A stretch of 64,000 bases of DNA from Anthoceros angustus. Lineage: Eukaryota > Plantae > Anthocerotophyta. Positions 1-64,000 of this stretch are shown here, in pieces. The translations under genes and the position numbers were made by a program. The notes under the pieces were generated by a model. That model had not been told where the DNA came from and searched no databases. It worked only from the letters and a program-made list of their open reading frames with translations. Positions within the stretch are counted from its first letter, which is position 1; each line of letters starts with the position of its first letter. The stretch spans positions 1,364,001 through 1,428,000 of the forward strand of contig MU008165.1 in the NCBI GenBank assembly GCA_010909165.1, in the 5' to 3' direction.

Positions 1-445
1 AGCTGGATGGGAACTGCCAGATTACCTGAGAAAGATCATTGTACAGGAAGATCGTCGAAGTCGACCAAAGTTGGTGATATCATGACTGAGGAGGTTAGTT
101 GCCCACCCAGCTTTCCCTGGGTATGCTTTTACGCAGAACCTGGCCGCGAAAGAGGAGCTGGCTGCGTTCTTACTGACATGGGAGTCACACTCCCGTCGTG
201 TCTGTTGTCTCAGAACAAGCTGATAACGGTCAGCCTGAGCATGAAGCTTTGCAAGCAATGGAGCTGATGACGGGTGAGTAACGCTCTTCCGTGCTGAGCT
301 AGCCTCCTTGTGTGTCATCCCGGTCCTCACATTGTACTCCTCCCCGACGACAGATAAGCGAATCAGACACATCCCTGTGGTCGAGAACAAGCAGATGAAG
401 GGCATGGTTTCCATTGGGGATGTCATTCGAGCCATAGTGAAGGAA
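1..445 (+). CDS. CBS-domain protein (CBSX3-like), 3' exons; this copy of the last exon is truncated at 445
   Basis: Spliced peptide RSSKSTKVGDIMTEE|NKLITVS..AMELMT|DKRIRHIPVVENKQMKGMVSIGDVIRAIVKE with GT-AG introns (about 94-213 and 272-353). The sequence departs from the CBS C-terminus after 445. Confidence 0.85.
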
Positions 446-959
446 GCGATCGGGAACTCTCAACCCGCTGGAACTAGAAGGAGGCTGGAGGTAAATGTGG
501 TATTTTATACCACTTTGCAAATTCACACATTCACACCGAATAAAGAGACCAACTACCGCTATCGTACATCCAGATAGCTTCATTGTTGCCTAAGCTTCTA
601 TTATCACAAACACCAAGGTTCTCCATATGAGCTCGATGTTCTGCCGCCAACCCATCTTGTAGTAACTTTGCTCTAATATATATTACCGCCACATGTATAG
701 GAAAACATATAAAACATACCCTTTGTCCGGCAGTTTACTGGAGGTCCTCCAACCTCTACTACCAAGACAAGAACGTCTCTTCGTGTTTCGCTGCCCGCCT
801 TTGGCTTGCTCGCCAACCGGTTTGTCAGTGTAGGCGACCGCTAGGCGGTGCTCTTCGCTATTGCTCACTATAGGCTCCTCGCCTAGGGCCCTGCCTAGGG
901 CCGCCTCCGCTGATTGTGTCTTCCTTCGCTATGCATTATCACATCTCGGGCCTGGGACA

Positions 960-2040
960 AAGTCAAGGAGGCCTTTGAGATATTCTTCCGAGCTGCCAGG
1001 GCTTGAAGGTCAAGATGTCCAAGTGTGCTCGTCTCGCTGGGATCCCGCCACTGCAGCTTCTCGGGGAGATTGCTCCTCTTGGTCTCATGGATTCTGGGGT
1101 CCCTTGGTTCCCCGACTTCATTGGGAGCTTCGACAAGGCCCTTGCAGGACCTCTCCCATATTGAAGACCTCCCTTTGCCGGAGGATGCCTGTGGCCTTTG
1201 GAATCCTTTCCTTCGCTTTGCTAGGCGCCTGGTACCTTATCCGTGGCCGCCTCCGCCTCCGGCCCTTTTGTCCCGGCCGGGTTTGATACGAAGATTATGG
1301 ATACTCTTGGGGACATCTTGGGCCTGGGGCTTTTGAGTGCCCTGGGCGACTGCCCACTGCAAGCATCCCCGCCTGCAATTTGGAGGCGAGGATCGCCTCA
1401 TCGAGGTCTCTTCCCGGCTTTGGGAGTTGGGCCCTCTCGCCCGCCTTTGGCTTCCTGCTTCATCCTCCATGACAAGCCCTTTCTCGAGGATCTCGATCAA
1501 GTGTGGAGGAGGGAACCTTCTCTCCAATCGCCCTTGAGAGTGCCGAGACATGTTATCAGATGCTCAAGGACTTCCTCCTTTCTACATTTATCATCGATGG
1601 CTTTAGGGATTGCATCTCGCCGAGAAGCGCCGCCGCCATTCTCCAGACCCTCCATCTCTGTGTCCACGCCTTTTGTTCTCGGGAAGGAGCAGTGTTTGGC
1701 TACCGCCCGCCCATGCATACGGGATTTCACATCGCACCAACCACCTTCACTATCGCGATGCGATTCCGCCTACTCCACCGTGGCTTCTTCGCCTCACTTG
1801 TGAGTGCGGCTCGCCTTGACGCCTCGTGTCCACCTTGCTCGTTGTCCCCACGGGGTCATCGATTGCCACCACGACGCCATCCGTGACGCCATGTTTGCCA
1901 TTGCTCGCGAAAGTGGCTATATGGCCCGGAGGAGCGGAGTATACTCTTCTGTGTCGCTCAATCGTATGACTTATACCTTGTCCGTGGCGACCGTTGTGGT
2001 GGCGGATGTAGTGGTTACCGACCGCACGTGACGCCACCTC
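960..2040 (+). mobile_element. Decayed non-LTR retrotransposon (RLE/CRE-like): post-RT region, Zn-knuckle and start of endonuclease
   Basis: Frameshifted peptides FDTKIMDTLGDILG..QAS.P...GG, FTIAMRFRL, HLARCPHG...HDAIRDAMFAIARESG and VADVVVT match the C-terminal motif order of restriction-like-endonuclease LINEs. Confidence 0.65.
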
Positions 2041-2087
2041 CGCCTGTGTCATCCCGGTCCTCACATTGTACTCCTCCCCGACGACAG

Positions 2088-2230
2088 ATAAGCGAATCAG
2101 ACACATCCCTGTGGTCGAGAACAAGCAGATGAAGGGCATGGTTTCCATTGGGGATGTCATTCGAGCCATAGTGAAGGAACACCGGGAGGAGCTTTCAAGG
2201 ATGAGCGACTACATTCAAGGTGGCTACTAA
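2088..2230 (+). CDS. Second, complete copy of the CBS gene terminal exon
   Basis: 2045-2179 repeats 311-445 (135 bp), then continues HREELSRMSDYIQGGY* (TAA 2228-2230). Acceptor AG at 2086-2087. Confidence 0.85.
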
Positions 2231-2299
2231 ACTGCAGCCTCCTTTGCCACAAGCTGCACCGGAGCAGCCAATCACCCTGTATATAAATCATGAACCACC

Positions 2300-2700
2300 A
2301 ACCGCCCAGCCGGGCCGCCTGCAGCTCAAGGTCCGCAAGTATAGCAGGATGCAAGCGGGCCACCTCTTTATCCCGCTTGCTCTAGAAACGATGGGCAATG
2401 GTGAGGACTTTGACAAATTCATCAAGTCTTGTGCCAAAGCTTACCATGCGCTGCAGTATAGTGTATGTCCCTCTCAGATTTCAAAGATACTCCGACAACG
2501 GGTTTCTATTGCTCTTCAACGGGCGCCTCAACGGCGATTCTCCATAAGGCGACGGTGGGTGATGCCTTTTCCTCTTCCTCCGTGGTTTGCGCCGCTTATT
2601 CTACCGTGACATGACATTGTGGGTGCAGCTTGGTCACTTTAGGTAGGGAGCTCAGTTGCTCCTCTTCACTCCGATCCCCGGGTCCCCATTTGTTGTCCCC
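2300..2700 (+). mobile_element. 3' end of the same RLE/CRE-like retroelement
   Basis: PGRLQLKVRKY...FIPLALETMG...FIK...ILRQRVSIALQRA, the typical RLE tail (K..KY, F.P.a.Et.G, QR.S.alQR). Confidence 0.7.
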
Positions 2701-3397
2701 TCCTAGATGGTCTCTTTCCATCGTTCTTTCACCTCAATAAATCATCCACGCCTATATAAAACATATATGTTACTATTGCTATTAAACATCACACATTTAT
2801 GGTCAGCTGCAAATACTTTATGCCAGGGCCCATGGAGTATCGGCAGAGGGCAACCGACAAGTGCTCTAGGGTGCAGAGTGGTGAGATTATAGGTGGTGGG
2901 GTCCACCACGGTAAGGTAACCGCGCATTAAACCCCGGACGAATTTCGGTGACCGGGCTTCTTCTTTTAGCGGTTCTTTTTCAGGGAGCCACTAGCAACCC
3001 ACGGTTTACAAGCCGGTCCTGTGGCGGGTTCAGGGCTATATATGTACATATATTTGGTGTATCGGGTTTACTTCATGGTATGTATATATTTGGACGTGTT
3101 ATCTGCGCGTAGCTACAAGCCAAGGCGGTCATGCCACAAGGAAGAAGACATATGGATGGTGGGCCTCCCTGCTTTGGGAGAAGTGCCCATTCATTCTGTA
3201 GGAGTAATAGGCTCTACGGGTTTAGAACGATGCGTGCTGGAGTCTTGATTTTTAGTGGGGAGCCAGGCAACCAGCAAAATATCCTACGCGCCCTTTCCCA
3301 ACTTCAAAAGTTGGTGAGCCTGGAATCCGGGACTGGAGCGCGTTTCAACGTGTCTGAGGGTTTTGTGCTATGTACGTGGCGTCGGTCTGGATTCTAA

Positions 3398-6300
3398 ATG
3401 AAGCAAGCAGCACTCATGGCTGTCAAGTCCGACGGAGAGGAGAGTCTGGAGGATGCCCCAAAGCCCAAGCCCAAAGCTAGCAAGGGCAAAGGCAAAGGCA
3501 AAGGCAAAGGCAAAGGCAAAAGCGACGGCGATGGCGATGGCGATGGCACGTTGAAGCAAAGTAATGCCAATTCTGCTGTTTTTCACCCCTGCTGGGCATC
3601 TTGCTTGCCCAACTCCAACTTGTACATGTTTGTCGTGCAGAATCCCTGCAGAATTTTTCGCGGAGAACAAGAACATCGCAGGTTTCGACAATGTAATTCC
3701 CAGGTCCATCTGTGCTTAATCGATTTCTGGATTTCACGAGGAGCTCCGCGTTGGTTACTGGACATGGATCATCAATCGGGATTAGGGTAGTGGGTGGGAG
3801 GCAGCATGGAGGAGCGAGTAGGGGTAGTGCCAAATTTTACCAATCTGGTGGCGTAATGTCGGCTGCTTCATTTCATGTTGGGAGCACTGCTTGCAAGCAG
3901 CTGTGCCAGGGTCTGCAGCTGCAGAGCTTCCAGGCAGCGGTACTGTGGAGCTCAAGGCGGGTGAGACCACCTATGTATCGTGGAAAAGCTACTGCAGGAT
4001 GCGCAGAAGACAGCAAGCAAGTCGGGTGCTCCGGCAGGTGCCAATCCTGCTTTGGAAGCACGGATTTCTCCTGAGGTGTGCTGCCTGACGCGCTGCATTC
4101 TTGAAGCACGTTCTGGGTGGGATGGCAGCCTGACAGACAGGGAGCGTGTGGATGCTGTAGTATGATGATTTTGAGACCGAGAAAGCGAAAGAGGTTTGTA
4201 CGAACTGGATTGTTTTTTCTGCTGCTTTGAAGGGTTTTGTTTCAAGCTACTAGACTCCTTAAGTATTGTGGTAATTTCCATAGAAACGACTGGCTCGAGA
4301 AGCTCGCGAGCAAGAGAAACAAATCAAGGCTGTGGCAGCAGGCAAGAAGATCAAGGATGCTGGGCAACTGAAACCGGTAAAGGTCGTGGAGAAGCAATGT
4401 TCTTCAAAAGTGACAGTCAAGGTATTTTGAAACCGCTCTTCTGCACAGACTGCATTGTCCTCTAAAGCTCTGGATTCTGGATATGGTTGATTGCTGTATT
4501 TTTTCAAGATCCAGGTTAGTCATCTCCTTGATTCCACGTTTGCAGGATAATGGGCGAGGGATGGCACATGATGACATCCCTAACATGTTTGGACGAGGTG
4601 AACCTTCGTCTCACAAGTATCTTTTCATTTATTGGTGATGTGTGTTCCTTGAAATGTAGCTTTCTGTTCATTGATGATCAAGAGTTGGTAATCTCCGCAA
4701 GCTGTTTTTCACCCCTGCTGGGCATCTTGCTTGCCCAACTCCAACTTGTACATGTTTGTCGTGTGCAGAATCCCTGCAGAATTTTTCGCGGAGAACAAGA
4801 ACATCGCAGGTTTCGACAATGTAATTCCCAGGTCCATCTGTGCTTAATCGATTTCTGGATTTCACGAGGAGCTCCGCGTTGGTTACTGGACATATGCTAA
4901 CTCGGCCTGCAATCTTCTTCAGCCCGGGAAAAGTTTGTACACCACCGTCCGCGAGCTCGTTGAGAATGCCCTGGACTCTGCTGAGGCCATCGCAGTTCTT
5001 CCAGAGATTGAGCTAACAATGTGAGACCATGGGCCCAGTGGAAGTCCTGTTTGCCTAGTACAATCATGGGGCCGTGCTGTATGCCCCTCGTTAATACCGT
5101 TGGTTCTGTGCGGTCAGCGAGGAGCTCAGCAGATCCCAGTTCAACACCTTGATAGGCCTGACAGACAGGAGCGTGTGGATGCTGCATTGTATGATGATTT
5201 TGAGACCGAGAAAGCGAAAGAGGTTTGTACGAACTGGATTGTTTTTTCTGCTGCTTTGAAGGGTTTTGTTTCAAGCTACTAGACTCCTTAAGTATTGTGG
5301 TAATTTCCATAGAAACGACTGGCTCGAGAAGCTCGCGAGCAAGAGAAACAAATCAAGGCTGTGGCAGCAGGCAAGAAGATCAAGGATGCTGGGCAACTGA
5401 AAACCGGTAAAGGTCGTGGAGAAGCAATGTTCTTCAAAGTGACAGTCAAGGTATTTTGAAACCGCTCTTCTGCACAGACTGCATTGTCCTCTAAAGCTCT
5501 GGATTCTGGATATGGTTGATTGCTGTATTTTTCAAGATCCAGGTTAGTCATCTCCTTGATTCCACGTTTGCAGGATAATGGGCGAGGGATGGCACATGAT
5601 GACATCCTAACATGTTTGGACGAGGTGAACCTTCGTCTCACAAGTATCTTTTCATTTATTGGTGATGTGTGTTCCTTGAAATGTAGCTTTCTGTTCATTG
5701 ATGGAAAATGTTTTTCTATTGGGGTACTTGTTTTTTTACAGGAGTGCGAGCGAGCTTATTTGAGATGTCCTCGGTTGGTTCTTTGCAGAATGATTATTTT
5801 GCTGTAGAGAGCTCGAAGTTGAAACATACAGGGTTTTACATCCACAGGGGACCGCTTGCTGGAGTCTTGATTTTTAGTGGGGAGCCAGGCAACCAGCAAG
5901 TGAGATTGGTCACAAATTAGTTTTGGGCAGGGACTGGACATGCGGATCATCAATCGGGATTAGGGTAGTGGGTGTGGGAGGCAGCATGGAGGAGCGAGTA
6001 GGGGGTAGTGCCAAATTTTACCAATCTGGTGGCGTAATGTCGGCTGCTTCATTTCATGTTGGGAGCACTGCTTTGCAAGCAGCCGTGCCAGGGTCTGCAG
6101 CTGCAGAGCTTCCCAGGCAGCGGTACTTCGTGGAGCTCAAGGCGGGTGAGACCACCTATGTATCGTGGAAAAAGCTACTGCAGGATGCGCAGAAGACAGC
6201 AAGCAAGTCGGGTGCTCCGGCAGGTGCCAATCCTGCTTTGGAAGCACGGATTTCTCCCGAGGTGTGCTGCCTGACGCGCTGCATTCTTGAAGCACGTTCT

Positions 6301-9300
6301 GGGTGGGATGGCAGCCTGACAGGTTGTGAACTAACACCTCGAGGGGTTTCATGTCCAGACAGGAGGGTCTGTTGTTGTCAGAGATGAGGAGCAACCTCAA
6401 TCTGGTGCAGACCGGTTCAGAGACGTGATTCAGAAAATTGAGACGCTTTACCGGGTGAGCTACGGTGATTTGGTGTGGGCAGTAAGCGTGTTTGAACAAG
6501 CTTGCCAATGGGGGTTCGTTCGTTGCATGTCCACAGGGTGTCGACAGCGAAGGCGAGGAGTCTGACCCTGTTGATGAACAGTATGACACAGACGATTCAT
6601 TCATTGATGATCAAGAGTTGGTAATCTCCGCAAGCTGTTTTTCTGTGATGAAGTGCTGTCCGGGACCAAGTATGGCCTGAAGCAGACTCGTGGAAAGTTG
6701 GACTTGGCGCCAAAATGGTAAGCCCTGTGCTCCTCCCACACTGACAGTATGCATTTTGGATTTGATAAGTGGTTTTTGGGGACAAGGGCTCTACGTTTTG
6801 AAGTGGCTCACTCATTGAAGCAGTTCAGAACTGTACAAATTTGTGGCCAGCATTCTAGCTGCATGTATAAGGCCTTACTTTCTTTGCACTGTCTGTCTCA
6901 TCTGTTCAGGTCAGAGCCATCCTCCCCTCCTGCACCTGCGCCGAAGAAAAGAAAGCGCAAAGATTCAAAGCAGATATCCAAGGATGTTGCCGAGGGCAAC
7001 TCGACTGATGATGATGCAACTGAAGATGATTTTCCAGAGGATGACACTCCAAAGAGTCTGAAGATCGACCCAGGTGTTCGGATGAAAGTTGCTGCCAGGA
7101 AAGTGCCCGCATCAGGGGGTCCTAAAGGAGGACAAGACACATATGCTGGACACAAAAGCTCTGATACAGGAAAGCAGAGTTACCACAGGAAGGATGCCCA
7201 TTCCAGAAATGATCAGGGTCGTGGAGAAGCAATGTTCTTCAAAGTGACAGTCAAGGTATTTTGAAACCGCTCTTCTGCACAGACTGCATTGTCCTCTAAA
7301 GCTCTGGATTCTGGATATGGTTGATTGCTGTATTTTTTCAAGATCCAGGTTAGTCATCTCCTTGATTCCACGTTTGCAGGATAATGGGCGAGGGATGGCA
7401 CATGATGACATCCCTAACATGTTTGGACGAGGTGAACCTTCGTCTCACAAGTATCTTTTCATTTATTGGTGATGTGTGTTCCTTGAAATGTAGCTTTCTG
7501 TTCATTGATGGGAAAATGTTTTTTCTGTGATGAAGTGCTGTCCGGGACCAAGTATGGCCTGAAGCAGACTCGTGGAAAGTTTGGACTTGGCGCCAAAATG
7601 GTAAGCCCTGTGCTCCCTTTTTGCCCGTTGTCATTTGCAGTAATGATTTCAAGATGGGGAATTAGCCAACGCTGTATGATATGATTTCAGATGCAAAACT
7701 CACCATCTGTAGTAAGTCACCTGTCTTGGCTATATTTCTTCCAGGCACTAATATGGTCAAAGATGAGCACAGGATTGCCCATTGACATACTGAGTGCAAC
7801 CAAGAATCAGAGTTTCATGTCTTTTTGCAAGTTGGACATAGATATTCACAAGTAGGTTGTTGTGAGTCACCTTTCACCTCTCCAAGTCCCCACATGTTTT
7901 AGATTTCAACCACCAGTCGTCAGCTTCTGCGGCGGCAGATGCTTAGTGAAGGAACCCTGACGGCTGGTGCATATCACAGGAATGTGCCCAATATCCATGT
8001 TCATGAAAACGCACCAACAGTGATGGATGGCACGGAGCTGAAATTCAAGTCACAATTGAGGGAAACTGGACAACATACCGTGTGAGTTTTCACTTGCCAT
8101 CAGTGGTGAAGCACTTGTCTCTGTTATTTGCTTATGGCATGTTACCCATCCAACGGGGAAGGAGTCAAGTGGTAAACACTTCGGTCAAGGTTGTTGTGTT
8201 CTGGGTTCGCCTTTATCGACTTGGTAAACTGTAGGCAAGATTTGTCATGTTGGTGAGGGCCGTTTTCCTGGTTTCATCTTGTCTATGACTTCTGTTTGTT
8301 GTACGTAGTTCTGTGGGCAATCCAAAGTGTGTCCTGCAGAGGAGATTTAGAGTCACTTTAACAATGGGCACACATTAGCTGGGCCATAACCATTATGCTG
8401 AGCGTCTTATTGGTTAGTACTTCACATCAAGCAGTGAATGCAGAACTCTTGTGGTATGGTTGTACCTTCAATCAGTCACTTCATGGTATACCAGGTGAAA
8501 TGGGAGAGGAGTTCACTGCAAAACAAACGTGAAAACACTTACGTCCCAGCACATTGTTCGGATCCATCAGCTGTTTAGACAGGCGAAATTTGATGATCCA
8601 AGTGGAGAGGTAGGTCAGGGATGGTCTCTTCGGCTTCACTATCAAACTACTTATGCAAGTGCTTGATGGTTGCAATTTCTTGTACAGTGCCTCAGTCCAG
8701 GGAGAAGAATGAAGGGACGATGCTTGAGAGAGCCATGCAGGACTTGGAGAAAGGGGTTGCAGCAAGTAAGCATTTGTATGTTGTTTGCCAGTTAGGAGCC
8801 AACAGTGATGGATGGCACGGAGCTGAAATTCAAGTCACAATTGAGGGAAACTGGACAACATACCGTGTGAGTTTTCACTTGCCATCAGTGGTGAAGCACT
8901 TGTCTCTGGACGCAGGTGCTGCCCCAGCGTTTGTAAGCAAGTTGCTATGCACTGTGCTGTGATTATCTTGGATGTTCAGTAGAGGTGACTGTCTTACATC
9001 TGCAGTCCAAGATCATCAACTACATGAGACAAATGGCAGTAATCACACCCTACGCTCAGTTTCTCTTCAGCTACATCGGCTCAACTTCTGAGTAAGTCTC
9101 GTGTTCCAGAGAAACTCTCCTGAAAATCCCTGCAAATTTATTTTGTCTTGACATAGCAAACTGGGTTGGTACCTTGGTGAAGCAAAACGTCACAGTCAGG
9201 TTTGCACGCCGAACGAACACCATGCCACCAGCCCCAGTGGAGACCAAGTATCATCCATCTGCTGTGGACTTGTTGCTTATAAAGCGCTTGATAGCAGATA

Positions 9301-12300
9301 CATTGAAGCCGACCCTTGCCCAGTTCCTTCAGCACGAGTTCACAAACATAAGCAAGTCTTATGCTGAGCGTCTTATTAGTACTTCACATCAAGCAGTGAA
9401 TGCAGAACTCTTGTGGTATGGTTGTACCTTCAATCAGTCACTTCATGGTATACCAGGTGAAATGGGAGAGGAGTTCACTGCAAAACAAACGTGAAAACAC
9501 TTACGTCCCAGCACATTGTTCGGATCCATCAGCTGTTTAGACAGGCGAAATTTGATGATCCAAGTGGAGAGGTAGGTCAGGGATGGTCTCTTCGGCTTCA
9601 CTATCAAACTACTTATGCAAGTGCTTGATGGTTGCAATTTCTTGTACAGTGCCTCAGTCCAGCTGGAGAGTACAATTTGCACCTGGGCATCATGAAAGAG
9701 TTGCATCCAGACATGGTCGCAACGCTCCAGAGCAAGTAAGGGCTGAAATTATGTGCAGAGGTATCTGCTTTTGGTCTGGCAGTGTGCCCACCCACAGCAG
9801 AGGGTCAAGAGTCAGAAAAGCCTGGACATTCTGGAGGGAAAAACAAGCGTTTGCCTCGAGATGTTAAGAATAAGCTTGCGAAGGTCGCTAGGCTCTCGGT
9901 AAGTAGTATTACTGGTATGTTGGTTTGTAGACATTAGGAACTTCGGGTACAAGTCATAGGGACTGGTACTCCACGGCTTTGGGAGTAGATAAGTCTACAC
10001 TTGCCACTAGGGCCACTTCCAACATTCGATGTTGTTTTCGGTCTGTAGTCCAAGCAGGGAAGAATTCCAAAAGAGGTGGTCCAAAGGCTCTCACTTATCC
10101 TTGGGGACAAAATGCGTCTGCCAACCTTGAAGGTGAATAGCTTTGAGAATCTCTCAGTACTGGCTTTACCAACACACCATTGTATGCTGCTCATGGTTTT
10201 ACCTGTTGTGCGCAGTACAACTTGAAGAAGATGGTAGAAATGGGAATAACTGCAAATCAAGAAAAGGAAGGGCGACTTCAGAACATCAAGGGGGAAGTTA
10301 CTGAGATGATCAAATGCAGGTTGAAAGCTCAGGTCAGCTCTGAATTTGCAGTGTTGTACACATCTTTGACATCATGAACACATAAGTTCATGAAAAACGC
10401 ACCAACAGTGATGGATGGCACGGAGCTGAAATTCAAGTCACAATTGAGGGAAACTGGACAACATACCGTGTGAGTTTTCACTTGCCATCAGTGGTGAAGC
10501 ACTTGTCTCTGGACGCAGGTGCTGCCCCAGCGTTTGTAAGCAAGTTGCTATGCACTGTGCTGTGATTATCTTGGATGTTCAGTAGAGGTGACTGTCTTAC
10601 ATCTGCAGTCCAAGATCATCAACTACATGAGACAAATGGCAGTAATCACACCCTACGCTCAGTTTCTCTTCAGCTACATCGGCTCAACTTCTGAGTAAGT
10701 CTCGTGTTCCAGAGAAACTCTCCTGAAAATCCCTGCAAATTTATTTTGTCTTGACATAGCAAACTGGGTTGGTACCTTGGTGAAGCAAAACGTCACAGTC
10801 AGGTTTGCACGCCGAACGAACACCATGCCACCAGCCCCAGTGGAGACCAAGTATCATCCATCTGCTGTGGACTTGTTGCTTATAAAGCGCTTGATAGCAG
10901 ATACATTGAAGCCGACCCTTGCCCAGTTCCTTCAGCACGAGTTCACAAACATAAGCAAGTCTTATGCTGAGCGTCTTATTAGTACTTCACATCAAGCAGT
11001 GAATGCAGAACTCTTGTGGTATGGTTGTACCTTCAATCAGTCACTTCATGGTATACCAGGTGAAATGGGAGAGGAGTTCACTGCAAAACAAACGTGAAAA
11101 CACTTACGTCCCAGCACATTGTTCGGATCCATCAGCTGTTTAGACAGGCGAAATTTGATGATCCAAGTGGAGAGGTAGGTCAGGGATGGTCTCTTGAGAC
11201 TCCTCATGCTGGATGTACTGACTGGGGCTTGGTTTTACTCAGGTTCTAAATCTGAGGTATCTGCTTTTGGTCTGGCAGTGTGCCCACCCACAGCAGAGGG
11301 TCAAGAGTCAGAAAAGCCTGGACATTCTGGAGATAATGGCTGAGGAACAGAAGCCTAAGAGACCTCGATTTGATGATGAATCCGAAGAGTTGCTCAAGGA
11401 CGTGATGCACCAAAGGCTCCTACTTATCCTTGGGGACAAAATCGTCTGCCAACTATGAAGGTGAATAGCTTTGAGAATCTCTCAGTACTGGCTTTACCAA
11501 CACACCATTGTATGCTGCTCATGGTTTTACCTGTTGCAGTACAACTTGAAGAAGATGGTAGAAATGGAATAACTGCAAATCAAGAAAAGGAAGGCGACTT
11601 CAGAACATCAAGGGAAGTTACTGAGATGATCAAATGCAGGACAAAATTGGTGTTTTGTGAGCATTGTAAGTACAAAGATTCCTTTTAAAGGGACTGGGAA
11701 GGAATACATTGGAGACGATATACAGGAAATATCTGCTGCCGTGAAGGTACTCATATCTGGTGGAAGGCAGTCGTTGTGGCCGCATTGATGCATGAGGAGC
11801 TCCGCTTGTCCCATTTCTAACATCTTGCTACCAGTCAGCGATACAACAATGTTGTATACAACTGAAATCGAAGATTGTCCGGCAACAAGCAGCTCGTGAT
11901 AGGCAACAACGAAAACGGAATCTGGCCAGGTATGTTCCTGGGAAACAGTCGTCCAGCTTCCGTCGTGTTTGAGAAAGGGCGTTCCTGGCTTGACGTGCTC
12001 ACCGATTCAGGTACATACCAGACGTGTCACGAGCTATCTACAATATTCTGGAGATAATGGCTGAGGAACAGAAGCCTAAGAGACCTCGATTTGATGATGA
12101 ATCCGAAGAGTTGCTCAAGGACGTGATGCACCAAAGGCTGACGGAAGAAATCCTGCACGAAAAGCTTGCAGAGTATGTCAACAAGGTAATGCGGTGCCAT
12201 GGCCATGGCTTTCAGATGTCCCAGCCTTCGCTGCTCAAGAGTACCGCTGCTAACACATGCATCTGCTGCAGGTTGAAAGCTCAGGTCAGCTCTGAATTTG

Positions 12301-14445
12301 CAGTGTTGTACACATCTTTGACATCATGAACACATAAGTTCATGAAACTTCCGAGAGGCTGCATGTGTCTTAGAGGTGTTCCCCGAAACCAACTTTCCTG
12401 TCCCACCCTACTTTTTGCTCATATCAGTGCCCTTTCGCAGGCTTGTGATGGTTCTTCTGATGATTTCCAAGCAAGTTGTGGAGGTCAAGCTTCTGCAAGT
12501 GGTCGATACGAATGGGATCAAGCCACAGAAGATCGCATTTGTGATCTGTATGATTTATATGTGGAGGTTCTGACCGCTTTCCTACATCAGCAGGCTATGT
12601 CATTTTGGTTGCTTCCAAAGAGTCTACCTTCCCTTCTGTACTAATCGTATCTCCATTCTTGTAACTGCAGGGACTTGACGAACATAAAGGTCCAAAACTT
12701 AGGAAGCTCTATGGCGAGGTTTGTGTGACACTTATTATGTAGGAATGTGAAGGACCCTTGAGGGCTCGTGTCTGCTGGGGCCTTTCATAGGATTGTTTAT
12801 TGTGCTTTCTCTATGGTTTGGACTTTGACATGAGGTGCCTTTGGATTACGTTATCTACAGTTGGCAAACTTGTGGCCAGAAGGTTGGATGGACAATGTTG
12901 GAATCAAGCAAGCTGTTGGTCGAGCTAAAATGCGCAAGAAGAGACTGCTAAAAGCCACGAAGGTAGACAGGACTTTCTGTTCAAAGGGAATGTACTCTGA
13001 AGGGCCTTCAGTAGCATCGTCTTAGTTGTTGTGTGGTTGTCTCAGTGAGGTGTCCTGTTCATTTGCTTGTTCCCTTATTTTGCTATGCGGGAGGGCTGCT
13101 CAGAGTGTTCCATTTGGTTTTAAGGCTGTGTGGAAGATGTTCTGATTATTCTCTTTGCTGTAATTTTTAGGTAAGAAGCAATTGGCAACTGTAGGTATTG
13201 TGTTGGTGGTCCGTGCTGTAAGAAGCAACAAAAGAAATTGCTATGCGTCCAGGAGATTATGAATACAGGATCATATTGTACATGGGGCATACATGGATGC
13301 GTTATGCCTGGGTGAATGTATATGTGACCCGCAAAGTTTCTCTTGTCTTGTAGCTGACCATTGCCAGTTGGACATTCGTTTTTCATTGCAATGTTTCTAC
13401 TTGTGGGTATTAGGCACAGAATCGGGAGGAACCAAAGAAAACGTCAAAGGTTCCTTCTGGGTCTGAGAAGCAGCAAAAGGAAGAGAGAGCAATTCCCAAG
13501 AGCGAGCAATCTAGTAAGCCGAAAATTCCTCGTCCAGATAGTGGACAGATTCAGTCTGCAGTGAAAAAGGAGGTGGCATCTAGTGTGAATGAGGAGTTAT
13601 TGAGTTCGAAGGGAGAAAGGAAATTGAAAAGACCTGCCAGCGACCAAATCAATGAGAGTAAACAGATAGAGAAGGCGAAGAGTAGCGTAAATGGCAAAAG
13701 GTTACAGCAGCAGCCGTTGAAGATGACCAAAAAGAGGATGAGCGGGTTGGTTACGTCTGCAGTGAAGAAAAGCAGCTCTTCACGGGCACCTTCAGGCAAG
13801 CTTAATATCAGTACATACCCTTCTTGCAGTCATGATGAATAGGCGTTGCACCTTTTAGCTGTTGAACCGGTCTGAGTCTTGTCTGCCAGTAATTGCTAGC
13901 ATTCAAAACCTATCTGAACGTGCAGTGGACAGCCAATACAAAAGTATGGCTGTCATTTTCTTCATTGTTGAGTGTACTTTAGGTCTCTAGGACAAGGGAC
14001 ACCCCATGACAGTTATGCATGCAGGGGACTTTGTACAGGGTATGTTGTGTACGGCTGTGTTTCAGTTACCGTCTGCTGCAGATAGTCGGACTCAGTTTTT
14101 GAATGAGAACTGTTGGACAATATAGCATTTGGTAATCATATGGTTGGCACAAAGGCTGACGGAAGAAATCCTGCACGAAAAGCTTGCAGAGTATGTCAAC
14201 AAGGTAATGCGGTGCCATGGCCATGGCTTTCAGATGTCCCAGCCTTCGCTGCTCAAGAGTACCGCTGCTAACACATGCATCTGCTGCAGGTTGATTCGGA
14301 AATGGCACTTGAATATGCTGTGCAAAGTGGGATGGTAGGTGCTGTACGGGAAGAGCTCTACCTCCGAGAGCTTGACAGAAACCGACCAGTCGCTGCGGAG
14401 CTTCACAGCTCTGTTTGCGTAGTTAAACTTTTTAGCGATAGGTGA
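3398..14445 (+). CDS. TOP6B: DNA topoisomerase VI subunit B; exons present but fragmented, partly duplicated and interleaved with ubinuclein
   Basis: Exons [144 protein letters not shown] and [14 protein letters not shown]; stop at 14443-14445. Confidence 0.95.
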
Positions 14446-15012
14446 TAACAACAATTCTGTGGTCGTACTTTGGCGTGATCTCAAATTTGTTACCGTCCAA
14501 GATTAGAAGTATATGTCAAGACGCGGGGTTGCTGTTGAAGGAGTGCGCTACATAGCTGTGCAGCTACACTTCAGCTCCTTCAGAACCCACCACTTCCCGA
14601 AAGGGCAAGGGAACTGTCTTCACAGCTCTGTATTTACCAACGTTGTTGAGATGTTCATTTTCTAGCCTGCATCCAGTAAATCGGAGTTAACAAACGGTAT
14701 CCTGTCGTGGACCAGCATTTGAAGTGGACCTTCCACGTTCCAACTCTTTCAAAATTCGACAAAGCAAACACTCGTACCGGAAAAGTTGGGCAGTAGAGTC
14801 TTTAATAACTAGGAAAAGTAGGACCAGCCAGACTGTACTGTGATAACTGGGCTACTAACGGGGACTCTGTTCTTGTTTATGCTGCAGATTCTCAAAAGCC
14901 GCTCAAAAAACAGAAAGCCGCTGAGCAGCAAGTAGCTGCCAAAGCCAGCCAAGCTACTGTCAAAAGCAGCCCCCCACAACCGTCAGATGCTACCGAAGGA
15001 TCCTCGCCGTGA
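3806..15012 (+). CDS. UBN: Ubinuclein (UBN/HPC2-family HIRA-complex subunit); exons interleaved with TOP6B
   Basis: [34 protein letters not shown] motif [15 protein letters not shown]|[50 protein letters not shown]|[14 protein letters not shown] and [19 protein letters not shown] copies at 3806 and 5986; last exon ends EGSSP* at 15012. Confidence 0.88.
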
Positions 15013-15199
15013 ACTTCATCCAGCTTCATAGATAACTGTCACCCCATGGAGCGTAGACCTCCCTTATTGTAACCATGCATTGTGCTCTCTGGCTGTACTG
15101 TACCATGAGGTGTGCTACACTTTTGGACTGTAAAGCATGTAACCAGGGAGGGAAACCCTGCCCCATCATGAATTCATTTTGAATAGGTAGATACTATAT

Positions 15200-17096
15200 T
15201 TAAACAAAACGCTTCAGAGCCACTGCGTATCTGCCTTTCTTCGTCATAGTAATGTCTCCAATCTGGTCAAAAGAAGCCCATGTGTAAGTGAAATAGCTGA
15301 CGATAATGTTCGAAGTAAATCTTGGGTGTTAAAGCTGACAGCCTCCAACCTCTAGCCTGCCTTTCCCTCGTATTGAAACAATGTCTCCTGACTTGAGGAC
15401 CGTACTGCCCTTCGTAATTTCCTTCCAGTTTACTTTCACATCTCCACTACTGTGCCAAAAAGTTGCCAACTTCAAAGTTAGAATTGCTATCAGCTATTTG
15501 CAAATCTGACAGTTGAGCACAGAACAGACCTGATAAGCTGAGTTAGCTTGCTGCGGGAGATGCGAAACCCAGCACTGGCCAAGGCATCAACCCGCAAGGA
15601 TGCCTCCACTGATTTCAAGTCTTCCTGCCTAGAAAACGGCACAGCAAATTTGTTGTCTTGTATTTCATGACAAGAAATGTTCCACCACCTACACAGTGTT
15701 AACTCACTTGGCTGGTTGTACTTGTAGTGCTGATAAGGGAACCGACTCACAATTAACTGAAACGCTCCGAACCTGTCATATGCAGGAAGTTCAAAAAATT
15801 GTCAGACCTTTAAACTCTTTCTCATTAGACAGATCAGTAGCAGCAAAAGTCAACAAACCTGTGTAAGAGACGTGATTAAGAAATCCAGGAGCTCTGGAAC
15901 AACAATCGCTTGAGCTCCTGTCTCACCCTGCATGGAAATTTGAACTTTCATCTGGACCAATAAGGAATCTGGATGCAATTTATATATCCTCCTGTGCCAT
16001 GGCTAGCCCAGACGATGGGTCTCTCAGTTTTTGGGGATACCTGTACGATTATGTCACCAACTTTGTCTCGACTGATGCCAGTACCGAGAATGGCACCAAG
16101 AAAGTCCGCATGGGCTGCTGGGTCAAACATAAATTTGCCTGAGATGCTGCAGTGATGCATTAGAAGAAGATTCAGCACCATGGTGCAGCCTCAAAACTGA
16201 CAGAATCAATATCACCAGGGTCCTGGTACGATCAACTCTCTAACTGTGCAGAACTGACCTAAGGGCAGCAACAGCGCCATGAAATCCACCTTCCGAGTGC
16301 ACGTCGATGCCTTCCTCTATAGCTCGAATGTGGCCTACGGTCAGTCGACACCGCTCTGCCTATGCAAAATATCAATATTTGGCAGCAGAGGCTAGGTTTG
16401 TGGAATGCGACACACTCAGCATCCCTATTTCCAGTGGAATGCAAGCAAAGCTGTCGACAGACATTGGCTCAACACACTCCAGGAAAAGCTTTCAACCTTT
16501 AAAATCATCATACTCAAGACTGGATAGAGGTTACCTGGGCATATCCGCCTGAGACAGCAACACCAACTTCAGACAATCGCTTGACAGCTGAAAGGGCATC
16601 TTCTAGAACTGGAGGAGTCAGAAAATCAGAATGAGCTACCTCCCAGCGGTCTACAGCCGTTTTCGCCTGTAACATGGCACAGACCCACTAAGACGAGGCA
16701 GTCTCTCTTGAGAGAAACGTCTCTCAAACTTCTTGGCCATACAGAGGGGGAGGGTCATACTTGACAGGTGCTCCCACAACGTACCAGCTCAAGGATATGG
16801 CTAACCACAGCTAAATTCTCCTTCTGTACTCCCACGAGCAATCCATTTTTGTCTTCCCTAGATAGAACAGCAGCATAGCAGAAACCTGCACATTGTAAGC
16901 AAGAAGAAAGCGAGCTGTGAGCATGGTAACAAGACGCAACCGGCTGAAGTATGGGGAATCCTGTAGCCAACTGAAGCACCGGAAGTCCTTTCTCATTCAT
17001 ACCGGAAGTATGAAGGCGATTCCTGGAAACACAGGGTACTGTGTTCACACGAGGCAGAATCGGTTTCACAAAAGCTGCCAGCTTGCAGCAGGCCAT
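15200..17096 (-). CDS. Plastid-targeted YlmH/Sll1252-like S4 RNA-binding protein
   Basis: Exons HSDFLTPPV..GGYAQ|AERCRL, HADFLGAILGTGISRDKVGDIIVQ, KSVEASLRVDALASAGFRISRSKL, GDVKVNW..LKSGDIVSIRGKGRL and KKGRYAVALKRFV*. The N-terminus resembles a transit peptide. Confidence 0.9.
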
Positions 17097-17468
17097 GATG
17101 CTGTGCATCGTTTGCAATGCCGGCAGCCAGTTTGTTCCACCAGGTGTCAGGGGACGAGCCTCCCACACACGTGAATCCTGAACATGGGAAGCTATCGCAA
17201 ATTTTGGAGAAGACCCTGTCTCACCATAATTCACGTACCGTCGGAAGGAACGTTGCAGAAAGCCACTTGATTACACCTTTCACTGATGACGTGTGTTGTT
17301 GCACCACTTCTTTCAACCGCCTGTTTGTCATCAGATGTGCTTGTAGGTACAAGTTGTTCGGTTCTGTAGCTTCAGTACTTGTTGCTGGACCATCGCCATG
17401 GAGTAGTGGGCGATGCTCAGCTGGTGCACGTGATCTCGGTGATGATATTGCAGCTCTCCTGATCACGA

Positions 17469-18810
17469 ATGGCAGGCACTTCTTTCAATTCCCAAGTCAG
17501 GCAGCTGAGGAGTGAAGTTGCAGCTGGAGAAGCATGTGGTGCACATGACGACACTACCGCATCTGTGTACGAAGATGGTGAATTTGCGGTTGAATTTTTC
17601 AGGATCAATCCCTCGAAGAATGGGATCAAAACTCACACGGATTGCAGTGAGGCCAGGGAAGTTGCTGGGGTGACGAGGACGCCTTGCAGACCATTGTTGG
17701 TGGCGGTGCCTGTCAGCAACTCTGATGCTCTTTCATGTTCAGTGCTGATGCTGCTGCATGGATTTTCGCTGGTCAATTCTTACTACTCTCAGCTGATGGG
17801 GCATATTGCGTCTCATGGATACATTGTTGCTGCTCCACAGGTGCTCCTAAGTCACACCTTGCACTCTGTTATTGAAGAATTAGGAAATTTGTTTTTGGCT
17901 GAGAGAGTTTGAGGCATGGCATTGAGACCTTTTAAGTCATCGACTGATAGAGCTGCTTGAGACATCTAGTGTGAGCAATACTTGCAACTTTGTTCTTATT
18001 TTTCAACCTGTCGGAAGATGTATGACTTTGCAGGTCCTGACACATCTAAGGAGGCACTCGAAGCCGCCGAGATCGTGCAGTGGATGAAAGAGGGCCAAAT
18101 GCAGAGGTTCTTCCCACAGAGGGTAGCAAACGTTGAACCTGATTGCGGCAACCTGGTTTTGATGGGCCATAGTCGTGGTGGCAAAGTTGCATGGCAGTTG
18201 GCTCTCGACGCACTACCTGAGTCCCCATATCGTGCAGTGATTGGCCTAGATCCGGTTGCAGGCATGTCCGCCACACAGCAGACAAACCCTCCTATCCTCT
18301 CCCATGTTAAGCATGGCTTCAATTTAAAGATTCCAAGCCTTATTGTTGGCTCAGGTATTGATTCATCATGGGCTTGGTTCTGGGATTGCCCGCCGTCAGT
18401 GGTATTCGCCTCCTTCGCTTTTGGTCCATGACGTTTCTAACAGCTGGTGGATGTGTTCCATTCAATCAGGACTTGGCCCAAAGCCATTGCTGTTCCTACC
18501 ACCGTGTGCTCCACTGGGTGTGAGCCATGATCAGTTCTTCCTCGAGAGTGCCCCTCCTGCCTACCATATCGTTGCATCGGAATTTGGGCACATGGACTTC
18601 TTGGATGATCGTCTCGGAGGCTGGAAGAGGGTGCTCTGCAGAGTCTGTGCAAGAGGTCCAGCACGCAAGCCCATGAGGCTATTCACGGGTGGTTTAGTGG
18701 TTGCATTTCTGAAGGCAATTCTGATGGGGATTTCTGCTCAATTCAACGAGATCCTTCAGAATCCTTTATCCGCACCCATCAAGCTTGAGTCTCCTGAGTC
18801 CTTTCTATAA
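17469..18810 (+). CDS. CLH: Chlorophyllase (alpha/beta hydrolase), 3 exons
   Basis: LLHGF...YYSQLMGHIASHGYIVAAPQ, nucleophile motif GHSRGG, LDPVAG, PPCAP.GVSH and GHMDFLDD; introns about 17841-18017 and 18355-18469. Confidence 0.9.
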
Positions 18811-19047
18811 AGAGCTGGACGTTGCACTTAAGTACACATGCATGTACATACTGAAATTCAGGAAGTTCCACATGCAGATGTTTTAGTTGAACCAGTTGTT
18901 GGGCCGTTGTGAAGACATTTTCCAGGTCCATTTCACAAGCCTAGGTGGTGAGTTTGCAACGAAGTCTGACCTGTCAGCAAGAGAAGATAAGCCGTGCACT
19001 CAACAAAGGCAGCTGGTGCTCACGTTGCCTTCACTACTTTGGGCAAG

Positions 19048-22000
19048 ATGAGTAGGCTGCCATGCTTCTTCCTCATCGTGTTCGTGCTGACAGTTCTGTG
19101 GGTAGGACCCGAAAGGATTTTCGGGAAGGAGTGTACCAACATTCCAAGAAAGAACATATCTCATACACTGCGCTCTCTGGCTCTCAAGAAGCAGGGTGAC
19201 ATCATCACGCATGGACACAGACTACCTTCAACAGGCCCCCTTAGTAAAGGGAGAAACACTGATGGGCCCTCCAGGACAAACCCAAAGAGTACTGCTTCCC
19301 GGTCTGTTCCGAAGAAGAAAAAGCCAACGAAAGTGCCTCTGCCCGTCAATTATGTTCCAAGAGTTGAGCATTTGCCCGTGCACCAAGCAGCAGGCCATTC
19401 TTCAGCGATACCATCTGCAAATCCGTTTTTGAGAACGGATTCTGTCAACGCATCTTCACAGCTATCTGGCGGGCAGTACCCGAACAGCAGCTGCACTGCT
19501 CTGGAAGGCAATTCTGCCCTGGCAAGATCTCATTCAGTTCAAGTATCCCTGCTTAAGGAGGTGCCACTGCACAGAGTCACACTCGCTTCCGACTCAGCGC
19601 AGGGGCGTGCACAAGAGACCAATTTGCGGTACCTGTTGATGCTAGATGTCGATCGTTTGGTTTGGAGCTTCCGAGCAACAGCCGGTCTTTCTGCCCCTGG
19701 AATACCATATGGCGGGTGGGAAGAACCCGACTCCGAGCTACGAGGCCACTTTGTGGGTAAAGTTCGAGACACAAACTTTCCTCCGCCTCTGAGCTGTCCA
19801 CTCTCCATGTGCCGAGATTTATTTTGGGATTCTGCGGTAAACGTTGTTGTTGCAGGTCATTATCTGAGTGCAACAGCCTTGATGTGGGCAAGCACCCACA
19901 ACGGCAGCCTGCTAGGGAGGATGACAAGCGTCGTTGAAGCACTAGGGGAGTGCCAAGATAGAATTGGAACTGGCTACTTGTCTGCGTTCCCGTCGAGTTT
20001 TTTTGATCGTTTCGAAGCAATTGATCGAGTTTGGGCTCCTTACTACACAATTCACAAGGTGCAATGCTGTGACTATAGATGGATGATGTGGTTTACCGTA
20101 GACCAAGGTTGATGAATATCTCTACAGATAATGGCAGGGCTATTAGACCAGTACAGCTTTGCGGACAACCAAAGGGCTTATACCATTCTGCTGTGGATGG
20201 CGAGTTACTTCTTGAGCCGAGTGGAAGCTGTGATAGAAACGTTCACCATCGAGAGACATTGGCAATCTCTGAATGAGGAGACTGGTGGTATGAATGATAT
20301 TATGTACCGCCTCTTCAAGCTAACGGTACCCTTGTTTACTTGTTCATTCCTTCGTTAGACCTTCTCCATTGCCATCACACGGCAGAAGCTGATTTTCTGG
20401 TCAAGCAAAGAATTGGAAGGTTCAGATGACTTGAGTTGCTAAACAGGTCTGTTTGTCTACGCATGCGCGATGGATATGAAATACAGGGTGATCCTGGACA
20501 CTTGAAGCTGGCACATCTGTTTGACAAACCATGTTTCTTGGGTCCGCTAGCTCTTGAGGTTGACATGAATCTACCTACTTAGATGGTGGCTTCTTGTATT
20601 TAGAATATCGTCGTGGCCTTTTCAGCTTTAAAATTCTTGTTCATTCTACACCTGGTGATGGTCATGCTTGCAGACGGACGGAATATCTGGCTTCCATGCA
20701 AACAGTCACATACCCATTGTTGTCGGTTCTCAAATGCGGTATGAGGCAACTGGAGATGTCTTATATCGGGTACGTGGGAACTGCCTTATATCAGTTTAAC
20801 GTGTATCACCCATTCTGGTATTAAAAGTCTGTTTGGACTTCCAGGAGCTTGCGGCGTATTTCATGGAGATCATCAACTCATCGCATAGCTATGCTACTGG
20901 AGGAACTTCCCAAGCAGAGTTTTGGTTTGTGTCTCACAAATAAACCAACAGTCTGATAGAATCTCAAAGAGATCTGAGAGACTCATCCATTTGCAGGCAG
21001 GACCCAAACCGGATTGGCAGCACGCTGGAGCGTGAAAACCAGGAAACCTGTACAACATACAACATGCTCAAGGTTTGTACTTCATACGGTATACTAGCGT
21101 GTTTTGTTTCGCTGTTGTTGGGTTGTGCTTCTTTGGATGACCGTAAAATTTGCGGGAAGTTCATTTTGATGACGATGAAATGACATTACTCTTTGCTGTG
21201 TGTGCTGGTCGATCAGATTGCAAGAAACTTGTTTCAGTGGACAAGGGATGCAAGCTATGCAGATTACTATGAGCGCGCCCTGGTAAATGGTATTCTGGGT
21301 ATACAAAGGGGAGACGAGCCTGGAGTTATGATTTACATGTTGCCCCAAGGTCCAGGCAATTCCAAAGCAATCTCGTATCACGGATGGGGGACAACTTTTG
21401 ACTCGTTTTGGTGCTGCTATGGAACTGGTGCCACTTCTGCAAATCCTCGCCCGCAGACTTATTCAATTTAACAGCCATAAGAAATGTATGGTTAGGAACT
21501 ACGCAAAGAGGGCTTGTACCATGAATCTAGGTTATGTCTCTGTTGCATGTGATGCAATTTGCTTTTGCAGTCACTTATAATGTCTGACAATCATCACGCT
21601 GTTGGTTACAGGCATTGAGTCTTTCTCAAAGCTTGGAGATTCCATCTATTTTGAAGAACAGAGCAGTGGTACAGCTTTGTATGTGACACAATTTGTTTCG
21701 AGTAGCCTGTTTTGGGATGCAGCAGGGCTACTGTTGAACCAAACAGTGCAGGGGCCATCATCTTATGATCCCTGGCTACATGTCACATATGAGTTCTCTG
21801 AGCTTTCGGTAATACCGGTAGTATCAAATTTTTGCAAAGCTCCAATACCTGCAATTCTTCACCTCGTGATGACAACCAAAATTGACTCTCAAGGTATTGA
21901 TGCAAAATAGGGTGCAAGGGCTGGTCAAGCAACCCTCTTTTTGAGAATAGCTTCGTGGACAGATGAATCAAAATGGAACACCAACCTCAACGGTGGTCTC

Positions 22001-23155
22001 ATCCACCCCAGAAGCGATGGCAAGGACTCAGTAACTTATATGGAGCAGAGCTTGTGTCTTGCAAGACCTGTGACAGACCCTCCTAACTTCTACCTGCTGG
22101 TCATGCAGGAAACTTTTTAAGCATAACTCACACATGGCAACCCGGGGATGTAGTAAAGGTTGACATCCCAGTTCTGTTGAGGCTGGAGAGGATAAAAGGT
22201 AGTGTACCACATCTGTTCTTTTCTTTCATTCTGTCATCCAGGGAGAAGCATTATTGGTCTCACCAGCGCATGGCTGTTCACGGATTCCTTGTTTCATTGC
22301 TCAGATGATCGACCAGACTACTCATCTCTACATGCAGTATTGTTTGGTCCCTATGTTCTGGCTGGCATGACTACTGGAGACTGGGAGCTTGGAGCTGTAA
22401 ATGCGAGCTTGCCCTCTTCTTGGCTTTTTCCTGTTCCAGAAGCGTATTCCAAGCATCTTTATACCTTCAGTCAGGGGCCATCAACTTATACACCAGGCTC
22501 TGCATCTGATACTGCTACTGATCAGGCTTTTGTGTTGGGCCATAGGGAGGGATGGGCTGCTATGTCCCCAGTACCTTCCCAGGGTACCAATGAAGCGGCC
22601 CAATCCACATTCAGGCTCGTAACCCCTTCAGTGCCTGCTTCCAGCTTTCCCAAAGCTGTATTAGAACAAGACGGAGTTGTCGACGAAGCCAAACCTCTAG
22701 ATGACTGGGTCTCCCTGGAGCTTTACAACCAACCAGGAAAGGTACTGGCCCACACTGGTGCTGACAGCCAGATTGTTGTGGTTGATGGGTCAGGGTCCCA
22801 TGATGTGGGCCAGCCTGATAACGAGCTCAGTAACCATCAGGAAGGCACAGTGTTCCGGTTGCTGCCAGGACTGTCAGGCACAACCAACTGTGTGTCTTTC
22901 GAAGCTGCCAGCTTACCTGGTTGCTTTCTTTCATCCAACCTGAATTCTGGAGATGGATTGTCCATCACACTCCGCTGTGAGCCAGAAGAAGAAGATCCAG
23001 GCTTCAACGCCTCGACAAGCTTCTTTGCTAGCAAAGGCTTGGCTACCTATCACCCCATAAGCTTCATCGCGGAAGGTCCGATGAATCAATTCCTCTTGTT
23101 TCCCATCTCTGCATACAAGGACGAGAGCTACACCACTTACTTTGATCTGTCCTGA
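19048..23155 (+). CDS. Secreted GH127-family glycoside hydrolase (beta-L-arabinofuranosidase-like) with C-terminal AbfB-like domain
   Basis: Signal peptide then KECTN, RAQETNLRYLLMLDVDRLVWSFR, YGGWEEPDSELRGHFVG|HYLSA, WAPYYTIHK, LNEETGGMND, ADYYERALVNGILGIQRG and FWCCYGTG; last exon 22202-23155. Confidence 0.9.
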
Positions 23156-23559
23156 TACATCCTTTGATTGACGCCATAATTCAGTAACGAACTCTTTAAG
23201 TCAGCAGGGACTTCTATTATGTGTACAAACTGTAATATGTGTACAAACTGAGTTGCTTGATTGATTCTTGCACAACAAAATTCAGCTATTATGTATACAA
23301 AACGCGTTAATTGCTCGATTCTTGCGCAATAAAATTCATCCTAATTTGTGTACAAAATGAGTTAGTTGATTGACTCTTGCATACCTAATAAAAGTTAGAG
23401 GAGAGTCATTTACGTAGTAATCTACACTTATTAAATATTTTAATTTTATTATTTATTTATTATATATTTAACAAGAATATATTTAATACATCTCCATATC
23501 TTGGGAGCAGGTCTCTTGGAACTCTACAGTCAGTTCCACGGTGAAGCACCCTCGATTAA

Positions 23560-23800
23560 GATACTACTGGGATGGGGTTAAAAAAGCCCATTGGAACTCT
23601 ACAGTCAAGCACCCTTTAGTTGGATCACTGCTACTATGGGGTGCTACTCATCCCATGTTGTTAAAAAAGCCCTAAGGGGATTCTTGATGTGAAAACCCTA
23701 CGAGGCCGCCTGTTGTGAAAGTTGTAAGATAACTCCTAATGTAAAAACCCTACGGGGCCGCCTGTTGTAAAAGTCCTACGGGGCTACTTTAAATTAAACC
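23560..23800. repeat. Short degenerate direct repeats in AT-rich intergenic DNA
   Basis: ggaactctacagtca x2, aaaaaagccc x2 and aaaaccctacg(a/g)ggccgcctgttgt(g/a)aaagt x2. Confidence 0.6.
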
Positions 23801-24135
23801 CAGAATCAAGTTCACTATAAAAAATATATGTTGAAATGATGTGATGATATTTGGCAAAAACTCATTACTTATGCTGCTTAGTATTTATTAGACCTCTAAG
23901 CATGTTCCTAACTTAAAAAATGAAGTTATTATTTTTATTATTACTTACTTGTAAATAAAAATAAATTATATTCATCAGAATAAATAAGTATTCAAAATAT
24001 GTTTGTATATCAAGCCTTTTATTTTCCCACCAAATATGTGCACATCTATACGCAGTGAACTTTTGGACTCCACTCTAAGCTCTCACTTCAACAAAAGGCA
24101 ACCCGTTGAAGGCTGTTGAGGCATGAGACTATCGT

Positions 24136-24260
24136 TACTTCCCACATCTAAAGCTCCTCGTATCCACTCTTGAATTGTTGTGTGTTTTTGTTGATGGGTT
24201 GCTTCCCACATCTAAAGCTCATCGTATCCACTGTTGAATTGTTGTGTCTTTTGTTGATGG
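24136..24260. repeat. Tandem duplication of about 62 bp
   Basis: cttcccacatctaaagctc.tcgtatccact.ttgaattgttgtgt.ttttgttgatgg occurs twice back to back. Confidence 0.8.
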
Positions 24261-24550
24261 CTAGCAACTAGTTTGTGTGAAATAAGGTATCAAATTGTGT
24301 TCTTGAAGTTTGTGTGAAGTAAAGTATGAAATTGTGATCTTGAACTTGCTCTCCTTCTTGATCTTGATCTTGGCTTGGTCAGAAACTAATCGTGTTGAAA
24401 ATTTTGCCAAAGAGCGAAGCTGATTACCATATTGCATTATTAGTAGATGGGCAAAGTGCATTACTGCCGGATAAATAAGATTATGAATATGCAGTAGAAT
24501 TTCTTCAACTTTCAATATGTAGTGGACTTTAACTAATTTGTGCTCCAGAC

Positions 24551-27500
24551 AATGACTTGATTGTTGTTGTAGGTTGGAATCCTTCCAATGAATTGTTTAC
24601 TTGTAGCGATGATCAAACTATTTGGCGATGGAGTAGAAATGGTGAACCAATTAATAAAGTAGGTGAACTCTTACATTAGTTTTTCATTTGGTTAAACATA
24701 GCACCATGGGGAAAATTAAATTACAATAAAAATATGTGAAAATTTCCATTCATACATATCTAGAGATTTAGTAACTTGATTAGAGTAATGATAAAACATA
24801 AATGTCGCCACCCAGGTACTTTCATTGGAGACATGTTTCACAGGCGTGCAATGGTTTCCTTCCATATCACATCGAGCTGGCAGTGGGGCTGGTTGTCATG
24901 GTTTTGTGGTTGCCTGCACAAATGGTACTTCTTTGAGGTTTCAACTCTTCAATCTACTAAGAATAAAACAAATTAAAATTTGTATTACTTTTGTGATTTA
25001 TTGTGAACTTGCACTTTCTAGGTGCATTTCACATTGTTGGAAAAATGGGAAGTGAAGAAAAGGTTGAAGCGCATGAAGGAGCTGTCATTAGTTTGCGGTG
25101 GAATTTTGAAGGTGCTATTACTTTTAAATTCTTGTAATGGATAAGACCAACCTTGAAACTTCTAATTCTTGATCATGTTAATACATAGGGACGGCTATTG
25201 CCACTGGAGGAGAAGATGGTTTAGTGAAAATATGGTCTAGTAGTGGGATGCATCGTTCAACTCTTGCGCGTAATGGTAAGGCGTCATTGGTCAACCCATC
25301 TAATGGATATATGTAGCTACACTTCAGTTCTCATAGCTACTCAAATATTTCAAATTTTATGCAGAGAAATCAATCTATGCACTTGCTTGGGGGCCAAAAT
25401 CAGATCAGCTTTTGTTTTCTTGTGGTCCCGACCTCATAATCAAACAAATTCAGGTGTAGACCACAATTTGACTTCAATATCTTGAGTATATAAAGGGTAT
25501 GAATAAACTAGTCTAAACTAATATTATCAGTGTACAATGCGTGTCCACTGATAAATTGCCATGTCCACCATGAATTCATGTTTATTTACAGTCATCATCC
25601 AAGCAAATACAATGGACCGGCCATGATGGTTTGGTTTTGGCAGTGGACTGGAATCTTTTGAATAATTGTATAATATCAGGAGGTGAAGACTCTCACTATA
25701 AGGTCGTAATTGTTTCTAGTTTGATAAATTTCTTCATTATTTGTATGCAAACAAAGGTGCAAAGAATAAACCACTACATACATATGTTATAATTTAAAAT
25801 ATATATTAAGATGCATATTCATAAAAAAATTTAAATTTGTAGGTTTGGGATTGCAATGGGAGGTTATTATACAAAAGCCCCATAACAGGGAGTACGATCA
25901 CCTCTATAGCATGGTGCCCTTCGGGCGAGTACTTTGCTGTCGGCTCCTTCGACTCTATTTTTTTGTGTGATAGAACAGGGGTATACATTATAAACCATCC
26001 CTTATTGGTGAGTTCTTACTTCAAGTGGGTAATATGAACTTAACCTTGGATTATATTGTAGTGGGTGCATTCAAAGGAAAGAGTTCAGAATGGATCATTA
26101 CTCAATATTGCATGGAGCACAGATGGTACACAAATTGCAGGAGCTGCAGGGAGTGGATCAGTCTTGCTATGGCAACTTCTAAATGTGTAAGTTCATATAT
26201 TGTGTTCATATTTTATCATAGTACATAATTGTATAAGTTAAATATATTAGATACTAATTCTCATGTTATATCTCATCCTCGTATAGCTTATAATGTGAGT
26301 CTCATCCTATTTTTTTGTCTGTGTTAGAAATTTTAGGAATAGATCTAATAGTGTCTTATATTATTAAGAGAATTTTATCACCTTTATTTTAAGTTTTATC
26401 TTTGTTTATGGGCCTGAGGTTCTGACATAAACGCTGACGCCAAAAATTTCATGTTGCTTAAAAATATTTTAGGCAAGTACAATGGGGCAGGATTCTAGCT
26501 ACTCTTGATGATTCAAAGAGAATACAAATCCAGGTGGAGTTCAAATTGGTTTCTAATTTATGATACTTTTCTAATATATAAAAAATAAATCCTAAAACTT
26601 ATCCATTTTCAGGATGTTGTAAGCGAGACTTATGAAGAGTTGGATTTTAGAGATCGGGTTGTGAAAATTAATCTGGGTTTTGATCATCTAATTGTTGCAA
26701 CCACAAACCAGGTATCTCATTTCATATATCAAAAACAAATTATGTATAAAACATATTGTAATGGTCACACATGTTATACCAGAATCTTATCTCATTCAAA
26801 CATCATTCTTTTGACATTGAATGCAGTGTTGTATATACTCTACAACAAATTGGAACACTCCACACATATTTGATGTGAAGGACACTGTTCTTCTAATTAA
26901 GCAATGCCAAAGTTATTTTTTGATGGTACTTTGCTTTTCAGGTATGCAAGTTTACAACTATGAGGGACGGCACATATGTAACCCAAAATTTCAAGGTACA
27001 CATGTGAGATGTGTCTACCAACTTTTCTCTTTAAATGTAATGTTCCTAAGAATCTACCTAGGTAACTAAATCAAAATGGATATCATATTATACGACAAAA
27101 TGAGATAAATCTTTGGCAATATGCGACAGGATTGAGGATAGAAACTTTGAATGACCGAAATATTAGCTTGTCTAATGACGTCATAGCTATGGTTGAATCC
27201 CATGACACAAAAAGTAAGCGTCATTGTCGAAACTCATCTTATGGTAATGTTAATCTCTTTGCAAAAAAAATTGACCTAAGATTGGAAATGTATATAGCGG
27301 TTAGGTACCTGGATCCAAATACTGGAAAAGTTGTAGCAGAGTTGCTACGACACGCTTTAGATATTGTAGACATGTGTCTGAGTCAATTGGGCTCATTATT
27401 CACTCGCAAATTGGTGTTCATTGATTGCAACAATGACTTATTCATAACACCGGTGCAGGTGAGGCACTTAAAATTTTGTAATTTGGTCTATTTCTTTGTC

Positions 27501-28900
27501 CTTTTTGCAATCACATTCACGGAGGAACTTGGAATGTTAGAGGCCTATGGTTTTCAAATTAGCAGCTATGGTGGAAACTGCTACATGGAGTGATAGTTTC
27601 GATATTGTAGCAGCAGTTGTAGATCACAAGGTGGTTTTTTGGTATTATCCAGAAGCAGCTTATGTTGACAAGGATCTTCTCGGGTTCATTAAGCTCTCTA
27701 AAGAACGGTAAACTTCGATCAAAAAGAGGTTCTTCTTAAATATTTGGATGGTCTTACTTCACTTTTAAACCTTTTTTGTGCCACCCTTTTAGTCTCATCC
27801 CTATTCTATGTGACAATAGTGTGTTGGGAAAAAACGCAAGAATCCAAAGTTTTCACAAGTCAAGGTGTAACATTAGACTTGCCGACGGGGCCTCGTTTTC
27901 GACCATTGTATCGCCTTCTCCTTTGTTGCTCAGTGACCATGTTGCAGCAAAACAATGGGAGCAAGCTTTGAGCCTTTGCAGATATGTGAAGGTAATACTC
28001 AAAATATTTATATTCTTCCTTTTGATTTCTTAAATCCAATGAATCACTCATTGCTAGAATCTTACATCTTCCGGCATGTTAGGAAAATCTTCTATGGGCA
28101 TGTCTAGCAGGCATGGCAATCAATGCAAGGGAACTAAATATAGCTGAACATGCATACGCCGCTCTTGATGAGGTAGATGTGTGTAATTTGATAAGTTTAT
28201 ATGTAACAGATGTTGTGTAGATGAATTCATGTTGCTTCTTATGTTGTTTAGGTTGATAAAGTGGACTACATTGTCCACCTCAATGGTCTTACCTCGGAGG
28301 AAGCTCGACAAGCGGAGATTGCATTGTTTAAAAGGAGGCCTGAAGAAGCAGAATCTATACTCTTGCAAGCCGGCCTTACATATTATGCAATAAGCATGCA
28401 TCTCAGACTTTTCAATTGGGAGAGGTACTTAATCTTTATTGGAAAAAAAATCACTTTAAAGATAAAGCTAATGCTTTCAATTAGAGTATGTTTCTCGTCT
28501 ATTTATTTAACTCAAAAATAACTTTTTATAATCTTTCATGTTTGATTCAAGCATGTGAGTATATGATTTATCTAATATTATGATCATCATAGAGCTTTAG
28601 AGTTGGCAATGATCTACCAACATCATGTGGACACAGTACTTTGGCATAGACAAAAATATTTGAAAATGACAAAGCAAAATGAAAACAAGTTACAATTCAT
28701 GGAATTGTCACATCAGGTGTTTGTTGAAGCTAATATCATGGTCCTACCAATTAAAATAAGATCCCTAAAATAGTTTCAATATGGTAAATATTAGTACCAT
28801 TAATGTGAAAAAGTCAATAATTATATGTAGTATGCAGGTTGTGATAGACCCAACACTTATACAAGCAAAAATTGCACGAGAAAAGGACAACCAACTTTAG
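24551..28900 (+). CDS. IFT80: Intraflagellar transport protein 80 (WD40); first exon not located
   Basis: [32 protein letters not shown]|[102 protein letters not shown] and FNWER|ALELA..HVDTVL; TAG at 28898-28900. Confidence 0.92.
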
Positions 28901-29033
28901 TATGTAGGCGGCCTTATTGACTCGCTGGTTCATATAAACAAGAAAGTTTTGAAATCGTGGCTAAGTTCCTTCCTGTAACAGAGCTATAAGAACGAAACAG
29001 GGTTGGCGACAACGGTAAGGCAGCTGGCAACGG

Positions 29034-29150
29034 AACGGGGTTAGGTGGCAACGGTATGGCAATAGACCGGAACGGGGTTTGGTGGCAATGGTATGGCAGT
29101 AGACGGGAACGGGGTTAGGTGGCAACGGTATGGCAGTAGACCAGAACGGA
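29034..29150. repeat. 37-bp minisatellite, 3+ units
   Basis: aacggggttaggtggcaacggtatggcartagacsgg starts at 29034, 29071 and 29108, with a partial unit at 29145. Confidence 0.9.
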
Positions 29151-29460
29151 ATTAACATCAGGTGCCCTGTTGGCTTCTAAATAGTTCAATAAATATTAGT
29201 ATGTAGACATTAAGGACATGACGAGTTCTTGGCCAGTTGTAAAACATATAAACACACACATACGAGCTTGATGATATATGATATATTTTTTTACAAATGA
29301 GCACACCTTGCTAGCCATGAAGCCAAGTGATTCAAGATAAAATTCAACCTTGATAGTCTAACCATGTTTCTTGAGGATTCTACCATAGGCTAGCTAGGTT
29401 ATCATACATACCTTATGCTAGTATGTATAACCGCATAAGGACTAACATTAACTATGGTGC

Positions 29461-29622
29461 ATTGACGTCAAATAGTTGGCAGCCATGTGAAAATTGACGC
29501 CAAATAGTTGGCAGGCATGTGAAAGCTGACGTCAAATAGTTGGCAGCCATGTGAAAACTGACGTCAAACAGTTGGCAGCCATATGAAAACTGACGTCAAA
29601 TAGTTGGCAGCCATGTGAAAAC
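29461..29622. repeat. 32-bp minisatellite, 5 units, carrying TGACGTCA and CATGTG motifs
   Basis: (a/c)tgacgtcaaatagttggcagccatgtgaaa with tgac at 29463, 29495, 29527, 29559 and 29591. Confidence 0.92.
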
Positions 29623-29895
29623 TACTAAAGCTGTTTAGGTTTCATGTGAGGACTATGTAAAAACAAATCTCTATATTCAAATTATTGAGCGCCTTGATAA
29701 ATTTCTTATATGAGTCCATCTAGTTAAAGTGGTGTTGGGTAAGCACATTATGTGGTCTATATGCAGATTCTATGCTAGAAAACATATTTCCAGCATATGG
29801 CCCCAATGCAACCTCATCTTCAAACAAGTGCACTTTGTAAGTCAAGAGGCCGTGGCATGTCTGTTCTTAGTGAACTTCAAAAAAGTTTGTTTGTT

Positions 29896-29968
29896 TGTTT
29901 GTTAGCTCAGTCGGTAGAGTGCAAGGCTTTTAACCTTGTGGTCGGGGGTTGGAACCCCTTCAACCCCC
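29896..29968 (+). tRNA. tRNA-Lys(UUU)-like sequence, probably a pseudogene
   Basis: TAGCTCAGTCGGTAGAGT D-arm/A-box and a perfect CAAGG-CTTTTAA-CCTTG anticodon arm. The T-loop reads TTGGAAC and the acceptor stem does not pair. Confidence 0.6.
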
Positions 29969-30290
29969 CCCTCCCCGGGCGGTGTTGCGCCCTTAGGGGC
30001 TTACGTTACTGTCTGTTCTTTTCTTTTGATAGAAAAAGCTTCACCCCCTTCCCCTTGCTGTTAGGAAAAAGCTCTAACAAAATATGATAAGGAAGACTAG
30101 TGGAAGTAGTAGCTGCTCGATCCCACAAAAAGCTTCCACGGGCCTGGGATCTAGAGTGCGATTCCATATCCATAGAATCGACTACGTGCACCACGTCCCG
30201 TCGAGGGATGTAAAGGCTGTATGACTTGCAGCATAGCAAAATGTGTCACGTGGCTTCCTTGGACTTTGCATTACAACTTCCAAAACATGG

Positions 30291-30675
30291 ACAAGACAAG
30301 ACAAGACAAGACAAGACAAGATAAGATAAGACAAGACAAGACAAGACAAGACAAGACAAGATAAGACAAGACAAGACAAGACAAGACAAGACAAGACAAG
30401 ACAAGACAAGACAAGACAAGACAAGACAAGACAAGACAAGACAAGATAAGACAAGACAAGACAAGACAAGACAAGACAAGACAAGACAAGACAAGACAAG
30501 ACAAGACAAGACAAGACAAGACAAGACAAGACAAGACAAGACAAGACAAGACAAGACAAGACAAGACAAGACAAGACAAGACAAGACAAGACAAGACAAG
30601 ACAAGACAAGACAAGACAAGACAAGACAAGACAAGACAAGACAAGACAAGACAAGACAAGACAAGACAAGACAAG
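30291..30675. repeat. (ACAAG)n pentanucleotide microsatellite, 77 units
   Basis: 385 bp of acaag, with ataag variants at 30321, 30326, 30361 and 30446. Confidence 0.99.
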
Positions 30676-30694
30676 GCATTCAAGGAAGCATATA

Positions 30695-30860
30695 TGTGGT
30701 CACACATTTATAAGAACATGGTTATTAAGCCTCATGCGCTTCAGGGAGAATATGCCCTTGCTGCTAGTAGCTTAGACACACCATGGTACACGTTATCAAG
30801 GACCAAATCCATGATAGAGAAATCAGTCCCATGACCGGAAAATTCCAAGTGGAGTATCAT
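30695..30860 (+). repeat. Dispersed repeat family, copy A
   Basis: catttataagaacatggttattaagc...gcccttgctgctagtagcttagacacaccatggtac matches 43375-43545 (+) and 33285-33410 (-). Confidence 0.7.
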
Positions 30861-31039
30861 AGACTTCTCCTACTTCCTTCCCATATACAGTATATACCAA
30901 ATAGATATACCCGTGCAAAATCACTGTTCGGACAGAGCCGGAGTTGGCACCCGGTCCAATCCGTGACCTCCCAACCCCAAAGCCGGACTCATGACCTAGA
31001 CTGGACGACTTCATTAGTCCGATCCTGTAAGCGTTGATA

Positions 31040-32421
31040 ATGGCAGCCGAGGTGCTGACCCCCGCCTGCTGCGCCCCTCCCACTCCCGTCCTCTACCAAC
31101 CCAAGGGCAAGGAGGACAAAATTCTCGATCTGGAAGCCTACATCACCGGCTCCCCGGACGCCACCAAAGCCGTCATCCTGGCGCACGATATCTTCGGTAA
31201 ACAGCCCGTTGGCTCCGTGTATGCTCCTGTCTGTTGATTCAACTCAGTCCAAGGAAGGTTTCTGCTGGAGCCTCGGCTGACGCTTTTTAGTTGTGGACTC
31301 TGTTTAGGCTGGAAGACTCCGACCTTGAGGTGCGTGTGTGCGTGAGGTGGAATCTATACTTGTTGCAAGATGTAATTTCACATGCATGCCATGCGCATTG
31401 TATGTGGCTTGATGCGAGGCAGAGAGCCGGAGTGCTGATGGCGTTCCACGTGCCCCGGTGTCTCATGCAGACAGCTCGCGGACAGGATTGCCGGGGAGGG
31501 GTTTCTGGTGGTTGTGCCTGATTTCTTCCGGGGGGATGGTGTGGAGGAGCCTGTGGATTTCAAGTCTGAGAGGTTCGGGAAGTGGATCACGCTGCATCAT
31601 CCTGTAAGGCCTGTGAGGGACTGTGGGAGAGTGATGTGACAGAAGGCTACGCAGATTGTGACGCATCTGACAAGATTAACGGGCCCGGGTGGAAACTGCC
31701 TCGGTCAGGTACATTCGATAGACATCGCGAAGCAGCTCATCAAGCTCTTGAAGACGGGAGAGGTTGCTAAGTCAGTCGGAGTTGCCGGCTTCTGCTGGGG
31801 AGGTAAAGCAACAAGTCCGCAACAACAATAACAACAACAACAACAACAACAGTAAGAGCAACAACTTTGGCTTCCTCAACTGAGCTTAACATGGCCTCCA
31901 TTGCATTTGCAGGGAAGGTGGCATTTGCTGTGGCCGCTTCGACTGGAGACGATGCCCCCGGCGCCATCGTGGCGCTGCATCCAAGCCTTCTCCAAGCTGC
32001 AGATTATGAAGGTGATGAATGAATAGCTTAGCTTATTACCAGTGGTCGCTTTAGCACAAGGAGATGGTGCTGCAGTAGCTCATGTTGTTCCTTCCGCTGG
32101 TGGGGTGGTTCAGGGTTGAAGGTGCCGACGTCTATTCTGGCAGCTACCGCAGACGGAGTGGAGGACCACCTGCCCATCCTCGACAAACTCAGGGCTCAGG
32201 TGACACAGTTCTCCCAAATTACAAGTTCCTGTCTCGCTTGTGCATTGCACACTGCGTTCAACACCTGGAGTGGTGGTTTGCAGAAATTGGACATTTTCGT
32301 GAAGATCTTCCCGGAGAAGCATGGATGGACCATGAAGTACGACTCAACGAATGAGAGGGACGTGAAGGCAGCAGAGGAAGCACATGACCTCGCACTGGAG
32401 TGGCTCCAAAGGTATCTTTGA
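31040..32421 (+). CDS. Dienelactone hydrolase family protein
   Basis: CCAPP...LEAYITGSPDATKAVILAHDIFG|WKTPTLR|QLADRIAGEGFLVVVPDFFRGD, nucleophile motif GVAGFCWG|G, HPS and HGWTMKY..AAEEAHDLALEWLQRYL*. One intron contains a (caa)n run. Confidence 0.9.
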
Positions 32422-32739
32422 GTCGCGCTGGGCAGCACCAATTCGTCCCTGCTATTTATACATCAAAATGGGGCAACGCCTACAGACGCATGTGACTGCC
32501 AGTCCGGCCGCCGGGCGGACACTTGTTTGTTACTACCGTATATAATTATTTGTACAAAATACTAACCTGATGATAAAAAAGAATTAAGAAGTCTTTTATA
32601 ATCCATTGGATGGAATTTTTCATTCAATCTATAACGGGAGTTGGTAGTTAACCTCTTATATTATGCTTCTGGTGTGCCTGACCTTTGCAATCGAGAGTCA
32701 CGGGGCCTGGCAAGGCTTTCTCCAGGTTTGTTAGGGCTT

Positions 32740-33410
32740 GTGTCAAGCCTGTGTCTTGAGGCTGGTCTCAACTGCCAAGGATTACCACAGCCCCAGAAAG
32801 GGGTTGGTCTCCTTGTGGCTTCTTCGGGCAAGGGGTGACTTACCACTTCTTGCGGCTGGTCTCCACTGCCAAGGATTACCACAGCCCCAGAATGGGGTTG
32901 GTCTCCATGTGGCTTTCTTGGGCAAGGGGTGTCGACGCGGTGTGCGGTTGGCAGCGAGCACAGGAATGCGGCATCTTCAACAATGGTGGTAGATAGACCC
33001 TTTCATATTCCGAGATGCGGCATCGTCACCATTGTTAGATAGACCCTTTCATATTCGGAGATGCGGCATCTTCAAGACCCGGAGGAGGTTGATGCGGCAT
33101 GGGAGGTAGATGCGGCATCTTCAACACCAGTGGGAGGTAGGCCCTTTCATATCCCGGACCACGACCCTTTCATATCGGACCTTCACCCTTTCATATCCCG
33201 ACCACCACCCTTTCATATCCCGACCACGACCCTTCCACATCCCGGACCCTTCCTATCTCTTTTCTTCAAGATAGTCTCCACGTTCCGTAAGCTTTCGCAC
33301 CGAGGGAATCCACTCCCTCTAGGCACCCCATCTAAGTCACTCGGATGCTTAACAACTATGTTCTTATAAATGTTAAATGTTGGTCTATTTGGCCTAAGCC
33401 ATTTGGACAG
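32740..33410. mobile_element. Repeat-rich, probably non-autonomous element; its right end is dispersed-repeat copy B (minus strand)
   Basis: Direct repeat ctgccaaggattaccacagccccagaa..ggggttggtctcc x2, gatgcggcat x5 and ccctttcatat x6. The reverse complement of 33285-33410 matches 43345-43480. Confidence 0.5.
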
Positions 33411-33841
33411 ACATCCAGTCTCGTTCACACGTGGATCCGGATATTATCCATCACTCTGCCCTTCCCGCCTCGCCCGGTTGGCGGGAATGAGTAGCCCGAG
33501 CGGGTGCGCCCAACCTCTGGCATCTGCAATTGCGCAATTTGGAATCCACTTTTGGCCGCGAAGCTGTGGGTCGGATCGATCGGCTCTGGGGTTGGCGCCT
33601 TCGCGTGTGCTCCGTTGCGCAGCGTTTTTTTTTTCGTTTCTGACGTAGCAGGAAGGAGCAAGAACCAAGCACCATGCTGGGATTGAGATTGGGATTTGGG
33701 GATTTGCCGGCATCCCCGGGGAAGGGGGCGGGATGCTGGTGCTGTGGTGTGGTGGGATTGTTGGCGCATTTCTGATCTCAAGGCTCATTGGGAAATGGGT
33801 GAGGGAGGCAGACTTTGTTTTTTTGTGCTGTGCCGTTCCGG

Positions 33842-35213
33842 GATGATGACATTTGGGGCAGTGGTGTGACTGACAACTCGGCGTTTGGCCCCTGCAATTC
33901 AGCTGATGCGGAGTTGCAAGACCTGTTTGACGATGTCGATACTCTGTATGAGGATCTTTACCAAGATGTTGGCGGGGGAAGGCAGGTGCTGCGGACATCC
34001 ATTCAGGAGGTGATCAATGCGTGGGATGGGGTTTGTGATCTATCGTGTGCTGCGCTCCTGTGGGTGGAGGGTGACGGATTCTTTGCTGTTTTCTCAGATG
34101 GAAGATAGGCTGGATAAACTCACTAAGCGGGATAAGGAGATGGAAGCAAGCATGACGGAGTTGCAACGGCAGGTAGGAGATAAAAGTTTGGCGACAATTC
34201 GGGTGGAAGTTTCTTCTGTGACTGTTGGAAACCACACTGGGACCTTTTTTTCTATTGTTTAACCTGCATGCTGGGTTTGTCAGAATGCGACATTGCAACA
34301 AGAGAAGCAAACGCTCATTCGAAACATCTCTTGTCTCTTCAAGGTATGCCATGGTTTTATTGTTACGCCGGATGCCATGACTGGTTCGAGTGTTCGAGTG
34401 AATTCCAGCAGGGCGTGATGAGAGCGTGTGCTTCCCGTTTTTAGGATCAATGTAAGATTTTTGGCAAAGGGAACAATGGGGTGTGTAAGGACCGGAATGC
34501 AATGTGTGAAGAGACCAGTGGTGAACTGTGTTGCTTGCCGCAGACCGCCCAACTAGAGATAGCAAGGAAAGACAGGAACATCAAGGAACTGCGGGAAGAG
34601 TAGGTTTCCTTCTCTGCGAAGAGTTGTGTATTTCTGAATGCAGACTTGGAGTGCCGTTGGGCTCATTGGGTGCTGTCCGTCTGATGCTGTCAGGAACATG
34701 AGACTTCAGGAGTCTGTAGGGTCTCAGCCATGTGCCACAAACTGTGCTGTCGGGGTTCGAGCTCGTCAGCAAGCTAAACGTGCCGGAAGGGAACCCAGTA
34801 TTACAGGTTCAGGCAATGACATGCATCCCTTGAAAGATACGGATGGTGAGAGGAACCTGGAGAATGGGCGTGCCTCTAAACAGCTCTCTCCCAGTAGGAT
34901 TCAAAAGGGGGTCAGAGTTCGATTTGAAGACGTGCGGTATGACCATATTCCAAGTAGATATCAGGAGCCTGCCAGACAGAGACCTGGAGACGGAAAGAAG
35001 GAATACCCTTCTACACGCAGCCATGAGAACGGCAGAGACGGTAGCATCTCACTACGAGATCAGCACTCTAGGAGAGACCTGGTGGATGAAAATGGGTCCA
35101 GGAAGACGAGGAAAGTCGACCATGACGCTAAAGAAATTGCGACAGATGGATCCAGACCTTCACCTAGGAGGAGAACATCTTATCCTCAACATACACGTCA
35201 CCATGAGCGGTGA
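33842..35213 (+). CDS. Unannotated spliced coiled-coil protein with a FLASH/CASP8AP2 N-terminal-domain-like region; true start codon uncertain
   Basis: Five exons (..34009, 34098-34172, 34284-34343, 34544-34599, 34694-35213) join in frame through GT-AG introns of phases 0,0,0,2, giving ..EDLYQDV..ELQRQ|NATLQQEKQTLIRNISCLFK|TAQLEIARKDRNIKELRE. Confidence 0.75.
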
Positions 35214-35504
35214 TAATTACCTTCACATCCACATCCACTTGATAAGGCACGCGCGGAGTCCCCTACCGGTCAGTCTCCCCATAGTGCCCTTTCGTCATCT
35301 ACGTTACAGTGCAAGCCGTCAGACATTTTTGGCATGCACACAAAGAGGGTTCCATACACACCGCACTGCTGCAAAGAATTTTTGAATCAGGTTTGAATAA
35401 ACCACGACCAAAACTATTAAAAAACTGGTCCTCAGCGAACACAAAGCTAGGCAAGAGTGCAAGCTTAAATCAATCTAGGCCGAAACTTTTATCCCTGGAC
35501 TGGC

Positions 35505-36387
35505 CTAAGCCTTCTCCTTCTTCAGCTTTGACAACTCTCGCCGAACAATGGAGGACCTCTGCAGAAGAAACCACTACAGGCATAAGTCACCGTACCACGA
35601 CTGAGTTACCCCAAGATCTCAGGCTCCGAGTCCATGCACGAAAAACTCACCTTAACACGGGCCACCATCACCTTGTAACGATCAAAGTCGTTCAAGGAAG
35701 CCCGTTGCTTCCTGACGAGAAGCTTTCGTCCCCAAGAGCTAGTTTCCCATTTCCTCGCAACCTCTGTCGATCACACCGAAAAAAATGGACACGGTCAGAC
35801 GGCATTATCGCTTTTTCAACAAAGCCACATAAAGCATAAAAATGAACCCTGAAAAAAAAGCCACCCTACCTTCTGTCTCAATGGCCTTCTTCAGCTCTTT
35901 CTTGTTAGGGTTCCGGGGGATCTCAATTTTGATGTCTGTCAAAGACAACCTCTTGAAATTTATCTGAGTCCTCACAATTTCCGGTGAATCGATCAAAGCC
36001 TGCAGAAAACACAGTCGATGCGAGGATTTCAGCTCACCCCGTGAAACAGGTTGGTCACAACTTCGCGGTCATTGGCATTCAGCTCAGGCTGCATGGAGAT
36101 GTCAGATAAGGCTGCTGTACATACCCGGTTTTGGTCGACCACGTCCACAATGACAACGAGCTTCCCATACTGAGGCCCGTAATTGACGAGGGCCACCCTC
36201 CCAATCTCAACATACCGTCTGAAAGGCTGGAAGCACAACCGCACGCACAGTGATCAACCGTCGCGAAATTCCTCAGATGCGAGCTCACGGCCCCAAGCTT
36301 CCAGCTGCAATCGGATTATCGTGCAAACCTAACGAGCTCGAGAACAGGCATAGACTACGCTGCATCATTAGTGCAAGGACTCACCAT
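35505..36387 (-). CDS. RPL14: 60S ribosomal protein L14
   Basis: ATG-only first exon, then [34 protein letters not shown]|[17 protein letters not shown]|..[20 protein letters not shown]|[17 protein letters not shown]. Confidence 0.97.
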
Positions 36388-36483
36388 GGCGGCAGGCGGA
36401 AGCTCACGCAGGAGCACAACGCAGATATCCGGTCGAAAAAGAACGAGTGTCGGAGCCTGCACCCTTTAAGAGTTAGGGCTCAT

Positions 36484-36492
36484 AAACCCTAA
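36484..36492 (+). promoter_or_regulatory. Telo-box (AAACCCTAA) upstream of RPL14
   Basis: Exact motif about 100 bp upstream of the RPL14 ATG. Telo-boxes are known from plant ribosomal-protein promoters. Confidence 0.55.
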
Positions 36493-36725
36493 ATGCACGA
36501 GAATAAAGCCTTCGTCATATACTGTCCACCCCCTAATTCGGACTGGTTCGGAGTGCCTTTAAAGGTCCCATTAAGGGAGGTGTCCCGATTACATTTGTCC
36601 TATTTAAAAATAATAAAAATCAAAATTGATAATTAAAAATTAAAATAGTCGCTTGAAAGCTAGCACTCTTTCTAAGCAGCATTAAAAAACATGTACTTAT
36701 CATAAAGGAAAAAAGCTTAGCTTAG

Positions 36726-37383
36726 TATGGAATACCGATCTCGTCAGGAAGCCCTTTAGGGTTTTTTTCCATTGTGACCAAAGAAGTTTTTCGGCCGCAT
36801 ACGGCGGGAAAACTTCGGTGCCACACTTGACGACATCGGTTTTGGCCCCTCGTGTCCCGATCTCGTCACTAAGCATGTGGTGTCCGTGTCGGAATCTTTT
36901 GTGGTTGTGACACACAATGTTTTCGCTTTTAGTGGAGGGCATGGGCCATCGGACATCCATTCGCATGACCCCATCGCCGTCGGTTTGCCATCACGAAACC
37001 GTCACGAGGCTTTATGGAGATAGCGTGAGGAGGGCACAGGACTGTATGCACGCCTTTCGCAGCATGTGCCCTTGTGCCCGGAGTAGCATTATGTACGCCA
37101 ATACATCGTGACCATCCAGGCCGGGGCGCACAAGGGTGGTGGGAAAACCTAAACATGAGTATGTGCGTGCAAACATAAACCCTAAATGGCGAGAAAGAAA
37201 AGTGGATGACAAGATCGAACACCAGGGCCAAGTTCCGAGACAAAAAAACTTTGTGCCGCCTACGGCCCGTCGTCCGGTGATGTGGCGCGTATGTGAGGAA
37301 GGCATGCGCATCTTCCTGTAGAATACCGGAAGAAAAAAACCTGTCACACACACCCGGCTTAGTGACGAGATCGGTATTCCATA
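36726..37383. mobile_element. Non-autonomous TIR element (658 bp, MITE-like)
   Basis: Perfect 21-bp inverted termini TATGGAATACCGATCTCGTCA (36726-36746 / 37363-37383), direct flanks GCTTAG on both sides, and an internal copy of the TIR core at 36857-36874. No ORF of note. Confidence 0.8.
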
Positions 37384-37834
37384 GCTTAGGAGTCTTCAAT
37401 CACACTTACAAGTCTATTGTGTTCTGAAATAATGGATGTTTTTTCCTTTTATTGATTGTTTTAGTAAAAATAATTGAAAATATCATTTAAGGAAATGAAA
37501 TTAACATGAATGTACATATGTTTCAAAAAGTTCCAATTACTATTTAGGAATAAGTCCTATTTTTTACACTATACACTAAAGGGATTAGGATGGGAGGTCC
37601 CATTTAGAGAGGAATCCCATTCATAGAGTTTCCAATTAGGGAGGCCGACTGTATGTGGATCATTCTGATCACCTAGTTATGGCACAATGTGATTTCGAAC
37701 GAAATACGAATGGGTGTACAAGTAACCGTACTGAGAAGTGGGTGTTCTATAAATTTCCAGCCACAAATCGAGTAGGTGGGTTTTTTTCAAAGATACGTTA
37801 GCAGTCAGCTAGTATACAATTTTGGATTCCTGGA

Positions 37835-39970
37835 CTAGACGACCTCCTTCTCCAGTCTCAACACAGCCATGAAGGCATCTTGAGGGACTTCAACCCTTCC
37901 CAGAGATTTCATCCTCTTCTTGCCCTCTGCCTGCTTCTTCAACAGCTTCTTTTTCCTAGTTATATCACCACCATAGCACTTCGCCAAAACATCCTTACGC
38001 ATAGCTGCGATGGCCTCGCTTGCGATGACTTTGGTACCTATGCAAGCTTGGATAGGGATTTTGAACAGCTGTCGAGGAATGAGTTCCTTCAGTTTCTGAG
38101 TCAAGGCTCTGCCCACGTTGTAGGCCTTGTCCTTGTGGACGATGCAGGCCAAAGGGTCCACAATCTCGGCGTTGATGAGGATATCCAGTCTCACCAAGTC
38201 GCTCTCACGGTACCCGATCAGTGAGTACTCCATGCTGGCATAGCCTTTGGACCTGGACTTTAGCTGATCAAAGAAATCTCCCACCATCTCAGCCAGCGGC
38301 AGGTCATAAGTGATGGAGGCCCTGTTCTCCGTCACGTACTTCATCTCTTTGAAAACACCTCGCCTGTCCTGAGCAAGTTCCATGAGAGGACCGATGTACT
38401 CCTTTGGTGTGATCATGTCGATCTTGATGTAGGGTTCCTCAAGCGCCTTTCGCTTTGTGGAATCCGGCAGCATGGAAGGGTTGGAACATTCCGTCACCTC
38501 GCCGTCCGCCAACAAAACTCTGTACACAACACTCGGAGCTGTTGTGATAAGATTTAGGTTGTACTCCCTTTCCAGCCTCTCCTGGACGATCTCCATGTGC
38601 AGCAACCCAAGAAACCCACATCGGAAACCAAACCCCATGGCACTCGACGTTTCCGGCTCGAACTTGAGAGCAGCATCGTTCAGCTGCAGCTTCTCCAACG
38701 CCTCCCGCAATTCCGTGAACTGATCGGCGTCCACCGGGAACAGCCCGCAGAAGACCATGGGTGTCGCTTCTAGGTACCCCGGAAGCGCCTTCTCAGCCTT
38801 CCTGGCTGCGTTAGTGATGGTATCACCAACCCTCGCATCCGCCACTGACCTGATAGAAGCCGCCAGGTAACCCACCTCCCCCGCGTACAGCTCCTTCACC
38901 TGCAACTGCGTGGGAGACAAGACCCCAATCTCATCCACTTGATACTCCTTGCCACTGGCCATGAACTGCACCTTGTCACCTTGCTTCAGGCTGCCGTCAA
39001 CCAGCCTGAAATACACAATCACTCCTCTGTAAGCATCGTAGTAGCTGTCAAAAATGAGAGCCCTCAGAGGCAGCTGTGAGGTATCCTTGGGAGCCGGCAC
39101 CTTCTCCACAATAGCCTCCAGAATATCCTGTATCCCTATCCCTTCCTTGGCGGAGCACAGAATGGCATCCGTGCAATCCAGGCCCACAATGTCCTCAATT
39201 TCCTGCTGCACTCGCTCGGGATCAGCCCCCGGCAAATCAATCTTGTTCAGCACTGGAATAATCTCCAGGTTGTTCTCCATGGCCAGATACACATTGGCCA
39301 GAGTCTGAGCCTCCACCCCCTGCGAAGCATCCACCACTAGCAGAGCCCCCTCACAGGCTGCCAAGGACCGGGAAACCTCATACGAGAAATCCACGTGCCC
39401 GGGCGTGTCGATGAGGTTGAGGCAATAGGCGTGCCCATCCTTGGCTACGTACCGCATTCGAGCAGCCTGCAGCTTAATTGTGATGCCCCGCTCCCTCTCC
39501 AAATCCATGTTGTCCAGAAACTGCTCTTTCATGTCCCGATCCGACACTGTCCCGGTACTCTGCAGAAGCTTGTCCGCCAAAGTGGATTTACCGTGGTCTA
39601 TGTGGGCGATGATGGAGAAGTTCCTGATCCTGGAAATGGGCACCTTGGACAGCCGGTCCTTGCCAGCTTCGATGGCCTTCTGCTGCTGCTGCTGCCGTTC
39701 CTCTTGCACCACCTCCACAGCCTGCGCCCGGCACACAAGCTTAGAAGCCCGCCGCGGGCGGCGCAGCGCAGAAGAGCCCTGCTGCAGCCTTGCCCAGGGC
39801 GAGCTCCTCCTGGGGATGGGCAGGCTCCGGCTGACAGCCAAGGAAGTGCTGCAGGAGCTGGAGTCGCCCTCCAAGCCCCTGCCGCCAATCCTCCTAACGC
39901 CATCGCAGCTCAGGGCTCCTGCCATCACATCCCTCGTCGTCGCCCCGGTGAGGCTTCGGAGAGCCATCAC
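37835..39970 (-). CDS. cpLEPA: Plastid translation factor LepA/EF4 (GUF1-like), single exon, 711 aa with transit peptide
   Basis: [48 protein letters not shown] and the C-terminal [31 protein letters not shown]. Confidence 0.97.
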
Positions 39971-40322
39971 CTCCGCGCCCGGCCTTCAGACTCCACGGCT
40001 GAGTCACAGCCACAGCTTTTATTACAATTCGGTTCTCCCTTGTTTGGCTGGATATCTAGCAAAGCGAATGCAGAGATAAAAAGATGAACCAGGCAAGAGC
40101 AAGAGTTCCAAAACACTAGGTTGTATGTTTCACTCTCCTGGGATGCCTTGCTTTGCCCTTGAGCTCGTTCAACTTCGGGATCGGGGATCAGCTCCGCCAG
40201 TCTTCGTGTAGGGTTATGCGCCCGGCTCAGCGCTCAGCCCGATTCCCACACATGTACGCATCCTCGAAACCTAGCTAAAGTCTTCAGGGTTTCCGAGTCC
40301 CTCGATGCTTTGTCTTGGCCCA

Positions 40323-42906
40323 TTAGGCTCTTGGGGACGATGACCCGCTTCTGAAGCCGATGCAGGAACTCGCTGTGTCTTCGCCGCTCTCAGCTGCAGT
40401 GCCCCGCACATCATCTGGATACCCTGCAACCTCCGAGCTGGAAGATGCGGTGGCCTTGGCCCGGAAATCATCCGGAGCTGTTGTAATCTCAGAAGTTGCC
40501 TCACCGGTACCCCACAGGCATGCATCATCCGGAGCTAGTGTATTCTCGGAAGTTGCCTCATCGGTGCCGATACCCCATATGCTTACGCCATCCGGAGCTT
40601 CTTTGGGTGTCAGCTCTGCCAGAATTCGTGCAAATGTCTCTGATTGGGCATGATCTGAGAAGGCTATGTCGACACAGGTACTCTCGAAACGTTCCATGAC
40701 TGCTATGCCTTCAGGGCTTCCAGTCACCAAGCGTAGCAGTGTCTTGGCAGCTATTTCCACGACCTTTGCTGAGGGATGAGGCGCTTGAACAATTCTCAGA
40801 AGTCTCGCTATCGCCCTGCACCAACACATATAGGGACGGGAGTCAAGACACGCAGCAGGCCCAGTGTGATTGTGCCTGCTATGAATAGGACAACATTCGA
40901 GCTGTCAGAGGCAAACTTCGATCACTGTTTTCGTACCCGGGCTGTTCGAGAAGCCGCAAATGACACGCTTGGAGATCCTCGAGGTCTGAGATCCTGGCCA
41001 GAGCAAAAACGGCTGCCTCCTGGATCTCTGTTTCTGGAACGCCTGCCAATCCAATCAGACGTCTATATATCTGCAATCAAAGCGCACGGCGTAAGCCTCT
41101 GCCAACCTTGGCCATTGTGTGGCATTGCACGTAACAGGACCTTGGACACAGAAATGCGCACCCGAGGAAGGAGTGGGAGAAGATAGGGATCATAGTCAGC
41201 GTCGGGGTCCATTGCAAAACATCCAAGGAGGTAAGCAGCATACTTTTGCCACTCGTGAACTGGAGACTCCAGTACGTCTACGACGGTCCTAATTGCTTTC
41301 CTGGGCCTAATCTTGACACGAAAGGTAGATTGGTTAGTACCTGCTCGGGCATGATGCACCAATGAACTTAGACTGTACACACTCATACTCCCATCCACAC
41401 CTGCTCAAGGCAACCCAAGGATGGCTTTGACAGCACAACTCTACAATGACAGCCTCACAAACAGCGCTGGGTCAATACTACAGAATTCACGCTTCAGAAT
41501 TTGAAGAACCAGACAGGAACAGAGTTGCAGCAAGCAGTGCCAGTCCTTGTGAGCAGTTACTACTTACGTCATCTGTTCCCCATTAAAAATGTGCGGACGC
41601 AGAGAAGGTGCCAATATCGCCAGAACGTCCAAACAGTTCGTCACCAGCTCCTCGTCCTCTGCCAGTCATGCCAACATCACGTAGTACTTCAGCAAAAAGT
41701 GAATCCAAATACCTAGGCTAGGCAGTGGCCTGTGCACGCAGAAGATAATCTGAACAGCTAGGTTTTCAAGAAATCCACCTTTATCGCGATCCTGCGTGCA
41801 TTCGATAAGAGTATGTACACATCTCTTGTCCTCTGCCATGATCTTTTCATTGACCGGTATGCAGGCTAAATTTCGGATGACGTTAGACGCAGCTGCTGCT
41901 GCCATGTTCTGGAATAACCGGTTGCCCTCATCCAAGTTGAATACTCCGGACTCTTCAATCCACCAAAATTCGGAGTTCGCCATCGGATCCTGAGTCGTCC
42001 TAGCCTTCTCCTTCGAATTCCGAGTATTTCCGCTTTGCAGTACCGTTGCAGACCTGCTCATGGCCATTACGCATTGTAAGTCCTGAGGCTCTCTCTTGCA
42101 GCGTGCGCAATGAAAGCACAAATTCAGTTCAGTTCAATCCAATTCATATTTGCGCAAGAGTTGTTCGATCAATCCAAGTTGGCGCAAGAGTTGTGATCGA
42201 ACGCACGTAGTGCTTTCACACTCCGGTCTAGCCGGCCCCCGGTCACTGTAACAGTGCGACTGCTGATCACCTAGAAGCAACTGTTTAGCCACTTCCACAG
42301 ATCTAACTGCATTCTCACGCCCCGCCTGGATCTTCAATCACAAGACAAAATGTCATCAAATTCCCTCTCGTTCAAATTCACAGCCGAGCCAACTGCACTC
42401 CAAACCTACATCCGAGCAACACCAAGCTGTAAAATGCAATTTGCGCGGACCAGCTGTGTGACTACGTCTGGACGTACCAAAGCTAGAAGCGCTCCAAGAA
42501 GCTCAACTGAAGCGAGGAATGGCGAGTCCGAGTCGGCGGTTTCAAAAGTGTCGCGGTTGAGTTCATTCAAAGCCCCAGCGATTTCCTCCTTGAGACCACT
42601 GTCCAAGGCCAGTATGAGATGCCGGTGATGCTGCGGATCGGGATCGCTCTCTGCTGGTCCTTGCCCTATCTTTGCTGCTCTTGGTGGTCGTCTTCGTCCT
42701 CTCCCTGTCTTTGCTGCTTCTGGTGGTCGTCCGATATTTTTTCCTCGGGATACTTGTGCTGGTCTCGGCGGCCATGGTCCGGATCCTAATGTATTTGCTC
42801 TTGGTAGTCCTTGTGTTCGCTTTCCTGATCGTTGTGGCAATGGTGGTCGTCTGATTGATCTTGGTGCTCGTCCTGGTTGCCCTTGCCATGGATCCGGATG
42901 ACTCAT
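40323..42906 (-). CDS. LFR-like ARM-repeat protein (ARID1/SWI1 C-terminal-like SWI/SNF subunit), divergent
   Basis: HLILALDSGLKEEIAGALNEL, WWIEESGVFNLDE..AAAASNVIRNL..PVNEKIMA, EDEELVTNCLDVL, IYRRLI, AIARLLRIVQAPHP and SETFARILAELT..SIWGI match the motif order of plant LFR. Confidence 0.8.
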
Positions 42907-43344
42907 CTTCAACACCGCAAAATCTCAGAGCTACCGTAAGAACTGCTCGTCCGCTTCTGCAACCGGGCCGAGTGTTGCACGACAAGCAACGATTCAATAA
43001 CTCACGAGAAGAAAAAACGATACCTACCCCACCGAATGCTACTCTGCATATCGCAGGTCAGGAGACTGCGCTGTAACGGCTGGCCTGAGCTCGTCGATCC
43101 AACATCCCAGAGCATCAGATTCTGAGCTAATATTCATATTTTTCTATGACTTTTATATCAGCAATAAATAAAATTAGTACGTTGCGGTCTGAAGCAGATG
43201 GAGAGTGGCCTAAACTAGGATGACCGTGCCTGCAAGCGGGCATGGATCTGTGTTTGGCGAAACGAATAGCCTTTCTTTGCCCTGTGGTGTGGCCATTTTC
43301 GGGGGCGAAAACTTAAGCATCATCGGCTGTTGAGGACGGACCTT

Positions 43345-43545
43345 GTCCAAATAGCTTAGGCCAAACGGACACATATTTATAAGAACGCCGTGATTAAGCA
43401 TCCTGAGCTTGGACCAAGCTCAGTACTTAGATGGGGTGCCTAAAGAGAGTGGATGCCCTTGGTGCAAGTAGCTTAGGCACACCATGGTACAAGTTGTTAA
43501 GTACCAAGTCCCATGACGGAAATCCGTCCTTAGTGGACTTCAATA
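43345..43545 (+). repeat. Dispersed repeat family, copy C
   Basis: tgtccaaatagcttaggccaaa..tttataagaac..ttaagcatcc..acttagatggggtgcct..gcccttggtgcaagtagcttaggcacaccatggtac, shared with copies A and B. Confidence 0.7.
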
Positions 43546-44433
43546 ACATTCTTCTTCTTCTTGTCGTAGAATTTTATCCATAAAAACAGCAAACACCAAA
43601 ATAAGAGTATACTAAGTCAGTCTTACGTCGCGATCCGCAACCACAATGACCGCAACATTGTGGGATTAAATAATTCCTTTTAGATGTCTTTTTAGTTTAA
43701 TAAACTTATCACATATTTATTACCACGCTCCTATCATAGTAGGAAAAATAAATTAAAATACTCCCAAGTTGCTCAATTCTAAACCTTTTTTGCATCTTTT
43801 TCTCTATTATCGCAAAGTGGCATGAACCAATGTTATAGTATGTCCAAGAGTCCTAGTACAGATTAGGTAGTTCAATTAGCAAAATTTATATTGCTAATAA
43901 AAAGAGTGAAAGTATAATAATATACTATCTTAGGTTTTAGTTAGTTAAATTCTAGATCTTTGGATTGATAGTTACCTAAAATGGAGTTAAGTTGTGGGTC
44001 TTCGGGTTGGTAGTTACCTAGATGGGGTTAAGTTGTGGATCTCTATTTCTATGTACACAGTAGCCCAAGGTATAAGTAAAGCTTTTAACTAGTAACAAAA
44101 AGGAAAGAGCTCTTTGTTGTAGTCAAAGAGATTTCCCATCTGTTTTTTAAATAAAGTCTCTACTTTACTTAAAAGAGATAGAAGACAAATAAAAAGGCAT
44201 GTCTTAGGCTTCATTAGCGAAACCAAAAACCGTGAAGCATATAAAAATCATTTGATTTCTTTCTTCTTGTGGCTTTCTGTTAAGTCGTAAAGAGGTCCAA
44301 AACCTTCTTCTATAGCATTCTTCCTTTGTTTGTCTTATTACTTCTTGATAACCTACTAATAGGTGCAACTTTCATTTTAATTAAGTTTTTTTTAGTTTTG
44401 ACTGATTCGTCCTAACTTGTTGACAGGTGCAAG

Positions 44434-45545
44434 ATGGATATTTTTATATTTGTTCTTCTTATCTTGATTGGATACATGTGGCATGAGCATCATCAAAGAT
44501 TACAATTGGCAGCTGGAAAAGAAAATCCAATCCTACACAACAAAGTTGGCTCCTCCAATAAATTAGAAAATGAAGTCGGCTTTTCTAATAAAATTGGTAT
44601 GCATACTTTCTCCTTCCCTTCGTCTGTAGTTAACTTGTATCACCTTAAGATACCACTGGTACATGTAATAACATCTCATCTATGGGAGGTAGGTGAGGTC
44701 AATGAGACTTGAACTACCTCATGGATTGATTTTTTCTCAACTTGATGTAGAGATTAATCTTTGAAGTTTGCAATATACTATTACTTCTATCACTCATTGA
44801 TTTTCTCCTTGTGTGCGGCTAAGCAGTTGAAACGTCACAACTTTACGAGAGGGCAATTCAAACGAGGTCACAACTTTGGGAGAAGCCAATTCAGACGACG
44901 TCACAACTTTGCGAGAAGCCAATTCCGATGACGTCACAACTTTACAAGAAGCCAGTTCAGACAACGTCACAACCTTGCGACGCCGCAATTCAGCCATTAC
45001 ATCCCGCTAGGATCAAATTTCTTTGTAGTTATGGAGGTGAGATTATGTGCAGACTGTCAGATAACAAGCTTCAATACATAGGAGGGGAGACGCGCCTCCT
45101 TCAAGTACCGCGACACATAAAATATGTGAGCTTTATGATAAAAGTGATGAAATTGTGTGGTTTACGATTACCTACATTGAAGTACAAGTTACAAAATGGC
45201 GAGAACGATTGTCTCGTTACATTATCTTGCGATGAAGACGTGTATCACATGACATTGTGTGCTTTATCATTACCCATATTAAAGTACAAGTTACCAAATG
45301 ACGAGTGTCTCATTACGGTATCTTGTGATGAAGACCTACAACACATGTTTAGCGAAGCAGAAAATGAGGAAATTGCATCACACAAGTTGAGACTTTTCCT
45401 CCTAAGAAGTGTAAATGAAAATCTAGAGCTACAGTCTAGGGCTTGTGCACAATCTAAACATCAGTTTCAAGTGGGTGGGAAGGAGAATACCATTGATCAA
45501 GCTCAAGCATTCTATAATCCTTTGTTAGGACACTATCCTTACTAG
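44434..45545 (+). CDS. Two-exon protein (about 293 aa): N-terminal hydrophobic segment, five 11-aa repeats, PB1 domain with internal duplication
   Basis: Exon 44434-44596 (phase-1 donor gtatgc) joins in frame to the exon starting 44827. IKFLCSYGGEIMCRLSDNKLQYIGGETRLL..LKYKL..CLVTLSCDEDVYHM is a plant PB1 signature. Confidence 0.72.
44834..44995 (+). repeat. 33-bp coding minisatellite x5
   Basis: gtcacaac at 44834, 44867, 44900, 44933 and 44966; encodes (T/R)SQL(Y/W/C)(E/K)(K/R)(P/A)(I/V)(Q/P)(T/M). Confidence 0.92.
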
Positions 45546-47588
45546 ATCGCAATATAATAGTTTTTGGGGGGAGTTTTGTGAACAAGTAGGTGATTAAGAA
45601 AAACCTAACCATTTTAAAGGTGTAAAGGAAAATCCAGATCACATCCCTGAGCTTGTGCACAATCTATGCATCATCATATAATAGATGAGAAGTTAGAAGA
45701 ATGATCAAGCTTGGAATTATACCAAGAGGATAGCTATCTTTATAAGATCATAAAATAAATTGTACATTATGCTTATTAGATTGTAAGTATTTAATCAATT
45801 ATTCTTTTTAAAGACTTTTAAAGTTAAAAAGTTTGTAGCTCGGGGTTAGATTATAGCGAGGGTTATTATTGAGGTGAAAAAACGATGGGAAAAGCCCATC
45901 TAGGAGGGGACAACCAGAGGGGACCAGGGTTATTATTGTATGATTCCTCATTAGTACATTTGTTTGTACATAGTCTCACTCTCGATAGAAAAAGCTGAGC
46001 AGGGGGTATCAGCCCACTTACAGCCAAAGAGAGTGTGGAGCAACTTTTGCTGACGGACTAGCCGGGGCATACTTATAACCAAATGTCGATGTAGTACTAG
46101 AGTTCATTCCATAGGGAATGGACTCTTGCTTTTTCTGCCTACGCTCCACAACTTGTGCTTTTTCTGCCTAAGCTCCACGGACTTCATCATGTTGGGTCTG
46201 GCGGCTTTATGGGAAGGTCTGGTGGGTTGCGCCTCTGGTCTGTCGAGTTGCTGAGTGGTACACGCCTAGGTTTCGCGGTTTCTGTTACTATTATTTTTGT
46301 GACTGCTGCTGCATCATTGAAACACCAAAAGGGAACTCCTAGCTACTAGAGATGATGACCAGCCCAGAATGATGACCTCTATCACTTGGACGTAGCCATA
46401 TCCCAAGCCATATCCTCTTCCCTAGCTAGCTGCATGCACACACACCTCTACAAACTCATATTTTTATGGCATGCCCGTTTGGGCCACAATACGTGTTTTT
46501 TACACGTGATTATGCAAGTATTTGTTTTGAGCTTATGGTTTTTTTTTTTCTTGAGACTTATGGTTTTGTTTTTTTTTGTAGGCACTTGCTAGTTAGAATT
46601 TATTTGTAATATTTCTTGAACGCAATTATCAACTTTCGAAAAAGTTGGTTAAAGAATTATGGCTTCCTATCGTTTTTCTCCAAGTCTTGAGAGAACTTTA
46701 TGGGGAAAAAAATTGTTGATTCAAGTTCATTGATAACCCTTTTCAAAGAGTCCTCAACTGGCGCTTTGATATTAATATGCAATAGGTTTGTGACAAAGCA
46801 AATTTTTTTTTTCAGGTGCACAATGCCATTGCTGCGATGGCAGGATGCGGCTGAATTTCTGGATCGAGTAATGCAATCATTGCGAGCTAAGTGGAATATT
46901 TTGCATGAAAGAGTTCAACTTATAAATAGGGAAGTTGCACCCCCAAGATACTTGTTTTCACCTTGAGGGTTCTACTAAGAGGATTATGATCTGCACAAAG
47001 TGGGGATATAAGGTAGATTTTTCAATATTCTTTATTAGGACTGTTTACAGTAACTAGTAGGTTAATGAATTAACATTTGTGCATTTGCGCAGATTCTGAA
47101 TGAAGTGTAACTTTTCATCATCCTACCATTGGCGATTCCACTTGAGAATGGTAGAATAGTAAGAAGAGTGTTATTTTCAGTGAAATTTTTATATTTTGTT
47201 GAATTAAGCCTAACTCTTTAGTGGATGTGATATGTCCTTTAGTTTGCGAAACTATTTTTCCAAGGGGATTGTAAATGGAGTCGAATGTCGGAATTGCACC
47301 CATCATCAAGTACAACAATCGTCAGGAGATTGAGATCTCCGGAGCAAAATGTGGTTGGGTTAAAGTTGGGTTAAAGATGCACTCCCGGTTTTTGACAGCA
47401 TGGCCAGAAAGTGACATAGAATTAATTTCTTCATTGCATAGCAAAAGCTTGGACATGAGACGCTTGTTGTGTGGGGACACATGGAGCTGGCTCAGAGAGA
47501 TTTTATTCAGGTGAAAAAACGATGGGAAAAGCCCATCTAGGAGGGGACAACCAAAGGCTGGCTAGGTATGTCACTTTGGGGCCGGACC

Positions 47589-48102
47589 CAACAATCACAA
47601 CGTGGGCCAGCCTGATAACGAGCTCAGACACCATCAGGAAGGCACAGTGTCCCGGATGCTGCCAGGACTGGCAGTTTCATCCAACCTGAATCCAGATCGA
47701 TATGCACCGTCAATCACACTTGTGCGAGCCGGAAGAAGACGATACAGGCTTCAACGCCTCAACAAACTTCCTGGCTAGAAACGGTTCTGGCTACAACTCA
47801 TTCACCAGCTCACCCTAAACCCTAATACTATACAACATAACAAGAGGAGGGCACAACAATCACAACGTGGGCCAGCCTGATAACGAGCTTAGACACCATC
47901 AGGAAGGCACAGAGTCCCGGATGCTGCCAGGACTGGCATTTCATCCAACCTGAATTCTCGAGATGCACTGTCACTCACACTTGTGTGAGCCAGAAAAAGA
48001 AGATACAGGCTTTAACGCCTCAACAAACTTCCTGGCTAGTAACGGTTCTGGCTACAACTCATTCACCAGCTCACCCTAAAACCTAATACTATACAACCTA
48101 AC
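47589..48102 (+). pseudogene. Two tandem 265-bp units, each holding a deleted fragment of the GH127 last exon
   Basis: gtgggccagcctgataacgagctcag..ccatcaggaaggcacag..tttcatccaacctgaat..caggctt(c/t)aacgcctc matches 22805-23045. Both units share the same internal deletion and end in ccctaaa(c/a)cctaa. Confidence 0.85.
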
Positions 48103-48151
48103 ATCCGCCACCTTGAATGTACAGTGCAGCAAGAAACATAGTATCAAAACT

Positions 48152-48872
48152 TCAAGGACATCTCCCGCCGTCAGCCATGCCTATCAGCCTTTCCTGAATC
48201 CACTGTTTGAGCGTTTCTACATTCCTATTCATGTCATCAATGGTGTCACTCTGTAATGGCATTACGATATCATGAGAGTAGCTGTCTCGAGCTTCCTCCA
48301 ATAACACCTGGAATATCTCACTCTGGATGTTGTTCTCCAGCTTCGCACCCGAGTATCCCCTGCGCACATCCAGACGAGGGTTAAACATTTCGCAGATGCA
48401 TACATAACAAAAACCCCTTAACAGACACTCCAGACAGTGCACCAACCTGCTGGTCAGACGGTCATACAGCACGGTGTTGTTGGTCTGCAGAACTACGACA
48501 AGGTCGAACCATCTTTCAGGGAACAAATCAGAGCCATGGTAATCCACGATGTTGCCTCCTCCTTGCATCCTATCCTCCAGCTCGTCGCAAACCTGAACAT
48601 GCACCCAGAGCTGCTGCCGTGACACTGTTGCCTCCTGAAAACACAGCGAACATGGTTGGCATGGCATAGATGGGCTGTCGTACCAAATCGTCGTTCACAA
48701 CGTAGCAGTCGAGCTCCTCGTCCCATCCCTCGTGCAGTTTTTTTTGGGTGATGAGCTCGCCCACGTTGACGTGATCAAAGCCTGTAGCACTGGCCAACAA
48801 CGAACAGGTAGACGTCTTGCCTGTGCCAGGAGTGCCAGTCACCAACAAGTTGGGCCGCTTCCGCTCATCCAT
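48152..48872 (-). CDS. AK6: Adenylate kinase isoenzyme 6 (AK6/Fap7/hCINAP family), 3 exons
   Basis: [15 protein letters not shown]-loop, [31 protein letters not shown]|[23 protein letters not shown]. Confidence 0.95.
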
Positions 48873-49377
48873 GCTTGCGCCCCGATAGGAAATCTAAGTT
48901 TGCGCAAACAGCAGCTCAGGAAGGAGTTCTCAAGGGCCCGCTGGATTCTTGCCCGTTGTGGCAAGCAGAATTGTAGATAAGGTAGTGCAAGACAAGACAA
49001 CATCAGCAGGAAGCAGAGTTTTCCAGTTCAGGCCGATTGGTGAGCCGACATATATAGACAAAGAAAATACGATTATTAGAGGTCGATCAAAATCGAGATC
49101 GAGATCGAGGGAGGAATTCCACTACGGGGGAGGGATCCAGCGGAACAGAGCCCACGCTGTTGGGCCAGTGAAGCTGCATCTGTTTCGATTGCCCCAACTT
49201 TCGGCAGGGGAGGCTGTTCACGGTGGTACGATCAGATTAGTGATACCATGCTGAGCTTAGACATGAGCAGGATGTTTAGCAAGGAAGCTCAGCTTCCATC
49301 TTTTTATACTGCTAGTTTGAAAGCCAGGAAAGGTCATGTGCAGCTATGCAGCCTGCGGCTATGTACATCACCACTTG

Positions 49378-50750
49378 TTATAGATCTAGACCTAGGATAC
49401 GACAGAGAGAGCACCGACCAAGATATGTCTCTTCCCCTTTTGGGGCATGCTCGATCCCCTAAGGGCAATACTCAGGGCCTAGACACTTGACAATCCCCTC
49501 GTAGAGATCCTGAAGTCTTTCCAACGCTAGGTGACAGGAATCACAACAGTGAACAGTTCCAAAGCAAGCATAAGTAGCCACGGAGCAGCATGAATTCCAT
49601 GTAATCGGCGCCATGGCCTGGTACCTTACATATTCCATGGCCAGCTGCGGCAGCAGAACAGCGGCCACACATCAACTCGCGCGGATCATAACCGTCTTCC
49701 CTGCACAATCAAGCATGATTGGTACAAGCTCGCAAACAACTCTACAACATCTTGAATCAATCAACAAGAGAAAGTGACGTCCTTTGCCCAGCACGGACCG
49801 TCCGTTTCCCGCTCCGCAGTCGCGAATACCACCAAATCTTCTTGCACTCAAAGCACAAATAATACTGATGCTTCCTCATGGCAGCTGTCACCAACTCCTC
49901 GGTTACTTCTACCTTTGCCTTGTTTGCCTTCGAGGTGGAAGGCTTCGATGAGGCCTCCATCTTGAGGGGCTCTTCTTCCGTTTGCTCCGTCCGGAGCCGC
50001 TGCCTTACCATGTCCATAACCTGCACAGCCAAATGTCTCAAGCTGAGGATCGCTTTCCATGATATGCACAACGGGTATTGCTTACTGTTTACCCGTGTAT
50101 TGCACTCGTGTCATCATTCATGTCCTACCTTTGATCTCCGCATCTCATGCTGCCCAGGATAGCTCCACAAGTGCGATGTTGCAGCGTCCTGTGAACAGAG
50201 TGGACACTCGAGGTAACGGAAGCTGATTTCGGGCCCTGGAAACCCCTCATCAAGCTTCCTCGTTGCACAGAAATAGTGCACCATGTGTCCACAGGTCAGC
50301 AGTGTGGCAGGTTCTCGTCTAATAGGTTTCACCATACATAAAAGCACACAGCTCGTCCCCGGATGTGAAGATCTTCTGACCAGAACATGGATTTGAGTGA
50401 CAGCCAGCCTGCGGAAAGTAGGAAAGGGTGTCACATCAGTTGCCCAACATGCCATAGCATTCTCACTGTCGCGAATGAAAAGAGTGCAGAAATGCGATTC
50501 GGGTTAGCAAAATCACCTCTAGACAGGGAAGGCAAGTATTATCGAGGTGAACTCCTCCACAGCGATGCCCACATTTCAAAGGCTGCAAACACGAAAACCT
50601 GAGCAGCTTTCTACAGTCGAATTCCGAGCAAACAGTCGAAGCAATGTTCAACACCTGTACAAAGTCTCTGTTTTCCCGGCACCAGGGAAGATCCGTGTAC
50701 TTGCCAATCATGGCCGAAATCTCGCCCATGATCTGTTCTACAGACATGGA
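49378..50750 (-). pseudogene. MYCBP2/Highwire/RPM-1-like RING + tandem-cysteine (RCR) E3 ligase module, disrupted
   Basis: VCSEFDC..CLQPLKCGHRCGGV..CLPCL, RING CVLC..CGHMVHYFC..GPEISFRYLECPLC, YYLCFECK/FGGIRDC, GYDPRELMCGRCS..GHGADYMEF/CCSVATYACFGTVHCCDSCH and CP*GIEHAPKGEE..LGRCSLCR. Contains two frameshifts and an in-frame TAG. Confidence 0.85.
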
Positions 50751-50832
50751 CTATGACTTTCAGCACTGGAAGAACGAACAATTCCCTCACAAAAAATGCA
50801 CTTGATTTCTGATATCTCCTTCTCATATTGCT

Positions 50833-51347
50833 TCAACATTTTGTATACATGTCCACCAGGCAGGTACCACCAAACATGTCAGGAGGCAAGCCACTGTGCG
50901 ACACATCGCAGTGCACTTTCCTGCCAGAATCCAAGACGCCGGCCAGTACGCAAGGCTGAAGGGCAGCTACAAAGACGTGGGCATCCGGCTTCACTCCTGA
51001 CCTACGCATCTCATGGTTCAGTTGTCTGGCCTCGTTAGCCTTCCCATGCTTAGCATATGCAGAGATTACGGAAGACCACATAAAGGCATTCGGTTTGGCC
51101 ACCCTGGTGAACACATCCATGGCCTCCTCTAGCCTGCCTCGACAAGCATACATGCGCCAGATATGGTTCCCCAAGTATGCATCCGACTAGTACCCGACTT
51201 AGCTGTACACAGTTTCTGCACAGTGTAAACCAGAGACTGACAGATAGCAGAGACTATCTCCGCTGAAGATTCCAGGGCTCCAACGGCCTCAGAAAGCTTC
51301 CCCTGCTGACATAACGTGCTCACGGTTACAGCTGTAACCACGCCCAT
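50833..51347 (-). pseudogene. PLS-class PPR gene fragment
   Basis: LCQQGKLSEAV, GNHIWRMYACRGRLEEAMDVF, NAFMWSSVISAYAKHGKANEA..EMRRSGVKPD, HVFVAALQPC..GRKVH and LVDMYTKC*; frameshifted with a premature stop. Confidence 0.85.
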
Positions 51348-51429
51348 TTCCGATCCTTCACGCCTGCCATGTTCAGGCTTACCCAGGGAGCTGGACCCGG
51401 AAGGAGAAGGACCAAACCCATCTGCCTAT

Positions 51430-51700
51430 CCAAGGGAAACGAGCTGCTCATCAACCCGAGCTGATTTCAACATGTTGTTTAACCACAGCACCTCGCCGGA
51501 CCCCTTCAGCTGGAAGTCAGGCGATCGGGAGCTCTTCTTATCTCGTCTATGGTCCCGCCATATGGTAAAGTGCACGCCTCCCAGGTTCAGGATTATCCGG
51601 AGAGAGGCACCATGACCCGTCCGCATTGCCAAGGAAACGAGCTGCTCATCAACCCAAGCTGGCTTATCTCATCTGTTGTCCCAGCACATGGGAGGGTCCA
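51430..51700 (-). pseudogene. OSB-type PDF-motif fragments (organellar ssDNA-binding family)
   Basis: WRDHRRDKKSSRSPDFQLKGSGEVLWL (about 51477-51570), a WDNR*DK remnant near 51670, and the direct repeat gggttgatgagcagctcgtttccttgg x2. Confidence 0.65.
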
Positions 51701-51779
51701 GAAGTGATTGTTGCCGCAAGGGGTCCTGCTCCTGGCCACGACCATCGCTGATAACCCATCCCACCCACAGATAGCTGCA

Positions 51780-51900
51780 CAACGAACAAGTGGACGTGTT
51801 GCCTGTGCCGAGAGTGCCATTGGGCCGCTTCCGCCCATCCATGACTGCACCCCACGCTAGCACAGCTCAGTTTCCGCGAACAGCAGCCCAGGATGCAAGA
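51780..51900 (-). pseudogene. Degenerate 5' fragment of AK6
   Basis: MDGRKRPN-GTLGTGNTSTCSL versus [25 protein letters not shown] at 48872; the upstream aacagcagc(c/t)cagga is also shared. Confidence 0.8.
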
Positions 51901-52069
51901 ACTGTGGTGGGAAGGAGATAGTCTTAAACATAGCCGTCAATATCAACTGGAGACAATTCAGGAGGTCTCCAAATTCAGGGCGCCTCGCACATTACATACA
52001 GTGCCACTGGATCCTATTTGAGAACCCGTTCTGGGCGATTGGCAGTTATTACTGCCTTATCGATCGGCA

Positions 52070-55000
52070 ATGGAGGCTGGGCAGGGTCGTCAAGATGAAG
52101 ATCCTGAGCGCAAGAAGAAGAAGGAGGAGAAGGTGCGGCCGGCAGCTGCTGCTGACCTGTCGCAGAGCCGCCATTTGTGTGTTGTGTGAGGCAGGATCTT
52201 GTCTCCCTGATTGATTCAGATTCCAACATTGCCTACAGGCCAGGGAGAAGGAGTTGAAGAAGCAGAAAGCTGCCCAGAAGGCAGAAGCAGCAAAAGCTGC
52301 CAAGGCCGCACCAGATGGGTCAGGGAAGAAGAAGGATACCAAGGCCAAGCGGCCTGCTGAGGAGGTGGCTGATCCTCCCACGCCGGCTGGCCAGAAGAAG
52401 CAGCTGGCGGCTCTCATGGCCCCGTCCTACAGCCCTAAGGCCGTGGAGAGGAGGTCAGCTTTGGCATGCAGCTCTAGTGATGCAAATCGTAGCTGCTCGC
52501 CTGCAGTTGTGATTTTCATGCTTCGGTTGTTGATGCAGTTGGTATGAGTGGTGGGAGGAATCGGGATTCTTTGTGGCCGACAACACCAGTACCAAGCCGC
52601 CGTTTGTGATTGTAAGCATTGTCCTCACTTCTGCTTAGTAGGCTGTGGAAGCAAGTATGTGGCTCAGCCCAAGCATGGTTCCTACTGCAGGTAGTACCCC
52701 CGCCAAACGTTACTGGTGCCCTGCACATTGGGCATGCCTTAACAGCTGCCATCCAGGTAAGAGATGATACCTTCTGGTTTTGGAACAGAAGCAGTGTCTG
52801 AGCTCACTGGTTGGTTCACCAACTTCTTTTCGGCTCTCTTAGGATTCCGTGTCAGATGGCACAGAATGAGAGGTTACAATACGCTTTTGGGTTCCAGGCA
52901 TGGACCACGCTGGCATTGCAACTCAGGTATCAACGTTCGCTTTCCTACTGCTGGTTCCACCAGTGAAGTGTAAGGTTTCAGGGTTTAAGTTCTGTGGTTT
53001 CAGGGTTAGTGTAGGGTTTTCAGGGTTTAAGGGATGTCAGAGCCAGGTCCCTTTCCAACCATCTGCAACCTTGACTACTGCAGGTAGTTGTGGAGAAGAA
53101 GATCATGAGAGAAAGTAATCTGACAAGGCATGACATTGGGAGGGAAAAGTTCGAGGCAAAGGTATTCAGCTTTCAAACTGTGATACCCTGTGACCTGAAG
53201 AAGGAAATGTATCCTGAACTATGGTTTGTGGCAGGTATGGAATGGAAGCAAGTATGTGGCTCAGCCCAAGCATGGTTCCTACTGCAGGTAGTACCCCGCC
53301 AAACGTTACTGGTGCCCTGCACATTGGGCATGCCTTAACAGCTGCCATCCAGGTAAGAGATGATACCTTCTGGTTTTGGAACAGAAGCAGTGTCTGAGCT
53401 CACTGGTTGGTTCACCAACTTCTTTTCGGCTCTCTTAGGATTCCGTGTCAGATGGCACAGAATGAGAGGTTACAATACGCTTTTGGGTTCCAGGCATGGA
53501 CCATGCTGGCATTGCAACTCAGGTACCAACGTTCGCTTTCCACTGCTGGTTCCACCAGTGAAGTGTAAGGTTTCAGGTTTAAGTTCTGTGGTTTCAGGGT
53601 TAGTGTAGGGTTTCAGGGTTTAAGGGATGTCAGAGCCAGGTCCCTTTTCAACCATCTGCAACCTTGACTACTGCAGGTAGTTGTGGAGAAGAAGATCATG
53701 AGAGAAAGTAATCTGACAAGGCATGACATTGGGAGGGAAAAGTTTGAGGCAAAGGTATTCAGCTTTCAAACTGTGATACCCTGTGACCTGAAGAAGGAAA
53801 TGTATCCTGAACTATGGTTTGTGGCAGGTATGGAATGGAAGCAAGTATGTGGCTCAGCCCAAGCATGGTTCCTACTGCAGGTAGTACCCCCGCCAAACGT
53901 TACTGGTGCCCTGCACATTGGGCATGCCTTAACAGCTGCCATCCAGGTAAGAGATGATACCTTCTGGTTGGTGACAGAAGCAGTAGCTGAGGGCTCACTG
54001 GTTCACCAACTTCTTTTCGGCTCTCTTAGGATTCCGTGGTGAGATGGCACAGAATGAGAGGTTACAATACACTTTGGGTTCCAGGCATGGACCACGCTGG
54101 CATTGCAACTCAGGTATCAACGTTCGCTTTCCTACTGCTGGTTCCACCAGTGAAGTGTAAGGTTTCAGGGTTTAAGTTCTGTGGTTTCAGGGTTAGTGTA
54201 GGGTTTTCAGGGTTTAAGGGAAGGAGCCAGGTCCTTTTCAACCATCTGCAACCTTGACTACTGCAGGTAGTTGTGGAGAAGAAGATCATGAGAGAAAGTA
54301 ATCTGACAAGGCATGACATTGGGAGGGAAAAGTTCGAGGCAAAGGTATTCAGCTTTCAAACTGTGATACCCTGTGACCTGAAGAAGGAAATGTATCCTGA
54401 ACTATGGTTTGTGGCAGGTATGGGAATGGAAGAAGCAATATGGTGATACCATCTCGAGACAGCAACGGAAAGTGGGGGCCTCGCTTGACTGGTCTAGAGA
54501 AGTATGTCTCTTTCATATCATCTCGTCATGCATGTCATTGGTAGCTAGTGGTTTTGGAGAGTGATACGCCAGAGCATGCTGCAGTGTTTTACAATGGATG
54601 CCAAGTTGTCCAAAGCTGTAACTGAAGCCTTCGTACGCCTCTATGACGAGGGCCTGATCTACAGGTTAGTGTTGTCACCTCTAAATCAGCGCCAACTGTC
54701 ATGTCCATTTGTTTTGCGTATGCTTTCTCTGCTTGTGCCTTACAGTGGTGCACTGCAGGGATGATCGACTTGTAAACTGGGATTGTACCCTTAAGACTGC
54801 AATTTCGGATATAGAGGTACCTTGTTGCAGCCTTTTCAAACAATATTCTCCTTACTGTTCGTGACTTTCTCCCTACACGTGTATATCTTTAAGGTGGACT
54901 CGCATTTTGATCCAATGGGGCTGACCATTTTTGACCCTCCATCAGGTAGAGTATAAGGACCTGGAGAAGAGGGAAGCAATTAAGGTACCAGGTTATGATG

Positions 55001-58000
55001 AGAGAGTGGAGTTTGGTACCATCACATCCTTTGCATATCCGTTGGAAGGTGGGACCGGGGAAATTGTAGTGGCAACCACTCGACCAGAAACTATGCTTGG
55101 TGATACAGCGGTAGCAGTTCATCCAAATGATGATAGGTATCGACATTTGCATGGCAAATATGTAATACACCCATTCAACGGGAGAAGAATCCCAATCATT
55201 TTAGATGCTGAGCTGGTGGACATGGCATTTGGAACTGGTGCGGTGAAGGTGGGTGTAGAACTAGTTGCACCTGCCGTTTACCTGGTTGTGCAGTGTTAGG
55301 GTTTCGGTTCCTTCATGCTGAGCATGTGACTTTATGTTGGTTCTTGTGTTTCTGCAGATCACCCCAGCACATGATCCAAATGACTATGAGGTTGGTAAGC
55401 GGCACAACTTGGAGTTTATCAACATCTTTACAGATGATGGCAAGATCAACAGTAGCGGGGGACAAGAATTTGAAGGCCTAAAGCGCTTCGATGCTCGAGT
55501 GAAAGTCCTCAAAGCATTGGAATCCAAGGTGGGACGTTGTATCCTTTGTGATATGGTGTATGAGGATGGGGAAGAGGGTTTTGCACTTCGTGAGATTGGG
55601 CTCTGCGTCTTGAACTTGATGAGGTTTGTGTGTGGGTCACAGGGACTTTATAGGGGAGTCGCAGACAATCCTATGAAGCTAGGAATATGCTCCAGAAGCA
55701 ATGATGTCGTGGAGCCCTTGGTCAAACCGCAGTGGTATGTTGACTGCCAGCAAATGGCTGCGGACGCTAGCAACGCTGTCAAGGAAGGCAAACTCAAAAT
55801 CCTACCAAAGCTGTTTGAGGACACCTGGCATGCGTAAGTTATCCAAGTTGGTGCTTGATGGAATGTGTAGATATGCACTGGCTTGCACGTCCTGCATTGT
55901 GCGAGTAGGTGACTGAACACCAAAGGGAGCCCATGTTGACTTCGTTGTATAGTAGCTAGTAGCAGCCTTTGTGCATGACTGGAGATTTTCTGGGGATCAA
56001 TTTGGTAGTGTGTTGTTTCTCGCAAAGTGGAATTTCTTGCAGAAAGTGAAACACCTCGTTTGCAATATTGCAGATGGCTGAGGAACATTCGGCCTTGGTG
56101 CATATCAAGGCAGTTGTGGTGGGGTCATCGTGTCCCTGCATGGTATGCTCATTTTGATGACGATGAGCTGGAAGGAATAGGGTCTTATGATGATCACTGG
56201 GTCGTTGGTAGAAACGAAACCGAAGCCAAGGCCATTGCCAATAAGAAGTTTGCTGGGAAGAAGTTCCGGCTGGAACAAGATGCTGATGTTTTGGACACAT
56301 GGTTTTCGTCGGGGTTATTCCCGTTCTCTGTGATGGGGTGGCCAGAGGAAACGGCGGATATGCGCACATTCTACCCGACATCACTCCTGGAAACCGGACA
56401 TGATATTCTTTTCTTTTGGGTAGCTAGGATGGTAATGATGGGCATGAAGCTGACGAATGAAGTCCCATTTAAACATGTGAGCCTTTTGTACTTGTCTTTG
56501 AGATTCATAATTGCCTTGCCCCTCTCTTTGTATGATTGCTAACAGCAGGCGTTCCTTGCAGGTGTTCCTTCACGCGATTGTGAGGGATGCCCAAGGTCGC
56601 AAAATGTCGAAGTCTTTGGGAAATGTGATTGATCCCTTAGAAGTTATCTCAGGTATTACCTTGGAGGGCCTTCAGAGCAAGCTCACACAGGGTAACCTTG
56701 AGCAAGCTGAAGTAGAGAGGGCATCCAAGAATCTGGTGGTAGATTATCCAAATGGGATCATTGAATGTGGTGCTGATGCTCTTCGGTTTGCCCTTGTCTC
56801 CTACACGATGCAGGTAAGGACAACCCATCGTTCATTAAAGTTCATACTCTTCTGAGGTGGTTTTTCTGATCATAGTGGGAAACTTCGTGTCCTCGTGCAG
56901 CCAATGAAAATAAACCTCGATATTCAGCGGGTGGTGGGCTATAGGCAGTGGTGCAACAAGCTCTGGAATGCCATCCGCTTTGCACTGATGAAACTCGGAT
57001 CAGACTTCGTCCCTTCCAAGTCTTTTGATGTGGCTTCGCTGCCATTTAGCTGCAAATGGATCCTGTCAGTGCTGAATCATACGATCTCCAAGACGAATGA
57101 TGCTTTTGCAAGCTATGACCTGACAGAAGCAACGACGGCTATCTATTCCTGGTGGCAATATCAGTTATGTGATGTCTTCATCGAAGTCATAAAGCCAGCT
57201 GTGTCATCAAACAGCGATGAGGCAGATGCTGTTGCAATCAAGACTGCTGTAAAGGACACTCTATGGATATGCCTGGACACAGGCCTCCGGCTCCTTCATC
57301 CACTCATGCCATTCATAACCGAGGAGCTATGGCAGAGGCTGCCACGAAAAGATGCTGTATCGTCGATCATGGTTGCAGAGTATCCATCCGTGCATGAGGT
57401 TGGTTGTCCAAACATGGCCAGTACTGAAGCCGGTAACCAGTCACAAGGCTGTGTGCCTTGTTTGTGAACCTGTGTGCCCACCAAACATTTCATGTGTGCA
57501 GGATTGGTCAAATCTGAAAGTTGAGGCACAGATGGCACTGACCGAATCGATTGTAAGGTCTGCAAGAGGGTTGCGGATGACGAATGGTTTGCAGACGACG
57601 CAGAGGTAATGATCCACGAACGTTGCCTGACTAGTTTTTCTAAGCTTAGCAAGCACGCTAGGTACCTTTCTTGCTTTTCTCCTGAATGCTTGTCACTGTT
57701 TCAGGGAGGAGGCGGAGTTATTTGTGGTGTCCAAGGACTCTGCTATCTCAGCTGACTTGATCAGCAATGGCGTCCCCGTGATATCAACCTTGGCATCTGT
57801 AACTGTGAAGGTGTGTACCTGAGTGTCCTGATGCCGTGCTTCTTTAACCTTGCCGGCCTTCAAAGGTTGACATAATAAAGTGGGGCTTCCATTTTTTTCA
57901 TCCAGGTCCTGGAAGACTCGGAACAACCTCCAGTGGGATGTGCGGTTGCAATCGTGAACGCAACTGTGTCAGTGTACTTGCTCGTCAAAGGTCGGGTGAA

Positions 58001-58301
58001 TGCTGGGTTGGAGATAGCCAAGTTGAAGAAGAGGAAAGATGAGCTTGTGAGGTAAGATATGGCTGGCCACCCCTTCCAAACCCCCATATCCGCCCTTAGC
58101 ACGTCTCTCATAGCGCGTGCCCCCTTGTGTCGCTGCGATGACAGGCAACAGGAGGTACTGTCAGCCGCCATGAGCAGCTCGGGCTACGCGAAGGCTCCAG
58201 CCAGCGTGCAGGCCGAGAACAATGCCAAACTAGCGGAGCTGGCGACAGAGCTGGGAATCGTGGAGGAAGCAACTCGCAACTTCCAGGCCCTGGTGATCTG
58301 A
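52070..58301 (+). CDS. ValRS: Valyl-tRNA synthetase (cytosolic type), multi-exon, with three copies of three early exons
   Basis: [15 protein letters not shown] (HIGH), [80 protein letters not shown] and [10 protein letters not shown] (KMSKS); TGA at 58299-58301. Confidence 0.97.
52646..54426 (+). repeat. Tandem triplication (about 594-bp unit) inside ValRS
   Basis: Units start at 52646, 53243 and 53836, bounded by TGGAAG shared between an intron and the VWEWK exon. Copies differ mainly by small indels. Confidence 0.92.
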
Positions 58302-58682
58302 GCATGGCGCAGCCAGCTTTGTTTCTTGTGGGTGTGACTCTTGACTGGAGATTCGTGCCAGTACCATTCTTCACGGGCGGGCGAATGAGCCTTGTCCACA
58401 GTTTTGTTCCCGCTCGGAATGACGACGGACTCGATTTGTTTTCTCTTAAATCTCTTGCAGCATCCCAAGCCAATGGCAGCGTGTGGGGCCGAGCAGCATT
58501 ATCTGTTTCAAAGCACGTCCTGTCGTTGGTGCATTCCCAGATCAACTAAACAGAGACCCGGGCGTGGTGACTGTTAATCATGGCCTAATCCGACACATTC
58601 CTAAGCTTTGCATGAACGCCTCCAATGGCCGACCGTGCCCGCAATCCACACTCGCTCTGCGCTAGGGAATGCGGCCAGCAGG

Positions 58683-60197
58683 ATGAGGTTGCGAGGCTCC
58701 TCCTTGCGGGCCTGCCGTCGCCGGTGGAACGCACCCGGGAGCCGGCTCCTGCTGCGCCCGCGCTGCAGCCTCCCCTTGGCCCTGTGCCTGCTTCTGCTCA
58801 CGCTGGTGGTGACCTCGCAGCTGAGCGGCTGGGGAGCGGGCACCGCGTCCGGGGACAATCTCCGCCCCACGCCATGGCACACTTTTCACGCGGACGGTCC
58901 CCGGATAGGGTGGGAAAGAATGCGCAGAGGCGCGCAGCTGCTATGGTGCTCCACGATGTGCTCACACGAGACCTCGGCCGCCTCCGCCACAGGACTCCCA
59001 GCCGGAGCTCCTCCTCCTCCTTCGGATTCCGCCTGCCCCGCCTACTTCCAATGGATCTACGACGACCTGGCGCCGTGGCGGCAGCGCGGGGTCTCCCGAG
59101 CCAACGTCCTGGCGGCCAAGGAGTTCGCGGCCTTCCGAGTGGTGATCCTGCAGGGGAGACTGTACGTGGAGTACTATTACCGCTGCGTGCAAAGCCGGAT
59201 GCTCTTCACCGTCTGGTCTCTCCTCCTGCTCCTGGAGCGCTTCCCCGGCCAAGTGCCCGACGTGGATCTCATGTTCGACTGCATGGACCGGCCGCATATC
59301 CTCAAGGCGGGGGATGAGCACCAGCACCGAGGAGGCGCCCCGCCTCCGCTCTTCCGCTACTGCAGCTCTGAGGACTACTTTGACATCCCCTTCCCGGACT
59401 GGTCCTTCTGGGGCTGGCCTGAGACCCGGCTCCGGCCATGGACGGTGGAGCGGGACAGCATCTTTCGGGGATCCGCTGCATCGCCGTGGAAAGCCCGCGA
59501 CAAGTTCGCATATTGGAGAGGGAATCCAAACGTTGGCGCTCCAGTGCGGGAAGAGCTCCTGCTCTGCAACAAGTCCAGCTATAAGATGCACATCTACAGG
59601 CAGGACTGGGCCCAGGAGCACGCCAACGGCTACAAGTCTTCCAGCCTCTCCGACCATTGCCACCACCGCTACATGATCTACTCCGAGGGCCACGCCTGGT
59701 CCGTGAGCTACAAGTACATCCTGGCCTGCGGCTCCCCGCTGCTCGCTATCCGGTCCTCGTACTATGAGTTCTTCACGCGCGGCCTGCTTCCTTCAAAGCA
59801 TTATCTGCCGGTGGAGCGTGACCAGCTCTGCGACAACATGATGCGCCTGGTGGACAAGGGAAACCGAGCTCCTGAAGAGATGATGGCTATGGCGGCAACC
59901 TCCCGCGATTTTTTGCTCCACGACCTGAGTATGGATAATGTGTACAATTACATGCTGCACTTGCTCACCGAGTACTCCAAATTGTTGACATACAAGCCCA
60001 CCGTCCCTCGGCTCGCCGAGCCCGCCTGCCGTGCCAAGATCCTGTGCACGGCCACTCCCGGGCAGAGGGAGTTTCTGGAACAGTCCGCTCCTTCCCCGGT
60101 AAGCCAGCCTCTCGGCCAGAGCAGCTCCTGCGCCATGCCTGCTTACAATGCCTCCTACTTCCGGGAAGTCTTGTCTGCCAGGAAGTCTGGCTCTTAG
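58683..60197 (+). CDS. CAP10/glycosyltransferase family 90 protein (O-glucosyltransferase rumi-like), single exon
   Basis: TM segment, CPAYFQWIYDDLAPW, FRVVILQGRLYVE, VPDVDLMFDCMDRP, DIPFPDWSFWGWPE, AYWRGNP, IYSEGHAWSVSYKYILACGS and YMLHLLTEYSKL. Confidence 0.92.
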   Translation: MRLRGSSLRACRRRWNAPGSRLLLRPRCSLPLALCLLLLTLVVTSQLSGWGAGTASGDNLRPTPWHTFHADGPRIGWERMRRGAQLLWCSTMCSHETSAASATGLPAGAPPPPSDSACPAYFQWIYDDLAPWRQRGVSRANVLAAKEFAAFRVVILQGRLYVEYYYRCVQSRMLFTVWSLLLLLERFPGQVPDVDLMFDCMDRPHILKAGDEHQHRGGAPPPLFRYCSSEDYFDIPFPDWSFWGWPETRLRPWTVERDSIFRGSAASPWKARDKFAYWRGNPNVGAPVREELLLCNKSSYKMHIYRQDWAQEHANGYKSSSLSDHCHHRYMIYSEGHAWSVSYKYILACGSPLLAIRSSYYEFFTRGLLPSKHYLPVERDQLCDNMMRLVDKGNRAPEEMMAMAATSRDFLLHDLSMDNVYNYMLHLLTEYSKLLTYKPTVPRLAEPACRAKILCTATPGQREFLEQSAPSPVSQPLGQSSSCAMPAYNASYFREVLSARKSGS

Positions 60198-61368
60198 TAT
60201 GCTAGAGATCGTGTAATACATATACCTTCCCGACATCATTACCTTATTGCTGCCTTCTCTTCTCTGCACTACCAATTGTAAGAAGATATCGAGCTAGCAT
60301 CTTTGATTGCAGGCCAACAGCCGGATCCTTGGATGAAACTTGACACAATTGCTTCTTGCTTGCCTGGATCAAACTGCTTCACACACTGTTGGGAGAAGGA
60401 AGTCCCCTATTTATTAATGTGAAGCCTTCCAAGCGAAGGACTTGCAAGCTTTTCATCCCACGTGAGCTAGCTCAGCAGCATTGAATGGGGTCTGTGCAGT
60501 GTGTGACTGCTGTGATTCCTTCCATCATAGTCCTGACTCCTCTGCATTCCCCGAGGCAGAAGGAAGTATATCAGCGCCATGGCATGTATGTATGTACACC
60601 CTATCCGCCAGGGATTGATGGATGTGAGATATCTGGAAGAAAAGACAGGGTAGCAGGTGGTGAAGAGTGTAAAGAGATCGGCAACCATGTGCGTCTTGGT
60701 GGTTTGCTGAGCCGGCCACATTCTGGCTGTCAGCCGCCCGCCTTTTTAAAAGCCTGTTAGAGACGCGTCTTAGAAGTTAGGGTGCGCTTGGGCTTTTCAA
60801 ACCCGCCTCCGGTTAGGTTTGGCAACGGCACCCGCCGAGCGACAGTACGGAGGTCATCGCGGCCGTCTCTGCGCTCTTCCCGCCATTGCTTGTTAACTCG
60901 GGTTACGCCTTACTCGCCGAGATCTACTCCTCACTCTTCGGCTGCGCCGCTCCCCGTAGGCTCGCATTCCTTCTCACTCCCTTCCGCTGCTGCCGCTGCT
61001 CTCCCGCCCGCCGCTCTGCCGCTGCCGGAGCCGCATTGGGCCTCCCCGTCCTAGGCGCCGGCCCCTCAGCTCGCCCCCCCGTCAAGGTTTGCTTCGCGCT
61101 CTCCAGCGCTTCCGATGCACGCCGGGCTGGGGCTGTTTGGTGCTGTTTTGTAGGAGTACGGGCTGTTTGTAGCTGGCATCTAGTCCGTTTGAGTCCGTCC
61201 TTGCTTTGCATTGTCCCGGCCTGCTTTTCTGCGGTTCTGGTAGCTCGGTTCCTCTTTTGGTAAGGCTGGTTGGAGTCGGTTTCGTAGCGGGAGACGCGGA
61301 AGGTGCGGTGCTCCAGGCATGGCGCTTTAATCTGGTGTCTTGTCTCCCATTCCAGGATCTCTTTCAAG

Positions 61369-62891
<1,523 letters not shown>

Positions 62892-64000
62892 TCTAGCTGG
62901 ACATTGATCTGACCTCGTGGGGTCGACTTGTCATGTGTGCGGACGTTTGAACTCTGGGTTTTTCTCTCTTTTAACCAGTTTTTCTTTAAATCTCTTTCCC
63001 AAGAATCTTCTCCGCTGAATGTTTTGTTCAATTCGGGTAATCCTTTGCGCCTAACGTCTCTCGCTTTTCAAGAATTTACTGCGCCAAACCCCTGGTTCAC
63101 TTTGAAAACCTGTTGCGCCTAACGCCTTTGCCACTCTCGCCCTTGGCTTTCTTGGGAATGAGTTGCATGTATGGATTTGCTACTCTACCCCTGGGTTCAT
63201 TCAGGAAACCTATTGGACCTAATACTTTGCCACTCTCACTGCTTGCTGCAACTATTATTCTGTTGCTCTCATGTCATGTTGCATTCAATGGTGAGAGGAT
63301 GTTTTGTTACTCACCGTGAAAACCAAGCCCCAGCCAACCTCTGACGCCGATTGTAAGCGTAATGTAAGGGTATGTGCTCTCACTCAATTGCATCTTACGC
63401 TGTGCCAATTTAACCTCCTCTTAGGATAAGCATTAAATTATGTCCTCTCTACCAACTTAACCTACCCCTATGACTCATCATTCCTCTTTGCAAATTTTAA
63501 CTCCTTCATGAGCTGATGAGGCTAAGGTATATGCCCGAAGCCAACCTGGTTTTCATAATGGTCAGAATATTTTGGACAATATTTTACCCTGAGGATTGTT
63601 GTTGATGGCGCTCGACATGGGAAGAAGCATGCAATTCCATATTTTCTTCAATCTCTCATTTCGAATAATGAGCGAATTGTAGAGAAAGTATTGTTTATCC
63701 ACATATTAAGGTTTTTCAGTGTCACTCATTCTGCGACAACTCATCCCTAGCCAAATATGCAAAATTAATCTTGTGGAATTATGGGTGCATGAGCTACAAG
63801 TAGCCCAGCATCCAATTCTACTGGCTAGGCCACAAATTTGTTGGGTGAAACACCTTCGTTGTCATGGATTGTTGGATCAGAACCCTTCTCAACTGAAAGC
63901 TCTGCACCGTTTTCAACTAATAGCTTTGTAAAACCTTCGCATTGATTTATGGGCCAGTTTGATTGGCCTTAGGAGTCTTTCCAAGCTCCTCCGGCTGTGC

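Follow-up and report, generated by a model that had tools for sequence, protein, structure and literature searches.

Two unrelated genes, TOP6B and a HUN-domain/ubinuclein gene, are interleaved in a public genome assembly of the hornwort Anthoceros angustus (GCA_010909165.1), and we conclude from the sequence that this mosaic is most probably an artefact of assembly or consensus building, a reading to which we give a probability of about 0.85. The mosaic occupies positions 3232-14445 (+) of a 64,000-nt stretch of contig MU008165.1 (positions 1,364,001-1,428,000, forward strand), which we refer to as the window. TOP6B is called gene A and the HUN-domain/ubinuclein gene is called gene B in the description of all segments, or tiles. 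An artefact is favored because the joins obey a hard 9-nt limit and lie on the same strand, the two genes alternate strictly, re-entry is bounded at about 1 kb, the copies differ in the manner of read errors, and a part of TOP6B is missing. The first-pass annotation of this DNA had also preferred an artefact over real template switching, and every testable feature supports that preference.

The mosaic comprises 23 tiles with 21 A-to-B or B-to-A switches, a higher count than the 15 or more alternating same-strand blocks recognized initially, and the order of the tiles bears out the earlier impression that each gene advances roughly 5' to 3'. Blocks present in two or three copies make up 6227 of the 11214 bases (55%), every one in direct orientation. 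When 3232-14445 was compared with itself, 18 duplicate pairs were obtained (94.6-100% identity, all direct), in agreement with the claim that many blocks are duplicated. No inverted duplicates were found in the window self-comparison, where the sole inverted matches were chance palindromes of 14-16 nt. One interval of about 1 kb is present three times: 3575-4710 is an A/B mosaic of it, 4701-5715 consists of A alone and 5716-6643 of B alone. The tiles are as follows, with peptides given by their length in letters where they serve as landmarks.

3232-3277 (+), B fragment: duplicates 5854-5899, an upstream/5' exon of the HUN gene, and precedes the start of TOP6B
3278-3765 (+), A: TOP6B start; ATG at 3398, Lys/Gly- and Asp/Gly-rich N-terminus, intron, exon with a 16-letter peptide
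3757-4136 (+), B: copy of 5933-6322; 7 small deletions break the frame; 9-nt entry word at 3757
4128-4676 (+), A: copy of 5156-5703; 9-nt entry word at 4128
4667-4710 (+), B: 44-nt copy of 6600-6643 (FIDDQEL, HUN exon); 10-nt words at 4667 and 4701
4701-5715 (+), A: backward jump of 1001 nt, with re-entry at the equivalent of 3575; unbroken GHKL ATPase exons follow (from a 17-letter peptide to DNGRGM)
5716-6643 (+), B: unbroken, from upstream region to HUN-domain exon; Pfam HUN match in 6486-6677
6638-6733 (+), A: copy of 7520-7616; exon with a 17-letter peptide
6734-7216 (+), B: single-copy intron and acidic/KKRKRK exon
7217-8123 (+), A: backward jump of 397 nt, continuing as far as the GNWTTYR exon; 1 nt is lost at 8006, which breaks an exon with a 14-letter peptide
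8124-8392 (+), single-copy tile: putatively B, by exclusion only
8393-8705 (+), A: forward jump of 450 nt from the exit point; copy of 9359-9669
8706-8798 (+), single-copy tile: probably a B exon (12-letter peptide), with no Pfam match
8799-9757 (+), A: backward jump of 871 nt; transducer-domain exons to HPDMVAT; the next 65-90 TOP6B residues are missing
9758-10395 (+), B: exons with a 17-letter peptide, then the following ones
10386-11195 (+), A: backward jump of 974 nt (10-nt word at 10386); repeats 7999-8123 and 8909-9592, with 794 nt 100% identical
11196-11332 (+), B: backward jump of 696 nt; the part at 11254-11332 repeats 9758-9836
11324-11418 (+), A: copy of 12045-12139; 9-nt words at 11324 and 11410
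11410-11640 (+), B: error-rich copy of 10081-10320, with 9 indels in 240 nt
11641-12276 (+), A: TOP6B again, from a 21-letter peptide (Top6B residues 410-440, PDB 1z59) to a 10-letter peptide
12267-14149 (+), B: re-entry at the 10-nt word at 12267, within 6 nt of the B exit; the 3' exons of the HUN gene follow
14150-14445 (+), A: backward jump of 145 nt; last TOP6B exon (beginning with a 13-letter peptide) and stop codon

The assignment of gene A to TOP6B was borne out by the names of its matches and by Top6B in the PDB. A word search with segment 9096-9491 returned matches named DNA topoisomerase 6 subunit B (E down to 3e-27). Against PDB Top6B there was a clear match at residues 210-275 (E 3e-4) and a weak one at residues 410-440 (E 0.25). 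A 14-letter TOP6B motif and KQTRGKFG are both present, as is similarity to the GHKL ATPase and transducer domains. The same search listed 112 TOP6B fragments, the best of which were only 78-83% identical; therefore none of them comes from the same species. Topo VI is reported to be ubiquitous among plants (PMC11302465). At this locus the TOP6B coding sequence is neither complete nor uninterrupted. Several exons are frameshifted, and the stretch from HPDMVAT to the 10-letter peptide (about 65-90 residues) occurs in none of the six frames of the window. The missing piece of the transducer domain corresponds roughly to Top6B residues 345-410 of PDB 1z59.

For gene B, the proposed ubinuclein identity is upheld by a HUN domain (PF08729) at 6486-6677, which scored 30.7 bits against a Pfam cutoff of 26.9 (E = 3e-7). 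The match is limited to profile positions 6-29 of 52, since the exon stops at that point. The ubinuclein middle domain (PF14075, UBN_AB) gave a faint signal of only 11.3 bits against a cutoff of 25 at 12834-13022 (profile positions 194-206), with exons scanned singly. The Pfam scans were run on stop-free exon segments, as whole mechanical ORFs yielded noise only. When the B exon segment 6722-7261 was used as the query of a word search, no match was obtained. Exact-product look-ups for six ORFs of the window returned no record, and these blanks carry no weight; a single scan of metagenome contigs for exact 25-nt matches found nothing. The host, a land plant, has introns of the ordinary kind and a GC content of 45-50%, and no part of the window resembles human sequence. 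Elsewhere in the window lies an intact LepA/GUF1 ORF, for which the closest sequences among the 120 top-scoring matches listed were 81-86% identical (a Logan contig of SRR33208241; Marchantia, Riccia and Sphagnum).

At all eight junctions where both source contexts are visible, and which are therefore measurable, the switch occurs on a maximal shared word, meaning that the flanking bases on both sides differ between the two source contexts. The eight words reported by the first-pass annotation, and the narrow length range claimed for them, were all recovered: four are of 9 nt and four are of 10 nt.

3757 (+), 9 nt: source contexts 4885 and 5933
4128 (+), 9 nt: source contexts 5156 and 6314
4667 (+), 10 nt: source contexts 5694 and 6600
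4701 (+), 10 nt: source contexts 3575 and 6634
10386 (+), 10 nt: source contexts 7999 and 12338
11324 (+), 9 nt: source contexts 9828 and 12045
11410 (+), 9 nt: source contexts 10081 and 12131
12267 (+), 10 nt: source contexts 10315 and 14285

When 3.8 kb of A were compared with 4.3 kb of B, shared words of at least 9 nt numbered 87 in direct and 61 in inverted orientation. Finding a 9-10 nt word at a given breakpoint is not chance, because only these 87 were available. Shorter words common to both genes are plentiful, with 206 at 8 nt, 747 at 7 nt and 2801 at 6 nt. Under the best smooth exponential preference for length, the probability that all eight junctions fall on 9 or 10 nt is 0.007, and the likelihood of the four-and-four split is 0.0015, as compared to 0.03-0.09 for a hard 9-nt cutoff. 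The likelihood ratio in favor of a hard 9-nt minimum is thus about 20-60, which is not overwhelming as it rests on eight measurable junctions. Despite the 61 inverted words, no piece of the mosaic is inverted (P = 0.014 over the 8 measured junctions; 8e-6 if 22 are counted, a round figure made up of the 21 switches and the left edge).

The choice of partner and the distance travelled are constrained as well. All 21 switches are between A and B, and none occurs within one gene (0/21). Words of at least 9 nt were available for both kinds of jump (33 intragenic within 1 kb and 47 intergenic within 1.3 kb), so that a blind choice among them would give only A-B switches with a chance of about 0.59^21 = 1.5e-5, by hand arithmetic from the word counts. 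Measured within each gene, the displacements are +262, +277, +450, +244, -1001, -974, -928, -871, -696, -499, -397, -145 and -6 nt. In every within-gene jump, re-entry is therefore no more than about 1.0 kb from the exit (maximum 1001 nt), and four of the jumps cluster at 871-1001 nt. The words used sit nearer to register than random words do (permutation p = 0.012).

Over 4146 aligned columns, the copies differ by 32 indel events of 1-4 nt versus 3 substitutions. The earlier description of these differences as indel-only was nearly right: indels dominate, but the 3 substitutions mean that it does not hold strictly. In some tiles the indel level is 1-4%. Conserved exons are frameshifted differently from copy to copy. 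An exon with a 17-letter peptide is intact at 4546 and 7380 and frameshifted at 5574; one with a 14-letter peptide is intact at 10386 and frameshifted at 7999; and in another, also with a 14-letter peptide, CA is missing at 4158 in one copy while G is missing at 5168 in the other. We lean, on these sequence comparisons, towards the view that the copy differences are errors of the sequencing type rather than mutations. The LepA ORF mentioned above, 2136 nt long, is free of frameshifts, and in a genuine 597-nt tandem repeat at 52.6-54.4 kb substitutions and gaps are about equal in number (15 versus 17). The indel pattern alone is not discriminating, because real young duplications would likewise escape short-read polishing.

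How such a mosaic might be written can be sketched. Sequence of the TOP6B and HUN/ubinuclein loci was probably mixed into one stretch of a contig layout. In the scheme that we propose, successive units of that layout, each roughly 1 kb long, would then be joined pairwise. Where neighboring units belong to the same gene, merging would be seamless. Where they belong to different genes, the stitcher may take the sole “overlap” on offer, an exact seed of at least 9 nt within an overlap zone of about 1 kb. Stitching of this kind could yield five features of the locus, namely same-strand joins of 9-10 nt, A-B alternation, the bound of about 1 kb, repeated stretches and dropped stretches. Short-read polishing would subsequently fail in the duplicated stretches, leaving nanopore-type indels behind.

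The first-pass annotation had suggested a small-k de Bruijn or graph consensus step as the origin. The preference for an artefact stood up, but a free walk on a pooled small-k graph fits poorly: such a walk should also jump within a gene, and 0 of 21 switches do so despite 33 intragenic words within 1 kb. Pairwise stitching of layout units therefore fits better than a walk on a pooled graph. The A. angustus genome was assembled from Nanopore reads with wtdbg-1.2.8, followed by Pilon and SSPACE (PMC7027989); its genomic run is SRR9696346 and its RNA-seq run SRR9662965. Other software was used for the assemblies of A. agrestis and A. punctatus. The consensus k-mer of wtdbg-cns quoted in other projects is 13 or 15, a value that does not explain joins of 9-10 nt.

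On the other hand, the joins could be real, and replication in the germline would then have switched template some 21 times in series between the TOP6B and HUN/ubinuclein loci, each switch primed by microhomology, as in MMBIR/FoSTeS or a process like chromoanasynthesis. We consider this improbable. There is microhomology at every measurable join, and duplications are interleaved with deletions, like those of MMBIR products (PMC2621351). However, the joins here are never shorter than 9 nt and none is inverted, and there is no physical rationale for strict alternation with re-entry within 1 kb between two separate templates. The copy-specific frameshifts, moreover, are typical of reads, with 32 indels to 3 substitutions, and a rearrangement of this kind would destroy both conserved genes, with the transducer core of TOP6B lost. 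Two further biological routes were discarded. For a tandem array of A-B units trimmed by deletions, one would have to assume 11 or more identical 10-kb units and 21 separate deletions, every one on a 9-10 nt word, and RNA-templated copy-choice was rejected as the introns are retained.

It could also be speculated that a chimera arose in vitro, as a physical molecule made by whole-genome or PCR amplification during library preparation, of which one read became the backbone of the contig. Polymerase jumping in amplification uses short 3' microhomologies and would leave no substitutions between copies, and the indel level of 1-4% in some tiles would suit a consensus built from very few reads. Chimeras of amplification usually carry few jumps per molecule, however, and many of these are inverted, so that 21 jumps within 11 kb, at two loci only and without a single inversion, would be highly atypical. 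The methods reported for A. angustus mention no amplification (PMC7027989). We regard this origin as even less probable than a real rearrangement.

If the mosaic is an artefact, a public plant reference genome holds stretches in which genes have been scrambled, duplicated and partly lost through software, and the TOP6B and ubinuclein-like gene models at the MU008165.1 locus are untrustworthy. The signature could be used as a filter, one that combines joins solely in direct orientation with a sharp lower limit of 9 nt, jumps no longer than about 1 kb and copies that differ by indels alone. Should the joins be real after all, for which we see little chance, loci of this hornwort would have been rebuilt by a long series of same-strand template switches at 9-10 nt of homology, with two templates held in register. 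This would be a replication or repair process without a described counterpart, and a striking new mode of rearrangement hitting two conserved single-copy genes of chromatin and topology.

Among known systems, the scrambled germline genes of ciliates consist of segments joined at short “pointer” repeats, with genes interwoven. The A. angustus locus resembles them in having interleaved pieces of different genes and short repeated words at the joins. It differs in that its duplicates are near-identical and carry read-type errors, and in that each word links two unrelated genes rather than consecutive segments of one gene; nothing here suggests programmed unscrambling, and we rejected this comparison as an explanation. 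With regard to MMBIR/FoSTeS, we know of no case with 21 alternations between two genes in which register is kept within 1 kb. The likeness to these events (chromoanasynthesis) lies in serial switches, microhomology at the joins and a mixture of duplications and deletions (PMC2621351). On the other hand, MMBIR junctions have 2-5 bp of microhomology in human and 2-15 bp in E. coli, as compared to 9-10 only at this locus, and inverted segments, common there, are absent here (PMC2621351). Although we found no published description of the exact 9-10 nt signature, the locus is most like the mosaic or chimeric consensus and false duplications of noisy long-read assemblies, with which it shares a fixed minimal join word, a single strand, offsets limited to about 1 kb, the repetition of some stretches two or three times and the dropping of others, and copies that differ by indels.

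The interval 3232-14445 of the window, in which a TOP6B gene (A) and a HUN-domain (HPC2/ubinuclein) gene (B) on the same (+) strand are interleaved, is most probably not a real arrangement but an artefact of assembly, judging from the sequence. Self-comparison revealed 18 pairs of near-identical blocks (43-794 nt, 94.6-100% identity), all direct, while inverted matches were limited to 14-16 nt palindromes at chance level. Blocks present in two or three copies make up 55% of the interval (6227 of 11214 bases). From translations in the three forward frames together with the map of duplicates, we counted 23 tiles (single pieces of A or B), alternating between the genes through 21 switches; two tiles (8124-8392 and 8706-8798) were assigned to B by exclusion. 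The first-pass annotation had described at least 15 alternating blocks, many of them duplicated, and both points held, the first being an understatement. A ~1-kb interval occurs in three consecutive versions: first mixed from A and B (3575-4710), next entirely A (4701-5715) and last entirely B (5716-6643). Introns are kept in both genes, so the sequence is genomic and not cDNA; the window as a whole has the short introns and 35-60% GC of land-plant nuclear DNA, and none of the sequence is human. The edges of the mosaic, before 3232 and after 14445, lack defining duplicates, and the right end had earlier been placed at 15012.

The genes were identified by similarity and domain searches with each exon taken singly. 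The A segment at 9096-9491 matched 112 protein fragments (E down to 3e-27), given as DNA topoisomerase 6 subunit B where the source names them, and it aligns to residues 210-275 of Sulfolobus Top6B, for which a structure is solved. The segment at 11630-11785 aligns weakly to residues 410-440 (E 0.25). The GHKL and transducer motifs (28 residues in all, and STKIPF) were all found in A, and in its N-terminus (3470-3545) a simple repeat encodes first a (Gly-Lys)n and then an (Asp-Gly)n run. By homology, then, gene A is TOP6B. The segment of B at 6486-6677 scored 30.7 bits against Pfam HUN (cutoff 26.9) and 12834-13022 faintly matched the end of the ubinuclein middle domain, which identifies B by its domains as a HUN-domain (HPC2/ubinuclein) gene. 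Parts of both are lost. The TOP6B stretch between HPDMVAT (~9736) and a 10-residue motif (~11650) occurs in none of the six frames anywhere in the 64-kb window; by solved structures it corresponds to about residues 345-410, within the transducer domain. The remainder of the HUN domain past FIDDQEL is not visible. A true mosaic would leave both genes dead at this locus. According to PMC11302465, Topo VI is ubiquitous in plants.

The window holds several other repeats and open reading frames:

Other features of the window
311-445 and 2045-2179: two identical 135-nt stretches in direct orientation, offset by 1734 nt, with no source contexts visible for the edges; perhaps a further product of faulty joining
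2677-2756, 45852-45929 and 47502-47557: dispersed repeat of ~55-80 nt, 84-96% identical, with the 2.7-kb copy in the opposite orientation to the others; perhaps a miniature transposon
22805-23046 and 47589-48103: linked members of a second repeat family
30290-30675: simple tandem repeat of ~390 nt, self-matching at offsets stepping 5-15 nt
37835-39970 (-): LepA/GUF1, a chloroplast-type translation factor; best matches listed 81-86% identical (a Logan contig of SRR33208241, then Marchantia, Riccia and Sphagnum)
52646-54435: tandem repeat, three copies of a ~597-nt unit, 96-97% identical
58608-60197 (+): 529-codon ORF with a TTG start, from a mechanical ORF list, in a GC-rich stretch

Over 4146 aligned columns, copies within the mosaic show 32 indel events (1-4 nt each) and 3 substitutions; the earlier description of the differences as indel-only was therefore nearly, but not strictly, correct. 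The changes are biased to deletion and often lie within short homopolymers. Copies of one conserved exon are damaged in different ways. A 17-residue sequence of the ATPase exon is intact at 4546 and 7380 and is frameshifted by one missing C at 5574. A 14-residue exon sequence is intact at 10386 and lacks one A at 7999, where the damaged copy is the one that adjoins the upstream part of its exon; in another 14-residue sequence, copied at 4128 and 5156, the former copy lacks CA and the latter G. Seven deletions set the B copy at 3757-4136 apart from its counterpart, which is a single open frame of 169 codons. These differences have the character of read-type errors and not of mutations, a reading supported by two controls. 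The LepA/GUF1 ORF runs through 2136 nt and 711 codons as a single exon with no frameshift, and in the 597-nt-unit repeat at 52.6-54.4 kb substitutions about equal gaps (15 versus 17 per 1.2 kb), so that this repeat looks genuine, unlike the mosaic copies. The most economical explanation is that polishing with short reads succeeded in single-copy sequence and failed where sequence was written repeatedly. Real, very young duplications would escape polishing too, however, and the error pattern alone is not decisive.

The annotation had placed eight of the joins on shared words of 9-10 bp, and a base-by-base check bore this out in every case: four junctions (3757, 4128, 11324 and 11410) overlap by 9 nt and the other four (4667, 4701, 10386 and 12267) by 10 nt. 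All eight words are maximal, the flanking bases differing between the two source contexts. These are the junctions with both contexts visible (about 13 others have a single source context in the window), and they form an unbiased sample because junction detection is independent of overlap length. For comparison, maximal words common to A (3.8 kb) and B (4.3 kb) were counted by script on the rebuilt visible parts.

Maximal words shared by A and B, by length
4 nt: 40634
5 nt: 10890
6 nt: 2801
7 nt: 747
8 nt: 206
9 nt: 69
10 nt: 16
11 nt: 2

Under a smooth length preference (weight c^L), P for eight of eight junctions at 9 or 10 nt does not exceed 0.007 whatever the value of c, and the best likelihood for the 4+4 split is 0.0015, against 0.03-0.09 for a hard cutoff at 9 nt. 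A process taking the longest available homology would likewise favor long words, but should have used the 11-mers and some 8-mers. The likelihood ratio of ~20-60 lends moderate support to a digital length threshold, moderate because only eight junctions were measured.

Orientation, alternation and displacement show further regularities. Words of at least 9 nt were available in 61 inverted and 87 direct cases, yet all 23 tiles are direct. The probability of this is 0.014 over the eight junctions measured and 8e-6 over 22, a rounded total made up of the 21 switches and the left edge. All 21 switches lead from one gene to the other. With 33 such words within genes (up to 1 kb) and 47 between them (up to 1.3 kb), a blind process would yield that series with a probability of ~1.5e-5 (0.59^21). 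In each gene's own coordinates the re-entry point lies at most ~1.0 kb from the last exit, with forward jumps of +262, +277, +450 and +244 and backward jumps of -1001, -974, -928, -871, -696, -499, -397, -145 and -6. The words used are nearer to register than randomly drawn ones (permutation p = 0.012).

Word lengths, orientation, alternation and bounded jumps thus favor the artefact that the annotation had preferred, in a refined form. Its proposed small-k graph is the weaker part: a free walk on a pooled de Bruijn graph fits less well because jumps within a gene would be expected too, and none of the 21 switches is of that kind. We infer instead that consecutive layout units (~1 kb pieces of a long-read assembly layout) were stitched pairwise. 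Units from the same gene would merge invisibly, whereas an A-unit next to a B-unit could "overlap" only through a chance exact seed of at least 9 nt, sought within an expected overlap zone of ~1 kb. Joins would then sit on 9-10 nt words, in a single orientation since units are oriented beforehand, would be visible only between A and B, and would be displaced by no more than ~1 kb; an upstream seed would repeat a stretch and a downstream seed would lose one. Such stitching would account for all the regularities together. Two loci could have entered one layout through a chimeric read or a false assembly-graph node. The program wtdbg-cns expects an overlap of ~1 kb when it joins units. It has been run elsewhere with -k 13 or -k 15, so its k parameter leaves the 9-nt minimum unexplained. 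[quoted passage not shown] Apart from a quality warning for this genome, an assembly artefact here is of low interest.

A real rearrangement by serial template switching (MMBIR/FoSTeS) is improbable, and a chimeric molecule formed in vitro appears somewhat less probable still. Register kept between two unrelated templates has no physical explanation under template switching, and the mosaic departs from the known process on both of its hallmarks. Microhomologies at MMBIR/FoSTeS joins measure 2-5 bp in human and 2-15 bp in E. coli; the products hold both inverted and direct segments (PMC2621351). The mosaic, in contrast, uses words of 9-10 nt only at its measured junctions and consists of direct segments only.

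Follow-up and report, generated by a model that had tools for sequence, protein, structure and literature searches.

A hornwort gene encoding a FLASH/CASP8AP2-like N-terminal domain in a 273-residue protein

An expressed six-exon gene of Anthoceros angustus, located on the + strand of the 64-kb window analysed here (the whole 64,000-nucleotide stretch of contig MU008165.1), encodes a protein whose N-terminus is identified by sequence comparison as a specific homologue of FLASH/CASP8AP2's N-terminal domain (NTD) and not a generic coiled coil. The resemblance runs continuously through the region that in human FLASH forms a dimer and binds Lsm11, and it includes the core of the motif that recruits the cleavage complex. 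By analogy with the animal proteins, we consider it rather probable that the gene is a minimal FLASH orthologue acting in a U7-type histone pre-mRNA pathway that this plant would have retained.

Gene structure, transcripts and neighbouring loci

The coding sequence extends from an ATG at 33795-33797 to a TGA at 35211-35213, and its product of 273 aa begins MADAELQDLF. An earlier note, made from the nucleotide sequence alone, had described five exons starting at 33842. When those exons are joined by script, introns of 88, 111, 200 and 94 nt, all GT..AG, are removed with the frame kept, and the peptide quoted in the note is recovered; YEDLYQDV occupies residues 17-24 of the protein, and residues 58-98 run from ELQRQNATLQQ to NIKEL. 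The exon count and the starting point had to be revised: the gene has six exons, and 33842 lies inside intron 1. The first exon of the five-exon model contains no in-frame ATG, those at 33844 and 33847 being out of frame. A short upstream exon, ATGG|GT, was predicted to join the acceptor TTCAG|CTGATG, and RNA contigs X1 and X2 bear this out; this 5'-most exon contributes only four coding nucleotides (ATGG).

Splice support was drawn from the contigs of four public runs (X1, X2, X4 and X12) aligned to 33400-35600. X1 matches the window at 100% identity and hence comes from the same species; the other runs represent two relatives at ~90-95% identity, organism B (X2 and X4) and organism C (X12). 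All five GT..AG introns, for whose junctions the earlier note had asked for RNA-seq, are seen in the spliced contigs of these runs, one from the same species and three from relatives. One 1216-nt X2 contig covers 33544-35359 in fully spliced form. That the runs are RNA-seq is our guess, judged from the intron-less contigs with GT..AG joints, the small assemblies and the three organisms; the only alternative source of intron-less contigs, a processed DNA copy, is unlikely. The features of the gene and its promoter region are as follows.

33462..33487, no strand: inverted pair of TTCCCGCC motifs, plant E2F-site-like; two of the 4 matches in 64 kb (1.2 expected), 10 bp apart
33592..33599, +: TTGGCGCC, the third of the E2F-like motifs, within the 5' leader; weak alone
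33544..33798, +: exon 1, 5' leader and ATGG, start context AAATGG; X2 contig 33544-33797 and X1 contig 33728-33797, both joined to exon 2
33799..33902, +: intron 1, 104 nt, GT..AG; joint 33798|33903 in X1 and X2 contigs
33903..34009, +: exon 2, residues 2-37, acidic N-terminus; script join and contigs
33938..33961, +: tandem D-T-L-Y / E-D-L-Y, residues 14-21, LDLY/LDIY counterpart by alignment to human FLASH
34010..34097, +: intron 2, 88 nt, GT..AG; joint 34009|34098 in each of the four runs
34098..34172, +: exon 3, residues 38-62, first half of the predicted coiled coil; contigs and PDB alignment
34173..34283, +: intron 3, 111 nt, GT..AG; joint 34172|34284 in X2, X4 and X12
34284..34343, +: exon 4, residues 63-82, with N63, L66, E69, an N-I-S triplet and L80-F81; human alignment
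34344..34543, +: intron 4, 200 nt, GT..AG; joint 34343|34544 in X2 and X4
34544..34599, +: exon 5, residues 83-101, with R90-K91-D92; the Lsm11-binding-like region ends here; human alignment
34600..34693, +: intron 5, 94 nt, GT..AG; joint 34599|34694 in X2, X4 and X12
34694..35213, +: exon 6, coding part, residues 101-273, basic Arg/Ser-rich tail, stop TGA at 35211-35213
35214..35430, +: 3' UTR, with AATAAA at 35396 and ATTAAA at 35416, converging on the RPL14e 3' end (- strand); end approximate, contigs running to 35359-35474

The relatives diverge by ~10% in the last exon, where 3-nt indels that keep the frame also occur at 34995 and 35191/35193. Across the four N-terminal coding exons the divergence is ~4% (12/299 letters), and the one substitution listed there, 33937 C>G, leaves the amino acid unchanged. 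We conclude that the gene is genuine, is expressed and evolves under coding constraint. No second copy of it was found within the 64-kb window.

Upstream of the gene, the inverted TTCCCGCC pair lies ~60-80 bp before the most upstream spliced-contig end. We take these motifs and TTGGCGCC to resemble plant E2F sites, and they hint at a candidate S-phase promoter element. The leader has two upstream ATGs, one at 33674 opening a 33-codon uORF that runs to 33775 and one at 33733 opening a 76-codon uORF (33733-34155, spliced) that overlaps the main start and stops in exon 3; both fall within the leader if the transcript begins at 33544 or further upstream, as the relatives' contigs show. The main ATG has the best context of the three (AAATGG), and translational control by the uORFs is possible. 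Directly upstream of the promoter region, 32754-33244 is occupied by tandem repeats with periods of 94, 46, 18 and 22 nt, which may derive from a mobile element that has decayed. One X4 contig of relative B, 1062 nt long and of high depth, covers 33419-33771, is not joined to exon 2 and has an upstream part unlike the window; in that relative, the upstream region could be organised differently, or an independent transcript could run across promoter and leader.

Several neighbouring loci can also be described. An RPL14e gene (35007-36400, - strand) converges on the FLASH-like gene, with PF01929 matched on its exon at 35805-35996 and its stop, read by eye, near 35507. High-depth contigs from the RPL14e exons reach down to 35007, and one relative's contig merges both genes; the 3' ends of the two genes therefore overlap or abut, and antisense transcripts possibly overlap the last ~200 nt of the FLASH-like coding sequence. 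Further along, 37835-39970 (- strand) holds a chloroplast LepA/GUF1 gene as one 711-codon ORF with its first ATG at the second codon; it seems to be intron-less because the ORF is uninterrupted, and the N-terminus of its product is transit-peptide-like. This protein shares 79-86% identity with proteins of land plants. A maximum-likelihood tree unites it (99/97) with one Logan protein and places it apart from all liverworts, mosses, lycophytes, ferns and seed plants in the sample, which makes a hornwort the likely source. That protein, its nearest relative at 81% identity, comes from run SRR33208241, on a 5.5 kb contig with called genes on both flanks, the one at the downstream end being partial; this contig does not extend far enough for a FLASH-like neighbour to be seen. 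An exact-sequence look-up did not find the LepA/GUF1 protein itself in a 15-billion-protein collection. Finally, we note a tRNA gene at 29896-29967 (+), the sole Rfam match in the window at the gathering threshold.

The N-terminal domain and the tail

What relates the N-terminus to FLASH? A phmmer search of the PDB with the spliced 108-aa N-terminus returned the human CASP8AP2/FLASH NTD structures 6ANO, 6AOZ and 6AP0 as its sole strong matches (E=4.6e-9, 40 bits), with query residues 15-100 (protein residues 16-101) aligned to chain residues 8-90 (human 57-139) across one 3-residue gap. The FLASH/CASP8AP2-like NTD proposed in the earlier note is thus borne out. The human sequence given in the same note agrees with the PDB chain apart from one letter (EIQAQN, not EIQTQN). 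Single exons are too short for such a search, the lone 20-aa exon 4 giving 0 matches in the PDB, and the spliced 108-aa N-terminus had only one word-sharing candidate among proteins of 59-189 aa in a word-indexed collection, which was not a match.

Coiled coils invite spurious matches, and the next entries in the PDB search were of this kind: Spc25, GCN4 fusions and designed bundles, with E of at least 2.7e-4 and up to E=10. One could accordingly read the protein as a generic coiled coil whose likeness to FLASH is compositional or convergent. We regard this as extremely improbable. The FLASH match is five orders of magnitude better than those matches, and the polar core residues and an R-K-D ion-pair triplet are kept in register. 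We further compared the plant sequence with the human stretch of the PDB chain, using shuffles in which each residue keeps its own heptad position. The local alignment score is 124 against 36 +/- 6.7 for the shuffles (z=13), and 0/3000 of them reach 124. Heptad composition alone does not explain the similarity, and the generic coiled-coil reading is largely refuted.

The residues that matter for the human FLASH dimer interface and for Lsm11 binding are known from a structural study (PMC5636114), and the alignment can be read against them. Identity rises to 23/45 (51%) over human residues 95-139, a span containing the Lsm11-binding region. The polar core is kept, human Q100/N101 corresponding to Q62/N63 and E107 to E69; likewise, human L104 is plant L66, the Lsm11-critical L118/I119 are L80/F81, and R128-K129-D130 are R90-K91-D92. 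At the positions of the named interface hydrophobics Y73, L76, Y80, C83 and F94, the plant protein has I, M, L, L and M, respectively. Thus, as judged from the aligned residues, the dimer-interface pattern of hydrophobic a/d positions together with polar Q100/N101, E107 and K129-D130 appears to be kept, with the exceptions of M87, which is Asp in the plant protein, and N108, which is Lys.

The motif that recruits the cleavage complex is LDLY in human FLASH (residues 55-58) and LDIY in the fly (PMC3884669, PMC5636114). Its plant counterpart is the tandem D-T-L-Y / E-D-L-Y at residues 14-21, in which the first Leu is missing. HMMER places L16-Y17-E18 on human L57-Y58-E59, and the register of the earlier note places D19-L20-Y21 on human D56-L57-Y58. 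The distance from the motif to the polar core is 42 residues in the plant (Y21 to N63) and 43 in human (Y58 to N101). The LDLY-like motif that the note had announced is therefore matched only in part, by its core and spacing.

The imperfect motif lends some colour to another reading, in which the domain is an NTD of the YARP/GON4L (Mute) type, or a regulatory paralogue, that binds Lsm11 without recruiting the cleavage complex and acts as a competitor or regulator. It adds to the case for this reading that a domain is common to FLASH and GON4L, so that a recent survey had to tell the two apart (preprint 10.64898/2026.10.14.759114). Against it, the DLY core is present at the right spacing along with the acidic N-terminal helix, Pfam finds no SANT or PAH domain in the plant protein, and no second copy accompanies the gene in the window. 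We judge the YARP-type reading to be very unlikely, and return to YARP itself below.

Beyond the NTD, the protein changes in character. The N-terminal 110 residues are acidic (pI 4.7), while the tail is basic and Arg/Ser-rich (pI 10.3) and is probably disordered. The 172-aa tail has no Pfam family, and no relative of it was found in a 5.8-billion word-indexed set or, by HMMER, in 1.84 billion representatives; it is lineage-specific. The Ars2-binding region and the C-terminal SANT-like/NPAT-binding domain of animal FLASH are absent, the protein ending at residue 273. With a tail that neither Pfam nor these searches connect to any other protein, and with the window containing just this one copy, the gene is an NTD-only 'mini-FLASH'.

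Histone pre-mRNA processing in land plants

In which setting might such a protein work? Histone mRNAs that lack poly(A) and carry canonical 3' stem-loops, together with SLBP, are found in green algae, in Physcomitrium, in a fern and in Cycas debaoensis, and SLBP was lost independently in Selaginella and the angiosperms (PMC13130582, 2026 Genome Biology). The earlier note had started from the premise that land plants lack the pathway; given these findings in a moss, a fern and a cycad, that premise fits only the angiosperms and Selaginella. The same study, in which no hornwort or liverwort was sampled, makes no mention of FLASH, Lsm11 or U7 snRNA/snRNP. According to a preprint of October 2026 (10.64898/2026.10.14.759114), land plants have LSM10 and LSM11, and FLASH occurs 'widely outside metazoans'. 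There, FLASH was called by PANTHER PTHR15489 and GON4L-like matches were removed, the domain being common to both; which plants have FLASH is not stated. Our literature search found no paper characterising a plant FLASH, and an Rfam search of the 64-kb window gave no U7 and no histone stem-loop.

We propose that the hornwort protein would work as follows. First, as in the human and fly proteins, two chains would pair through residues ~33-101 as a parallel coiled coil. Second, the C-terminal half of this coiled coil (residues 62-99, the counterpart of human 100-137) would hold one Lsm11 molecule of a U7-type snRNP by its N-terminal region. Third, the acidic N-terminal helix with its tandem DTLY/EDLY would recruit the cleavage module of CPSF73, CPSF100 and symplekin, which would then cut replication-dependent histone pre-mRNAs of the stem-loop type. 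Finally, the E2F-like promoter motifs may place the gene under S-phase control. We infer each of these elements, namely dimerisation, Lsm11 binding, cleavage-module recruitment, the histone substrate and S-phase control, from the animal proteins and from the motifs described above. Three substitutions speak against this proposal: the first Leu of LDLY is absent, N108 is replaced by Lys and M87 by Asp. Moreover, everything C-terminal to the NTD of animal FLASH is missing, which makes it harder to see how the protein would reach the histone genes.

Another reading is a true FLASH-NTD homologue that works without U7, either as a general adaptor bringing the cleavage module to other RNAs or with a part in transcription or the cell cycle. 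In its favour, the plant protein has none of the targeting domains found at the C-terminus of animal FLASH, its LDLY motif is altered, and animal FLASH is credited with functions beyond histone processing. An older role of this kind was what the earlier note expected a conserved plant homologue to imply. It is not favoured by the alignment, whose best-conserved part is the Lsm11-binding half (51% identity, with equivalents of L118/I119), a pattern hard to understand without an Lsm11-like partner; nor is it favoured by the reported occurrence of Lsm10/Lsm11 in land plants (preprint 10.64898/2026.10.14.759114). Retention of the pathway is the likelier reading because stem-loop histone mRNAs with SLBP are documented in land plants, LSM10/11 are reported there and FLASH outside animals, and the gene comes from a non-seed plant. 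We thus hold a U7-independent role to be unlikely. Its more specific form, a free-standing NTD that docks CPSF73-CPSF100-symplekin on targets other than stem-loops, we think improbable; if true, such a U7-independent adaptor would reveal the ancestral job of the NTD before it became tied to Lsm11 and U7.

If the gene is, as we prefer to see it, a minimal orthologue of FLASH serving a U7-type pathway that was retained, current views stand. Such a gene agrees with the picture now emerging of a pathway that is ancestral and was lost in angiosperms, and it indicates in addition that the FLASH NTD can exist as a stand-alone protein of 273 aa. The cleavage side of the pathway (the U7 snRNP, Lsm10/11 and FLASH) has been characterised experimentally in animals only. 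The gene offers a handle in a bryophyte-grade plant for Lsm11 binding assays, mutants and co-loss analysis, and it would allow a plant FLASH-Lsm11 docking platform to be tested and the plant U7 RNA to be sought.

Comparison with known systems

YARP/GON4L (Mute in the fly) has a FLASH-like NTD that binds Lsm11. Large in size and equipped with PAH and SANT domains, it is not known to have a functional LDLY motif. The plant protein differs in having neither PAH nor SANT by Pfam. Among plants, the stem-loop/SLBP pathway of green algae, moss, fern and Cycas debaoensis, which persists in non-angiosperm lineages (PMC13130582; preprint 10.64898/2026.10.14.759114), provides the setting into which a FLASH orthologue would fit.

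The closest counterpart is the human FLASH NTD (residues 51-137; 6ANO, 6AOZ and 6AP0), to which the plant protein is linked by a continuous alignment, the kept polar core, the L118/I119 equivalents and the R-K-D triplet. Common to both are the acidic N-terminal helix and a DLY core at a similar distance. They differ in the motif itself, LDLY in human and DTLY-EDLY in the plant, in the Cys at position 83, which the plant lacks, and in size, human FLASH having ~2,000 aa. Similarly, Drosophila FLASH carries LDIY at residues 71-74 and has its Lsm11-binding site within residues 1-178. The fly protein continues into an extended C-terminal region on which the histone locus body depends, and the plant tail is unrelated to it. 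In both flies and mammals, an N-terminal fragment of FLASH alone suffices for processing in vitro (PMC3884669), and a protein consisting of the NTD without the animal C-terminal domains is therefore plausible as a working unit.

Follow-up and report, generated by a model that had tools for sequence, protein, structure and literature searches.

The RING-Cys-relay (RCR) ligase is presented in reviews as an animal neuronal enzyme. The closest described relative of the locus reported here is the RCR module of human MYCBP2, a protein of about 4600 aa, represented by the PDB entries 5O6C and 6T7F. MYCBP2 esterifies threonine and serine (review: PMC9527308), and its downstream cysteine has been described with a histidine and a glutamate as partners, the three constituting a triad (PMC9527308). 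Two further kinds of systems provide points of comparison. The first are green-lineage genes coding for RING1-IBR-RCR proteins, examples being Selaginella XP_024530918.1, Ceratodon KC19_2G009400, Ceratopteris KP509_12G090100, Diphasiastrum O6H91_13G085400 and Chara CBR_g39123; the copy described here shares 40-57% identity with these proteins in the conserved blocks, but while those genes are intact and possess the RING1 and IBR domains, it lacks that half and is frameshifted. The second are the duplicated (unprocessed) chimeric pseudogenes: like these, the copy keeps its introns, is truncated at one end, has part of an unrelated gene fused to it and is transcribed, but no transposon ends, such as terminal inverted repeats, are found around it.

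The locus lies in a 64-kb stretch of DNA from Anthoceros angustus (64,000 nucleotides; henceforth the window), with all the features discussed below as parts of the copy being on the minus strand. We hold with high confidence that it is a chimeric pseudogene of the unprocessed type, derived from the RING1-IBR-RCR ligase gene of the plant itself, and that it is joined to PPR sequence, bracketed by AK6 sequences, decayed and still transcribed.

Identity of the RCR module

The minus strand of the region 49381-50836 codes, in collinear pieces, for a RING plus tandem-cysteine (TC) module, i.e. an RCR module. Conserved blocks were taken from the six-frame translation of 49300-50900, and each of them was searched separately with phmmer against the PDB sequences. 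For all four blocks the top solved-structure match was human MYCBP2 (5O6C/6T7F), with the chain order being preserved: the RING block aligned to 5O6C chain positions 13-65 (E 1.4e-7), the zinc-pair (CxxC) block preceding the loop of the upstream cysteine to positions 117-143 (E 0.89, weak alone), the DPREL block to positions 149-184 (E 1.8e-4) and the CCSVA...CFG...CH block to positions 185-215 (E 2.2e-5). An earlier note, made from the letters of the window, had matched the module to MYCBP2 motif by motif, and its three motif pairings are indeed all present on the minus strand; the span that it gave, 49378-50750, does hold the module, but the homology reaches further, to ~50836. When the pieces are strung together with an X for each break, the conceptual translation scores 293 bits against a profile of streptophyte RCR modules. 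Pfam is without a model for the TC domain, and the window pieces gave only sub-threshold RING matches in it; an ESM Atlas feature search with the TC piece returned nothing usable.

The order of elements shared with the human module comprises the RING, a helical linker, the CxxC pair, the GG-x3-Cys loop, DPREL and the motif CC-x6-CFG-x2-H-x-C-x2-CH. The relay cysteines of MYCBP2 are C4520 and C4572. The retention of both, and their equivalence to the human pair, had been claimed earlier and is upheld: the cysteines fall at chain positions 143 and 195, with the same spacing of 52 residues as C4520-C4572. The upstream one is coded by TGC at 49816-49818 within FGGIRDC, which forms the GG-x3-C loop, and it aligns to the invariant plant-family column C520. 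The downstream one is coded by TGC at 49564-49566, and the equivalents of its glutamate partner (in DPREL) and histidine partner (in CH) are found at 49676-49678 and 49531-49533, respectively.

The sequence features of the module are otherwise largely retained, with 62 of the 71 family-invariant residues in the aligned RCR region being present and nine lost. The extended G-P-x-I-[ST]-F motif of the RING reads GPEISF, yet the first CxxC of this domain is split by a one-base insertion. The zinc-ligand set of the TC domain is incomplete in that the cysteine of the K-C-x-Y stretch is gone, with all other family-invariant cysteines and histidines being present, and the last zinc pair of this domain sits beyond an in-frame TAG. 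Thus, in contrast to human MYCBP2, the window copy has four frame breaks and a stop and is without one zinc cysteine. It further carries a cysteine at the position equivalent to the phenylalanine F4578, a residue reportedly part of the threonine pocket of MYCBP2.

Gene model, transcription and lesions

A contig of 1415 nt from the public run X1 is identical to the window except for two removed segments, 50409-50516 and 50021-50128. As the contig matches the window minus these segments, the locus is transcribed and the two gaps are introns; hence, the RNA is spliced at two of the three introns of the gene model. The status of X1 as RNA was only guessed automatically, and we accept it on the splicing pattern.

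The remnant of exon 1 consists of two parts. Part a (50741-50836), detected by tblastn with the homologues P0002, P0006, P0157 and P0178, codes for the KC-x-FCE block, which in intact homologues comes after the IBR; part b (50517-50744) codes for the zinc-binding pre-RING region (WC ... CGHRCGG ... CLPCLE) and displays 40-51% identity to fern, lycophyte, moss and Chara homologues. It is followed by intron 1 (50409-50516; 108 nt, GT..AG), which corresponds to the end of Selaginella exon 1, by exon 2 (50129-50408) with the RING domain, and by intron 2 (50021-50128; likewise 108 nt, GT..AG). Exon 3 (49799-50020) encompasses the linker, the CFEC zinc pair and, past a frameshift at ~49837, FGGIRDC with the upstream relay cysteine. 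Exon 4 (49381-49700) codes for the tandem-cysteine core, with the glutamate, a frameshift at ~49591, the downstream cysteine, the histidine and the TAG, and is closed by a final TAA at 49378-49380.

Between exons 3 and 4 we predict a third intron (49701-49798; 98 nt, GT..AG), which interrupts the coding sequence six residues beyond the upstream relay cysteine; the sole transcript contig still contains it. This segment had previously been counted as a frameshift, a reading that we reject since removal of the predicted intron, which has the position of Selaginella intron 3, brings the GAGNGR and EDGYDPREL blocks into one frame. Indeed, all three intron positions are those of the four-exon Selaginella orthologue. 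The intron after the upstream relay cysteine is thus common to the Selaginella gene and the window copy; the orthologue from the moss Ceratodon has about six coding exons as against the four of Selaginella.

The reading frame is disabled at five places. A frame change at ~50744, accompanied by stop codons, separates parts a and b of exon 1. At 50339-50343 the T-run 50340-50343 is a base too long, and the resulting frameshift separates the two cysteine codons of the first RING CxxC (50346-50348 and 50336-50338). The frame changes again at ~49837, between CFECKK and FGG, where codons are missing, and at ~49591, where the K-C-x-Y stretch with one invariant zinc cysteine is deleted. Finally, the in-frame TAG at 49459-49461 stands at a position where every homologue has a leucine. 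In addition to these lesions, the first ~280-315 codons are absent from the 5' end, with full-length homologues matching the window only from about residue 282-316. The earlier tally of two frameshifts and a TAG was therefore right as to the TAG but not as to the frameshifts, there being four of these and one of the supposed ones being intron 3.

In the spliced RNA the longest ORFs are of 156 and 106 aa, of which the former is without the TC domain, and none spans both the RING and the TC domain. As no reading frame joins the two domains, the window copy cannot act as a ligase. What marks an unprocessed pseudogene is found here: the parental introns are kept, the lesions are disabling, and a related copy (see below) is in frame at the RING lesion. 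We conclude that the locus is a transcribed, chimeric, front-truncated and frameshifted pseudogene; the frame breaks, the TAG, the loss of the zinc cysteine and the 5' truncation firm up what had at first been put forward as a probable case.

These conclusions require that the lesions be real, which we examined using the contigs of X1 and of a second, DNA-like run, X2. At all five lesions the X1 contig agrees with the window, and it covers 49356-50018 without a mismatch. The locus's own X2 contigs agree with the window at 50340, at 49837 and at the TAG, and one of them (49639-49917) is identical to it. The only differences between X2 and the window are deletions of a single base, or in one case two bases, in X2 at seven simple-sequence sites, namely six homopolymers and an AG repeat. 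These sites include 49404 (two bases, AG repeat), 49434, 49495, 50073, 50238 and 50791. Wherever the X1 contig covers such a site it has the window version, 50073 being in the spliced-out intron 2, where X1 is silent.

It is from such sites that one could argue for the locus being a working short RCR ligase gene, with its frameshifts and TAG being errors of a noisy assembly, the more so as the lesion at 50340-50343 itself sits in a T-run. Either X2 or the assembly must indeed contain simple-sequence errors. However, at the three coding sites that were checked (49495, 50238 and 50791) the window keeps the conserved protein reading, whereas the deletions in X2 would break conserved motifs; hence, X2 appears to be the noisier source, and it looks like a homopolymer-compressing read type. 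Further, the X2 contigs of the locus are gapless at 50341, ~49837 and the TAG, and the frameshifts at 49837 and 49591 lie outside homopolymers and entail the loss of several codons, including that of an invariant cysteine. Nor would such errors account for the missing N-terminal half, with PPR sequence in its place. X1 and X2 come from one sample, possibly from the assembled plant itself, and their agreement is not fully independent. Nevertheless, since the X1 transcript contig matches the window exactly, the lesions are not assembly errors, and we consider a working gene at this locus most unlikely.

Truncation point, neighbours and related copies

The point at which the RCR homology ends coincides with the beginning of another gene fragment. 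The region 50836-51347 (minus strand) codes for the N-terminal fragment of a PLS-type PPR gene (Pfam PPR_2, E 1.1e-12), which is itself broken and ends in LVDMYTKC, directly abutting the RCR fragment. Hundreds of contigs of the PPR family lose their match at 50830-50836, i.e. at this same point. Over 50812-50876, which contains the PPR LVDMY-x-KC motif, the contig depth jumps to more than 18,000 in X1 and more than 34,000 in X2 because of the very large PPR gene family in the organism. The RING1-IBR front that is present in intact homologues is absent at the locus, and tblastn searches with full-length homologues did not find it anywhere in the 64-kb window; no further copies of the RCR module were found in this window either.

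The PPR-RCR chimera is in turn flanked by AK6 sequences. An AK6-type adenylate kinase gene (48152-48921, minus strand; Pfam AAA_18, E 2.5e-10 and 1.6e-11) is apparently intact and is not part of the pseudogene. On the other side, at 51779-51893 (minus strand), the first exon of AK6 with the 5' end of the gene recurs in degenerate form, 75.6% identical to 48797-48921, next to the start of the divergent valyl-tRNA synthetase (ValRS) gene. The two copies of the AK6 first exon are thus ~2.98 kb apart and bracket the chimera; when we searched for inverted or direct repeats marking a transposon around it, this exon-1 duplicate was the only one found. Two sets of tandem repeats occur nearby. In the 5' part of the ValRS gene, whose HIGH-motif exon is at 52622-52801, the segment 52646-54432 consists of three head-to-tail units of ~595 bp that are 96-97% identical; this internal triplication is either genuine or a product of the assembly. 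A tandem pair of ~250-bp units, 93% identical and each with a similar short ORF, follows immediately downstream of AK6 at 47589-48103.

The sample also contains copies related to that in the window. X2 contigs 87-91% identical to exons 2 and 3 are found at about twice the depth of the window locus. The contig of this paralogue lacks one base at 50341 relative to the window and is in frame through CAVCMV, and it has the consensus aspartate after CLPCLE (CLPCLE-D-GC). We considered whether its one-base difference at 50341 might be a homopolymer read error but rejected this, the paralogue being without a homopolymer there. With a copy of this degree of identity being in frame at the RING lesion in the same sample, the existence of a source gene, which the earlier note took the pseudogene to imply, is supported. 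Another X2 contig (depth 17), lying over 50245-50365, has 31 nt in place of 119 nt of the RING exon and still reads TCGHMVHF, which suggests that the genome holds a third, differently damaged copy of the gene. Thus, there is at least one copy besides the window locus, and probably there are two.

The relationship between the locus and its paralogue bears on whether the transcribed pseudogene might have a secondary role: its RNA could regulate the parent, to which it is 87-91% identical, or it could encode a zinc-binding peptide of 106 aa from the pre-RING region. The contig of the spliced transcript has a depth like that of ordinary genes, X1 yielded no paralogue contig, and the 106-aa ORF begins with an ATG and spans the conserved pre-RING zinc region. 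However, the depth of a contig is no measure of expression, and small RNAs, translation and selective constraint lend such a role no support. In the sample of exon 3 compared between the window copy and the paralogue, 18 base changes result in 11 residue changes in 46, i.e. the differences are mostly amino-acid changing. We accordingly regard a secondary role as very unlikely.

Under the preferred reading of the locus as a decayed chimeric pseudogene, we infer the following course of events. About 1.45 kb of genomic DNA, with the last ~110 codons of exon 1 and exons 2-4, would have been copied with its introns included, and the copy joined at ~50836 behind the PPR gene fragment. The block of PPR and RCR sequence would then have come between the old first exon of AK6 and a new copy of that exon. 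Four frameshifts, a stop and the loss of one zinc-ligand cysteine would have followed. Its transcription may start from the old promoter region of AK6/ValRS.

The RING1-IBR-RCR family

To place the parent gene we examined the distribution of its homologues. With the RING piece of 70 residues as the query, an exhaustive HMMER search (E <=0.001) recovered 250 proteins, and both relay motifs are present in 65 of the 165 proteins that were examined. Members of the family occur in ferns (Pteridium, Psilotum, Adiantum and Ceratopteris), lycophytes (Selaginella and Diphasiastrum), a moss (Ceratodon) and green algae (Chara, Chlorokybus, Mesostigma, Closterium and Cymbomonas), as well as in other eukaryotes, namely the dictyostelids Polysphondylium and Cavenderia, Paulinella, Plasmodiophora, Platysulcus and a sponge. 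No member from seed plants, including angiosperms, was named in protein word-index searches that reached relatives at 30-39% identity, such that an angiosperm orthologue, characterised or otherwise, did not turn up. Some members already carry the labels 'RCR-type E3 ubiquitin transferase' (UniRef) or 'MYCBP2' (JGI), and our literature search found no papers on RCR ligases of plants, algae or protists. The original remark that these ligases are known mainly from animal neurons, with no characterised plant member known, holds as regards the plant literature. The family itself is pan-eukaryotic, old, widespread and labelled in databases, yet unstudied, and is no plant oddity.

Intact homologues from the green lineage, amoebae and Rhizaria are proteins of 580-840 aa with an RBR-type RING1-IBR front and an RCR back. 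The C-terminal 257 residues of an intact fern protein match 5O6C with E 4.6e-58 over chain positions 8-258 of 263, a match that settles the family's fold. In their N-terminal half, the proteins of the green lineage match a PDB sequence, RING1 of RNF144A, which is an RBR ligase (E 2.1e-5), and the Pfam IBR domain is detected in three of ten green-lineage members; the catalytic RING2 is absent. In the intact family the RCR module occupies the place where RING2 would be, and the IBR contains a conserved insert of ~40 residues with the motif GVPEFDRT. In comparison with human MYCBP2, the plant proteins are small, and Pfam scans of five of them revealed only RING and IBR domains, with no RCC1-like, PHR or other Pfam-recognisable domains of MYCBP2.

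We further constructed a tree of 80 RCR modules including those of animal MYCBP2. In it the window copy is placed inside a Viridiplantae clade (SH-aLRT 96) as the sister of the moss, lycophyte and fern sequences (82), with a branch length of 1.24, and animal MYCBP2 is placed elsewhere. Most of this long branch probably represents divergence of the lineage rather than decay, because the paralogue differs by only ~10% in DNA.

Given that literature reports of MYCBP2 come from animals alone, one might suspect that the sequence is not a plant gene copy but an animal or protist contaminant, or that it was recently acquired by horizontal transfer. However, the window copy clusters with land-plant and green-algal sequences, its intron positions are those of Selaginella, it is embedded among PPR, AK6 and ValRS genes on a single contig, and it has a diverged paralogue in the same sample. 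As it lies inside the green-lineage clade, apart from the animal sequences, contamination is ruled out, and from its phylogenetic placement the window copy is most readily taken as a copy of a plant gene; to a foreign origin in general, including recent transfer, we assign only a negligible probability.

By homology with MYCBP2, we infer that the parent family works in a like manner: the RING would bind E2~ubiquitin, ubiquitin would be passed to the cysteine of the loop, and it would then be relayed to the second cysteine, situated beside the histidine and glutamate. The earlier note had also raised the possibility of a co-occurrence with ciliary genes in lineages with flagellate sperm. The land-plant members named are indeed all from lineages with swimming sperm, but the family is also present in Closterium and in the dictyostelids Polysphondylium and Cavenderia. 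Closterium and the dictyostelids are not known to have flagella. Hence, the idea is weakened, and a strict link of the family to cilia is unlikely.

On a broader and tentative reading, which we consider possible but stop short of favouring, the parents would be working small ligases with an RBR front and an RCR back. In green algae and seedless plants they would esterify threonine or serine by means of a two-cysteine relay, whereas seed plants would have lost them. The locus would then be a duplicate in decay that may still affect the parent through its spliced RNA, made from the promoter region of AK6/ValRS.

As a gene copy the locus is dead; its value lies in pointing to the plant RCR family. 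Close and apparently intact relatives of the RCR module exist in a moss, lycophytes, ferns and green algae, where an RBR-type RING1-IBR precedes them. As a small enzyme, an intact member would be a tractable object for testing ester-linked ubiquitination in plants. The locus also shows that the RCR family has been duplicated and has decayed here, and how gene fragments are joined and come to be transcribed in this genome.
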